NCBI GenBank assembly: GCA_016748015.1
Contig: JAAOMT010000503.1
Coordinates: 145,325-209,324, forward strand
Length of the DNA: 64,000 bases
Source of the DNA: Geosiphon pyriformis uo1
Lineage: Eukaryota; Fungi; Glomeromycota
Direction: 5' to 3'
The notes below the pieces were generated by a model. It was not told where the DNA came from and made no database searches. It saw nothing but the letters and a program-made list of their open reading frames with translations. The translations under genes and the position numbers were made by a program. Shown one piece after another: positions 1 through 64,000 of this stretch (its first letter is position 1; every line of letters begins with the position of its first letter).

Positions 1-563
1 TTGGTAGCTAATCAATTTCGAAATGTTAGTTGGGTTTTGAAGATTTTCCAAGTACAATAATTAAAGAATTTGGTTTTTCAAATTATTTGATATTTATTTC
101 TTTTTGTGTGTAGAGGGATGGTTTTTAAGAGATAAATCTAAGATAAGATACATTTTCTCAAAGAGAGGAGCTCTTCTTTTATACAACTTGTCGTAACACT
201 ATTCTATGAACTTGAACTTTGCTATTTTCTAAAATTTCACTGAACTAAAGATACATTTCGGCAAATTACAAGTTATTTTGGCAAACTATTAGATATTTCG
301 GTGAACTATCAATTATTTCGGCAAATTTCTACAAATTTTGGTGAACTTCTGAATGTTGCATAGTTCGGGGTATTGCATGATTGATTATCGCAATTAAGTT
401 ACATTTGTGTTGTGTACAATTTGGGTTATTAATTAAATGATAATTTCAGACATTTTTGCTAATGTAATAAGTGATCATTTGAAATGATAATATATGCTAA
501 TTAATGATAGGAATTATAAGATAATTTCATGCTAAATAATATCTCTAATTTTGTCTGGTAACA
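1..563 (-). repeat. 3' LTR of element A (partial)
   Basis: Begins TGTTACCAGAC at 563 on the minus strand, directly after the PPT; matches the 5' LTR. Confidence 0.95.
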
Positions 564-1085
564 TAATCTCCTCCTCAAGACTGAGCTCCATCGAAGTCCA
601 AGTACTGTCTGTTATTTCCAGATAATAATCCAAAATTATTGAAGAAATTTGGTCTGAAAATTGTTGAAATTTCAGTTCTGTGAGCTTTCCAATGTATTAA
701 ATCTTCAAAGGTTGAAAAATTGGGTTTTGTAGTACGTTTTCACAGGTGTGGAATAGGTCATAAAGTCTAAGAGCAGCTCTAAGCCTGTAGCGACTGTTTG
801 TTGATCCAGTTGTTGTTTTGAATTCGTTGTGGAGTTGTTTCTGAATAGCCTCTTTTGTAATATTTGCTGTTGTAAGTTCCAGTTTCCATTCGTAGAATGT
901 TTTTCCTATGTGAAAATATCTATAGATTGGAGGATATTTAGTGTTTTCCTCATTGAGACACAGTTAAAGTTTTTGTTGAATTGTAGCATTTGGTAGAATA
1001 CTAATTGGAGTGGGCATTAGATTTTCTTTTAAAGCAAGCTTTAAAAGTTCTGGGAGGTGAATTCCAGTATAACTTCTTGTGTTTT
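532..1085 (-). pseudogene. ORF3 (env-position accessory ORF) of element A; N-terminus missing, two internal stops
   Basis: Manual translation ...LLKLALKENL...YRYFHIGKTFYE...YRLRAALRLYDLFHTCENVLQNP...IGKLTELKFQQFSDQI is collinear with the B ORF at 11292..11999. Confidence 0.8.
564..580 (-). promoter_or_regulatory. Polypurine tract of element A
   Basis: TCTTGAGGAGGAGATTA abuts the 3' LTR; B has CTTGAAAAGGAGATTA at the same position. Confidence 0.85.
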
Positions 1086-1151
1086 TTTTTTTTTTTTTTT
1101 TGTTTTTTGAGATTGTTTCTAAATTATAAGAAAATAACTAGTAAAATTAAA

Positions 1152-2537
1152 TTAAGTGTTCAGGTTGGAAGGTTGTTCAATGACAATTATTGGTTCTAAG
1201 TTTCAGAGAATGTCTTCAGGATTGACCAAAGGGGAATGTGTACCGATTTGTGGAATTAATGGTTCAGGATTGTTTCTGAAATGATAGTGTTTCAAACAAT
1301 TTCCATGTGCAACTTTTGCTAGGATTTTGTTATTAAGTCTTAGCTTGTATGATCCACTGCCTAAGACTTCATGGATAAAGAATGGTCCATCCCATTTATT
1401 TTCAAATTTTCCACTCCATTGTTTTTCAGCTTTAGTTCTGTGTAAGAGAACTTTGTTTCCAATTTTGAATTTATTGGTGACTGAAGGCAATTTGTTATCA
1501 TGCCATTCTTTTTGTTAAGCTTGGGAGTGTTCAATATGGGTGGCTGCTATTCATTGTTTTCCTTCCAATGTGCTAAGCAGAGTGTAGGCTCTTCGCTGAA
1601 GCATTTCTTGGAAATTGTTTTTATTGATCAGTTGTGCTGGGTATGTTTCCACTGTGAAACTAATTGGTAACATTGCCGTTCTTCCGTAAGTTAAATCAAA
1701 TGGTGTGTGTTTTGTGGTATCTTGTTTTAATGTCCTATATGCTAGTAACACTGATGGGATAAAGAGATCCCATTCTTGCTCAAAATCAGTTAAGACTTTG
1801 GCTAATAACTTACACAATGTTCTGTTAAACTGTTCCACAAGTCCATTTGTTTGTGGATGGTAGGGTGAAGACAGAGGTCTTTTGACATTGAATTGTTCAC
1901 AAATTTTTTGTATCAGGTTGTTCACAAAGTGTGTTCCCTGATCAGATAAAAGTTCAATTGAACATCTATGTCTACAAATGATGTCTTCGTAAATGAAATT
2001 TGCTACTGATTTTGCATCTGCTCGTTGAATGGCTCTGGCTTCAGGCCATTTAGTAAGATAGTCTACAGCTACTGCAATATAACGGTTTCCTTGAGTGGTA
2101 ATAGATAGTGGTCCAACTAAATTGATACCAACTCTGTCAAAAGGCTGTCCAACTTTGATTGGATTTAAAAGTTCTGTAGGGCGAGTTCCTTCTCTTCTTT
2201 GACAAATATCACAAGATTCGACATATTCGTGAATGTCTTTTCTCATTCGAGGCCAAAAGTAGTATTCTATTGTTCTTTGGGTGGTGCTATCTTTTCTGAA
2301 GTGTGCTGATGAAGGATCTGAGTGCATATTGTATAAAATGGTCTCTTTTTCCTGTTCTTGTATTAATTTGAGTGGTTTGGTTGGGTTTTTGAGATTTCGA
2401 TGATAGATAATGTTGTTGTGTAGAAAATATTGTTTGGCTTGTTGTTGTAACCAATGTTTTTCATCTGGGGACCAATCTGTTGGGATTGTTAATGTCTTCA
2501 AATATTGTTTGAGATTGTTGTAGTTTTCGGGGTTCAT
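1152..2537 (-). pseudogene. Integrase of element A (separate ORF with own ATG; premature stops)
   Basis: HHCC zinc motif (HSDPSSAH...CDIC); DDE core GI[N]LVGPL / SDQGTHF / GLVEQFNRTL; C-terminal KWDGPF (GPY/F) module; no chromodomain seen. Confidence 0.93.
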
Positions 2538-2564
2538 TGTTTGTTGTTTTGATGCTGTTAATTC

Positions 2565-2897
2565 AAATGGGTGTTGGTTTTGTTTTCTGATCTTGCCTTA
2601 TTCTTGAGAGACAATCAACATTGGTGTGGAGTTTTCCTAATTTGTGGTGTACGATGTATTGGTAATTAGCTAAAAATCCTGTCCATCGGGTTTGTTTTGC
2701 ATTCAGCTGGGTGTTTTTGTTTTGAAGCCATTTAAGTCCAATATTATCAGTGATAATATCAAATTCTTTGGGTCTGAGATAAAGGTTGAAGTGATGTAGG
2801 GCCCAGATTACTGCTGCGGTTTCTAATTCTGTTGCGGGGTAGTTCTTTTCGGCTGGTTTTAATGTTCTACTAGCATAAGCAATTACTCGCTCATTTC
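2565..2897 (-). pseudogene. RNase H of element A (RT lies mostly in the gap 2898..3637)
   Basis: Manual translation VIAYASRTLKPAEKNYPATELETAAVIWALHHFNLYL...FDIITDN...NVDCLSR, a typical Ty3/Gypsy RNase H. Confidence 0.88.
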
Positions 2898-3924
2898 NNN
2901 NNNNNNNNNNNNNNNNNNNNNNNNNNNNNNNNNNNNNNNNNNNNNNNNNNNNNNNNNNNNNNNNNNNNNNNNNNNNNNNNNNNNNNNNNNNNNNNNNNNN
3001 NNNNNNNNNNNNNNNNNNNNNNNNNNNNNNNNNNNNNNNNNNNNNNNNNNNNNNNNNNNNNNNNNNNNNNNNNNNNNNNNNNNNNNNNNNNNNNNNNNNN
3101 NNNNNNNNNNNNNNNNNNNNNNNNNNNNNNNNNNNNNNNNNNNNNNNNNNNNNNNNNNNNNNNNNNNNNNNNNNNNNNNNNNNNNNNNNNNNNNNNNNNN
3201 NNNNNNNNNNNNNNNNNNNNNNNNNNNNNNNNNNNNNNNNNNNNNNNNNNNNNNNNNNNNNNNNNNNNNNNNNNNNNNNNNNNNNNNNNNNNNNNNNNNN
3301 NNNNNNNNNNNNNNNNNNNNNNNNNNNNNNNNNNNNNNNNNNNNNNNNNNNNNNNNNNNNNNNNNNNNNNNNNNNNNNNNNNNNNNNNNNNNNNNNNNNN
3401 NNNNNNNNNNNNNNNNNNNNNNNNNNNNNNNNNNNNNNNNNNNNNNNNNNNNNNNNNNNNNNNNNNNNNNNNNNNNNNNNNNNNNNNNNNNNNNNNNNNN
3501 NNNNNNNNNNNNNNNNNNNNNNNNNNNNNNNNNNNNNNNNNNNNNNNNNNNNNNNNNNNNNNNNNNNNNNNNNNNNNNNNNNNNNNNNNNNNNNNNNNNN
3601 NNNNNNNNNNNNNNNNNNNNNNNNNNNNNNNNNNNNNAATTTCTAAATTATTTAATAAAATTATGGGGTAATTATTGGGGTTGTAAAAAGTAACTCGGAC
3701 TTTCTTTGTTCCTTCTGGAATATAAATGTTTGGGATCAAAATATTATGTTCCAAGCAGATTTGTTCATTGGACTCAAAAATTTGTTGTGTGGTTGTTGGC
3801 TTTGTGCAAGTGTAAATTTCTGGATGTTTTCCAAAGGGTGAGATGGTAATTGGTTGTGGAAGTCTGAGAATCTGGTGGGATTTGTTCTGTGTGTTAAGAG
3901 CTATATTAACTGGAACTGTGAATC

Positions 3925-4352
3925 GTCCAGTTAAACCAAAACCTTGAGTTCCTCTATCGCTTTTTCCTAATTGTTCTCTTTGATTGACTAGTTGCAAACC
4001 CGAAATGTTGATTAAGGATAGGTAAATAGCTTGGGCAATTTTTTCAGCATGTTTGATCTTGAATAGTTTGTCAGTCTCATTTTGAAGCATCACTGTTATG
4101 TCTTCAGTATATCCAGCATCGATTATTCCTCCTCTGACATTGATTCCTTTGCTTGCCAGAGAGAACCAAGAGGCGATTTGAACCATTGCTCTTGGTGGGA
4201 TTTTGAGTGCAATTTTGAGATTGATTTTTGTGAGAGATTTGGGTTTGAGAACAAGAGTATCCTTGCCTGGATATCTTAGGTCATATCCAGCATCAATTTC
4301 ATGTGCTTTTTCAGGTTTTATTCCTTGTCCGTTGTTGTTAAAGTATTTAAGT
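3925..4352 (-). pseudogene. dUTPase domain of element A
   Basis: Trimeric dUTPase motifs DAGYDL, [R]SSL-like (ASWFSLASKG), GGIIDAGY, KIAQAI, RGTQGFGLTG. Confidence 0.9.
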
Positions 4353-4439
4353 TGTAAGGCAGGCTGATTTTCGATAAGGTAGATGAGTGTTGTTTCAATT
4401 TCTTCCATTTCTTCAGGTTCTCCAAATTCAATTTCATTC

Positions 4440-5075
4440 TCATTATTTTCGCTGGGCAAGGGGATACTAAGAGCATAGCATTCGGAACACCATTGTTCAT
4501 CGCAAAGCAAAGTGCATTCTTCACATAGCCTAATGTTCATTTGCTCTAATTGTTGAATTTGAGCTTCTTGGGTCAGGTAGGTGTGACTTGCAATTTGGTG
4601 ATAGACTTCTACTTCATCTTCATAATCAAATCCAGCTAATTCCATAGTGTATTCAATGTATTCTGCTTCTTTCATCTGACGAACATCTTCTTTGGTAGCT
4701 CCATTAATTAATGCCATTGCTAAGTCAAAAATCATCTCGGCATCATGAGGGTAGTGATAAAGTTTGTTGAGAGCACTGTTGTATGCTGCATTAAAGGGTG
4801 TTCCTCTTTTTACTTTTTCTGAAATTGATAAGACATATTGGCAGGTCTGATCACAGATGCCTCTTCTCATTGCTACATCAATCCAATTGCATTCTTCTGG
4901 TAGCATATCTCCACAAGTCAAACAAGCAGTGTTGTCCCATTTTCTGCTCCTTTTTATTAGATGGCCCCATTGTTCTCTGTGGCAAGCCTTGCAGTAATAA
5001 CAAGTGTGATTCTCATATTCTTCTTCAGGTGAAATGCAGGCTCTCATTGACGATAATTTCTTGTGGCAGTCCTTA
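4440..5075 (-). pseudogene. Cys-rich putative zinc-binding domain between protease and dUTPase (element A)
   Basis: CYYCKAC, CLTCG, ICDQTCQY, CEECTLLCDEQWCSEC; the same pattern recurs in C and D. Confidence 0.7.
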
Positions 5076-5194
5076 CATTTAAGGAGAATATAGGGGCATT
5101 GTTTTCTTAGTTCAGGTTTTGAGTAAGGTATATTTCATCCAGAGGTTTCGGGTTTAGTGTGTGGGGTAAAATGTTCTTGTTCTGTTTCATCGGC

Positions 5195-7708
5195 CTAGTT
5201 GGACATTGATCCAAGAGCCATGAATGTTTCGATTATTGGTTTTTCTTCTTCTGGTTCAAATTCAAAAGCTGGGGCTTTTTCAGAGCGTTTGTTGAATGTA
5301 CCACAAATGGCAGGTACCCAGGCATGTTGTCCTTGGTAGGAAATTGTTAACTCTTGTGTTTCCCAGTTTAGATTAGCATTGGCTTTTTGAAGCCAATTAT
5401 TTCCGATGAGAGCTTGGTACTGGGGTGCATCCATTACAAGAACTTTGACTGGAATGGTGATTCCATCAAGAATGAATGGAAAATTGTCAATTTCTCTTAC
5501 TGGTGTCTTTTTCATGCCATCAGCAGTGACAATTACTGTTTGAGCTGGTCAGTCGACATTTCTTTTCAACTGTTGCATTAGCTGGTAGGTAATAATGCTT
5601 CCGGCGGATCCACTGTTTAGGATCAAGCAAATTGGCTTTCCTTCTACTTCAGCTTCTGTGTACATTGCAGTGATGGCTTTTTGCTCATTAGCCACTGCAT
5701 TGCTAAGCAAGAATGGTGATTCATTTGCTTCAAATTCAAAAGGAAAGATATCAGAGAGATTGGCGTTTTCAGCAATTCGGGCTGGTAGAATAGTAGTGTG
5801 ATTATGAAAAGGGTTTTGTTATTGTTGTGCTGCAGCTTTATTTTCCGAAAGTGTAGTATGGTAAAAATCCTGTTCTTCTGGCATTGTTAAATAACTGGGT
5901 TGAGTGTGGTAGTGGTTGGGTCTTGGTTGAGTGGAATTTCGGGGAACCAATTGGTTGTTCAGACTGATTCTATTGTTGTTTACTTGGTATCAGTTTTGTG
6001 GTGTGAATTGATTTTGTGTAATCAGTCTTTGAGCAGGCACTTGATAATGTTGTGTGGGTGGTTGTTGGTATTGCTGTTGGATTGGTTGTGGGGCAGGCTG
6101 ATAATAGTTATTTTGGTACTGGGATCTTGGTGGATAGTAAACTGGTGGTGATGGTTGATAATAAGATTGCTGTGGTGGAGAGTAACGTTGATTACCCCTG
6201 TTTTGTTGGTCTCGCTGTAGCTTTCTGCAATCTCTTTTTCAGTGGCCAGAAATTCCACAGTAATGGCAATTCTGGGGCTGGTTATTTGAAAGTGGTGCAA
6301 AGTTATTTTGATTTCGTCTTTGGGGTGGTTGATATCTTTGGGGTTGTTGTTGTTGTTGGTTGGTAAAATAGTTTTTGACCTTCTTTGTAAGTTGGTCAAT
6401 TTTTTCCTCAGCTGCTGAGCTGGTTTCTCCAATTGCCAAATTTACAAGTTTTGTACGATTGGCCTTTTCCATGGCTATTTCGTATCTTTTCGCATGCTTG
6501 ATGACAGAGTTTAAATCTTCTGGCGCATGTGGGCGAACCTTTTTAATTAATTTATCTTTTAGACCAGCAATAAATTGATCCAAGATTTGAGCATTGGAAT
6601 AATAATCATTTGTCTCGAGTTGGTGAATCCGTCTGAGAAGTTTGTTGAATTTCCCAATATAAGTCATAACGGATTCGGAGGGTTCTTGTTTGATATTTCA
6701 AAAACGATTGCGAAGAGTGATAGAGGTATTATTGTCAGTAAACTGTTCAAGGAAGGCTGCTTTGAAAGCATTCCAATCATTGAATGGGGTGGCAAGGTTT
6801 TCAAACCATTCTTCTGCTGTTTCTTTGAGAAAGTAGGGAATCGTTCTTAACATTCTGGCAATGTTCCATCTATTTGCATCTCCAGCTTTAGTAACTTGGT
6901 CAAGCCATTCTTGGGGACTGGTCTCAATATCTTCTCCATTGAATTCAGGGATTTTTGCAATATATGTTGTCATTTCGTATTCTTTGTTTTCACTGTCTAT
7001 TGATTCTTCTTCGGTTATTTCAGAGTTGTTTTCTTCGTTTGCTGCTGTCTTAGAGTGTTCACTTTGATTTTCAGCTAGAAAATCAAGAAGATTAGAACTA
7101 GTTTGAAGGGGTTCTTGTTGTTTGGTAGAACTTCTGAGTGATGTAAAATCTTCTGGTCTTGCAAATCGATTCAAGGGTGAATTAGGTGTTTGTGCTTGTG
7201 CAAGTGAAGCTGGAAAAGGTGTGATAGTAAGTGGAAGTTTTGAACTGGTTCCTTGTTTAGGTGTTTGTAAATGTTTGGCAGTTGTTTTTGGTAGTGTTAG
7301 AGTATTTGGGGTGGTTCTTGAATATTGCTTTAATTTGTTTTTGCCTTTGTTGCTTGTTTCTGTTTCCAATTCAAAATCGATAGTGTATTGAGACTGCACT
7401 GGATATGTTTCTTCACAGNNNNNNNNNNNNNNNNNNNNNNNNNNNNNNNNNNNNNNNNNNNNNNNNNNNNNNNNNNNNNNNNNNNNNNNNNNNNNNNNNN
7501 NNNNNNNNNNNNNNNNNNNNNNNNNNNNNNNNNNNNNNNNNNNNNNNNNNNNNNNNNNNNNNNNNNNNNNNNNNNNNNNNNNNNNNNNNNNNNNNNNNNN
7601 NNNNNNNNNNNNNNNNNNNNNNNNNNNNNNNNNNNNNNNNNNNNNNNTGCAGTGGGTGTAAATTGATTGGTAATACTCTAGAGTTGTTGCGTCTGGTGTG
7701 GTCACCAC
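5195..7708 (-). pseudogene. gag (N-terminal extension, capsid, CCHC knuckle) and aspartic protease of element A
   Basis: Capsid-like IAKIPEFNGED...EWL...FKAAFLEQF...QFIAGL; knuckle CHYCGISGH; protease LIL[D>N]SGSAGS...ALIGNNWL; internal stops. Confidence 0.9.
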
Positions 7709-7733
7709 TTTGAATTTGTTTTTGCTGTGTTAT

Positions 7734-7751
7734 TTCCGTGGGAGAGCACCA
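7734..7751 (-). promoter_or_regulatory. Primer-binding site of element A
   Basis: TGGTGCTCTCCCACGGAA just inside the 5' LTR end; complementary to a tRNA ending ...GAGAGCACCA. Confidence 0.8.
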
Positions 7752-7753
7752 AA

Positions 7754-8732
7754 TGTTACCGGAGGTTTTTGGTCTCTTTTCTTAAATGTTGTTGATGCTT
7801 GTTTGCTGTGAATTCACGTTTTCTGGATGTAGTTGAACCTCCAGTAACTGAATTTATCTTCAAATTATCTCCTATAATTTGAACTGCTGGGCTTATAAGT
7901 GGAATGGCCAATTCCTTGCCAGTTGCTTTATGTAGTTACATTGTAGTAAACGTCAACTCTTTCCCAGGAATTGCTCATCTGGAAGCTCACTAAAAATGTG
8001 TAGTTACTTTACTGTGAAAGTCAACTCTTCTACAGGGATCTCGTCTGTAGGCTACCCTAATGGTTGTAATAAGAAAAGAAAATAAAATAAAAGAAATGTA
8101 AAAGAAATAGAATTCTGTCAAGGGAAACATTTTCTATCCAGGCCTGGAGTTACTAACAGTTTACTGAAATTGGTAGTTAATCAATTTCGAAATGTTAGTT
8201 GGGTTTTGGGGATTTTCCAAGTACAATAATTAAAGAATTTGGTTTTTTAAATTATTTGATATTTATTTCTTTTTGTGTGTAGAAGAATGGTTTTTAAGAG
8301 ATAAATCTAAGGTAAGATACATTTTCTCGAAGAAAGAAGCTCTTCTTTTATACAACTTGTCATAACACTATTCTATGAACTTGAACTTTGCTATTTTCTA
8401 AAATTTCACTGAACTAAAGATATATTTTGGCAAATAACAAGTTATTTCAGCAAACTATTAGATATTTCGGTGAACTATCAATTATTTTGGCGAATTTCTA
8501 CAAATTTTGGCAAACTTCTGAATGTTACATAGTTCGGGGTATTACATGATTGATCATCGCAATTAAGTTACATTTGCGTTGTGTACAATTTGGGTTATTA
8601 ATTAAATGATAATTTCGGACATTTTTGCTAATGTAATAAGTGATCATTTGAAATGATAATATATGCTAATTAATGATAGGAATTATAAGATAATTTCATG
8701 CTAAATAATATCTCTAATTTCGTCTGGTAACA
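7754..8732 (-). repeat. 5' LTR of element A
   Basis: Inverted termini TGTTACC / GGTAACA; matches 1..563. Confidence 0.95.
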
Positions 8733-8800
8733 ATACCAACATCAACACCAACAAAACACCAACAAACTTAACAACAAAACAAACAACAAGATTAACAACA

Positions 8801-11146
8801 ATGAATCCAGAAAACTACAACAACATTAAAAACTATTTGGAGACTCTCACCATGCCAGAAAATTGGTTTCCAAGTGAAAAACATCGATTACAACACCAAT
8901 CCAAACAATATTTTATACATCATAACAAAATATATTACAAAAATTGTAAAAACCCAAACCAACCACTCAGATTAGTACAGGAAAATGAAAAAGAAACAAT
9001 TCTATACAACATGCATACAGATCCTTCTTCAGCATACTTGGAAAGAGATAAAACAATTCAAAAAACTCTTGAACATTATTTTTGGTCTCACATGCAAAAA
9101 GACATTCGACAATATATAGAATCTTGTGATAATTGTCAAAGAAGAGGAGGAACTTGTCCCACAGAACCTTTAAATCCAATCAAAGTTGGACAATCTTTTG
9201 ACAGAGTTGGAATTGATTTAGTCGGACCATTACCTATCACAACCCAAGGAAATTGTTATATTGTAGTTGCAGTGGATTATCTTACCAAATGGCCTGAAGC
9301 TAGAGCCATCCAAAAAGCAGATGCAAAATCAGTAGTAAATTTCATCTATGAAGACATTATCTGTAGACATAGATGCTATTACCAGACAAAATTAGAGATA
9401 TTGTTTAGCATGAAATTACCCTTATAAATCTTATCATTAATTAGCATATATTATTGTTTCAAATTATTACTTATTACATTAGCAAAATGTCTGAAATTAT
9501 TATTTAATTAATAACTCAATTTGTACATAACACAAATGTAATCTAAGTGCAATAATCAATCATGCAATACCCTGAAATATGTAACATTCAAAAATTTGCT
9601 GAAATTTGTAGGAATTTGCCGAAATAATTAATAGTTCACCGAAATATCTAATAGTTCGCAGAAATAACTTGTAATTCGCCGAAATGTATCTTTAGTTCAG
9701 TGAAATTGTAGAAAAGAGCAAGTTCAAGTTGTATAAAAGAAGAGCTTCTTTCTTTGAGAAAATGTATCTTACTTTAGATTTATCACTTAGAACCATTCTT
9801 ACACACACAAAAAGAAAAAAATATCAAATAATTCGAAAAAAACCAAATTCTTTAATTATTGTACTTGGAAAATCCTCAAAACCCAACTAATGTTTTGAAA
9901 TTGATTAGCTACCAATTTCAGTAAACTATTAGTGACTCCAGGCCTGGATAGAAAACGTTTTCTTTGATAAAATCCTATTTCTTTTACATTTCTTTTATTT
10001 TTCTTTTCTTTTCTTATTATAAGCATTAAAGTAGCTTACAGACGAGATTCCTGTAGAAGAGTTGACTTTTACAGCAAAGTAACTACATATTTTTAGTGAG
10101 CTTCCAGATGAGCAATTCCTGGGAAAGAGTTGATGTTTTCTACAATGTAACTACATAAAGTAACTGGCAAGAAATTGGCCATTCCACTTATAAGCCCAGC
10201 AGTTCAAATTATAGGAGATAATTTGAAGATAAATTCAGTTATCGGAGGTTCAAACACTTTCCATAGTCGTGAATTAACAGCATTACAACAAACATACAAG
10301 AGCTAAGAAGAGACCAAAAACCTCTGGTAACAATGCTCAATTGAACTCTTATCTGATTAAGAAACACATTTTGTGAACAACTTGATACAAGAAATTTGTG
10401 AACAGTTCAATGTCAAAAGACTTCTATCATCACCTTATTACTCTCAAACAAATGGACTTGTAGAACGTTTCAACAGAACATTGTGTGAATCTCTAGCCAA
10501 AGTCTCAACAAACTTTGAGCAGAAATAGGATATCTTTATTTCATCAGTGTTACTAGCATACAGAATGCTAAAACAAGATACTATGAAACACACACCATTT
10601 GATTTTATTTATAGAAGAACAGCAACATTACCAATTAATTTCACAGTGGAAACATACCCAGTGCAACTAATTAATAAAAAAAACTTTCAAAAAACACTCC
10701 AAAAAAGAGCCTACACTCTTCTTAGTACACTGGAAGAAAAAAGAAAAATAACAGCAACTCATATTGAACATTTCCAAGCTCAACAAAAAGAAAGACATGA
10801 CAACAAATTACCATCTATTACCAACAAATTTAAAGTTAGAAATAAAGTTTTCTTACACAGAACTAAGGCCGAAAAACAATGGAGTGAGAAATTTGAAAAC
10901 AAATGGGATGGACCATTTTATATTCACAAAATTCTAGACAATGAATCATACAAGTTAAGACTTGATGATAAAATACTAGCAAAAGTTGCACATGGAAACA
11001 GATTGAAACACTATCATTCCAAAAACAATCCTGAACCATTAATTCCACAAATTGGTACACATTTCTTTTTAATTAATCTTAAAAATATTCCCCGAAATTT
11101 AGAACCAATAATTATAATAAAACAACAACCAAACTTGAACACTTAA
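8801..11146 (+). pseudogene. Integrase of element B, split by a solo LTR
   Basis: MNPENYNN...HTDPSSA...CDNC...GIDLVGPL...ICRHRC, then solo LTR, then SIELLSD...GLVERFNRTL...KWDGPF. Confidence 0.93.
9377..10332 (+). repeat. Solo LTR of the element-A subfamily with 4-bp TSD ATGC
   Basis: T(A)TTACCAGAC...GGTAACA flanked by ATGC at 9373-9376 and 10333-10336; removing it restores the integrase sequence seen in A. Confidence 0.95.
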
Positions 11147-11291
11147 ATTTTACAATAATTTTCTAATAAAAACACAAAGACAAAAATAGTAAATAAATTA
11201 CAAAAACACCCAAACCCAAAAACAAATAAAAACTCCATATTCCAAAAATAATTTTCTTTATTCTCTCTTTTCATAATTAGTCAATTTTATT

Positions 11292-11999
11292 ATGATTATT
11301 CTCCGAAATATTCAACAAATATCCCAAAAATTAATGTTAGTCTTAAAAACACTTCCTGACTTATCCATAATGATTAATGGAAGTCAAATTAATTACATTC
11401 AGAAAGAAATCACAGCTCCAGTAGCAAATCATTCACAGAACTATCCCTCCTATAGAAGAAAAACAAGAAGTCACTCTGAAAATAGGTTACCAAGACTTTT
11501 GAAGCAAGCACTAAAAGAAAATCTTTTAATTGCCCCTATTGACATTCCACCAAATGCTACAATGCAACAAAAACTTCTACTACTTTTCAATGAACAGAAC
11601 AATGAACACACCCTTATCTATAAATACTTTCACATTGGAAAGACACTTTATGAACAAAAAATGGAACTTGAAGCAACAAATCTCACTCCTGAAGCTATAC
11701 AAAAACAAATCCACAATGAATTCAAAACAGCAGCTGGACCAACAAACACTTGCTACAAACTTAGAGCAGCTTTTAGACTCTATGATTTGTTTAATACTTG
11801 TGAAAATGTTTTACAAAATCCAATACTGCAACCAATGAAAGTCCAATACATTGGCAAACTCACAGAACTGAAATTTCAACAATTTTCAGACCAGATTACT
11901 TCAATTATTTTGGATCACTATCTCAATATTACAGATAGTACTTGGATTTTGATGGAGCTCAGTCTTGAAAAGGAGATTATGTTACTAGTAGAATTTTAG
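11292..11999 (+). CDS. ORF3, 235-aa accessory protein of unknown function between integrase and 3' LTR (open in element B)
   Basis: Uninterrupted ORF with ATG; runs through the PPT and ends 20 nt inside the LTR; homologues at the same position in A, C and D; no obvious signal peptide or TM helix. Confidence 0.75.
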   Translation: MIILRNIQQISQKLMLVLKTLPDLSIMINGSQINYIQKEITAPVANHSQNYPSYRRKTRSHSENRLPRLLKQALKENLLIAPIDIPPNATMQQKLLLLFNEQNNEHTLIYKYFHIGKTLYEQKMELEATNLTPEAIQKQIHNEFKTAAGPTNTCYKLRAAFRLYDLFNTCENVLQNPILQPMKVQYIGKLTELKFQQFSDQITSIILDHYLNITDSTWILMELSLEKEIMLLVEF

Positions 12000-12992
12000 C
12001 TATTAATTAGCATGAAATTACCCTTATAATTCCTATAATTAATTAGTATATTAATATCATTTCAAATTATTATTTATTATTTAATCAATTATCACATATT
12101 ACGATTCAATTAAAATAATCTAATTAGTATAACAGAAAGTAAGATGATCAAATTACACAATACTCTGAACTTTGTAACATTATAAAATTCGCCAAAATTT
12201 ACAGAAATTTGCTGAAATTTATAAGAAATTTGCTGAAATTTACAGATATTCGCTGAAATTATAAATAGTTCATCCAAATTAATTAATAGTTCAGTGAAAT
12301 AACTTGTAGTTCATCAAAATGTATCTTTAGTTCGCCGAAATTTGAGCAAAGAGAAAAAGTGCAAGTTTATAGACTAGTACTACAACAAGTTGTATAAAAG
12401 AAAAGCTTTTCACTTCAAGAAAATGTATCTTACTTTAGATTTATCACTTAGAATCATTTCTACACACACAAAAAGAAATAAAATATCAAATAATTTGAAA
12501 AACCAATTTCTTTAAATATTGTACTTGGAAAATCCCCAAAAACCTAACTAACATTTTGAAATTGATTAGCTACCAATTTCAGTAAACTGTTAGTGACTCC
12601 AGGCCTGGATAGAAAACGTTTTTCTTAACAGAATTCTATTCTTTTATATTTCTTTTATTTTTTTTCTTTTTTCTTATTATAATCATTAGGGTAGTCTACA
12701 AACAAGATTCCTGTAGAAGAGTTGACTTTTACAGCAAAGTAACTACACATTTTTAGTGAGCTTCCAGACAAGCAATTCCTAGGAAAGAGTTGACATTTAC
12801 TACAACATAACTACACAAAGCAACTGGCACAGAATTGGCCATTCCACTTATAAGTCCAGCAGTTCAAATTATAGGAGATAATTTGAAGATAAATTTAGTT
12901 ATTGGAGGTTCAACTATTTCTAGAAAATGTGAATTTGCAACCAACAGACATTTACAACATTCAAGAAAAGAGACCAAAAATCTCTGGTAACA
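11980..12992 (+). repeat. 3' LTR of element B
   Basis: TGTTAC at 11980 after the PPT; ends GGTAACA at 12992; R/U5 very similar to the A LTR, U3 diverged. Confidence 0.93.
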
Positions 12993-14209
12993 TTGGCCAC
13001 TTTGAATTCATAATATTTAGATTTGTGGTAACTCTTCTTGACACTTGAAATGTGATGCAAAATAACATTAACCCAAACTCTATTACTAATCATAAGATGA
13101 ACTTTGGAAGCTTCCATTTCATTAATGGTCAACCAAGTATTAACCAGATAGTCAACTGTCAAACCCAGCTCTGAACTCAAACTTTTGACAATCTTGAACA
13201 ACAGCAGTTCCAACCTGAAAAATTTTGAAGATAACTTATTTCTAGCACAATTGAACTTGTTATACCAGAGCCGAGAAAAAATAATATTAGCAGAATCAAC
13301 CACCACTTCTCTGAGAATCTCTCACATCACATCCAAGTCGCCACTGTGTTCTGCATTAAAAAACTTCTCAGCTTTCACCAAAAATCTCCTTGAAAAACAC
13401 AACCTAAAACATTTCCACCCACTATCATCCACCTCCTTCAAATTGAACTTCCAACAATCTTTATTAGTCTGTTTGCATGCATTGTTCAAGTGAACATTCA
13501 GAAGGCCCCCCAAGCCCACAGAGATGGAAACAGCACTATAATCAGTATCAAAAAACTCAGAAATGGAACCAAAATTATGGCCAGCCACTGCTAAAATAAA
13601 ACTCTTGCTAACAAAAATGTAGTCAATAACTCTATTAACACCCTTAGAGTTGTTCTATATAGGTGTACTTGCCAGAGAATGATCACCAAAAGAATTAACT
13701 AAGCTCAAATTTGAACAAAACCCAAGACTTGCACTTCTTCTAGCTCTATCCTCATTAAAATCACCACCCAAGATGACAAAAGTACTAGAATTAACCACTC
13801 AGGCAATAAAAGAATTGATCTCTGAGGCCAGACTAAATCTAACACCAGAAAAAACACCAGCGTATAGACCGATAATTGAAACTGAAGTTCTGTCCTTGAA
13901 GAAAAAACAAACTGAGACAACACAACCAGGAATCTCCTTCACCTTTGAAACATAACATGCCAAGGAATTGTTCATAATAATAGCCACACCAACACCAAGA
14001 AAACTCTTATCCAAACCAGAAGTAAAAATCTGCACTCCATTGAACTTGTTCATGATCCAAGGCCTAATGTTACATCTCAGCTTTGTTTCTGTTATTATTG
14101 AAATCATATTCCCAGAATCCTTGTGCCAGCGCACAACATCTTCCTGTTTAGCAAGCACATTGATGCCCTGAACATTGCACATAGCTATTTTCCATATCAA
14201 ACTACTCAT
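12993..14209 (-). pseudogene. LINE-1 ORF2 N-terminus (APE endonuclease)
   Basis: IAMCNVQG, ITETKL, LGGDFN, IDYIF, DTDY(H) motifs. Confidence 0.9.
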
Positions 14210-16082
14210 TGGGATGAAGAAAAAGACAAGGGACCTGAATCAGCATACAAGTGATCTAATTTTACCAAAACTGAACCAACAAAAGCTTTAAGAGCCACCA
14301 GTTTAGATTTCAAACTGCCAACTTTAGTTGTCAAGACTTTTAAGCTGTTTAGACTCAAGATTGACACACTAGAGGAAGCAGATGAGGGGAGTGAAAGTAC
14401 CAACTCAAGACCATCCACAATTATATCCAAAGCCAAATTTTTCTCGGCAGTAACAAAGGTAGCTGAAACTTTAGAGGAAGGAGATAGAGCTTGTGGCACC
14501 AATTCCATGTTGCTGAGCTTACACACAATACCAGAAACTTGGTCAGTCAACAGCTTCAACGATTGTTCCAAAAAAGCCAAGTGAGCATCCAAAGATGAGT
14601 TGTCAACCAAAGCAAAAGAAAGACCATCATTTAAACCTGAGATGCCAGAAGAAGGAGAACCAAAGCCAGAAGTAAAGTGAAAACTATCAGAAGAACCAAC
14701 AAGTGAGACTACCTGGGCCCAAAATTTGCCATCAAAGGCAGTGAGGCGAGATATCAAAACACTTTTTTTCTCATACAAATTCACCAACTAAAGACGATGT
14801 TTATCAGATGTAACTTTTTTAAATAGCTTTGAAGACTTAGAAATGGACACAGTAAGTACATCACATTCTAAAGCAGAATGTCCAAACTTCCCACATTTCT
14901 TATACCAAACCAGATCCAATTTTGTCCAAGAAAGTTTTATCTCATTAAAGACAGGCTCTGTAAGAAAGGCAGATTCTAGATTATTATTAGAGGCAAAACT
15001 GACTATCACACAGCAAATCCTATTACCATTTTCTATGAATTTGTTTATGATGCATGTTTTCCTACCAGCCTTTTTTAAAAGATTGCCCAAATATGAGCAG
15101 TTGTTCTCACAGGTAGAGTAAACAGAAGTGCTCTGAACCGATCCTTAGATGCCCAAGTCTCACAATCCCCTACTGCTTTGGCTACATGCACAGAATTTTT
15201 ACCAATCAGAAATGACTACTTTGAGGCCAACAAATCAGCTTAGTCTATTTCAGCAAACTCCACCACAGTCTTTTGCCACATTTCAATTAATTGAATTCTG
15301 ATCAACTTAATTTCCCCAAATTCAGATACTATGGTGATGATCATATCTTTAGGCGTATTCATGGGAATTTCCTTGATTATCACAGCCTGATCTGATCTCA
15401 TTCCTTGTTTTTTAAGATTATTGTTTACATCAATCCCTTTTTCTCTGGCCAATGATGTGGCCATTTCCATGCTTTCTTCAGAAGTAAATGTTGATCAGAT
15501 AATCTCTTCAAATTTTGAGGGGGTAGTGGCCCCTCTAAAACCATTGACTGTTGAAAAATTTTTTCTAATTAACTAAGTCTTTGCCATTGCCAATTTATCT
15601 TCTATAGCTGAGAGATTAATATCCAAAGCAAATGACTTTTTAATTGACACTTCCATAGAAGTCTTGATAATTTTAGGGTCAATCCACTTTTTTTCTAGAG
15701 AGATAGACAAGTAAGAAGGGAGCACCACTTCTTTATCATCCATATAAAAGTTGGGAGAGCCAAGTAGAAAACCAAAGCCAGCACCAGTGTTGACTCGCTT
15801 TGCCTTGAGTGTAGTAACAGCTGAGCCCAAAAGAGACTCACCATTCACTTTAGACATGCTAACATCCTCATCCTCACCAGATAGACTCTTCACATCAAAA
15901 TAAACACTGCCACTAGATCCAGATTTGCTCAAAAATATATCCCTTTCATCACCAGAGTATTTTATATTGTTAAGAACAACTTTTTTCTTCTGAGAAAAAA
16001 AGCCACCAGCAGAACCGTGAAAAGCACCCTTAGGAGCCTTCTTCTTAAGTGTGGTGCTACTAGCAGTAGCCTTCATATCCAC
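14206..16082 (-). pseudogene. LINE-1 ORF1 (RRM-like repeats, CCHC knuckle, C-terminal coiled coil)
   Basis: AVIIKEIPMNT...SEFGEIK...VVEF; [C]KKCGKFGHSALEC; heptad-like LAFLEQSLKLLTDQV. Confidence 0.85.
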
Positions 16083-16173
16083 GAAAAATGGGTTATTATT
16101 AGGTGAAAAAATATTGATATAGATTAAAAAAAACAAAAAACTTTTTTTTTTTTCAGAAAATGCACTTTTTCAG

Positions 16174-17057
16174 TATTACTCATAGAAAAAACAGATATAG
16201 AAAAATAATAGACCAATAGAAAAACAGTATGTAGCATGTGAACACATTGCTTAGCAATGTAGAGCAATGATAAAAATCACAGCACATTGCTTAGCAATGT
16301 GGAGCAATGTCAGAAAACATGGCACATTGCTCAATAATATGAAGCAATATTAGAAAATAAGAGCACATTGCTCAACAATGTGGAGCAATATTAGAAAATG
16401 AAAGCACATCACTCAACAATATGAGCATTGCTCAAGAAATTATAGCACATTGCTCAGGAATATGAGCGATCTCATAGAACATCAATTATGTATATATAGT
16501 GATAGCATTAAAAGTAGAAAGAACAGAATTCATTAGTTAAAAACCTTTCACATTACAAATATCAATAAATAATTATTTACTATCTCAATTCACTCTCCAC
16601 TATTAACACTACATATTAATAGTAATTGATACTTAATCACACTAGAACAATAGCTCTTGATCATGGCTATTGATGGGATATTAACTTGCAATTGCTTTCA
16701 TTTATTTCTTTATTTTTCTTTTATTTTTTTTGTTTTAGTATTTCTTTGGTTTTACTAAAAATTAATTAAAGATTAAGTGCTGTCATAGTAACTGGTAAAA
16801 AACCCATAAAACAAGGGTAAAACACTTATAGATTTGAGAATAGCTTACCAAGAAGATTATTAGCCACCACACTGAGAAAGAAATTTGACAAAACTGTGAT
16901 TTTGGGAAGCTATAGATAAAATCATCAATTAAAATCTCTGTCTATTATACAAAGAACTCTACAACAAAACTTTCAGATATCAACATCTGAGTATCAACCA
17001 AGCACCAAGTTACGGATTTGTTATTTGACCTGAGATCCCAAATAATTATCTGTAACA
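16174..17057 (+). repeat. 5' LTR of element C (six 40-41-bp palindrome-containing units at 16243..16470)
   Basis: T(A)TTACTCATAG...TGTAACA followed by TTTGGTGCTC. Confidence 0.95.
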
Positions 17058-17059
17058 TT

Positions 17060-17077
17060 TGGTGCTCTCTGTAAGAT
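17060..17077 (+). promoter_or_regulatory. Primer-binding site of element C
   Basis: TGGTGCTCTCTGTAAGAT, 2 nt after the LTR end. Confidence 0.8.
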
Positions 17078-17117
17078 ATAATCCTACAGAGAACCAGCAC
17101 CAACAAATAAATCAACA

Positions 17118-20105
17118 GTGGCAGATTCAGAAAGTATAAGAGCAAACCATTTAGGATTTGCAAAATTCTTATTTCAACACTACTGTCAACACTTGGAATT
17201 GAACTACAATCAGATATCAGCAAAATCAGCCTTCAATTTCTATGTCAACAAAAGAATTGCCTATTTTTTAAGAACACCAGTAAACACTAAATCAGCGAGA
17301 GAAACTTTTTACCACGAATTAATCCAAAACACCAGCTTACTAACAAATTATAATTTTGCATCCATTATTACTGAGATTAATAAAGAAATTAAATATCACA
17401 CACAACAAAGATACTCAATTACTTATGCCAGTAAAGACAAAGAAAAATTACAAACACCAGCAGTAACACCTCAACAGATCCAACTACTCACTTGGAAAAA
17501 ACACAGAATTGAATTACCAACAAATTCATCATATCACTATATACCTGGAAGTGCTATCAACATCATATCAACAGGCACATCCACATCAAATACAACATCC
17601 ACATTTGGACACTTCTCATTTCAGAGTAAACAGAAAAAAGAAGATCTTTTAGGACCATATAGTGTGTATTTCAAAGAATTTAAGTCACAATCGCCAATGC
17701 CATTAGGACTTCAATTTTCACTACTGTAACCAGATTTCGGAACTGCGAGTCTCTGGGAAGTAACAGATTCGGAAGAAGAACAAGAAGAAGAGAAAGAAAA
17801 ATCTGAAGATCAAGAATTTACTTACCAGAACCCGATTCCAAAAAACTTGAACATTGAAACCCTGAATTTTCAGACTCAGCAAAATCCAAATTTAAAAAAT
17901 CCAGAAATTGAGACTCCGAATTTCCAAATGCAGCACCATCAAAACAATCACAACTCTGACATCAATAATCAACAACACTTACCTCCAGTAATCATGATTA
18001 ATTCAGCTCCACCAATTGACAAACAGCAACAGCAGCTACTTCAACCATCTCAACAACCATAGCAGCCACTTCAACAGCCATAACAACAACTGTAATAACC
18101 AAATGTTGATCCAATGGCTTACGCTCCGATAGTAAAACTTAAGAAATTCACCGGTGAAAAAAACGACACCCAAGTGTGGCTAAACAATGTGAAAAAAGCC
18201 ATCATAGCCAATGGCTGGAATAATGCCAGAGCCATGCAGGCCATTTCTTATTTTTTCCAAGATACCACCAATTTATGGTATCAAAGCTTGGCTAACAAAC
18301 CCCAAGATTTTGCTGCATTTAAGCTTGCATTTCTACAATATTTCAGCAACAATAATAGTATTAATCAGCTAGCAAACACTTTCACCACTATCAAACAAAG
18401 GGAAAATGAAGCAGTCACTACTTATCTAGGACACTTCCATAGAAATCTGCACCAGATTCAAGCAATCCAGGCTGACTATTTTACAGTGCTCCAAATCCTA
18501 AACCAATTTATTAGAGGTCTGTATAGTAGCATCTTCCAACGCATATGTCCAATGCATCCAACAGACCTTCAAGCCATAGTTACCAACACCTGAGATTTTG
18601 AAGCAGCTAAACTCGAAGCTAACCATGCCCAAGCTATTAACCTAGTAATGAATGGATCATCTGAATTGGATTCTAAATTGAAACAATTCAGTGATTCAAT
18701 TAATCAGAAATTGGAAGGATACTTAATTGACAATCATGCAATTTATTAATCACCACAACAATGCAATAATTCAGAAAACCTGAATTGTTTCCAAAATCAG
18801 TTACATCTATCATCATCAAATCAGTTGTGGCAACAAGAGACGCATGTTTGCCATAATTGTGATAAACAAGGCCATATTAGAGCCAACTACTGATTTTATA
18901 ATAATAACCCATGATTGGGAAATCAATATCAAAACTCCAATCCCTGGTTTTCAACTCCAAATTACCAATCCAACCTAGCACTATATCAACCGACTTACCT
19001 GTTAATGACACAACAGCCAATATATCAACCACCCATATATCAATTTCCAGTTTATTAACCACAGCCACTGGTAATATATCAATCACTGCAGCCACAAATA
19101 ATTTATCAAACACCTGCAGTTCAAACACTACCATCAAACCCCACTCAAATGACATCAGGAAACTCTAGATTGAGAGTCATCCAAAACTGGAAATCGGTGA
19201 TGGTTGTTCACCAACTGATCTCCAGTTCATTCAACTAGCTGTTAGAATCACAACAGCAAAGTTCAGGAACTGGGTATACTTAAAACCCGAGTTTCCAGAA
19301 CTATTTAAGTCTTTTGGTTATCACAGAAGATGCCTCACCCAACACTTGGGAACCCAAACAGAAGCAATCACTTACCAATATTCTGCCAGCTACTGTCATG
19401 GAAAACGAGTCTCTAGCAGCTATATTTCCCTTCAAAATTGAGGAACTGACAGAAACTCCTTTGTTCAGTAGAGCCACACTCAAGGAAAAACCTATTACAG
19501 CAATGTACACAGATGTCAAAATTGATGGTCAGTCTATCAAACTGATCCTAGATAGTGGATCAGCCAGCAGCATCATCACAAGACAACTCATGGACCAATT
19601 AGGTCACCGAGTTGATCGAGCTGCCAGTGCAAAAATAATTACAGCTGATGGAGCCACCAAGACTCTAATTGGTGAAATAGATAACTTGCCCATAGAAATC
19701 AATAGTATCACTGTACCAATTAAGGTATTAGTCATGGAAGCCACTCAATACCAAGCACTAGTGGGTAATGACTGGCTGTTTAAAATCAATGCGACACTTG
19801 ACTGGAACACCCAAAAGCTCCAGCTTAGCCAGAATGGACAATACACACGTGTACCAGCCATGTATAACCATTTCAAACCCATCACTATGCCATCAGCTCT
19901 ATTTATCGAATTTGAAGAAGAAAAAGAGAAACCTACTTGGGAAGCATACCAAATCTCTTGGGCCAACAAAGACCACAACAAGCTACCACCAATACTTTCT
20001 TGGAACAACAAGGGAAAAGAAAAGAAAAACAAAGAACTTACCTGGAATACCAACCAAAACTGGGAAACAGATAACAACCAAGATGAACCAGCCAACTGGA
20101 AGTGA
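17118..20105 (+). pseudogene. gag (long N-terminal extension, capsid from 18114, CCHC knuckle near 18848) and protease of element C
   Basis: MAYAPIVKLKKFTGE...VWL...FKLAFLQYF...NQFIRGL; CHNCDKQGH; LILDSGSASS...ALVGNDWL. Confidence 0.9.
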
Positions 20106-20219
20106 AAAGAAACTGATAAGAGAAAGGGAAAAGAGAAAGAAGAAGAAACCACTTTCATCAACAGCACTTATAGTTCAGATGTTTACACTTCATCACTACC
20201 ATTCAATTATTGTCAACCA

Positions 20220-21830
20220 AAATTGGAATGTGTCAATTGCAGCAAAAAATTGTCATTAATGAGTGCATATTGTGGTGATGACAAAGAATACTCCATGGCC
20301 ACAAGATTCTACTGCTGCCCATGTGTTATAAAGTGCTTTGGACAACCGAAATGACAAGGAAAGTGGAATAACCAACTATGTCTCACATATGGAACTATTC
20401 TACCTGACAAAGAAATATGGAATAACATTTCTGGGCATAGAGAAACATGCAACAAGACATACCAGTACACCATACTAATAAACAATTAGATAAGCAAAGG
20501 AACACCAATTAACAATGCATAGAAATGAGTGTTGTGATGATTAAAAGAATATCCCCACAATGAAGATGAACTATAGAGAATAGTGTATGCGAAAGCAGAA
20601 GACGTGACAACTAGCGAATTACTAGAGATTAAAAATAATCCTCTATTTCTTCCTGAACCCAAATACATTCAAACTTTTGATGTCTTTGGCAACATTGAGG
20701 ATGACCCAGAAGAATTTCATGAACATTATCAGCATTTGGCATCTACTAGGGAAGAACAAGAGCAGTATTTAGAACAGTTGAACACTTGATTATGTTAACA
20801 TTGCTTAATTCTATATGACTTTCAGTATTGTAATGAGTGTGACCTCATTTACAATCTATCACCACACATGATCTACATAATCTCAGAAGAAGATGAACCA
20901 ATGAACAGCTGTGCATCCGAATTGAAATCAATTTTCAATCCCAATTCAAACTCCAACAACGATGATGATGAAAACAATGGTTCCAGCTTCACTCCAAATA
21001 GCAATGAAAATGACAACGATTCAAACTCCAATTCAAATCCTGAAACATTTATCATACTTCTTAACCTTTTCAAAGAACAGGAACTTAAATGGTTCAGCGA
21101 TAATGATAAAGATATCATGCCAGAACGCATGCATGATACTAATACAGGATTTGATCTAAGATATTCAGAGAAAGATCCCATCAAATTGGAACCACATTTG
21201 CGCACTTACATCGATCTGAAAATAGTACAGCAACAACAATAGTTCAACTAGCATCCAGGAGTAGTTTAGCAAAAAAAGTGATAAACATTAGAGGAGAAAT
21301 AATTAATGCAGGATATGTAGGAAATATCATTGCTATGCTACAAAATAATTCAGAAAAAGCATATACTATAAATTCAAATGAAAAGATAGCACAGACAATA
21401 TTCCTACTTTTGGTGAAAATAGCTCAATTAGTGTTAATGAGAAACAGAGAAGAATTAGAGATTACTGCTAAAGAGATACAGAGATTTAGATCAATGGAAA
21501 AAATAGATGTACCAGTTAATATGGCAGAGGAAAAAATTATTGACAAAGGAGAAATTATCTCAATCCATCAATCAATTTCTGTTTCATCATATGACCAGTA
21601 TATGTTAGCCATAAAAAGAAAAGTAAAAGATCAAGCTCAATTGTTTGAAGCAGAAGCCATCATTTGTGAATCAGGAGAGATTGAACTCACTAATTTCTAC
21701 ATATTAGCCAAAAGCCCCAAAAACATCAAAATTCCCATCTATAATGCAACTGGAAAGATCATTGAAATACCAAAAGGAACTATCATTGGATATTTAACCA
21801 CTCAAGTTGAGGATCAACCACCAAACCACA
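20220..21830 (+). pseudogene. Cys-rich domain, dUTPase (about 21085..21500) and a second degenerate beta-rich dUTPase-like segment of element C
   Basis: CVNCSKKLS...FYCCPC...YCNECDL; TGFDLRY, ASRSSLAKK, INAGYVGNI, KIAQTI; then IPIYNATGKIIEIPKGTIIGYL. Confidence 0.8.
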
Positions 21831-21949
21831 TTCCAGATTTTCCACAACTTTGCAGATATGTGGACATTACATTACAGACTATATATGGATGAAGTGAATG
21901 TTATCTAATCAGAACAATTGGAACAGATCAACATAGGAAATCTAGATCC

Positions 21950-23325
21950 ACTCCAACAAATGCAACTAAAGATGTTACTTAGCAATTTCAATGACATCTT
22001 TACAAGTGAAAATGAATTTGGCCGCACCAATATCATTTAGCATCAGATCAAGACTGGAGATACAATGCCAATTAAGCAAAGAGCATATAGAGTATCACCA
22101 ACTAGCCATGAGATCATTCATTAAGAAATCAATTAGATGTTCGACAATGGGCTAATTCAGCCATCAATAAGTCCATGGTCGTTACCAGTAGTACTAATCT
22201 GAAAGAAGAATGGAAAAATTTACTTTTGTGTAGATTACCAAAAATTGAATGGAGTAATCAAAGGAAACAGCTACCTAACTCCAAAGATCCAAGAACTATT
22301 CAACATCTTTGGAGAAAATAAATGATTCTCAACACTAGATTTAAATAGTGGTTACTAGCAAGTAGTCATGGACCCAGCTGATAAAGAAAAGACTGCATTC
22401 ATGACAAGAGAAGAGAATTTCGATTTGAAGTTATACCATTTGGCTTAATAAACACTCCAGTGACATTCCAATGACTCATGGAAATTGTCTATACTAGATT
22501 ACTATGAAAATCAGTAGTCATATACTTAAACAACACAAATGTATTTTTTAAGACATTTGATGACCATCTACATCATCTCCAACAAGTGTTTGAAAGACTC
22601 AGACAAGCAGGATTGAAACTAAATGCCAACAAATGCTTCTTTGGCAAAACTGAGCTCAAGTTTTTGGGACATGTAGTAAGCAAAGATGATATCAAAACAG
22701 ATTCAGATAAGATTACAATAGTAAAAAACTTTCCAGTACCAACAAACTTGCCAGAACTAAGAACATTTTTGGGATTCACAGGCTATTATTGCCACTTCAT
22801 CAAGAACTTTTCTAAACTAGCCCAGCCACTTCACTATCTACAAACCAAGAATGTGAAGTATGAATGGACTGAAGCTCAACAAGAAGCATTTGACATATTA
22901 AGAAGAAAGCTTATTCAAGCTCCAATATTGATGTATCCAGACCACAGCAAACCATTAATCCTCACTATGGATGCATCAGGTCAAGCATTGGGAGCAGTAC
23001 TATCACAGAAAAGACCAGATGGAAGAGAACATCCAGTAGTTTATGCTAGTAGAAGCTTAAGTTCAGTCAAAAAAAACTTTGAAATACCAACACTAGAACA
23101 TTTAACAATCTATTGGGCAGTTATGAAATAGAGAGAATACTTGAGCCAAAAGTTTGAAATATATATGGATCACAAGAGATTGACTTCAATCCAGAAACAA
23201 AAATTTGCAGATGATTGCCATGCCAGATGAAAAATAGAACTTTCATCATTTAATTATACAATACATTATAAAAAAAAAAAGACAATGGAAATGTTGACAG
23301 ATTGTTGTGAATGAGACAAATCTAA
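21950..23325 (+). pseudogene. Reverse transcriptase and RNase H of element C
   Basis: SPWSLPVVL, FCVDYQKLN, PFGLINTP, decayed YLDD (YLNN), KCFFGKTELKFLGHVV, DASGQALGAVL, YASRSL; many stops and frameshifts. Confidence 0.92.
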
Positions 23326-23355
23326 AAACATTTCAACCCAAAAATATAACAAAAC

Positions 23356-24714
23356 ATGAATATGCAAAAATACCAACAACTTCAACATTATATAAATACT
23401 CAATTGTTCAAGGAAAAATTATCTCAAAAAGAACAAAACAACATAAAACAACAATCAAAATATTTTATTAATCATCAAAATATACTTTACCAAAAGAACA
23501 GAAGAAATCCAGATCAACCAATTAGAGTAATCACAGAACCAGAAAAAGAGACAATATTATTCAACATACACTCAGACCCAACAGTAAGACATTTTCATAA
23601 AGAAGCAACCATGGAAAGAACCAGAAAAAGATACTATTGGCCATTAATGTATTCAAATATCATCCAATATGTTCAAAATTGTGATGCTTGTCAGAGAAGA
23701 AGAGGAACAAAACCCAGTGAACCATTAAGACCAATCAAAGTAGGACAACCATTTGATTGCATTGGAATTGACTTAGTTAGATCATTAACAATCACCAGCA
23801 AAGGCAACAGATATATTACAGTAGCTATAGATTATCTCACTAAATGGCCAGAAGCAAAAGCCATTCAAAGAGCAGATGCAGAATCTGTTGCCGAATTCAT
23901 TTATCAAGATTTGGTTTGTCAACATGGATGTCCAAAAAAACTACTATCAGATCAAAGAACTCACTTTGTGAATAGAACACTGGCAGAATTAAGTCAAAGA
24001 TTTGAAGTTAAAAGACCATACCATCCACAAACCAATAGACTAGTTGAAAGATTTAATAGAATACTGTGTGAAGCAGTTGCCAAGATCAGTCAAGAAAACC
24101 AGAATAAATAGGATTTGTTTATACTATCAGTACTATTTGCTTATTGGATAATGAAGCAAGACACTACACAAGCAACACCATTTAAATTAGTATATGGTAG
24201 AACAGCAACATTACCAGTTAAGATAGAAGTCAACACTTATCCAACAAAACCAATAACTGAAGACAATTTTCAGGAAATGTTGCCAAGAAAAACATATAAC
24301 TTGATGGAAACTCTAGAAAACAAGCAACGAAAAGCAGCTGATAATATTTAAAAGTCACAAGAGAAACACAATAACCAACTACCAGACAAACCAGTTGAAT
24401 TCAAGATTGGAGACAAAGTACTTCTACATTGTACTAAAGCGGAAAAACAATGAAGTAAAAAATTTGACCCGAAATGGAATGGACCATTTCACATTAAAAA
24501 AATTCTTGGAAATGGAGCTTATAAATTAAGATGGGACAACAGAATTTTAGCCAAAACAGCACATAATGATTGATTAAAACCATATCACCAAATAGTATCA
24601 TCATCTACTAATAACATTCCACAACTGGGAGTACAAAAAATATTAGTCCAATCAGATGAGATTCCATGAGATCTGAAACCAATCATAGTTATTGAACCAA
24701 ACACGTCAAATTGA
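23356..24714 (+). pseudogene. Integrase of element C (separate ORF)
   Basis: HSDPTVRH...CDAC; GIDLV; SDQRTHF; LVERFNR; KWNGPF. Confidence 0.92.
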
Positions 24715-25418
24715 ACAAACCAAAGAGTATATAAAGACACAGTATATACGACAAAAGCAACCAAGAAAAATAGAAATACCAGATCATATTCACACTATAG
24801 CTCAACAATTATTCCAGGCCTTAAGTGAACAACAGTTAGACATGGAAATTGTTATTAACAACCAAATAATTTGCTATTAAAACAACCAAAGAAAAACAAA
24901 GAATACACCATACTAGTGACCACCAAAAAACAATAAAAACTGGACAGATAACTTAATAGAAAAAGTGAAAAACACTTTTGGAAAAATTCTTGTTATGACA
25001 TCAATAGAAGAGCTTATGAAAGAAAATTGGAAGCAATGGACAGAACGACTTCCAATATCATATTGTTACTACCAATTAAGTCAAAAGTTGAATATTCAGG
25101 AGTTGTATATCAACAAATCCAAGAGAATATTCAACCAAAACATAATACAACAAATTGAAAAATTTATTGGAAAAAAACAAATTTAACACTACATGTTAGA
25201 ACAATATACTGACTATACAACATATTTTGGAACTATCCAGAAGTACTGTTACACTCTGACATGGAAACCATAACCATCAACCAATGAGGAAGAATGAACA
25301 ATACACAAGTAGAAGATGTGAGAAACAGAGTCAAACAAACAATACTTGAAAAAGAAGTATTAAAATTAATTCAAAACAAAGATTTTAACAGAGCTCAATA
25401 TTAAAAAAGAGGAGATAA
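24692..25418 (+). pseudogene. ORF3 of element C
   Basis: Fragments ...LPISYCYYQLSQKL...IEKFIGK...RTIY*LYNIFWNYPEVLLH...ITINQ*GRMNNTQVEDV align by eye with ORF3 of B and D. Confidence 0.7.
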
Positions 25419-26271
25419 TGTTACTCATAGAAAAAACAGATATAGGAAAATAATAGACCAATAGAAGAACAGTATGTAGCATATGAGCACATTGCTCAGC
25501 AATGTAGAGCAATAATAAAAATCACAGCATATTGCTTAGCAATATGGAGCAATATCAGAAAACATGGCACATTGCTCAACAATGTAGAGCAATGTTAGAA
25601 AATAAGAGCACATTGCTCAGCAATGTAAGCATTGCTTAAAAAATTATAGCACATTACTCGGAAATGTGAGCAATCTTGTAGAACATCAATTATGTAATAT
25701 AGTGGTAGTGTTAGAAGTAGAAAAAGCAGAATCCATCAGTTAGAAACCTTCCACATCACAAATATCAATAAATAATTATTCATTATCTCAATTCACTTTT
25801 CACTATCAACACTACATATTGATAGTAATTGATACTTAACTACACTAGAACAATAGCTCTTGATCACAGCTATTGACAGGATATTAACTTGCAATTGTTT
25901 TCGTTTATTTCTTTATTTTTCTTTTATTTCTTTTGTTTTGGTATTTCTTTGGTTTTATTAAAAATTGATTAAAGATTAAGCGCTGAGATACAGATGTCAT
26001 AGTGACTAGTAAAAGACCCATAAAACAAGGGTAGAACACTCATAGATTTGAGGATAGCTTATCAGAAAGATTACTGGCCACTATACTAAGAAAGAAATTT
26101 GACAAAACTGTAATTTTGGGAAGCTATGAATAAAACCATCAATTAAAATCTCTGTCCATTATACAAAAAACTCTACAACAAAACTTTCAGATATCAACAC
26201 CTGAGTACTAACCAAGCACCAAGTTACGGATTTGTTATTTGACCTGAGACCCCAAATAATTATCTATAACA
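25419..26271 (+). repeat. 3' LTR of element C (five repeat units)
   Basis: TGTTACTCATAG after PPT AAAAAAGAGGAGATAA; ends TATAACA. Confidence 0.95.
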
Positions 26272-26609
26272 TCGGAGATTTGTGGAGGTAAGAGAGAAAA
26301 AAGTTTTTAAGATTATATATAAATAAATTAAATAATATTTTATTTAATAGTAAGTATAAAAATATAAAGAAAATAAAATAAAATTTTTATTAAGTTAGAA
26401 ATAAAAAATAGTTTTTTTTAAAAGAATGAGTTTTGTTTTCTGTTTGTCTTTTTTTATTTGCTAAAATTACTTATTTTTTATATATAATTTTTAATTTTAC
26501 AAAATTGCTTTTAATTATTAAGTTTTTTTTATGTTATTATATTTTAGTTATGTTTTTTCAATAGCTTTTAAATTGGTTTTTTTACTCAGGTAACACTAAT
26601 AAAAATTTT

Positions 26610-27500
26610 TAAACATCTATGTTTGTTTATTATTAATAATCTTAGCCATATAAACAGAATTTTTTTTATAAACATTAACTACTTAACTATAACCAAGTTA
26701 ACAATTTCAAATAATTTAAATTTCATTTAAGTTTTTTACCAAAGACCAATAAACTGCATTTAATTAATACAATCTTATTAAATTTAGAAAAAACTAATTT
26801 TATAATTAATTTAAAAAAATTAACAGAAATTTTTTAACAATTATTTTCTAATCTAAACAGTTATTTACTTTCTTAATATTAATATTTATCAAAATTTTCT
26901 TACTAATAACCAATTTTTTAATCTTATTTAGATTTAATTTTAACATAAAAAATAATTTGATAATTTTTGAATTTTTAAAAAAATAGATATTCTCCCAAAA
27001 TTATTTATCTAAAACACATAATTTGACCAATAACAATTGTTTAGAGCCAATAAACTTAAAATTTAGAAGTAACAAAATATTATTGTTATTATTACTCAAA
27101 TTATCAAAAAAAAATTTTTTAGCTTGTTGTTCAAAACATATATCTTAATATATATTTTTTTAAGCATAGCCTTATTTATTATATTATTTATTTTTAAATT
27201 CAAATTTACATAGCTAGTTTTCTTAACAAATGTGTTTTTTATATTCTTAATATTTAAAATCTTACTAATACTGTTTATTTTACTGTTGACTTTGCTACTC
27301 TAAAACTTTACAGACTTAGAGTCATCAACTTTTATATTACTAATATCTAAAAAGTTAACAAACAATTTAATAACTTTATTATTAACAACAGACTTTTTTG
27401 GTTTCTTATAGAACATATTATATAAATAAACATTTTCAAAATATTTGTTCTTAATATTAAACCAGGTTTTCAATTCAGCCAAATCAGAATTAAACTATTA
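26610..27500 (-). pseudogene. Extremely AT-eroded LINE ORF1 fragment
   Basis: Manual translation VFSKFNKIVLIK-MQFIGLW*K...EFKLFEIVNLVIVK*LMFIKKNSVYMAK matches the ORF1 segment SEFGEIK.IRIQLI.MWQK.VVEF...KWSFLI.KNSVRMAK of the other LINEs. Confidence 0.7.
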
Positions 27501-27517
27501 GTAAAAAAGTCTATTAG

Positions 27518-29830
27518 TTTTTTTTTTTATTGCTTAATAAATACAGCCCAAAAGCCAACCTAGTACAATACATCAAACTAAATGATCTAAACTAGGCATT
27601 AAGCATGTGCTTTTTACATGTAACTAATTACTTGGACCAATTAAGAATACACTACACTAAAGCCTTAAAAGAAAACTTATTCAAAGAAAACATTCTTTGA
27701 ATAATTTCAAACAATGTAGTACTATCAATCAATTCAACTAGTCATTTAGCTATTTTAAAGACATCAGTCTTTACAATAGCAGATTCATGTTTTCAAAAAG
27801 ACATCAAGTTAGAAAACACCTTATCACTTAAACCAAACAGATGCTCTGAATCACCAGACATATTAACATCCTTTATGCAACATTTTTTTTAAAGAAACCA
27901 CTTTTCTTCTCAACTTATCAACAATTTTACTAAAGAAATCCATATGTATCATAACCTCATTAATCCTAAAGCCAAGATTACTGCTTGAGATTAAATCCCT
28001 ATTAATAAATTGTTTAAACAATTTGACCAAAGAACCAACTGGTTTAACAATAGACTCAACCAAAACAGAAAGCTTAACCAAATCAAATTCCAAAGAAGCC
28101 AATTGAAAAGACATCAATAAATTATTAACAACCATAAAAAGAGGAGTAAAAACTGCCAAAAAAAAAACTCAGAAGAATTCAGAGAAACAAAAGCCTTTAC
28201 ATAAAAAACACCACCTACAAAACATGTTTTAAACATCTTAGGAGCCTTAAAAGAAGAAAGTAGAGAAACTTTGCAGTCTATAATTAGATGGTCCACTTCT
28301 TGACACTTAAAGCAATGCCAACAACCAGAAGTTTCTCACCAAATATAGCATTTTTTTAAGATACCAGTCTTGATAACTGCAGAATCCAAATCAACTTGAG
28401 AACCAAATATAACCAGAGCAAACTGGAAATAATAATCAGACTTAGGAGAATGAAAAATGAAACATGTCTGACTACCAACTTGGGAAATTAAATTACTAAT
28501 CTCAAAAGCAGTGCAGCAAGAAGAAAGATTGACCAATTTGGTCTTAAATTTATCATGAGACAGAATAGTCTCATTTTAATTCATCAAGGAGAAAATTCTA
28601 ATACTATTCTTGCCTACCAAAACTAATTAATGATTTAAAGCAGACACAACAAAATTCAACTTCTCAAAATAAACAACTACATATTGCCAAATGTCAATAA
28701 GCTTTAGCACAACATGATTAACCATACCAAAAACACTGAAAGCTGTCTTAATATTAGCAGCAGACACACCTAAAGGCACATTATGCAGCACAACAGCAGC
28801 AGAAGGGAAGCCAAACTCAGAAATCACCAAAGACTTGGCAATTTTAAGAGTGGCAAGATGAACAGAGCTTGAAAGCTCGACCAAAAATGCAGCATTCAAA
28901 GAGTTTTGGGAAGCAAACACCATACAAAAAAGTTTTACATTGTCTTTTACAACTGATTTCACATTCAAAAAACCATGCACAGATTAAAAAACAGCTCTAA
29001 CATAAGCCAATTTAATCTTAAAAATAATACTAGACACCAAAATAGAGACTATCTATCCAGCAAATCTTTGATAACTAGTAATAGTTTCTCAAGCACTACT
29101 AACAACAGCATCAGAAACCAGAGGAGAAGATGATTCAGTTTCTATTTGGTCAGCCCAGTTCTTAATAACAGATGACACCACAGAAGATGATTGTTTTATT
29201 TCTAAAACCAATAATAATCTGTTAAAAAACACTATATTTGACAATTCAACCAGTAGTTGATCTTGGCCCATCTTAGATAATATGTCAGATAATACAACAA
29301 AAATCTTATTTAAGATCTTATTTGAAACCACAAAGGAGTTCGGTGTAACAATAGCAGAAACAAGCAATTGCTCCTATTTTTCTGAATTTTTGGTCTTTTT
29401 GACTATTTTTTTTGAAGAGGAGGTGCTAAAAGCAAACATTAAAGCTATAAAGAAAAATACCAACTTGTTAACTGGTCTATTATTAAACACTTTTAGACTC
29501 TTAGTAGGGATGGAGACAATACTGGAACTAACCCAAGTGTGTTTTTTTGAAAGAATTTTTACTGATAAAAAACCAGCCAAAGATGGGGAGGTTGCTTTAG
29601 TAGCTACCAAAAACAGCTTTTCACAATTACTAAATAAAGGGAATACTTCTAAAATGTTCTGTCTGGTTGTTTTTACAACAGAAAAAGCTTCTCTGGTTGA
29701 AATTTTATTAGATATCTTAGGAAAAATATTAGATACAGCTTTTTCACTCTTTGCTCTGGTCATAGTCATAAAATTAAGAAAACAAAAAGTTTATGATTCT
29801 ATTAGTTTTATAATCACAAACAAAAATATG
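27518..29830 (-). mobile_element. ORF1-only non-autonomous non-LTR element (HAL1-like), copy 1
   Basis: One decayed ORF of about 2.1 kb, followed directly by the LINE-type 3' UTR (27531..27651) and poly(A); no EN or RT sequence. Confidence 0.85.
27652..29769 (-). pseudogene. ORF1-like protein (RRM-like repeats, CCHC knuckle, coiled coil) of HAL-like copy 1
   Basis: MTRAKSEKAV...VVLHNVPLGVSAANIKTAFSVFG...WQYVVVYFE...CFKCQEVDHLIIDC...LASLEFDLVKLSVLVESI. Confidence 0.8.
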
Positions 29831-30354
29831 TTAAAAAAAATAGTTAAAAAATATAAAAAAAAGGGAAATAAAAAAAACTATTTTTTTATAAAAATCTTAT
29901 GTTTTTATTACAACCAGAAAATTAGCAAAAAAAAACTTTTTAATTATAATATTGTGATTATAATTAATATAATTAAAAACAAATCAATTGATTATATTTT
30001 TTGGTAATTATTTTTAAATAATAAATACAGATATAAAATATTAAAACATAATAAAATTTGTTGTTATTAAATTACATATATTAATTTCTAATTTTTATTG
30101 GCATTTTTTAGATTGTCAAGTTTTTTGTATCTAATTTAGATTTGTAATTAAATTGTATTATAATTGAACTAATTGTTAATTTGTTATTATTTTGTTGTTA
30201 ATTAATATTTATTAAATTAATTTTAATAATATAATTTTTTTTACATGTTTTTAATATTAATTTTTATAATATATATTGTAATTTTTTGCATGAAAGTATT
30301 ATATTTAATTTAAAATATTATAATAACATTATAAATTAAAAATAGTATTTATTT

Positions 30355-32620
30355 ATTTATTTTTTATTAAAGTTTAACAAGTGAAACCCAAAAGCTACCT
30401 AGAATAATACATTAAAGAATCAATCTAAACTAGGAGTTAATCATGCATTTTTTACATGTGATTAGCCACTCAGACCAGTCAAAAACACACTATGCTGATG
30501 CTACAGAAGAAAACTTACCCAAAGATGACATTTTTTGAATAACAGAAAACAAAATTACACTGCAAGAAACCAAACCAACTAGTCACTTAGCAGTTTTAAA
30601 GAGATCAGTTTTAACATTAACAGACTTATGCTTCCAAAGGGACATTAAGTTGGAAAACACCTCATCACCCACAACAGACAGAAGCTCTGAATTACCAAAC
30701 ATATCAATGTCTTCCATACAGCATTTTTTTTTTAAAAAAACCACTTCCCTTCCTAACTTATCAACAGTCTTATTAAAGAAACCCATATACACCAAAATCT
30801 CATTAATCTTAAAACCAAGAGCACTACTTGAAACCAAATCACCATTAATAAACTGTTCAAAAATTGTAACCAAAGAGCCAATAGACTTAACAATAGACTC
30901 AACCAAAACAGAAAGCTTAGTCAAATTAGATTCCAAAGAAGACAGTCAGAATAGCACCAAAAGATCACTAACAACAACTGGAGAAAAAACAAGAGGTAAC
31001 AAAGATGGAAATCCAGAGGAGGCCAAAAGAGCAGAAGTCTTAGCATAAGACTTAGAACCAACAAAGTGTGGTATAAACATCTTAGAAAACTTGGAAGGGG
31101 AAGGTAAAGAAATCTTACAATCTGCAGCCAGATGGCCTAATTCTTGATGCTTGAAACAACACTAACAATCAGGAGTTTCCTATCAAATATGGCATTTTCT
31201 CAATGTATTAGTTTTGACAATAGCAGAGTCCAAATTAGCTTGAGAACCAAATATGACCAAAGCAAACTGGAAATAATAACCAGATTCAAGAAAATGAGGG
31301 ATAAAACATGTCCGACCATCAACTTAAGAAATTATATTACTGATTTCAAAAGCTGTGCATCCAGAAGAAAGATTGACCAACTTGGCCTTAAACTTATCAC
31401 AAAACAAAATAGTCTTATATTGATTCACCAGAAGAAGGATTCTGACACTATCTTTGTTCACCAAAACTAATCAATAATTCAAAGCAGATATAGCAGAGTC
31501 CAATTTTTCAAAATAAACCACTACATACTGCCAAACACCAGTAGATTTCAGCACAACACGAGTGACATTACCAAACACACTAAGAGCCATCTTAATGTTA
31601 GCAGCAGACACATCCAAAAGCACATCATGCAGTACAACAGCAGCGGAAGGAGAACCAAACTCAGAAATTACCAAAGACTTAGCAATTTTGAAGGTGGCCA
31701 AATGTACAGAGCTTGTAAGCTCAACCAAAAATGCAGCTTCCAAAGACACTTAAGAAGCAAACTCCACACAAAACAGTTTTACATTGTCTTTTAATACTGA
31801 CTTTATACCCAAGAAACCATGTACTAACTGAAAAACAGTCTTAACATGAGCCAATTTAATCTTAAAAGTAGCACCAGATACCAGAGTAGAGGCCACTTAC
31901 TCAACAAACTTTTGACAACTAATAATAGTTTCCCAAGCACCACCAAAAGTAGCACCAGAAACTAGAGGAGAAGATAATTCAGTTTTTATTTAATCAGCCC
32001 AGTTCCCAAAAACAGGTGACTCAACAGGAGAAAATTGTTTTGCTTTTAAAACCAGTGATGATTTACTAAAAGACACCACATTTGGCAACACAGCCAGTGG
32101 TTAATCTAAGTCTATCTTGGACAACATGCCAGATAATACTATAGAGATCTCATCTAAAATCTCATTGGAAACCACAAAGGGGTTCAGTGTAACAATAGCA
32201 AAAGCAAGTAACTGCCCCCACTTTTCTGAACTTTTGGTCTTTTTGACCATTTTTTTTGAAGAAGAGGTGCTAGCAGCACCAAATGTAGAAGCTATAGAGA
32301 GAAAGACCAGCTTGTTAACTGGAGTGGAGACAACACTGGGACTAATCCAAGTATATCTTTTTGAGGGAACTTTGACTGGTGAGAAACCAGCCAAAAATGA
32401 GGAAGTTGCTTCAGTATGCTTCAGTAGTTACTAAAGGCAGCTTATTACAATTACTGAGTAAAAGAAAGGCTTCTAAAATGTTCTGTCTAGTTGCTTCTAC
32501 AACAAAGAGAGCTCTTTTGATTGAAATTTTATTAAATATCTCAGGACAGATATCAGGTACAGCTTTTTTACTCTTTGCTCTGGTCATGATCATAAAATTA
32601 AGGAAAAAAAAAGTTAATTT
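30355..32620 (-). mobile_element. ORF1-only non-autonomous non-LTR element (HAL1-like), copy 2
   Basis: Collinear with copy 1 over its whole length; same 3' UTR (30372..30489) and an A-rich tail. Confidence 0.85.
30490..32593 (-). pseudogene. ORF1-like protein of HAL-like copy 2
   Basis: MTRAKSKKAV...VVLHDVLLDVSAANIKMALSVFG...CFKHQELGHLAADC...LESNLTKLSVLVESI. Confidence 0.8.
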
Positions 32621-32852
32621 TTCTGTTGCTGCATTTATTTTTTGTTTAATTTTTTATAATTTTATCTATTTTAAATTTAATATTGCTAAAAACCAAAATC
32701 AATTTATTATTATTATTATTATTTTTTTATTTCGTTTAACAAATGCAGCCCAACCACTATCTAGTATACAGATACAAGCTAAGTAAATCTAACTAAATAT
32801 GGCTCACACATTTGCTACATGTGACTAGTCACTCAGGCCAATCTAGGCAATA

Positions 32853-35800
32853 CTACACACCTACATAAACTTTGATACTATCACAAATACCAGAAAAAAA
32901 AAGGCTAGCCTTACGCAAATCAAAACTGATAGCAAATGTCTCATCAATCCCAAGAAGACGAACAATTCTACCAGACAAATGTTTAATAGAGTCAGCTGAA
33001 AGACCAATGGGAATTTCCAAAGCACAAACCAAACCACAATGTTCTATGTCCACTCTAAACTTAGTCCTGGGTAACCACAAACCACACTGGTGTTTTTCAG
33101 CCAGGCGTCAAACAAAATCAGCCACCACCAAAACAGTCCGATTATGATCCTTGAAATGCACAGTAGCTTCATTGACTTATTCTCTTAGTACAAAGCCTTT
33201 ACACAATTGCATATACACTCCTGAATTATGACAATCAGCAAGCAGAATACACAACATAGGAGAGGATGCCGAAAAGCAGTCCACTAGCAATGACTTCCAC
33301 AAAGTGGTCCTGCCCAACAAAATATCAGCATGCACAGCTGCTTCACTTCGACAAGTAAACACATGATCCGACAATTCAACATCACCACACATCAAACAGA
33401 AAATCCCAGGATAACATTTATTATACAATCTTTTATGAATGGCAACTGGTAACTTCTTATAAACCACCTTCATTAAATAAGTACAGAGAACAGCTGAAGC
33501 TTGGCTTGTAAAGCCCAACAGCATGTGAGAGTCTGGGTGCCAAACTGAAGCCGTACACTTCTAATCAACCCTTACAATCAAATCTTCATTGATCACTACA
33601 GAGCCAGGACCAGCTTTCTATTGAGCACGACAAATAGATCTATAAATATCCCGAACAAAATGTCAAGCATTGTCCAAGACAACCTGACCATGAGCCATGA
33701 CATACCTTTCCCGAACACTTATAAGAAGAGACAAATTGGAGTGAGCAGTGTGCCCAGCCAAAGCATTGGCCTTGTTATTGTGAGCATCATCCAAATGGCC
33801 CTTTACTTTTACCCACCCAACAGAAAAGTTCTTATCCTCAATCAACTTGTGAATATAATGCCTTTTCATCCAACATTTGTTCCTGAAATCAGGAGCAATT
33901 AAACCCAATTCTGAAGCACACACATCAATAGTAGTCTGACTATCAATGTTAATAACAACCAAGCATGAAAAAGGAACACATTTCAGTGCCAGGACAACAG
34001 TGTGAAGTTCAGCCATAGTAGAAGAAAGCAACCCACTGACCTCAATGCCAATACCCATACCAGCATCAAGAAAATAAGCTGCAGCCCTACCCACAACCTC
34101 AGCAGTGTTCAAATGAGACAAAGAACCATCAGTATACACTGTGAAGGTATCAGACCAGAATTCATGCAAATGTTTTCGAACAACCAAATATCTTTCCAAA
34201 TCAAAAAAGTTTGAGCCACCAGAGACTGTGAACAAACCACCAGGAATGAGACAGTGACCATCCATGTATGCAGAAACTTTGGAGTACCACAAGAGTACAG
34301 GACCCCTGGAACTTAGTTTCTTCCAGTGGCGAAAAGTCCTCCAACTGAGAACTGATCTATCTTTGCCTAATAACTTGTCACCAAAGGCAACACCAAAACA
34401 CTTTAAAGAGAAAACCACACCAAAATAAAAAGAGCTATCCAAAATCGTCGACACAGGGAAGCGACCAGCACCACAAAAAGCACAAAGCAAATTGTTGACC
34501 AGATATATATCATTGTTCAAAAAAATTCTAACCATACCAGTAAGAAAATTGTTAGAGAGATTAACTCTCAACTTAACAGAATGTCACAAAGAGTTTAACA
34601 GAGCTTACCCTAATATCTGTAGATCCAAAAAATGGTGTTCAAACAAATGCCCCAGAATACCAGATGCATTTGAGAACCAAACCAATGAAGCCACCTTTCC
34701 TTCAGCCTGGATCTGTTCAAAAGTCTTCATGCCATAAAGGGAGAGATAATGTAAAGCCTTACTGGGAAAATCTCAAGACAAATTTGCTTTAGATTTGAGA
34801 CCCTTTCTTAACATAACATCCCATTTCAAGCAGACACTCTTAGAAACAAAGCTGAATTGTGTGTGATAGCTGACAATAGGTTGCAGGACTGAAGACACCA
34901 AGTACACAAATTGTTTATCCGTCAAAGCTTTCCTGAGAACCATATTGAAAAAGAACCTGACATCCGATTGAGCTTTGGCTAAACTAGACTTAGACAATCT
35001 GTTTGTTAACAAGAAAATGCCCAGATATCTATGAGTCTCACCCTGTTTAGCAATAGAGATAAATAGTCCATTAATATGCAGAGACGCATCTGAAACTCTT
35101 TTGTTGATAGAAATTGCCACAGTTTTTTCACTGTTAATTGTGATATCATTGATCTCAAAAAATTTGCCCACAATATCCAATATATGTTGTGTTGATGCTT
35201 GATTATTACCAATCCAGATAGTATCATTCACAAATGCACCTGCCATAAAAAATGAAGACTGACCACCACTAGACTCAATATGGCCAGATTTTGCTACAAA
35301 GTTGGTATTAATTCTGTAACTATATAAATGTTCATGATCTTTAACCTTACACAACAAAGAGTTATAAAAAATCCTCCACAAGAGAGAAGAGAAGACCTCT
35401 CCTTGATTCAAACCATCCAGCACGCAGTATTCATCCAAAAGGCCAAAATCAGTCATCACTCTATTAATCCTGCTCACATGTAAGTTTCCAAAAAATGACA
35501 CAAATCTGTCACACATTTTGATTTGCTTCAAACTGGCTTCCAACTGCTGCCAACCAACATAATCATAGGTCTTACGCATATTCTGCAACACCAACCAAAC
35601 CTCCCTATTTTTCTCCAGAACATCTTCCATGATTGAACCAACAGCAAAAACTGGAGATTGAGTGGAAATACCCTTCAGAACTGAGAAATTGTCACCCTGG
35701 AGAACATCAAATCCAGAACAGGCCAAAGAAATACAGTCAGACAATAATTTAGAGAGTATCTTTCTGGCTGTCTTAATTAATGCAATGGGCCTTGTATTCA

Positions 35801-37538
35801 TAAGAATGCCATCCCATTTATATGGTTTGGGGATCATAGAAACCCAAGCTCTTTTCCAAAGGGCCAGAATCTCACTGATATTTAGGCAAAAATTTAAGAG
35901 ACCCAATAAACACTTAAGCATATCATTACTACAATGTTTCCATAGCTCATTAGAGATACCAGACAAGCCAGCTGCTTTGCCATCAGATAGGTCCAAAATC
36001 ACATTCACTAATTCACTGAAATGGATGTCATTTATAACATCAGAGAAGGCATTATCTTTCACATAATCCAAAGGCACGTATTGGTGGGCCCACCTGAAGG
36101 ACATCACTGAAGGTGAAATACGCTCCTTCATCCAGTTAACCATAATACTATTGACCCTGCTTTTCACCTTAATTGGATCCAAAACCAGTTTATTGGCTAT
36201 GACCAAGTGGTCCAAAACAACCTTATGAAAAGACTGCTCCAAAATACTTCTAATTATGTCCCCTTTGTTAGAACTGAAATTCTCTATGCATTTATTGATG
36301 GCACTCTGGATCGCTGTATTCCTCGCCACTCTGGATTTATAATACTTAGACTTCTTATAACACTTTCTAACCTAAAACAGATGCTTGAACACCTCCACCA
36401 AATCAGCCCCATTTTAAACCAAAAAATCAAACTTGAAAGTCTCTTTATAATCAACCAGAAACTACCTCTTGATTAGATGATCACACTTACACTTATCACT
36501 TGTATTCAAACTCTTGACAATCTTAGCCACCAATAACTCAAGTCTAAGGAACCTCGATGAATGTCTGTTTTTTGAACAGTCAAATTTGCTAAACCAGCGC
36601 TTAGAAAACATAGCATCAGCAGCTCTTACCATAATTCCACACAACACGTCCCATATCTCATCCAGATTACTGAGAACCTTAGCACTCAGAAAACTGCCTA
36701 TGACCAAAGAGAGAACAGCAGACACATTATCCTTAAACTGTAATTATTTGGAAGGATCAGCATCCTTAAAGTCAAACTTCCATCTGTTTCTGTTGGCCTG
36801 TTTGTGAATACTGTTTAGCTGAACATCAAGAAGACTCACCAATCCAATTAAAACTGAAATCATCTTATAATCCATATCAAAAAACTCCATAACTGCGCCA
36901 ATGTCCCACTTCATTAGAACAGAAACCAAGTTTTCACTGACAAAAATATAATCAATAACTTTTTCCACATCTTTGGAGTTGTTCCATGTAGGTGAACTAG
37001 CCAAAAAATGTTCTTTAAAAGAGTTAACAAGACCCAGATCTGCACATTTTCTGAAACTAACACTTTTCTTGGTATCTAATTCATTGAAGTCTCCACCCAA
37101 GATAACAAAAGAGCTTAAGTTGATAGCACTAGTGATTAAAGAGTTGACAGCAAAAGCCTGACCAAATTGCACACCAGCAGACACATCTGCATAGATACCC
37201 AAGATTGTAACCAAAAGTTTGCCCTTAAATAAGAGGCTAATTGAAATCAACTGACCAGGAATTTCATCAATTTTTGAAACATGCCGAACCACAGAAGAGT
37301 TTATAATAACAGCCACGCCAGCACCAAAAGAACCTGTATCAAGCTCTGATGTGAAAATGCAAACACCAGGGAACTTATTCATGATCCACGGCTTAACACC
37401 AGATTTTAACTTTGTCTCCGTAATGATAAAAATGTCATTTCCAGAGTCCATGTGCCATCTAACTACATTGTCCTGTTTGGCAGGAATGTTCATGCCTCTC
37501 ACATTACATGTCGTAATTCTCCAAACCAAACTGTTCAT
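32853..37538 (-). pseudogene. LINE-2 ORF2 (APE endonuclease, RT, RNase H, C-terminal CCHC)
   Basis: TCNVRG/ITETKL/GDFN/IDYIF; KAAGLSGI, RPIALI, GLNQGEVFS, AFV[D>N]DT, YLGI; VYTDGS, AEL, DSQ, KVKGH; CLMCGDVELSDHVFTC. Confidence 0.93.
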
Positions 37539-39349
37539 TGAAATAAAGAAGAGACTGCAGAACCTGAACCAGCACACATCTGATCTAACTTTTCCAATAC
37601 TGAACAAACCAAAGCTTCGAGAGCCATCAACTTTGACTGCAAACAGCCCACTTTTGAAGTCAAAATTTTTGAATCATTTGAACCCAAATTCAAGACACCA
37701 GAAGAAACTGAAGAGGGAGGAAGAACCACAGACTTAGAATTATCCAGAACCATATCTAAACCAAATTCCACATTTGCCATAACAGAGATAACCAAGGGCT
37801 GAGAAGAGGAGGCAAGAGTCATGAGCACCAGATTTAAATTGTTAAGTTTGTTTACAATACCAGACACTTTATCTGTGAGAAGTTCTAAAAAACACTCCAA
37901 AGAAGCGAGACAAGTCTCCAAAATTGAATAAACAGAAACCACAAGAGACAAATGACCAACCACATCTGAGACACCAGAAGAGGAGCCAAAACCAGAACCA
38001 AAACCATTAGACGAAGATACCAGAGAGACAACCTGGGCCCATAATTTGCCACCAAATACAGCTGGTCAAGAAATAGGCACACTCTTTTTCACATACAGCT
38101 TGGCCAACTAGAGATAGTTCTTATTAGAAACAACCCTTTTAAATAACTTGGACAGTTTAGGAGAAGTTGAAATCTCAGCATCACACTCTAGAACAGAATG
38201 ACCAAGTTTTCCATACCGTTCACACTGAACCAGGTCCAATCTAGCCCAAAAAAGTCTCACCTCACCAAAAATAGGCTCCATACAAAATGCAGACTCTAAT
38301 GCCTCATTATTTTCAACAAATCATAGCACAACAAACTCTATTGCCAGTGTCTAAGGATCAATTTATGACACAAGTTTTTCCATTAGCTCCTGCCAAAAGA
38401 TTACCAAGATCATGAGCTGTTGTTCCCACCAGCAAAGTAAACAAAAGTGCCTTATACCAATCTCTAGATGCCCATGTCTCACAATCTCCCACAGTCTTGG
38501 CCATGCGCACTGAATTTTTTCTGATCAAGAAAGACCACTTAGCTGCCAACTGATTTCCCTGACTCGATTTGGCAAACTACCAAACTCGGATACTACAGTG
38601 ATGATCATGTCCTTAGGCATATTCATGGGAATTTCTTTGATCACTACAGCCCAATCTGAGTGAAGCTCTTGTTTTCTTACATCATTGTTTATAATGATCT
38701 TTTCTTTTTTGGCCAATAATACAGCTTTCCTCATGCTCTTCTCAGAAGTAAATGTCAATCAGATGATCTTTTCAAATTTTGAGGGGGTAGTGGTTCCCCC
38801 AAAACCATTGATTTTTGAAAAAATTTTTCTGATGAACTGAGTTTTTTGCATAGCCGATTTCTCTTCCATAGCCAAAAGATTGATGTCTAAAGCAAATGAT
38901 TTCTTAACTGACACCTTCACAAAAGTTTTGATGACCTTGGAATCAATCTAAATCTTATCCAAAGAAACCTTTTTCCTAAGAGGAAGCAGAAAGGGCTCCA
39001 CCTTTTCATCCATTTCAAAGTCAGGAGAACCAATAGAAGAACCAAAATTCACACCAGTATTCACATGTTTAGCCTTGGAAGTATTAACAGCCGAGTTCAA
39101 GAGAGAACCATCAAAACCACCAAACATATTAACATTTTCATCATCCCCAAATAGGCTCTCCACATCAAAATATACACTAGCACCAGAATCAAACTTCAAA
39201 AAAATATCCTTTTTATCACCAGAGTGTTTAATATTTCCAAGAGAAGCCTTCTTTTTTTGTAAAAATGAACCACCAGCAGGACTGTGAAACATGCCCTTAG
39301 AAGTCTTCTTATTAGACATGCTGCCATTAAAGACAGCCTCCAAATCCAT
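37535..39349 (-). pseudogene. LINE-2 ORF1
   Basis: Homologous to LINE-1 and LINE-3 ORF1; the stop overlaps the ORF2 start (ATGA). Confidence 0.88.
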
Positions 39350-40277
39350 AACAAAAGAATTGTTAGTTAAAGAAATGTTAATATATTATTAATAAGAAAA
39401 ACAAAAAACTTCTTTTTCAGAAAATAACTCATTGGGGATTTTTGGAGGTAAGAAGGAAAGAAGTTTTTTTTTATTTATTATTAATTATAAAATAATTTAA
39501 AATTATTTTTTAAAATATTTTTGATTATATAATTTTTATTATTATTAAAATTTTAAAATTATGTCTTTATAAACACTTTTTTAATTAAATTATATATAAT
39601 TTTATAAATAGATTTTTATATTTTTTTATATTTTTATATTTTGTTTTTAACTAAAAACATTTTTAAATTAATTTTACTTAATATTATTCATATTTTTAAA
39701 ATTTTATTTTTATTAGTTTTTGTTTGTTTATTTTTATAAAATAATTAATTGTATATTCAAAAAATTAATTAGATATATTAAAATAAAAATAGTTTAATAA
39801 TTAATATTAAAAAACTTTTTTATATTCAAAATTTTTTAATTGATCACAATATTAATAAATAAAACAAAAAAAAATATAATTAATTATTTTTAAGTTTTTC
39901 TAAATAATTGTTTTAATTATTAAACTATTTACTAAAAAGTTAACCAAATTAAAATTTAATTATTTTTTAAAACCAATGTACTTTTTAAATCTGTTTTTAT
40001 TAAAATTATTATTTAAAATTACAAAAAAATTCTTATTTATAGTTTTAATTATTTATAAATTAATATTATAAACTTAAGCTATTTGTGTTTTTATAAAAAT
40101 ATTAATATAAAGCTTTAAAATTAAAACAAAAAATTTATTTTTAAATAGTAATTTAATTAATAATTTTAAAAACTTTGCAAATATATTAAAACAAATTATT
40201 ATTTATTATAATTACAATATTAAAACTTAATAACCATAATCCAAATTAAAAATAAAAATTTTTATGTTATTAAACTT

Positions 40278-40278
<1 letters not shown>

Positions 40279-40338
<60 letters not shown>

Positions 40339-41897
40339 TTTTTTTTGGATTTTGGTTTGTNNNNNNNNNNNNNNNNNNNNTTTTTTTTTTTTTTTTTTTA
40401 TTGCTTAACAAGTGAGGCCCAAACACTATCTAGTGCTATACATCAAAAAATTGATCTAAACTAGGTGTGAATCATGCATTTTTTACATATGACCAGCCAT
40501 TTGAGCCAATCAGAACAACACTATGCATCTATATGAACTGATACTGAATTACCTACACCTGAAAAAAACAAACAGGACTTGCGAAAACCAAAATGAACAC
40601 TCAAAGCATCAGTGATACCAAGTAATTTAACCACTCTTGCAGAAAACCTTGAAGCCAAATCATGAACTGAGATAACAGCCGAACCATCCGGTGAGATCAA
40701 TCCATTCTTTTCCATATAAGCACGATGCTTAGCATGAACTGACCAGACATTTTCCCTAAAAGCAAGACCAAGAAAACGCACAAACTTGACAATCTCTAAA
40801 ACTGTAATTTTGGGGTTGTGAAAGATGCAAACAGTCTCACAAAACCAACCATTGAAAACAAAGTCTTTAAAAAAAGCCATGAACATGGAGGAATCAGATA
40901 CACAGAATGACAACAAATGTAAAATATCCGAAGAGAAAAAAGAGAAACCAGAAAGCATCTTCCAGACTCCTACATGAGAATTCAGCAACTGATGTCAAGT
41001 AAATTCATCAATTTTGCAAAAGAATACATGATCCAACACCTCTATCTCACCACAATATAAGCATAACACACTAGGATAATGTCTATTATAAAGGCATTTT
41101 CATACAGCAACTGGCAGCCAATAGTGCAGAGCCTTCATAAAGTAAGTGCGCACACTGGCCGAAGGCCTGCTGATAAAACCCATAGCCATGTGCAAGTCAA
41201 GATGCCATACCAATGATGAGTGGAGCCAATCAACCTCGAAAAACAGATGTCCCACCAAAACCTCAGAACCAGAACCAACCTCCTAGTGTGCATGACAAAC
41301 AGAACGATAAATATCACGAATAAAATGTCTTGCATTCCCAGAAACAACACCACCATTAGCTGTCAAGAAATGTTTACTCAAGCAAAAGGGAAGATACCAC
41401 TTGGAGAAAGAAGTGGCACCAGCAATTTTATCAGCACGCTCGTTCCCCAGAACACCAGAATGACTTTTTACCTTGTAAAAACTAACCTCCAAACTCTTAC
41501 TGCAAATCAAGTTGACAATATGATGATGTTCAACCCAACACTAATTATGAAAATCAGGACACACCAGACTCAACTCTGACCTGCAAGCATCTAAAGCTGA
41601 TTGACTATCTGAAAACAAACGGACAGAACTTGACAAGGGAACACATTCCAGAGCCAAGGCAATAGCCTGCAACTTTGCCAAAGTAGACGACATCAAACCT
41701 GACACATTAACACCCAAATCCACGCCAATGTCCTCAAAAAAAACAGCAGTGCCAGCTTTACAGCCAACTGTGCCAAGATTACTAAGGGACCCATCCATAT
41801 AAACTGACAAACTGTTAGCACCAGTTGCCAGGAGACAATCACAAACAAGCACATATTCACTGAATTCAAGAATGTTTAAAGAGCCACTGTTACCCAA
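40279..41897 (-). mobile_element. LINE-4, 5'-truncated copy (RNase H, Zn knuckle, 3' UTR, long poly(A))
   Basis: VYMDGSL...AKLQAI...SDSQ...KVKSHSGVLGNERAD; ORF2 stop at 40521; T tract 40279..40399 spanning a 20-N gap. Confidence 0.9.
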
Positions 41898-42244
41898 ATG
41901 TTTTTAATTTAAATTTTAATATAACTTCTTAATTTGATTTTAATAATAATTGTTTATATTTTTGTGTTATCTTATAATGTTTTTTTGCTTTATAAATTTT
42001 TAATTTATATATTATATATAACAATTTTTTAAATTAAACTAATTATTAAAAAAAATATATGTAGTTTGTTTTCAAAAAACAACTTATTAAGTTTTAATAT
42101 TATAATATTTTTTTAATAATATTATTATTTATCAAGTGAGATCCAAACACTACCTAGTGCTATACATTAAGAAAATAATCTAAACTAGGCATGAATCATG
42201 CACTTTCTACATATAACCAGTCACTTGGACTGATCAGAACAATA

Positions 42245-43707
42245 CTATGCAGTTATATAAACTGAGATCACATTATTTATATCTGAAAAAAATGAGCAAA
42301 ATTTGTGAAACCCAAAACAAACACCAAAAGCTTTGGCAATGCCAAGCAATTTAATCACACCAGTTGAAAACCCTGACACCAAACCAGAAATCGATACAAA
42401 AGCTGAATCATCCAATAGAATCAATCTAGTTTTCTCCATATAGGCATGATATTTAGCATGAACCATCCAAATATTATCTCTAAAAGCAAGACCAAGAGAG
42501 TGCACAAATTTGACAACCTCTAAACTGGCAATTTTGGGGTCATGAAAGACAGAAACGGTCTCATGAAACCAATCATTAAAAACAAAACCCTTATAGAAAG
42601 CCATGGACATAGAAAAATCAGAAACACAAGATAACAACAGCTGCAGCATACTTGAAGAAGAGTAAGAGAAACCAGAAAGAGCTTTCCATGAAGTCACATA
42701 AAATTCTAATATTTGATGTTTAGTAGAATCATCAATTTTACAAAAAAACACATGGTCTGACACTTTTACATTATCACAATACAAACACAACACACTGAGA
42801 TAATGTTTATTATACAGACAGTTCTAAATGATAACAGGCAGTTGATGATGCAAGGCCTTTATAAAATAAGTGCAAGCACTAGCCAAGGGCTTGTTAGTAA
42901 AACCAGCAGCCATGTGCAAATCAGGATGCCATACCAGTGACAAATGGATCCAATCAACCTCAGAAAGCAAATTATTTGTCAAAAACTTGGAACCAGAACC
43001 AACCTTCCAACATGCATAACAAATGAAATGATAAACATTACATACAAAATGTCTAAAATTGCCAGAAACAACACTATCATTAGCCACTATAAAGCATTTA
43101 TCTAAACAAGGAGGAAGACGCCAACCAGAGAAAGAGGCAGTACCAGCAATCACATTAGCATGCTTATTCTCTGAAATGCCTGAGTGACTTTTTATCTTGT
43201 GCCAAATCACCCTCAAATTCTTGCTATGGATGACATTAACAATATGCTAATGTTTAACCCAACACTGATTGTGAAAGTCAGGACACATCAGACCCAATTC
43301 TGATTTACAAGCATCTAAAACAGATTGACTATCTGAAAACAAGTGAACAGAGCTAAATAAAAGAATGCATTTCAATGCCAATGCAATAGCCTGTAATTTT
43401 GCCATAGTTGATGACAACAATCTCAATACATTTATGCCCAAACTCAAATTAATGTTCTCAAAAAAGGCAGCAGTGCCAGTTTTACAGCCAATTGTGTCTA
43501 AATCTTTTAGAGACCCATCCATATATACAGATAAACTACTAGAACCAACCCAAGAAAGATGGTCACAAACAGACACAAAATCACCAGAGTCAAGAATATT
43601 CAAAAGACTAACTTCATTCAAAACCAAAAGATGAGCAGAAAAGAAAGCCACATCATTAAGAAACATTGCAGAAATCTTGAACTACTCAAGAACAAGACCA
43701 TGGGAAT
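42245..43707 (-). pseudogene. LINE-3 ORF2 C-terminal part (RNase H, Zn knuckle)
   Basis: VYMDGSL, SDSQ, KIKSHSG, CLYCDNVKVSDHVFFC. Confidence 0.9.
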
Positions 43708-44636
43708 TGTTATAGGTAATTATTTGGGGTTTCAAAGCAAATAACAAATCTGTAACTTGGTGCTTAATTGATGATGTTAGTAATGTCTGAAGATGTTTTA
43801 ATTAGAAGATTTTGATTGAAGTTCTTTGTATAATAGACAAAAATTCCTGTGTTATTTTTTCTATAGCTTCCTGAAATCACAATTCTGTCAATTTCTTTCT
43901 CAGTGTAGTAGTCAGTAATTCTTTGGTAAGCAATCCATAATTCTTACGCATTTTATCCACTCACAGAAGTTTTTTACTAGGCAATTCTTGACATCAATAC
44001 TTAGCGCTTTAATCCTTAATTAATTAATATACCCAACAAAATAAAAACAAAAAATAAAAGAGATAAAGAAAATAAAGACAATAAGTCAAGGCAATATAAG
44101 TTAGTATTCTGTCAATAGCTGTAATTAAGGGCTATTGTTTCTGCATGTTTTAAGTATCAATTACTATCACCATTTAGAGTTGATAGCAAACAACTGGATT
44201 TGAAATGCTGAATAAGTATATTTATTAATATTTTGGAATGCTATTGTTTCTAACTGGAGAATGGTAACTAAGGAATTTTTTTTTTTCTCCCTCTTCCTTC
44301 TGCCTTTAATGCTACTGCTATATATATATATTTCTAGTTTTACAGGATTGCTTTGGATCGTCTGTTTATTGCTTTGTTTTTCTTATGTTATAACTAATTA
44401 TCCTATATTATAACATGTTATCTGACATTATTACATGTTATTCTATGTTATCCCATGTTATAACACATTATTCTACATTATAACATGTTATCTTACATTA
44501 TAATGCGTTATTCAATGTTATAACGTATTATCCAACATTATTATGCACTATTCTGTGTCCTTTTATATTTCATCATGTTTTTTTTCAGGTTATATTTTTT
44601 TTTTTTCTTTAATAGACTTTCTTTCTTCAAGTAACA
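43708..44636 (-). repeat. 3' LTR of element D (20-bp repeat array at about 44385..44550)
   Basis: TGTTACTTGAAG after PPT AAAAAAGGAGAAGATAA on the minus strand. Confidence 0.94.
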
Positions 44637-44639
44637 TTA

Positions 44640-45500
44640 TCTTCTCCTTTTTTAATATTGAGCTCCTGCGAAATCAGTTATGTCTGTTGATAGAACTTTG
44701 TTCATGTAATGTTCAATGGTTATGTCGACTATGGCTTTTTGTAGATCTTCAAACTGTTAATTGGTCATTTATCCTATGTTGTTGACTGTTATCTTTTTCA
44801 AAGATCTATCCAATAGTACATTTGAACAATGTTGAAAAGTAACATATAATTAACATGCTGTCTTGTAGTATAGTGTCAGGTTGTTCCTTCCTACAAATTT
44901 TTCTACTTGTCGCATTGCTTCTTTGTTGAAAGTTTTCTGGTTGTAGTCTCTGTATGGGTTTTCTAAGTCTAGTTGTTCTCCAATTTTGTAAAACCAATTT
45001 ATTGGAGGAAGTTTTTCTTTCTACTCTTGAGCATTATCTAGTGTCCACTCCCCTGTTTCAGGGAGTTTGGTCTCACAAGCTAAAGATTTTTTAATTTTTT
45101 CTAGTTCGAAAGCCAAGTATGTTGTATATAATTGTTTTTGTCTTCTATTTAATTTTTCTACTTCTTCTTCTTCCTCCCCTCCTTTTTTTTCACATCCCAC
45201 CTGAGAAGTATATTTAATTCCTTTTTGTAAAATTTTTTTCCCAGGCAGAGTGTAGAAATGGGAATGGTTAGTTCTAGTTGAACTCTCACTCATTCCTCTC
45301 TTCCTCTTATCTCTATATCTTATCTTTTTTTTATTGATTATAATTTTTATTTAAGATGTAGATTTTTGAATTTCATTAAATAATTGTTTAGATAATTTTA
45401 AAATTTTGTCTGAAAAGTCCATGTTTGAAATTTCTATCATTTTTTTCTTTGTGGTTTTAAGGCTTATATGTCCGTAATATCTGGATTTTGGCACATATGT
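44640..45500 (-). pseudogene. ORF3 of element D
   Basis: ...LPPINWFYKIGEQL...VEKFVGRNNLTLYYKTAC*LYVTFQHCSNVLL...ITVNNIG*MTN*QFEDL aligns by eye with ORF3 of B and C. Confidence 0.72.
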
Positions 45501-45502
45501 AA

Positions 45503-46860
45503 CTATGTCTTGATAATTATCATTGGTTCCATATCTTGTAGTATATCTTTTGGTCTGATTAATGGAATTTGTGCTTCTAGTTGTGGTTCCACTAATGTCA
45601 ATCTTTGTGTTTGATAAATTTTTAAACAATTTTCATGTGCTGTCCTTTTCAGAATTCTGTTTTCTAATCATAACTTGTAAATTCCGTTTCTTAAAATTTC
45701 ATGTATGTGAAATGTTCCATCCCATTTTGGATTAAACTTTTTATTCTACTGTTTTTTTGCTTTGGTATGATGTAATAGTACTTTGTCTCCAATCCTGAAT
45801 TTGACTGGTAGTTGGTTATTGTGTCTTTTTTTTTGTTTTTTTTGTGATTTTTGAATATTATCAGCTGCTCTTCACCATTTGTTTTCTAGTATTTCCATTA
45901 TGTCATATGTTCTTCTCAGCAATGTTTCTTGGAAATTGTCTTCTGTTATTGGTTCTATTGGATATGTATTGACCTCTATCTCAACTGGTAGTGTTGTTGT
46001 TCTACCATATATTAATTTAAATGGTGTTGCTTGTGTAGTATCTTGCTTTATTTTCTGATAAGCAAATAGTACTGATGGTATGAATAAGTCTTATTCATCC
46101 TGGTTTTCTTGGCTGATCTTGGCTATCACTTCACACAATGTTCTATTGAATCTTTCGACTAATCCATTGATTTGTGGATAATATGGTAATGATAATAGTC
46201 TCTTCATTCCAAATCTTTGACTCAGTTCTGTTAATGTTCTATTTACAAAGTGAGTTCCTTGGTCAGATAATAATTCTTTTGGACATTTGTGTCGACAAAT
46301 CAGATCTTGATGGACGAATTTGGCAATAGATTCTGCATCCATTCTTTGAATTGCTTTTGTTTCTAGCCATTTAGTGAGATAATCCATGGCTACTGTAATG
46401 TATCTGTTCTCTTTGCTAGTTATTGTTAATAGTTTGACTAAGTCAATTCCAATCCGCTTGAATGGTTGTCCTACTTTAATTGGTCTTAATGGCTCACTAA
46501 GTCTTGTTCCTCCTTTTCTCTGACAAGCATCACAATTTTGCATATATTGGATAATGTTTGGGTACATGGATGGCCAATAGTATTTATTTCTGATTCTTTC
46601 TATGGTTGCTTCTTTGTAAAAATGTCCTGCTGTTGGATCAGAATGCATGTTGAATAATATTGTTTCTTTCTCTGGTTCTGTGATTACTCTGGTTGGTTGA
46701 TCTGAATTCTTTCTGTTTTTCCAATAAAGTATATTTTGGTGAGTGATAAAATATTTGGACTGTTGTTTGATATGATTTTGTTCCTTTTGAGATAATTTTT
46801 CTTTGAACTGTTGGGTATTTATAAAATGTTGAAATTGTTGATATTTTTGTTTATTTATCT
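45503..46860 (-). pseudogene. Integrase of element D (separate ORF; start codon decayed to ATA)
   Basis: HSDPTAGH...CDAC; GIDLV; SDQGTHF; GLVERFNRTL. Confidence 0.92.
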
Positions 46861-46888
46861 TTTGTTATATTTTTGGGTTGAAGTGTTC

Positions 46889-48260
46889 TTAGATTTGTTT
46901 TATTCATGATAAACCATCGGCATTTCCATTTTTTTTTCTTTTTTTGTAGTGTATGGTATATTTAAATGTTGAAAGTTCTATTTTCCATCAAGTGTGACAA
47001 TTATCTCCAAATTTTTGCTTCTGAATTAAAGTCAATCCTTTATGATCAGTATATATGTTAAACTTTTGGCTTAAATATTTTTTCTATTTCATGACTGCCC
47101 AATAGATTGCTAAGTGTTCTAATGCTGGTATTCTATAGTTCTTTTTAGCTGAACTCAAACTTCGGCTGGTGTATGCTACTGGATGTTTTCTTCCATCCAG
47201 TCTTTTCTGCAATAGTATTGCTCCTAATGCTTGGTCTGATGTATTGGTGATAATAATGAATAGTTTATTGTGATCTGAATACATCAACACTAGAGCTTAA
47301 ATAAGCTTTTTTCTTAATATGTTGAAAGCTTTTTGCTGGTTTTCTGTTCATTTATACTTGATGTTTTTTGATTGAAGCTGGTGTAATGACTGGACCAGTT
47401 TAGAAAAATCTTTGATAAAGTGGCAATAATATCTGGCAAATCTTAAGAATGTTCTTAGTTCTGTTAAGTTGGTTGGTACTGGAAAGTTCTTGACTATTTC
47501 AATCTTGTCTGGATCCATTTTGATACTGTCTTTGCTCACATGTCCCAAAAACTTGAGTTTAGTTTTTCCAAAAAAATACTTGGTTGTATTTAATTTTAAT
47601 CCAGCTCTTCTTAGTCTTTCAAACACTTGTTGAAGATGATACAAATAATCATCAAATGTTTTGAAGAACACATTTATGTCATCTAAGTAAACAACTACTG
47701 ATTTCTATAGTAGTCTGGTGTAAACAATTTCCATTAGTCATTGGAAGATGGCTGGTGCATTCATTAAACCAAATGGCATTACTTCAAATTTGAAATTCCC
47801 TTCTTGCATTGTAAAAGCCATTTTCTCTTTATCTTCCGGTTTCATGGCTACTTGCCAGTAACTGCTGTCTAAGTCCAAAGTTGAGAACCATTTCTTTCCT
47901 CCAAAAGCATCAAACAGTTCTTGGATCTTTGAAGTCAGGTAGCTATCTCCTTTTGTTACTCCATTCAGTTTCTTGTAATTTACACAAAAGTGGATTTTCT
48001 TATTTTTTTTATGGACTAGTATTATTGGTGATGATTATGGGCTTATTGATGGCTGAATTAGCCCATTGTCACGCATCAGATTGATTTCTTGACAAATAAT
48101 TTCATGGCTGGCTGGTGGTACTCTATATACTTGTTGTTTTATTGGCATCACATCTCTAGTTTTAATCTAATGCTGGATGATATCAATATGGCCAAATTTA
48201 TTTTTGCTGGCAAAAATGTTATTAAAGTTGTTGAGTAACATCTTAAGCTGCATACATTAA
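46889..48260 (-). pseudogene. RT and RNase H of element D
   Basis: MPFGLMNAPA; VVVYLDDI (intact YLDD near 47680); LKFLGHV; ALGAILLQ; YTSRSL. Confidence 0.92.
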
Positions 48261-48399
48261 AATGGGTCTAAGTTTCCTATGTTCATTTGTTTCAATTGTT
48301 TTGATTGAAGCAGATAACATTTGTTTTGTCTGTAAATTGTTTATGACATGATATCCACATATCTACAAAGCTGTAAGAAATCCGGAATGGGATTTGGTG

Positions 48400-50010
48400 T
48401 CTGTTTTTCAACTTCAGTGCTTAAATACCCAATAGTGGTTCCTTTTGGTATTTCTATGACATTTTCTGTTGTGTTGTAGATGGAAATTTTGATATGTTTC
48501 TTGTTTTTGGCTGGTATGTAGAGATTGATAAGTCCAATTTCTCTTAATTTGCAAATGGTTGGTTCTGCTTCAAAAATTTGTGCCTGATTTTTTACTTTTT
48601 TTTCTATGGTTAACATATACTAGTCATATGGCAGAATGAAAATTGATTGACAGGTGGATATAATTTCTCTTTTGTCAATAACCTCTTCTTCTGCCATATT
48701 GACTGGTATATTTATTCTACCTATTGATCCAAATTCTTGTATCCTTCTAGCTGTAATTTTTAATTCTTTCCTGTTTCTTACTAATACTAATTGAGCTATT
48801 TTAACCAGAGGCAGGAATATTGCTTGTGCTATCTTTTTGTTTGGCTCTATGATATAAGCCTTTTCTGAATCATTTTATAGCATAGCAATAATATTTCTCA
48901 CATATTCGGCATCAATTATTCCTCCTCTGATACTGATTCTTTTTTTCGCTAAGCTATTTCTAGATACTAATTGAATTATTGTTGTTGTAAAGATTTCCAG
49001 TGCAATTTTGAGATCAATATAAGTGTATAAATGTGGTTCCAATTTGATGGCATCTTTTCCCAAATATCTCAGATCAAATTCTGCATCAGTATCATGTATG
49101 TGTTCTGGTATAATATCTTCATTGTTGTCACTGAACCATTTGAATTCCTGCTCCTTGGAGAGATCAAGAAGCACAATGTACTGTTTGAAGTCTGAATCTG
49201 AGTTTAAATTGCTGTTGTTATTGCTGTTGTCATTTTAAATGGAGCTGAAACCATTGTTGTTATTGTCATTGGGGTTTGAATCAGAATTAAAAGTTGAATC
49301 CAATTCTAATGTGCAGCTGCTGATTGGTTCTTCTTCTTTCAGGATCATGTAAATCTTGCATGGTGTTGAATTGTAGATGAGGTCACACTCATTACAATAC
49401 TAAAAGTCACATGAGATCAAACAGTGGTCATATAATCAGGTGTTTATTTCTTCCAGGTGCTGTTCTTGTTCTTTTTGAATAGGTGCTAAATTTTGGTAGT
49501 GTTCATAGAATTTCTCTGGGCCTGTCTCAATATCTAAAAAAGCATTGAGAATAAGAACAACTTTAACTGGTTCAGAGAAATTGTTCTTTATTTCTAAGAT
49601 CTCACTGGGTGAAGCATCTTCTATTTTGGCATTGGCCATTCTCCAGATCTTGTTTTTGTCATGTGAGTAACCATCTAGGCGAAAAATTGCTTAATACCAG
49701 GCTGCAGTTATTGGGATTCCTCGACTTATCCAGTTATTAATGAGAATTGTATATTGACATGATGTGTTACAGGTTCCTCCTCGACCAAGAATGTTGTTCC
49801 ATATCCCTTCGTCGAGCAGTTGTTTGCCACAAGTAAGACATAGTTTGTTGTCTCACTTGCCTTGGCATTTTGGGTAGCCATAGCATTTACGGTGACATGG
49901 TTTGCAATAGTAATGAGTTCGTGTCTAGTAGTCTTTGTTGGGTGCAACTCAAGCTCCCATAGAGAACAACTTTTTCCTGTAGTCTTTGCACTAGAGTGAG
50001 ATATAAGATG
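48400..50010 (-). pseudogene. Cys-rich domain, dUTPase and degenerate dUTPase-like segment of element D
   Basis: YYCKPC, CLTCGKQL, TCNTSCQY, YCNECDL; DAEFDLRY, SRNSLAKK, GGIIDAEY; ISIYNTTENVIEIPKGTTIGYL. Confidence 0.82.
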
Positions 50011-50249
50011 GTTCTGGTCTGATGTCAGTTGAATAGGAACTTTCTCAGCCACTGGTAATTTTGTTGGTGATATTTTCTTGTGACTTGTCTTCTTCTTTTT
50101 CTTTCCCTTTGTTGTCTCAAAACAGTATTATTGGTAATTTGTTGTGATCAGTGTCAGCCCACGAAACTTAATAGGCTTTTTAAGTAGGTTTTTTCTCTTT
50201 TTCCTCAAATTCAATTAGTGGTGCAGTTGTAGTGGTCTTGAAGTGTTCA

Positions 50250-52933
50250 CAAGTGGCTGGTACTCTAGTATGCTGCCTATTTTGGCTGAGCTGTAGCTTC
50301 TGGATGTTCCAGTTGAGCACAGCGTTGGTTTTAGACAGCCAGTTATTATCAACAAAAGCTTGGTACTAGGTGGCTTCTATGACTAAAACCTTGATTAGTA
50401 CAATAATACCATTGACTTTGATGGAAAAATTGTCGATTTCACCAATTGGAGTTTTAGTGGCTCCATCAGCAGTAATAATTTTGGTGCTAACAATGCAATC
50501 AACTTGGCAATCTAATTGGTCTATGAGTTGTTGTGTAATGATGCTGCCTGCTGAACCACTGTTTAGGATCAGCTTGATGGCCTGCCTATCGATCTTGGCA
50601 TTGGTGTACATGACAATGATGGATTTTGTATTAAAAGCAGCTTCACTAAAGAGAGGGGTTTTAGTTGGTCTCTCAATTTTGAAGAGAAAAATGGCTGCTA
50701 ACAATTCATCATTTGTGATGGTGGCTGGAAATATGTTGTTATTGATTGTTTGCTTTGGGGAGGTTTCCAGATCATTGTTGGTTGAGACATCTTCTGGGGC
50801 AACCAAAAGACTTAGATAGTTCTGAAAACTCTGATTTTGGTTGTACCTATTTCCCAAATTCCTGAGACGTGATTCTAAGACATAGTTGGATGAACTGGGG
50901 ATTGGTTGATATACAACTATTGCTGATCTCCAGTTTTGCTGAATGATTTTTAGTCTTTGGTTTCCAAGTAACATTTAGGTTGGATGGTGTGGTGGGGTTT
51001 GAATTTGTTGTGGCTGATATATTACTTGCAGCTGTGGCTGGTAGATAACTGGTGCTAAAATTTGGTATATTGGTTGTTGTGCTATTTGAGTGTAATGTGG
51101 TTAATAGTGATTTTGATTTGGATAGTGGTTCAGAGTTTGAAATCTGCGATCAGAGTTTTGATTTTGATTTTCCGATCATAGATTATTACTATAACCTTGG
51201 CAGCTAACTTTGATGTGATTTTGTTTACCACAATTGTAGCAACTACATGTTTTTTGCTGCCACAGCTGATTGGATGATGATGACAAAGGACACAACTGAT
51301 TTTGGAAATGATTTGTGTTTCCTGAATTATTGTGTCATTGTAGAGGCTGATAAATTGTTCAATTGTCAGCTAAGTATTTTTCTAGTTTCTGATTAATTAA
51401 ATTACTGAATTGTTTCAATTTGGAATCCAATTCAGATAATCTGTTCATCACTAGATTTACAGCTTGGGCATGGTTGGCTTTGAGTTCAACTGCTTCAAAA
51501 TCTCTGGCATTTGTAACAGTGACTTAAAGATCTGTCAAGTGCATTGGACATACATGTTGGAGAATACTACTGTACAGGTCTTGAATGAATTGATTTAGAA
51601 TTTGTGGTGCTGTAAAATAATCAGTCTGTATGGCCTGAATTTGGCATAAATTTCTGTGAAAGTGTTTTAAATAAGTAGTAACTGCTTTATTTTCTCCTTG
51701 TTTGATGGTGGTAAAAGTGTTTGCCAAATGATTGATGCTATTATTATTACTAAAGTATTGTAGGAATGCAAGCTTGAATGCATTAAAATCTTGGAATTTG
51801 TTGGTTAGGCTTTAATATCATGAATTGGTGGTATCTTGAAAAAAGTATGGAATGGCTTGGAGGGCTCTTACATTGTTCTATTCATTTGCTGTGATGGTCT
51901 TTTCAATGTTATTGAGCCATATTTGGGCATTGTCTTTTTCACCAGTAAACTTTTCAAGTTTCGCTATTGGAGTGTAGACCATTGGATCCAAATTCAATTG
52001 TTGTAATTGTGGTTGTTGCAATGGCTGTTGGGGTTGTTGAAGTGATGGTTGAATAGGTTGCTGAAGTGGCTGCAGTAAAATTGGTTTCAGTATTGGTACA
52101 ATTGGTGGCTGATCGATAACAATTATTAAAGATAAGTTTCTCTGATTAATTAACTTGGGGTTTAGATTATTCAGAGTTTGCTGGGTTTAAATGTTCGGGG
52201 TTTCAATTTCTGAATTCTCTGTGATCAGATTCTGGTAAGTAAATTCCTAATCTTCAGCTTCTTCTTTTTTCTCTTTTTCTGATTCTGTTATTTTTCAGAG
52301 ACTTGCATTTCTGAAATCTGGTTGAGGTGGCAGTGATCAGAAACCTGATGGCATTGGCGATCACAATTTAAATTCTTCAAAATATTTGCTGTATGGTTCT
52401 AGTAACTCTGTTTTTCTTTGTTTACTTTGAAATGGAAATTGTCCAAAGGTTGATGTCGTGTTTGATGTGGACACGTCTGCTAATGATATATTGATAGCAC
52501 TTTCTGGTGTATAATAGTATAATGGATAGGTTGGTGATTCAACTTTGGTTTTTTTCCAAGTGGGTGGTTGTATCTTTTTGGGTGTTACTGCTGGTGTTTG
52601 CAATCTTTCTTTGTCTTTGTCTGCATAGATAATAGGGAATTGTTGTTGGGTGTACCTTTCAATGGTTTGATTAATTTTTCTGATGATTGGTGTAAAACTG
52701 TGGTTTCTTGGTAAGCTGGTATGTTGAAATAATTCTGTATAGAAATTTTTTCTTGTGGATTCAATATTAACTGTTTCTCCTAAGCAGTTTGTGATTTTAG
52801 CATTAATGTAAAAGTTGAAGACTGATTCCGTTAGGAAATGGTTGTTGTTTAATCCTAACTGTTGACTGTACTGTTAAAACAAGAATTTGGCAAATCCTAA
52901 ATGATTTGCTCCTATGATTTCTGATTCTGCCAC
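50250..52933 (-). pseudogene. gag and protease of element D
   Basis: Collinear with C; CYNCGKQNHIKVSC knuckle; LIL[D>N]SGSAGS. Confidence 0.88.
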
Positions 52934-52995
52934 TTTTGAATGATTGTTATTGGTGCTGGTTTTCTGTAGGATTATACCTTATAAGGAGCACCAAA

Positions 52996-53918
52996 TGTTA
53001 CAGATGATTATTTGGAGTCTCAAAGCAAATAACAAACTCGTAACTTGGTGCTTAATTGATAATGTTAGTAATGTTTGAAGATGTTTCGATCAAAAATTTT
53101 AATTGGAGTTCTTTGTATAATGGACAGAAATTCCCATGTTATTTTTTCCGTAGTTTTCCGGAATTGCAATTCTGTCAATTTTTTTCTTAGAGTGGTGGCC
53201 AGCAATCTTTTGGTAAGTAATTCGTAATTTTTATGCATTTTATCCACTTGCAGGGGTCTTTTATCAGGCAATTCTTGATGTCAATACTTAGTACTTTAAT
53301 CCTCAATCAATTAGTATATCCAACAAAATAAAGACAAAAAATAAAAAAGATAAAGAAAATAAAGACAATAAGCCAAGGCAATATAAGTTAATATCCTGTC
53401 AATAGCTGTGATTAAGGGCTATTGTTTCTGTGTGTTTTAAGTATTAATTACTATCACCATTTAGAGTTGATAGTAAACAACTGGATTTGAGATGCTAAAT
53501 AAGTATATTTATTGATATTTTGGAATGCTATGATTTCTAACTAGGAAACAGTAACTAAGAAATTTCTTTTTTTTTTTCTCCCTCTTCCTTCTGCCTCTAA
53601 TGCTACTGCTATATATATGTATTTTTTAGTTTTACAGGATTGCTTTAGATCATCTGTTTTTGCTAGCTATTGCTTTGTTTTTCTTATGTTATAACTAATT
53701 ATCCTATGTTATAACACATTATCTGACATTATTACATGTTATTCTATATTATCCTGTATTATAACACGTTATCCTACATTATAACATGTTATCCTATATT
53801 ATAATACGTTATCCAATATTATTGCATGCTATTCTGTGTTCTTTCATGTTTTGTCATGTTTTTCTTCAGGTCACGTTTTTCCTTCTTTCTTTGATAGGCT
53901 TTTTTTCTTCAAGTAATA
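52996..53918 (-). repeat. 5' LTR of element D
   Basis: Matches 43708..44636; followed on the minus strand by PBS TTTGGTGCTCCTTATAAGG. Confidence 0.94.
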
Positions 53919-56900
53919 GAATCTAGCCTCTTCCAATGTCTGAAAGTATACCAATCAAAAACAGTATTATGACTATTACAAAGTTGATTTACAAAAGCCA
54001 TGCCATACTGACAGAGAGAGAAAAAAAACTTGAGAAATTTTGACTTGCCCAGAACAGTAGACATAAGAATCCTATTATGAAACTGAAAAAAACTGGCCAA
54101 AGAACCACCCAGAGACAGATTACAATCAAGAAGAATACAAACCATGTCTGCCAGAAAGTTATTAGAAGCACTAACACAAATATGAACAGGAGAACTCAAT
54201 AGATGAACAGAGCATTAATACAGAACTTGTAAGTCATGGGACCTGTGAGAAAACAAGTGGCCCAAAACTTCACCAGAGTTCACAAAACTAACAAGGAAAG
54301 CAATCTTACTTTTAAACTGAACTTGTAAAAAAGATTTCAAACCATAAAAAAAGAGGTGGTAAATTGTGTCATTAGAAAAATTAAGTAGTAGACCAGATTT
54401 AAGTTTTAAGCCCTTATGAATTAAAGCATCCCACTTGTTGCACACACTAATAGGAACAAAACTGAACTGTGTTCTATAGCTGACTATAAGATGGAAAACT
54501 GCTAACACCAAATACAAGAGCTGCTTATCCAAGATAATTTTTCTTAAAACCAGATTGGTGAAAAAATGAACATCTAAATTTGTCTTAGCCAAGCTAGACT
54601 TTGAGAGACTTTCAGTTAAAAAAAAAACCCCCAAATACTGATGAGATTCACCCTTTTTGGCAATAAAAATTGATAAGTTATTGATAGAAAAAGAAAGAAT
54701 GCTGACCCTGCTATTGATAGAAATAGCCATTGTTTTGTTATTATTAATTAAAATGTCATTGATCTAAAAAAATTCACCAGCAACATTGAGAATATGTTGA
54801 GTAACACTTTGACTATTACCAACTCAAATTGTATTATCAACAAAAGCACCAGCAGCAAAAAAAGAAGAAAGCCCAGTCTGAGATTTAGTGTAACCACTTC
54901 TGAAAACAAAATAAGAATTCAGTCTATATTCATACACACTTTCCTGTTACTTGACTTCACACAAAAGAGAATCATAAAATATGTACTACAGAAAAAAAGA
55001 GAATACCTCTCCTTAGTCCAAACCATTGTGCACATTATAACCACCTGTCAAACTAAAGTTTGTTATAACTTTGTTGGTGCAATTCTTATTAATACTACCA
55101 AAAAATTGAATAAACTTGCTGCACATTTTGATCCTAACCAAACTCTTCTCAAGATGTTTCCAGCCAACCAAATCATAAGTTTTTTGCATGTTCTATAGAA
55201 CTAGTCAAAGCTCCCAGTTCTTTTCCAAAGCATCTTCAATAACTGAACCAATTGCAAAAATAGAAAACTGAGTTGTTATATCCTTTAAAACCAAAAAATT
55301 GTCCTCACAAAGAACATCAAAAGTGCTACATACCAAAAAAATTCTGTTAAAAAGAATCTTGGAAAGAATCTTATGAGCTGTTTTGATTAAAGCAATAAGA
55401 TGGGTATTCATTAGAACACCCTTTCATTTATAAGGTTTGAAAATCATCGAGACCCAAGCCTCTTTCCAAGAGCTGGGCATTAATTCACCAAACAAACAAA
55501 AATTCAAAAGTGTCAACAGCATATCTAGGACCACCTTATCACAATGCTTCCAAAGCTCATTCAATATACTCAGGAGATTTGCAGCTTTGCCTTTAGGCAG
55601 ATTAGAAACCACCCCAACCAATTCATCAAATTCAATTAAACACATAACACCAGAAAAAGCTTCATCAAACACATACTCTAAGAGTTAATATTAACAATAC
55701 CAGTTACCAGAGATATCATCAACCACTCTATGTTTTCTAGTTCAATCTTCCATAATTACATCTACTTTAGACTTAACCAAATCAGGTTCCAGGATTAGTT
55801 CATTATTAACTACCAGATAATCAAAAACCACTTTGCAAAATAGACATTTCAGCACACTCTTGATCATATAACCTTTATTAATCTCAAAGCTTTCTATTTT
55901 CTTATCAATAGCAGATCTGATGTTTGTTTTCTTAGCTCTTAGAAATTCAGCAAGCTTGGCAGCACAATAAGATTTTCTAGCATCAAAAAGAGCAAAACAG
56001 ATATGATTAGAGCCAGCACCAGAGTCCATCACATCTTAAACAACTGATGCCTTAACATTGTTTAAAGAGATTCAGCATCTCATAAGAGAATCAAAATTCA
56101 CAACACTCTCTTTACATAAGACTTTAACAATCCTAGAAACCAAAAGCTCCAACTTGTGAAATTTTGAAGATTTTTTGGTGAAGATATCATCAAAGCTCTT
56201 GAACCATTTCTTCTTGAACACTTCATTAGCCAAAAGAACTATTATCTTGTGAACTATATCTCACATTGCATCCAAATCTGAGAACTTTGTGGAAATGGTA
56301 AACTCATCTGAGAACATTACAGCATTGGCCAACATAGCACCCTTAAAATCATTCTATTTAGTTTTATTGGCATTCTTGAACTCAAACTTCCATTAATCCC
56401 TATTTGTTTGCTTGTGAAAAAAGTTCAACTGCATATCCAAAAGTCTACCCAAACCCACAGAAACAGAAACAGATTAGTGATCTGTGTTAAAATGCTTGCT
56501 AACTTCCAAAACATTGCAATGTACTATTGTATTTACCAAATTTGGGGAAAAAAACACATAATCAATCATTTTTATAACACCTCTAGAATTTTTCCAAGTA
56601 TGCTTTTTCACAGCCAAGCTGCCAACCAAAGAATTAACAAGCCCTAAATCAAGGCATCTTTTAAATCTTGTACACTTATGGAAACTGCTCTCATTAAAAT
56701 CACCACTGAGAATGACAAAAGAAGATTCATTGACAGCCTTTGCAATAAAAGAGTTGACATTACCAGTCTGAGAAAACCAAACTGTTGGAGAAGCACCAAT
56801 GTAAAGCCCCAAAATTAACACTGAAAATTTATTCTTGAAAAACAATTTGATAAACAGAAGCTGACCAGGCACTTTTGAAATCTTGCACACATGTTTTGCT

Positions 56901-57148
56901 AAAAAAGAGTTCATGATGACTACAACACTAGCACTTAGATAACCAGATTCCAAACCAGAGGTAAACACTTGCATACCACCAAATTTGTTGACAATCTAAG
57001 AGTGAACCTTTCCTTTTAACTTCAATTCTGTAAAAATAGAAACCAAATTGTCCATGTCTCTGTGCCAATAAATGATATTATCTTGCTTTGCAGGATTGTT
57101 CATTTCTTTAACATTGCAAGTAGCAATTTTTTATACCAAACCACTTAT
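53919..57148 (-). pseudogene. LINE-3 ORF2 N-terminal part (APE and RT)
   Basis: IATCNVK, SGDFNE, IDYVF, NTDH; KAANLLSI, LIALIKT, GAFVD[D>N]T, YLGV. Confidence 0.9.
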
Positions 57149-59010
57149 TGGGAAGCAAAAAACATCCAAAAATCTGAGCCAGCACACAACTGATCTAACT
57201 TTGCCAAAACTAAACCAGTTGAGGCTTCAAGAGCCACCAATTTGGACTTCAAACAGCCCACCTTAGTCATCAAAATTTTTAAGCTACTAAGGCCCAGAGC
57301 TGAAACAACAGAGAAAGATGTAGGCACTATTATAGAACCATCCAAAACTATATTCAAGTTTGAATCTAAATTGATGATTATTGGGGCAACCGAATGAGCA
57401 GAAGAAGGAAAGAGAGCCAAAGACATCAATTTTATGCTGCTGAATTTGTGCACAATGTCAGAAACCTGATCACTCAAAAGCTCTAAGGAACGTTCCAAAG
57501 AGGCCAAATGAGTATTCAAAGATGAGTTATTGGTCAAAACAAAAAGAGAACCACCATCTAAATTCAAGGCACCAAAAGAAAAAAAACCAGAACCAGAACC
57601 AAAATCAAACTGAAGACCACTAGAAAAAGAAGCAGAAGAGACTACTTGAGCCCATAACTTGTCACTGAAAGCAGCAGAACAAAAAATAAGAACATTTTTC
57701 TTGGCATATAACCTGGCCAATTAAAGGCAATTCACATTAAAAGCATTCTTTTTAAAAATTCTTTTAGAAGGAACAGACATCAGAGTGTTAAAAGCATCAT
57801 ATTCTAAAGCTGAGTGTCCAAACTTCCCACACTTTTTACACCAAACCAAGTCCAATCTAGCCCAAGAAAGTCTCATGTCACCATAGATTGGCACAGTACA
57901 AAATGCAGATTCAAGCTCATTTTCAAATCCAAAACCAATAATAACACAGTGAGTCCAGTTGTCAGTCTTCAGAGAATGATTGATCACACAAGTTTTTTCA
58001 CCAGTCCCTTTCAAAAAAGTACCAAGATTGTGTGCAGTTGTTTCCACTGGCAAAGTAAACAAAAGTGCCCTAAAGCAATTTCTAAACATCCAAGTATCCC
58101 AATTTTCTACAGCCATAGCCACATGTACTGAGTTTTTTTCAATGAAAAATGATTATCTTAATACCAGTTGCTTTGTCTGCTCTAATTTGGCAAATTCTAC
58201 TACAGTCTTCTGCCATATTCCAATCAGTTGAATTTTAATTGACTTAATATTACCAAACTCAGATACTGTGGCAATGATTATTTCCTTTGGCATATTCATA
58301 AAAATTTCTTTGATTACTATGGCCCAATCTGAATAAATTCTTTGTTTCTTGAGATTACTGTTTATGTTGATCTTTTTTCCTCTGGCCAATGATGTGGCTT
58401 TTTCTATGCTCTCCTCTAAGATAAACATAGATCTGATAATTTTTTTAAACTTTGAGAGAGTAGTGGCCCCCCAAAGCCATTGATTGTTAAAAAAAAATTT
58501 CTGATAAGCTGAGTTTTTGCCATTGCTAATTTTCCTTCCATAGCTGAAAGATTAATGTCCAAAGCAAATAACTTTTTAACAGGTACCTCCACTTGTACTT
58601 TGGTGACTTTGAAGTCAATCCACTTCTTTTCTAGAAAGAAATTAACATAAGAGGAAAGGGTAACTTTATTATTATCTATAATAAAGTTGGGCAAACCAAA
58701 ATCAGCACTAGTATTGAATTGCTTTATTTTAAGAATAATAGCAGCCAAATCCAGAAGAGATTTATTATCAATGCCAGCCATGCCAACATCCTCATCATTA
58801 CCAAACAAGCTGTTTATATTAGAATAAATACTATCATCAGACTCTGACTTGATTAGAGATACATTCTTTTTATCACCAGAGTGCTTAATATTCCCAAAAG
58901 CAATTCTCTTTTTTGAGAGAAAGAACCCCCAGCTGGACTATAAAGAGCACCCTTGGGTGCCTTTTTTTTTAATATATTGCTATTAGAGGCAGCCTCCAAG
59001 CTTATTACAA
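57145..59010 (-). pseudogene. LINE-3 ORF1
   Basis: IVIKEIFMNM...SEFGNIKSIKIQLIGIWQKTVVEF; CKKCGKFGHSALE; coiled-coil C-terminus. Confidence 0.88.
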
Positions 59011-59129
59011 ACAAGTTATTAAGTAAAAAAATGTTGAGATAATTAATAAGAAAGATAAAATAAAAAACTTCTTTTTCAGAAAAGCACTCTTTGGGGTTTT
59101 TTAGATAGAAAAGAGAAAGAAGTTTTTTG

Positions 59130-61140
59130 CAATTTGTAAGATTTAATTACAATATTAAAAAAGCTTAAAAGCTTAATTAACTTAATTTTAAGATTTTTTA
59201 ACTTAAAAACAATAAAAATAAAAATACCAAAGCTTATAAATAATATAATAATACTTTTTTTTAAATTAATATCCAAAACTATATTAAAAATAAAAGTTAA
59301 TATTAAAAAAAAACAGCCAATTAAATAAAAACAACAAAAAAACAAAGTATTTAACTTAGAAATATTATTAAAATTTAATTTAACAAAAGCTTTAAATTAT
59401 GTTTTAATATATTTAATCTAAAATTTACCAATAAAAAATACCAAATAAAATAAGATTTAAAATATTATTATAACCAAAAATTTAACTAGAAAAAACCATT
59501 TGGGTTTATAATTTATTATTAAAAACAACTAAATATAAGATAAAAATATTTTTTGGCAAAAAACTTAACAAAATAAATCTGTGTAATTTTAAAAAATATA
59601 TATTTATTAAATTTTTTTAGAAAAATTATATTTTAATTCAAAATAATTAAATTTATAAAATTTATATTTAATCAAATTTAATTTAATTCATAAAAAATTA
59701 ATTTTATTAAATTCTTATTAATTTGAAAAAATTATTTAAAATTAGTAAATTAAATTAAATTAAATTAATTTAGCAAAATTCATTACAGTTTTTTGTTATA
59801 GCCTAATTAATTATAATTAAATTAACACAATTTTACCAAATTTAAATAAAACCAAAATTATTATTTTTTTAAATATATTTATGATTTTTTTTTGATAATT
59901 ATTAAATAAATTTTTTGTTTTTTAAGATTATTGTTTATTAAAATTTATTTATTTATAACTAATATTATAACTTTATTTGATTTTTTTTAAAGATAAATAT
60001 AAATCTAACAATTTTATAAAATTTTAAAAAAGTGGTAATTTTTTAAAACTATTTATTATTAAAAATAATTTTCTAATAATTAGCACTTTTATTATAGTAT
60101 TTTTTTTTAACTATTAAAAATTTAATATTTAAAACATAAAATTTCTTAATAAAAACTTTTATTTTTTTTTAACTATTATAAATTTAATTATTTAAATTTA
60201 AAATAATAAAGCAGTAAAAAAAAGATATATTTTTTTATTTTTAATATTATAGTTAAGAATAACAAGTAAAAAAACAATTATCTTTTTTGTATTTATTTTT
60301 TTTGTCTTAAAAAAATCAAAAAAAGCTTTATTTTTGCTGTTTTTTTATAATTATTATCAATAATTAAAAAACTGCTTATTTTTTTCTTAAAGTTAATTTT
60401 TATGTTTAAAATTAACTAACAATTACTTTAAAGATAAATTTATTTTATTATTTAAATGTTTAATATTTTCAATCAATTTTTTAATTTTTATGTAAAAACA
60501 TTATTAATAAGATTATAAATAACTCTTTTTGCTAATTTTTTTTAATTATATTATTACTAAAAGCAGCTATAAAGTTCAGAATAAAAGAATTATTGTTTTG
60601 AAAAATATTAAAAAAAAGAGAACAAAAACAAAAAACTTTTTTTTTAAAAACTATTATTTTTTGGAAAATTTGGAATAAAAAAAGTTTTTTTCATTATATT
60701 ATTATTAAAAACCAAAATAAAAATAAGAATTGCTTTTTTTTTTACTTTTTGTAATGTATTTTCTAAAATTTAATATTATGAAAATATAGAAGTATTTTTT
60801 AATATTTAATTAAGAATTATTGTTTTAAGATTATTATTATTTTTTAAATTTATAAATAAATAAAAACCTAGTTAAAAAACAAATTAACAAAACAATAATA
60901 GTTTTTATGATATAAACAAATAGAAAAATTTAAAGTTTGTTTTGTAACTAAATCTAATTACTTAAATGTTTTTTTGAAAACTAAAAACTTATATGTATAT
61001 ATATAATTTGAATTATATTTATTTTTAAATTGTTTTATAATTAACAATTACATAGTGATAATTGACAAAGTTTATAATTAAACAAAATCTTTTGCAATTA
61101 CCAATTTTATTATTATTGTCATTTTTGATAATGTTGCAAA
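59130..61140. other. Ultra-AT-rich low-complexity tract
   Basis: Almost devoid of G and C; similar tracts at 29830-30355, 39470-40260, 41900-42115 and 63560-64000. Confidence 0.8.
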
Positions 61141-62301
61141 ATAATTACGAGATTACTTAACAATTTAAATTTTTTTTTCGATCTTCATTTATCAAATGAC
61201 ATTCAGATGATTGAGGCAATGAGCTGATGCAAAAATAGAAGATTGGAATGCTTGCCATAGCTTCAATGTCAGATGTGATTTAGGCAAAGAAGCTACGAAA
61301 ATATGAATAGAAAAAACAAAAGCCCCCTCTATTTATGATGTCAATTATCTCGATTAATAGTAAATCTAGTCCCTAGTTATAAAATGGCAAGGTGATGACT
61401 GCCCCAAAACGCAAGGAAATAAGCGCGCAAGTTCCATAGAAAATGATCGAGTAGCCTTTAAACTTCGTGACCCAAAAGACTACGCTCAAGTCCGGGGTAA
61501 AAAAGAGGATAATTAAAAACAGAATTAGAGCAAACTAAACAACAATTAAGGAAAGAGAAAGAAAACAATTCAAGTGGAATTTCTCCTATAAGAAATCTTG
61601 GCGACAGCAGTGAAAGGGCTAAGAAAGAAAGATATATTAAACTAAAATCAGCGAAGGTGACGTCATAAATGTTAACTTTGTCTCGTGTTGTTGCAGCACG
61701 CCCCATTTCCAATACAGCCAAAAGCTTCATGAACAGCTTGATTCCTGTTGAGTTTTTCAACTTTCATGTTATTCCTTCAGTTGTAAAAAACTAGCAGTCC
61801 TCGTTTCAATCCAAAAATGTGGCTTTCACCCTTTTAACATAGGAGACCATAGAGGATCCAAAATGCCTCGAGAAACAAGAAAAGACATTTTCTTCGACTC
61901 CAATTCATTTTCGTATAATTCCATTCAAATATCAATTTTTGATTGTAGATACGGTAGCTAGGTGATCCAAGGAATTCATTTTAATAATCAATCGACAGTG
62001 GTTGAAAAATTTAAGATGTAGCAAATGACAAAGATTGAATAAGAAATAGAAATAAATTATTTTCATTTAGCTCATCAATATTTGATTGTCACATTTGCTA
62101 TTCGAGACATCGGTGAATGGAACATATTTCTCGGATTGACTTTCGCCAAGGTGCTGCATCAGTGAAGATACTGTTTTCATCACTAGGGTCGAGGATTTAT
62201 GAGTAAAACTCGTTAGGAATAAGTATTCACTGAAATGGGGATTTCTACCGTTCTAGAATCCACAATTTAATAATTCGATGGCTAGAACTTTTGTGAGAGC
62301 T

Positions 62302-63322
62302 TTAAAGAAGCGTGGGAAGTCCATCAATGACAGGAGGCTCCGGCACTTCAACTGGGCCAAGCCTTTCCACTTGCTGAATCATCGTTTGCGTTTTATGAAT
62401 TTCTTTGTCAACCACCCACTCTGCTTTAGTAACTTCCCACTTGGCTTTCTTTATACTTTCATTCAATTTTGTTTCTGCTTCGCGAAGACGTAGTGACTCT
62501 TGATGATAACGTTGAAGCTGTATTATCAAACGTGGATTTGGTTTAAGAAATTAGCAGTTTATTAAATCTAATATATTAATTTATTTTTTTGGTGGGAATA
62601 GAGTCAGAAACCTTTTCTTCTTGTTCTGGTGCCACAGGTATTAAGGTTAAAGGTTTTGCCGGTGGATGGAAATTGTGGGGTCCACCACGTTGATGATGTC
62701 CATGCGGATGTGGCAATGGGCCAAAATGTCCATTAGCAAAGGGTGGCAAGGGTCGTGTTTGATAATGTGAATTTTGATGGTGGGTATGAGGTGGCAGTTG
62801 TTGTTGGAATAAGCTATGGTGTCCTGGTGGACCACGATTATTTAGATAAGGTGATGAGTTATTGGTATTATGATGGTAATTATGGTAATTATTGGTTAGG
62901 TCTCTGATTCCATGACCTGGACTACTACCGTTACTGTTACTCCTAGGATGTGGTGGGTGATGATATGGTTGTGGTGAGCCACGATAGGGTCTGCGTTCAT
63001 ATGGGGGTAATGGTGGATTGGGTGGCGGTTGTGGCCTCATTTCTCTTGCAGTTGGATAAGTTGGTACTTGTCCTCTAAATGCTGTTGCCGCATATGAAGA
63101 ATCTTCACGTTCAGCATAACGAGAAACTGGTGGTGGTGGAGGTTCACGAGAATGGTAATCGTTAGAGCCTTGTGAGCTACCCCCGCTGTAACTCCGAGAA
63201 TAGTGAGACGAAGAATAACTATTATCCCGCTCTGAGTTGTAAGAACTTGACCTATAAGAGGGAGGTTCTCCGTTGCGACTTCGATAGTCTGAAGAACGTC
63301 TTAAATCATTGCCACGGTCCAT
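62302..63322 (-). CDS. Host gene, two exons (63322..62612, 62517..62302), 308-aa protein: Ser/Arg/Pro/His-rich disordered N-terminus plus C-terminal coiled coil; function unknown
   Basis: A 94-nt phase-0 intron (AAG/GTTTCT...GCTAAT...TACAG/CTT) joins the 248-aa and 75-aa ORFs in frame; normal CpG content; no premature stops. Confidence 0.8.
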
Positions 63323-64000
63323 GATGCGAAACCACCAAGAAAATAGGAGGTGATTTTTATAGATGATTTATTATCTCGCCTGCATTTAGTGTTAACGAAC
63401 GTGAAGTTCTTGCATGAGCAAATTTACTGTTACCAATTATTAAGTATATTACCAGGGGGGGGAGGGGGGAACTGCAAAATTTTCATCCAGAAAAGAAATT
63501 ACAAAAATATCTCAAGTTTGCAATCTTTTTCACACAAATTTTTGTTTTTCTAATAGTTATGAGATTTACAGAATAAATTTATATTTATTACTATTATTTA
63601 AATTAAATTAAAATTTATTATATTAATGTATTAATTATTATCAATAAGAATTATTTTAGTTAATTTTGGGTAAAAAATTTTTAATTAAAATATGAATTAA
63701 ATATAAATAATTATATATATATTTTACTGTAAGATTAAAATAAAATAAAATAAAATAAATTTTATTTGATTTTTTTTGTTTAAATCCTAAGATTTTAATT
63801 GTTGTTTTAAATTATATTTTTAGTATTAAAATTTTTTTAACAAATAATAATATATATTTAATTTTTTTGTTATTATAAAATATGATTTTATTATTTTTTA
63901 CCTAGGTAAAATGCCAATTTTAACATAAAACATTAAATTAATAAAATAATTTTTAAACTTAAAAATAATTATAATGTATTTTTGTCAATAAATAAGATTA

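Follow-up and report, generated by a model that had tools for sequence, protein, structure and literature searches.

Retrotransposons of plants, a worm and rotifers are already known to carry additional ORFs close to the 3′ LTR, and self-recognizing regulators are known from foamy viruses and VANDAL transposons. In foamy viruses, the gene for Tas (Bel1) lies at the 3′ end of the LTR element. Tas binds and activates response elements in the virus's own LTR and internal promoters (PMC517496). VANC proteins are also element-encoded and recognize family-specific short motifs in tandem repeats, with protein and motif changing together; for VANC21, both binding and demethylation have been demonstrated, and its motif YAGTATTAY occurs in a single orientation in several non-coding regions (PMC5735166). 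Retand elements carry an extra ORF (TRP28) between pol and the 3′ LTR, with predicted DNA binding, family-specific repeats nearby and a proposed regulatory role (PMC11963269). LTR elements of bdelloid rotifers have a dUTPase between protease and reverse transcriptase (RT) and family-specific, non-env ORF3s, and the same source mentions dUTPase for basidiomycete LTR elements (PMC5408684). Cer1 has an extra 3′ ORF (PMC10309623).

Here we analyse a 64-kb stretch of the Geosiphon pyriformis genome (the window), which holds LTR elements with an ORF3 of their own and tandem palindromes in U3. These elements share with VANDALs an element-encoded protein and family-specific repeated motifs, although VANDALs are DNA transposons, and the palindromes of the window are confined to U3, as putative binding sites. 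Tas resembles ORF3 in the 3′-terminal position of its gene, but belongs to an enveloped animal retrovirus and has no sequence or fold link to ORF3 that we could see; binding by ORF3 is putative, and its candidate sites are phased palindromes. TRP28 matches ORF3 in its place between pol and the 3′ LTR and in the family-specific repeats close by, but is antisense and plant-specific with internal repeats, whereas ORF3 is sense and its arrays lie in U3; no Pfam match to TRP28 was found in ORF3. Rotifer elements, like those described here, combine a dUTPase with a non-env ORF3, but there ORF3 encodes GDSL esterases, DEDDy exonucleases, coiled-coil or transmembrane proteins. Two features of Tas- and VANC-like systems are present in the window: an element-encoded accessory protein under selection, and family-specific repeated motifs in the regulatory DNA of the element. 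By analogy, a cognate ORF3 system would work like Tas and VANC and be a member of neither. In the literature searched (mostly open-access), neither this ORF nor self-recognition of this kind in fungal LTR retrotransposons was found described.

Ty3/Gypsy elements of the window

The window is AT-rich, with a CpG observed/expected ratio of 0.22. Self-alignment and LTR alignment delimit four Ty3/Gypsy LTR elements (A–D), dUTPase-type or related, in agreement with a preliminary description of this DNA, and a solo LTR inside the B integrase that the description had missed.

Minus strand: element A, from a 5′ LTR (7754–8732) to a 3′ LTR cut by the window start (self-alignment, LTR alignment)
1..563, minus strand: 3′ LTR of A, array at ~234–345
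7754..8732, minus strand: 5′ LTR of A, array at ~8403–8514, then PBS-like TGGTGCTC
Plus strand: element B, with integrase (8797–11146), ORF3 and 3′ LTR (11980–12992), and with A inserted into it (self-alignment, LTR alignment)
8797..11146, plus strand: B integrase, split by the solo LTR
9377..10332, plus strand: solo A-type LTR, 4-bp target duplication (ATGC), A/B-type array at 9595–9706
11980..12992, plus strand: 3′ LTR of B (LTR alignment)
16174–26271, plus strand: element C (self-alignment, LTR alignment)
16174..17057, plus strand: 5′ LTR of C, array of CACATTGCT-N-AGCAATGTG at 16243–16464
17058..24709, plus strand: gag, protease, Cys-rich segment, dUTPase, RT, RNase H and integrase of C, degenerate (Pfam)
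25419..26271, plus strand: 3′ LTR of C, array at 25488–25668
43708–53918, minus strand: element D (self-alignment, LTR alignment)
43708..44636, minus strand: 3′ LTR of D, ATAAC-RY-GTTAT array at ~44400–44531
52996..53918, minus strand: 5′ LTR of D, array at ~53700–53812

The Ty3/Gypsy domain order (gag, protease, RT, RNase H, integrase) was found by Pfam in C, with which D is collinear; it is read from these two elements, the RT of A falling at an assembly gap and that of B outside the window. LTR ends follow TGTTAC...GTAACA, some of them decayed, and the PBS-like sequence comes after all three 5′ LTRs. The solo LTR and D are flanked by 4-bp target duplications, and at C three of four bases match. 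The LTR pairs diverge by 4.6%, 9.5% and 12.8%; as 216 of the 223 differences are transitions, with CpG the most frequent site, we read the elements of the window as decaying copies.

Within 8705–10335, element A and the solo A-type LTR are nested in the B integrase, about 600 bp apart. A dUTPase lies inside pol in C (21155–21889, plus strand) and in A (within 3641–5134, minus strand; both Pfam). Between protease and dUTPase is a Cys-rich segment with many CxxC pairs (3641–5134, minus strand; C counterpart near 19960–20800), which has no Pfam match and may be an undescribed zinc-binding module. Ahead of the gag capsid domain, C and D both have an additional reading frame that is conserved (17082–17726 and 52364–52873), with no convincing Pfam match. 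Around the LTR elements are degenerate LINE-like elements with endonuclease, RT and RNase H on the minus strand (13000–16170, 27500–43700 and 53900–59100), and a low-complexity frame rich in Ser, Arg, Pro and His (62579–63367, minus strand; no Pfam match) resembles the start of a host gene.

The accessory gene ORF3

All four elements carry homologous copies of ORF3 between integrase and 3′ LTR, as the preliminary description had observed; its coordinates stand for A and B, and those for C and D (24692–25418 and 44640–45500) were slightly wide.

11292..11999, plus strand: ORF3-B, intact open frame of 235 amino acids that crosses the polypurine tract and overlaps the beginning of the 3′ LTR
11547..11927, plus strand: helical core of ORF3, seven predicted helices (AlphaFold2 pLDDT 90.2, pTM 0.83)
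532..~1085, minus strand: ORF3-A, two stops, 5′ part deleted (first ~55 codons absent through a deletion relative to B)
24770..25404, plus strand: ORF3-C, five stops and one frameshift near 25175 (alignment)
44652..45440, minus strand: ORF3-D, single frame with five stops (alignment)

Only the B copy is intact in the window. Despite their breaks, the other three align with it from end to end, so that a likeness first noticed as a C-terminal pattern extends over the whole length. A dN/dS near 1 in ORF3 had been named in advance as evidence against the self-recognition idea; instead, pN/pS between A and B is 0.27 over 172 codons, compared with 0.24–0.28 for integrase and with medians of 0.52 and 0.59 (lower bounds 0.39 and 0.43) in neutral simulations with the transition bias of this genome. 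Deeper pairs are saturated (0.61–0.65) and uninformative. One further contig has 34 differences from ORF3-B, and of the 28 that are listed 22 fall at third codon positions. ORF3 is a real, selected, non-env accessory gene, as constrained as integrase, and apparently an undescribed one.

An errantivirus-like env was considered and ruled out: the maximum 19-residue hydropathy is 0.44–1.29 in five of five full-length ORF3 proteins, which leaves no hydrophobic signal or transmembrane segment and agrees with the earlier reading.

Searches with ORF3-B returned 202 relatives out of 481 candidates, those with ORF3-C 10 out of 23, and a profile of C, D and metagenome proteins 46 out of 3,621. Among the matches listed for ORF3-B, 120 of 120 are labelled Geosiphon pyriformis. 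Four relatives are metagenome proteins from outside this species; they terminate in the stretch that A and B translate from the polypurine tract and the beginning of the LTR, and so probably have the corresponding place in related elements. D-type ORF3s form two subfamilies (P0156/P0146, and P0165/P0168 with the D copy of the window).

At the polypurine tract, GAGCTCA...GGAG...TGTTAC is kept in all four families (11950–11999, 25390–25425 and 44630–44670). The A/B ORF3 reads through it into the LTR and the C/D ORF3 ends just before; its conservation in different frames points to a constraint on DNA or RNA. Directly upstream of the ORF3-B ATG, a pyrimidine tract followed by TAG (11255–11291) could be a splice acceptor; no such tract and AG were seen in C or D.

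The ORF3 core is predicted to be all-helical with a helix–Gly–helix centre. A DNA-binding fold had been anticipated; the helical core is confidently modelled, and profile matches to DNA-binding domains are below significance. ORF3 resembles DUF1016_N, DUF3102 and the ParB helix–turn–helix in its Y-x-IG helix, middle helix, Gly turn and R/K-L/F-Y helix; these domains, however, are prokaryotic, and HHalign probabilities reach only 7–11% for DUF1016_N (against which block shuffles scored up to 24.8), 1–2% for DUF3102 and 0.1–0.15% for HTH_ParB. DUF1016_N is itself listed as functionally uncharacterized (PMC1189080). A fold match to Spo0J ranks 11th, among unrelated helical chains, and the top named Atlas matches are a closterovirus coat protein and an RNA-binding repressor family, all below significance. 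A ParB/DUF1016-like DNA-binding domain is weakly suggested. Three of the five full-length proteins are acidic overall (pI 5.4–5.9), and a PY motif occurs in 41 of 75 full-length A/B proteins.

U3 palindromes and their divergence with ORF3

Downstream of ORF3, each LTR type carries a palindrome of its own in U3, in B as follows.

12188..12341, plus strand: U3 array of B, TTCG-N-CGAA, seven scored units and one degenerate, mean spacing 20.4 bp
12393..12399, plus strand: TATA-like box downstream of the B array, putatively functional

In a scan that tolerated C>T and G>A decay, TTCG-N-CGAAAT had 6, 6, 6 and 7 matches in the four A/B-type LTRs and none in the four C/D LTRs, spaced by 20–21 bp or multiples, with one solo-LTR match outside the array. 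The C motif had 6 and 5 matches at 40–41 bp and the D motif 4 and 5 at 20 bp, with one step of 50; neither occurs elsewhere in the window, an absence limited by how little host-gene sequence the window holds. Mean spacings of 20.4 (B), 40.6 (C) and 20 bp (D) equal 10.0–10.2 bp per helical turn. With 300 dinucleotide shuffles for each of three LTRs, the mean was 0.02–0.09 and the maximum 1–2 matches, compared with 5–7 observed, a significance that is overstated because the motifs were derived from the same LTRs. Phased palindromes exclusive to each LTR type, as claimed in the preliminary description, are upheld. Its D motif, ATAAC-RY-GTTAT, does form an array at that spacing, but we reread the RY centre, whose letters show the variation expected from CpG decay of ATAACGCGTTAT. 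The latter contains ACGCGT, the MBF site (MluI cell-cycle box), so the D palindrome likely contains a host MBF site.

Among A/B units, pairwise transversions amount to 0–3% in the core and 42–43% in the spacer, which fits sites held by selection. A TATA-like box follows the array in six of seven full LTRs. There are two CpGs per A/B site and none in the main C units, which weakens a general anti-methylation account.

The ORF3 and integrase trees are alike, (A,B) and (C,D), and differ in pace. A and B are 74–78% identical in integrase and 72% in ORF3, C and D 78% and 31%. Tree distances for ORF3 versus integrase are 0.34 versus 0.32 for A–B, 1.55 versus 0.27 for C–D (the C row is a decayed copy, which somewhat lengthens its branch) and ~3.3 versus 0.87 for A–C. 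ORF3 thus changes at about the pace of integrase where the motif is shared (A–B) and 4–6 times faster where it differs, a comparison over three motif classes in which ORF3 and U3 are physically adjacent. Between C and D, ORF3 and U3 form the most divergent block (50–58% identity, 19–27% transversions, against 1–6% transversions in RT and integrase). The claim that C and D differ in exactly two adjacent parts was too strict, as a third, Cys-rich stretch before the dUTPase (C ~19960–20550; 60–62% identity, 17–22% transversions) and the R region (18% transversions) diverge as well.

Proposed cognate regulation and competing accounts

We tentatively propose, at somewhat less than an even chance, that ORF3 binds the U3 array of its own family and regulates that family's transcription. 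The preliminary description took ORF3 for a dimeric DNA-binding protein acting as transactivator or anti-silencing factor, a reading that is supported in part: the selected non-env gene, the family-exclusive arrays upstream of TATA-like boxes with conserved cores, and the ORF3 divergence that follows motif change agree with it, and binding, dimerization, activation and anti-silencing would be putative properties of the protein. ORF3 would be made separately from gag-pol, from its own start, would enter the nucleus by a basic-PY motif, and would bind the phased palindromes and regulate the LTR promoter, presumably in the positive sense of keeping a methylation-prone promoter open; a repressor that limits copy number would look identical in sequence. 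ORF3 and U3 would likely travel as one adjacent module, keeping protein and sites together through recombination. In the related fungus Rhizophagus irregularis, most transposable elements bear CG methylation, with less of it on those that are expressed (10.1101/2021.03.30.436303), so a role in activation or protection is plausible. Counting against cognate binding are the sub-significant DNA-binding leads, the acidity of three of five proteins and the PY motif being present in 41 of 75. So does the comparison of C and D, sister ORF3s that largely share the putative recognition helix and the next motif while their palindromes differ in length and letters.

A tenable though doubtful account is that host transcription factors use the arrays as ordinary U3 enhancers, that ORF3 has a different role, and that the two co-vary through adjacency: because ORF3 abuts U3, a single recombinational swap, like joint divergence, would give the same pattern without binding. 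U3 is generally the fastest-changing part of an LTR and carries repeats for host factors. The probable MluI box in the D motif suits this account, SBF/MBF factors being kept in nearly all fungi (PMC4862756), as do the family-specific tandem repeats often found near the extra ORFs of plant Retand elements (PMC11963269) and the divergence of C and D in a third segment and in R. Host enhancers would, however, require three unrelated factor classes each to have given rise to palindromes in one and the same helical phase and location; they would leave the 4–6-fold rise in ORF3 rate only where the motif changes to be explained, and outside their own LTRs the C and D motifs are absent from the window, poor as it is in host genes.

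It is unlikely that ORF3 acts instead on element RNA, cDNA or the particle (in export, packaging or integration targeting) while the arrays serve structurally, to position or bend a nucleosome, as bending needs neither dyad symmetry nor core-specific conservation, and the Atlas and fold matches that might suggest an RNA or particle role are likewise below significance. Scarcely credible is a chance or decaying frame beside arrays made by neutral slippage, for although only one of the four copies in the window is unbroken, dead copies should contain breaks, the LTR divergence being so dominated by transitions, and ORF3 has a pN/pS equal to that of integrase, homology across four families and metagenomes and a confident fold, next to arrays whose spacers diverged and cores did not.

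Cognate regulation by ORF3 could take a more specific form, which we regard as rather doubtful: a swappable lock-and-key module of a ParB/DUF1016-like protein and a phased array, by which, in a methylated genome, each family would activate its own LTRs and no others, helping to explain the LTR expansion to ~41%. LTRs make up 41.2% of the G. pyriformis genome (PMC11952901), and the mechanism, if true, would be relevant to this growth. Should ORF3 bind the array of its own family, one genome would offer three natural orthogonal protein–site pairs, a direct test of transposon escape from silencing and perhaps a eukaryotic DNA-binding domain of a new kind. Even should the binding idea prove wrong, hundreds of G. 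pyriformis 'hypothetical proteins' are accounted for as one retrotransposon gene family.
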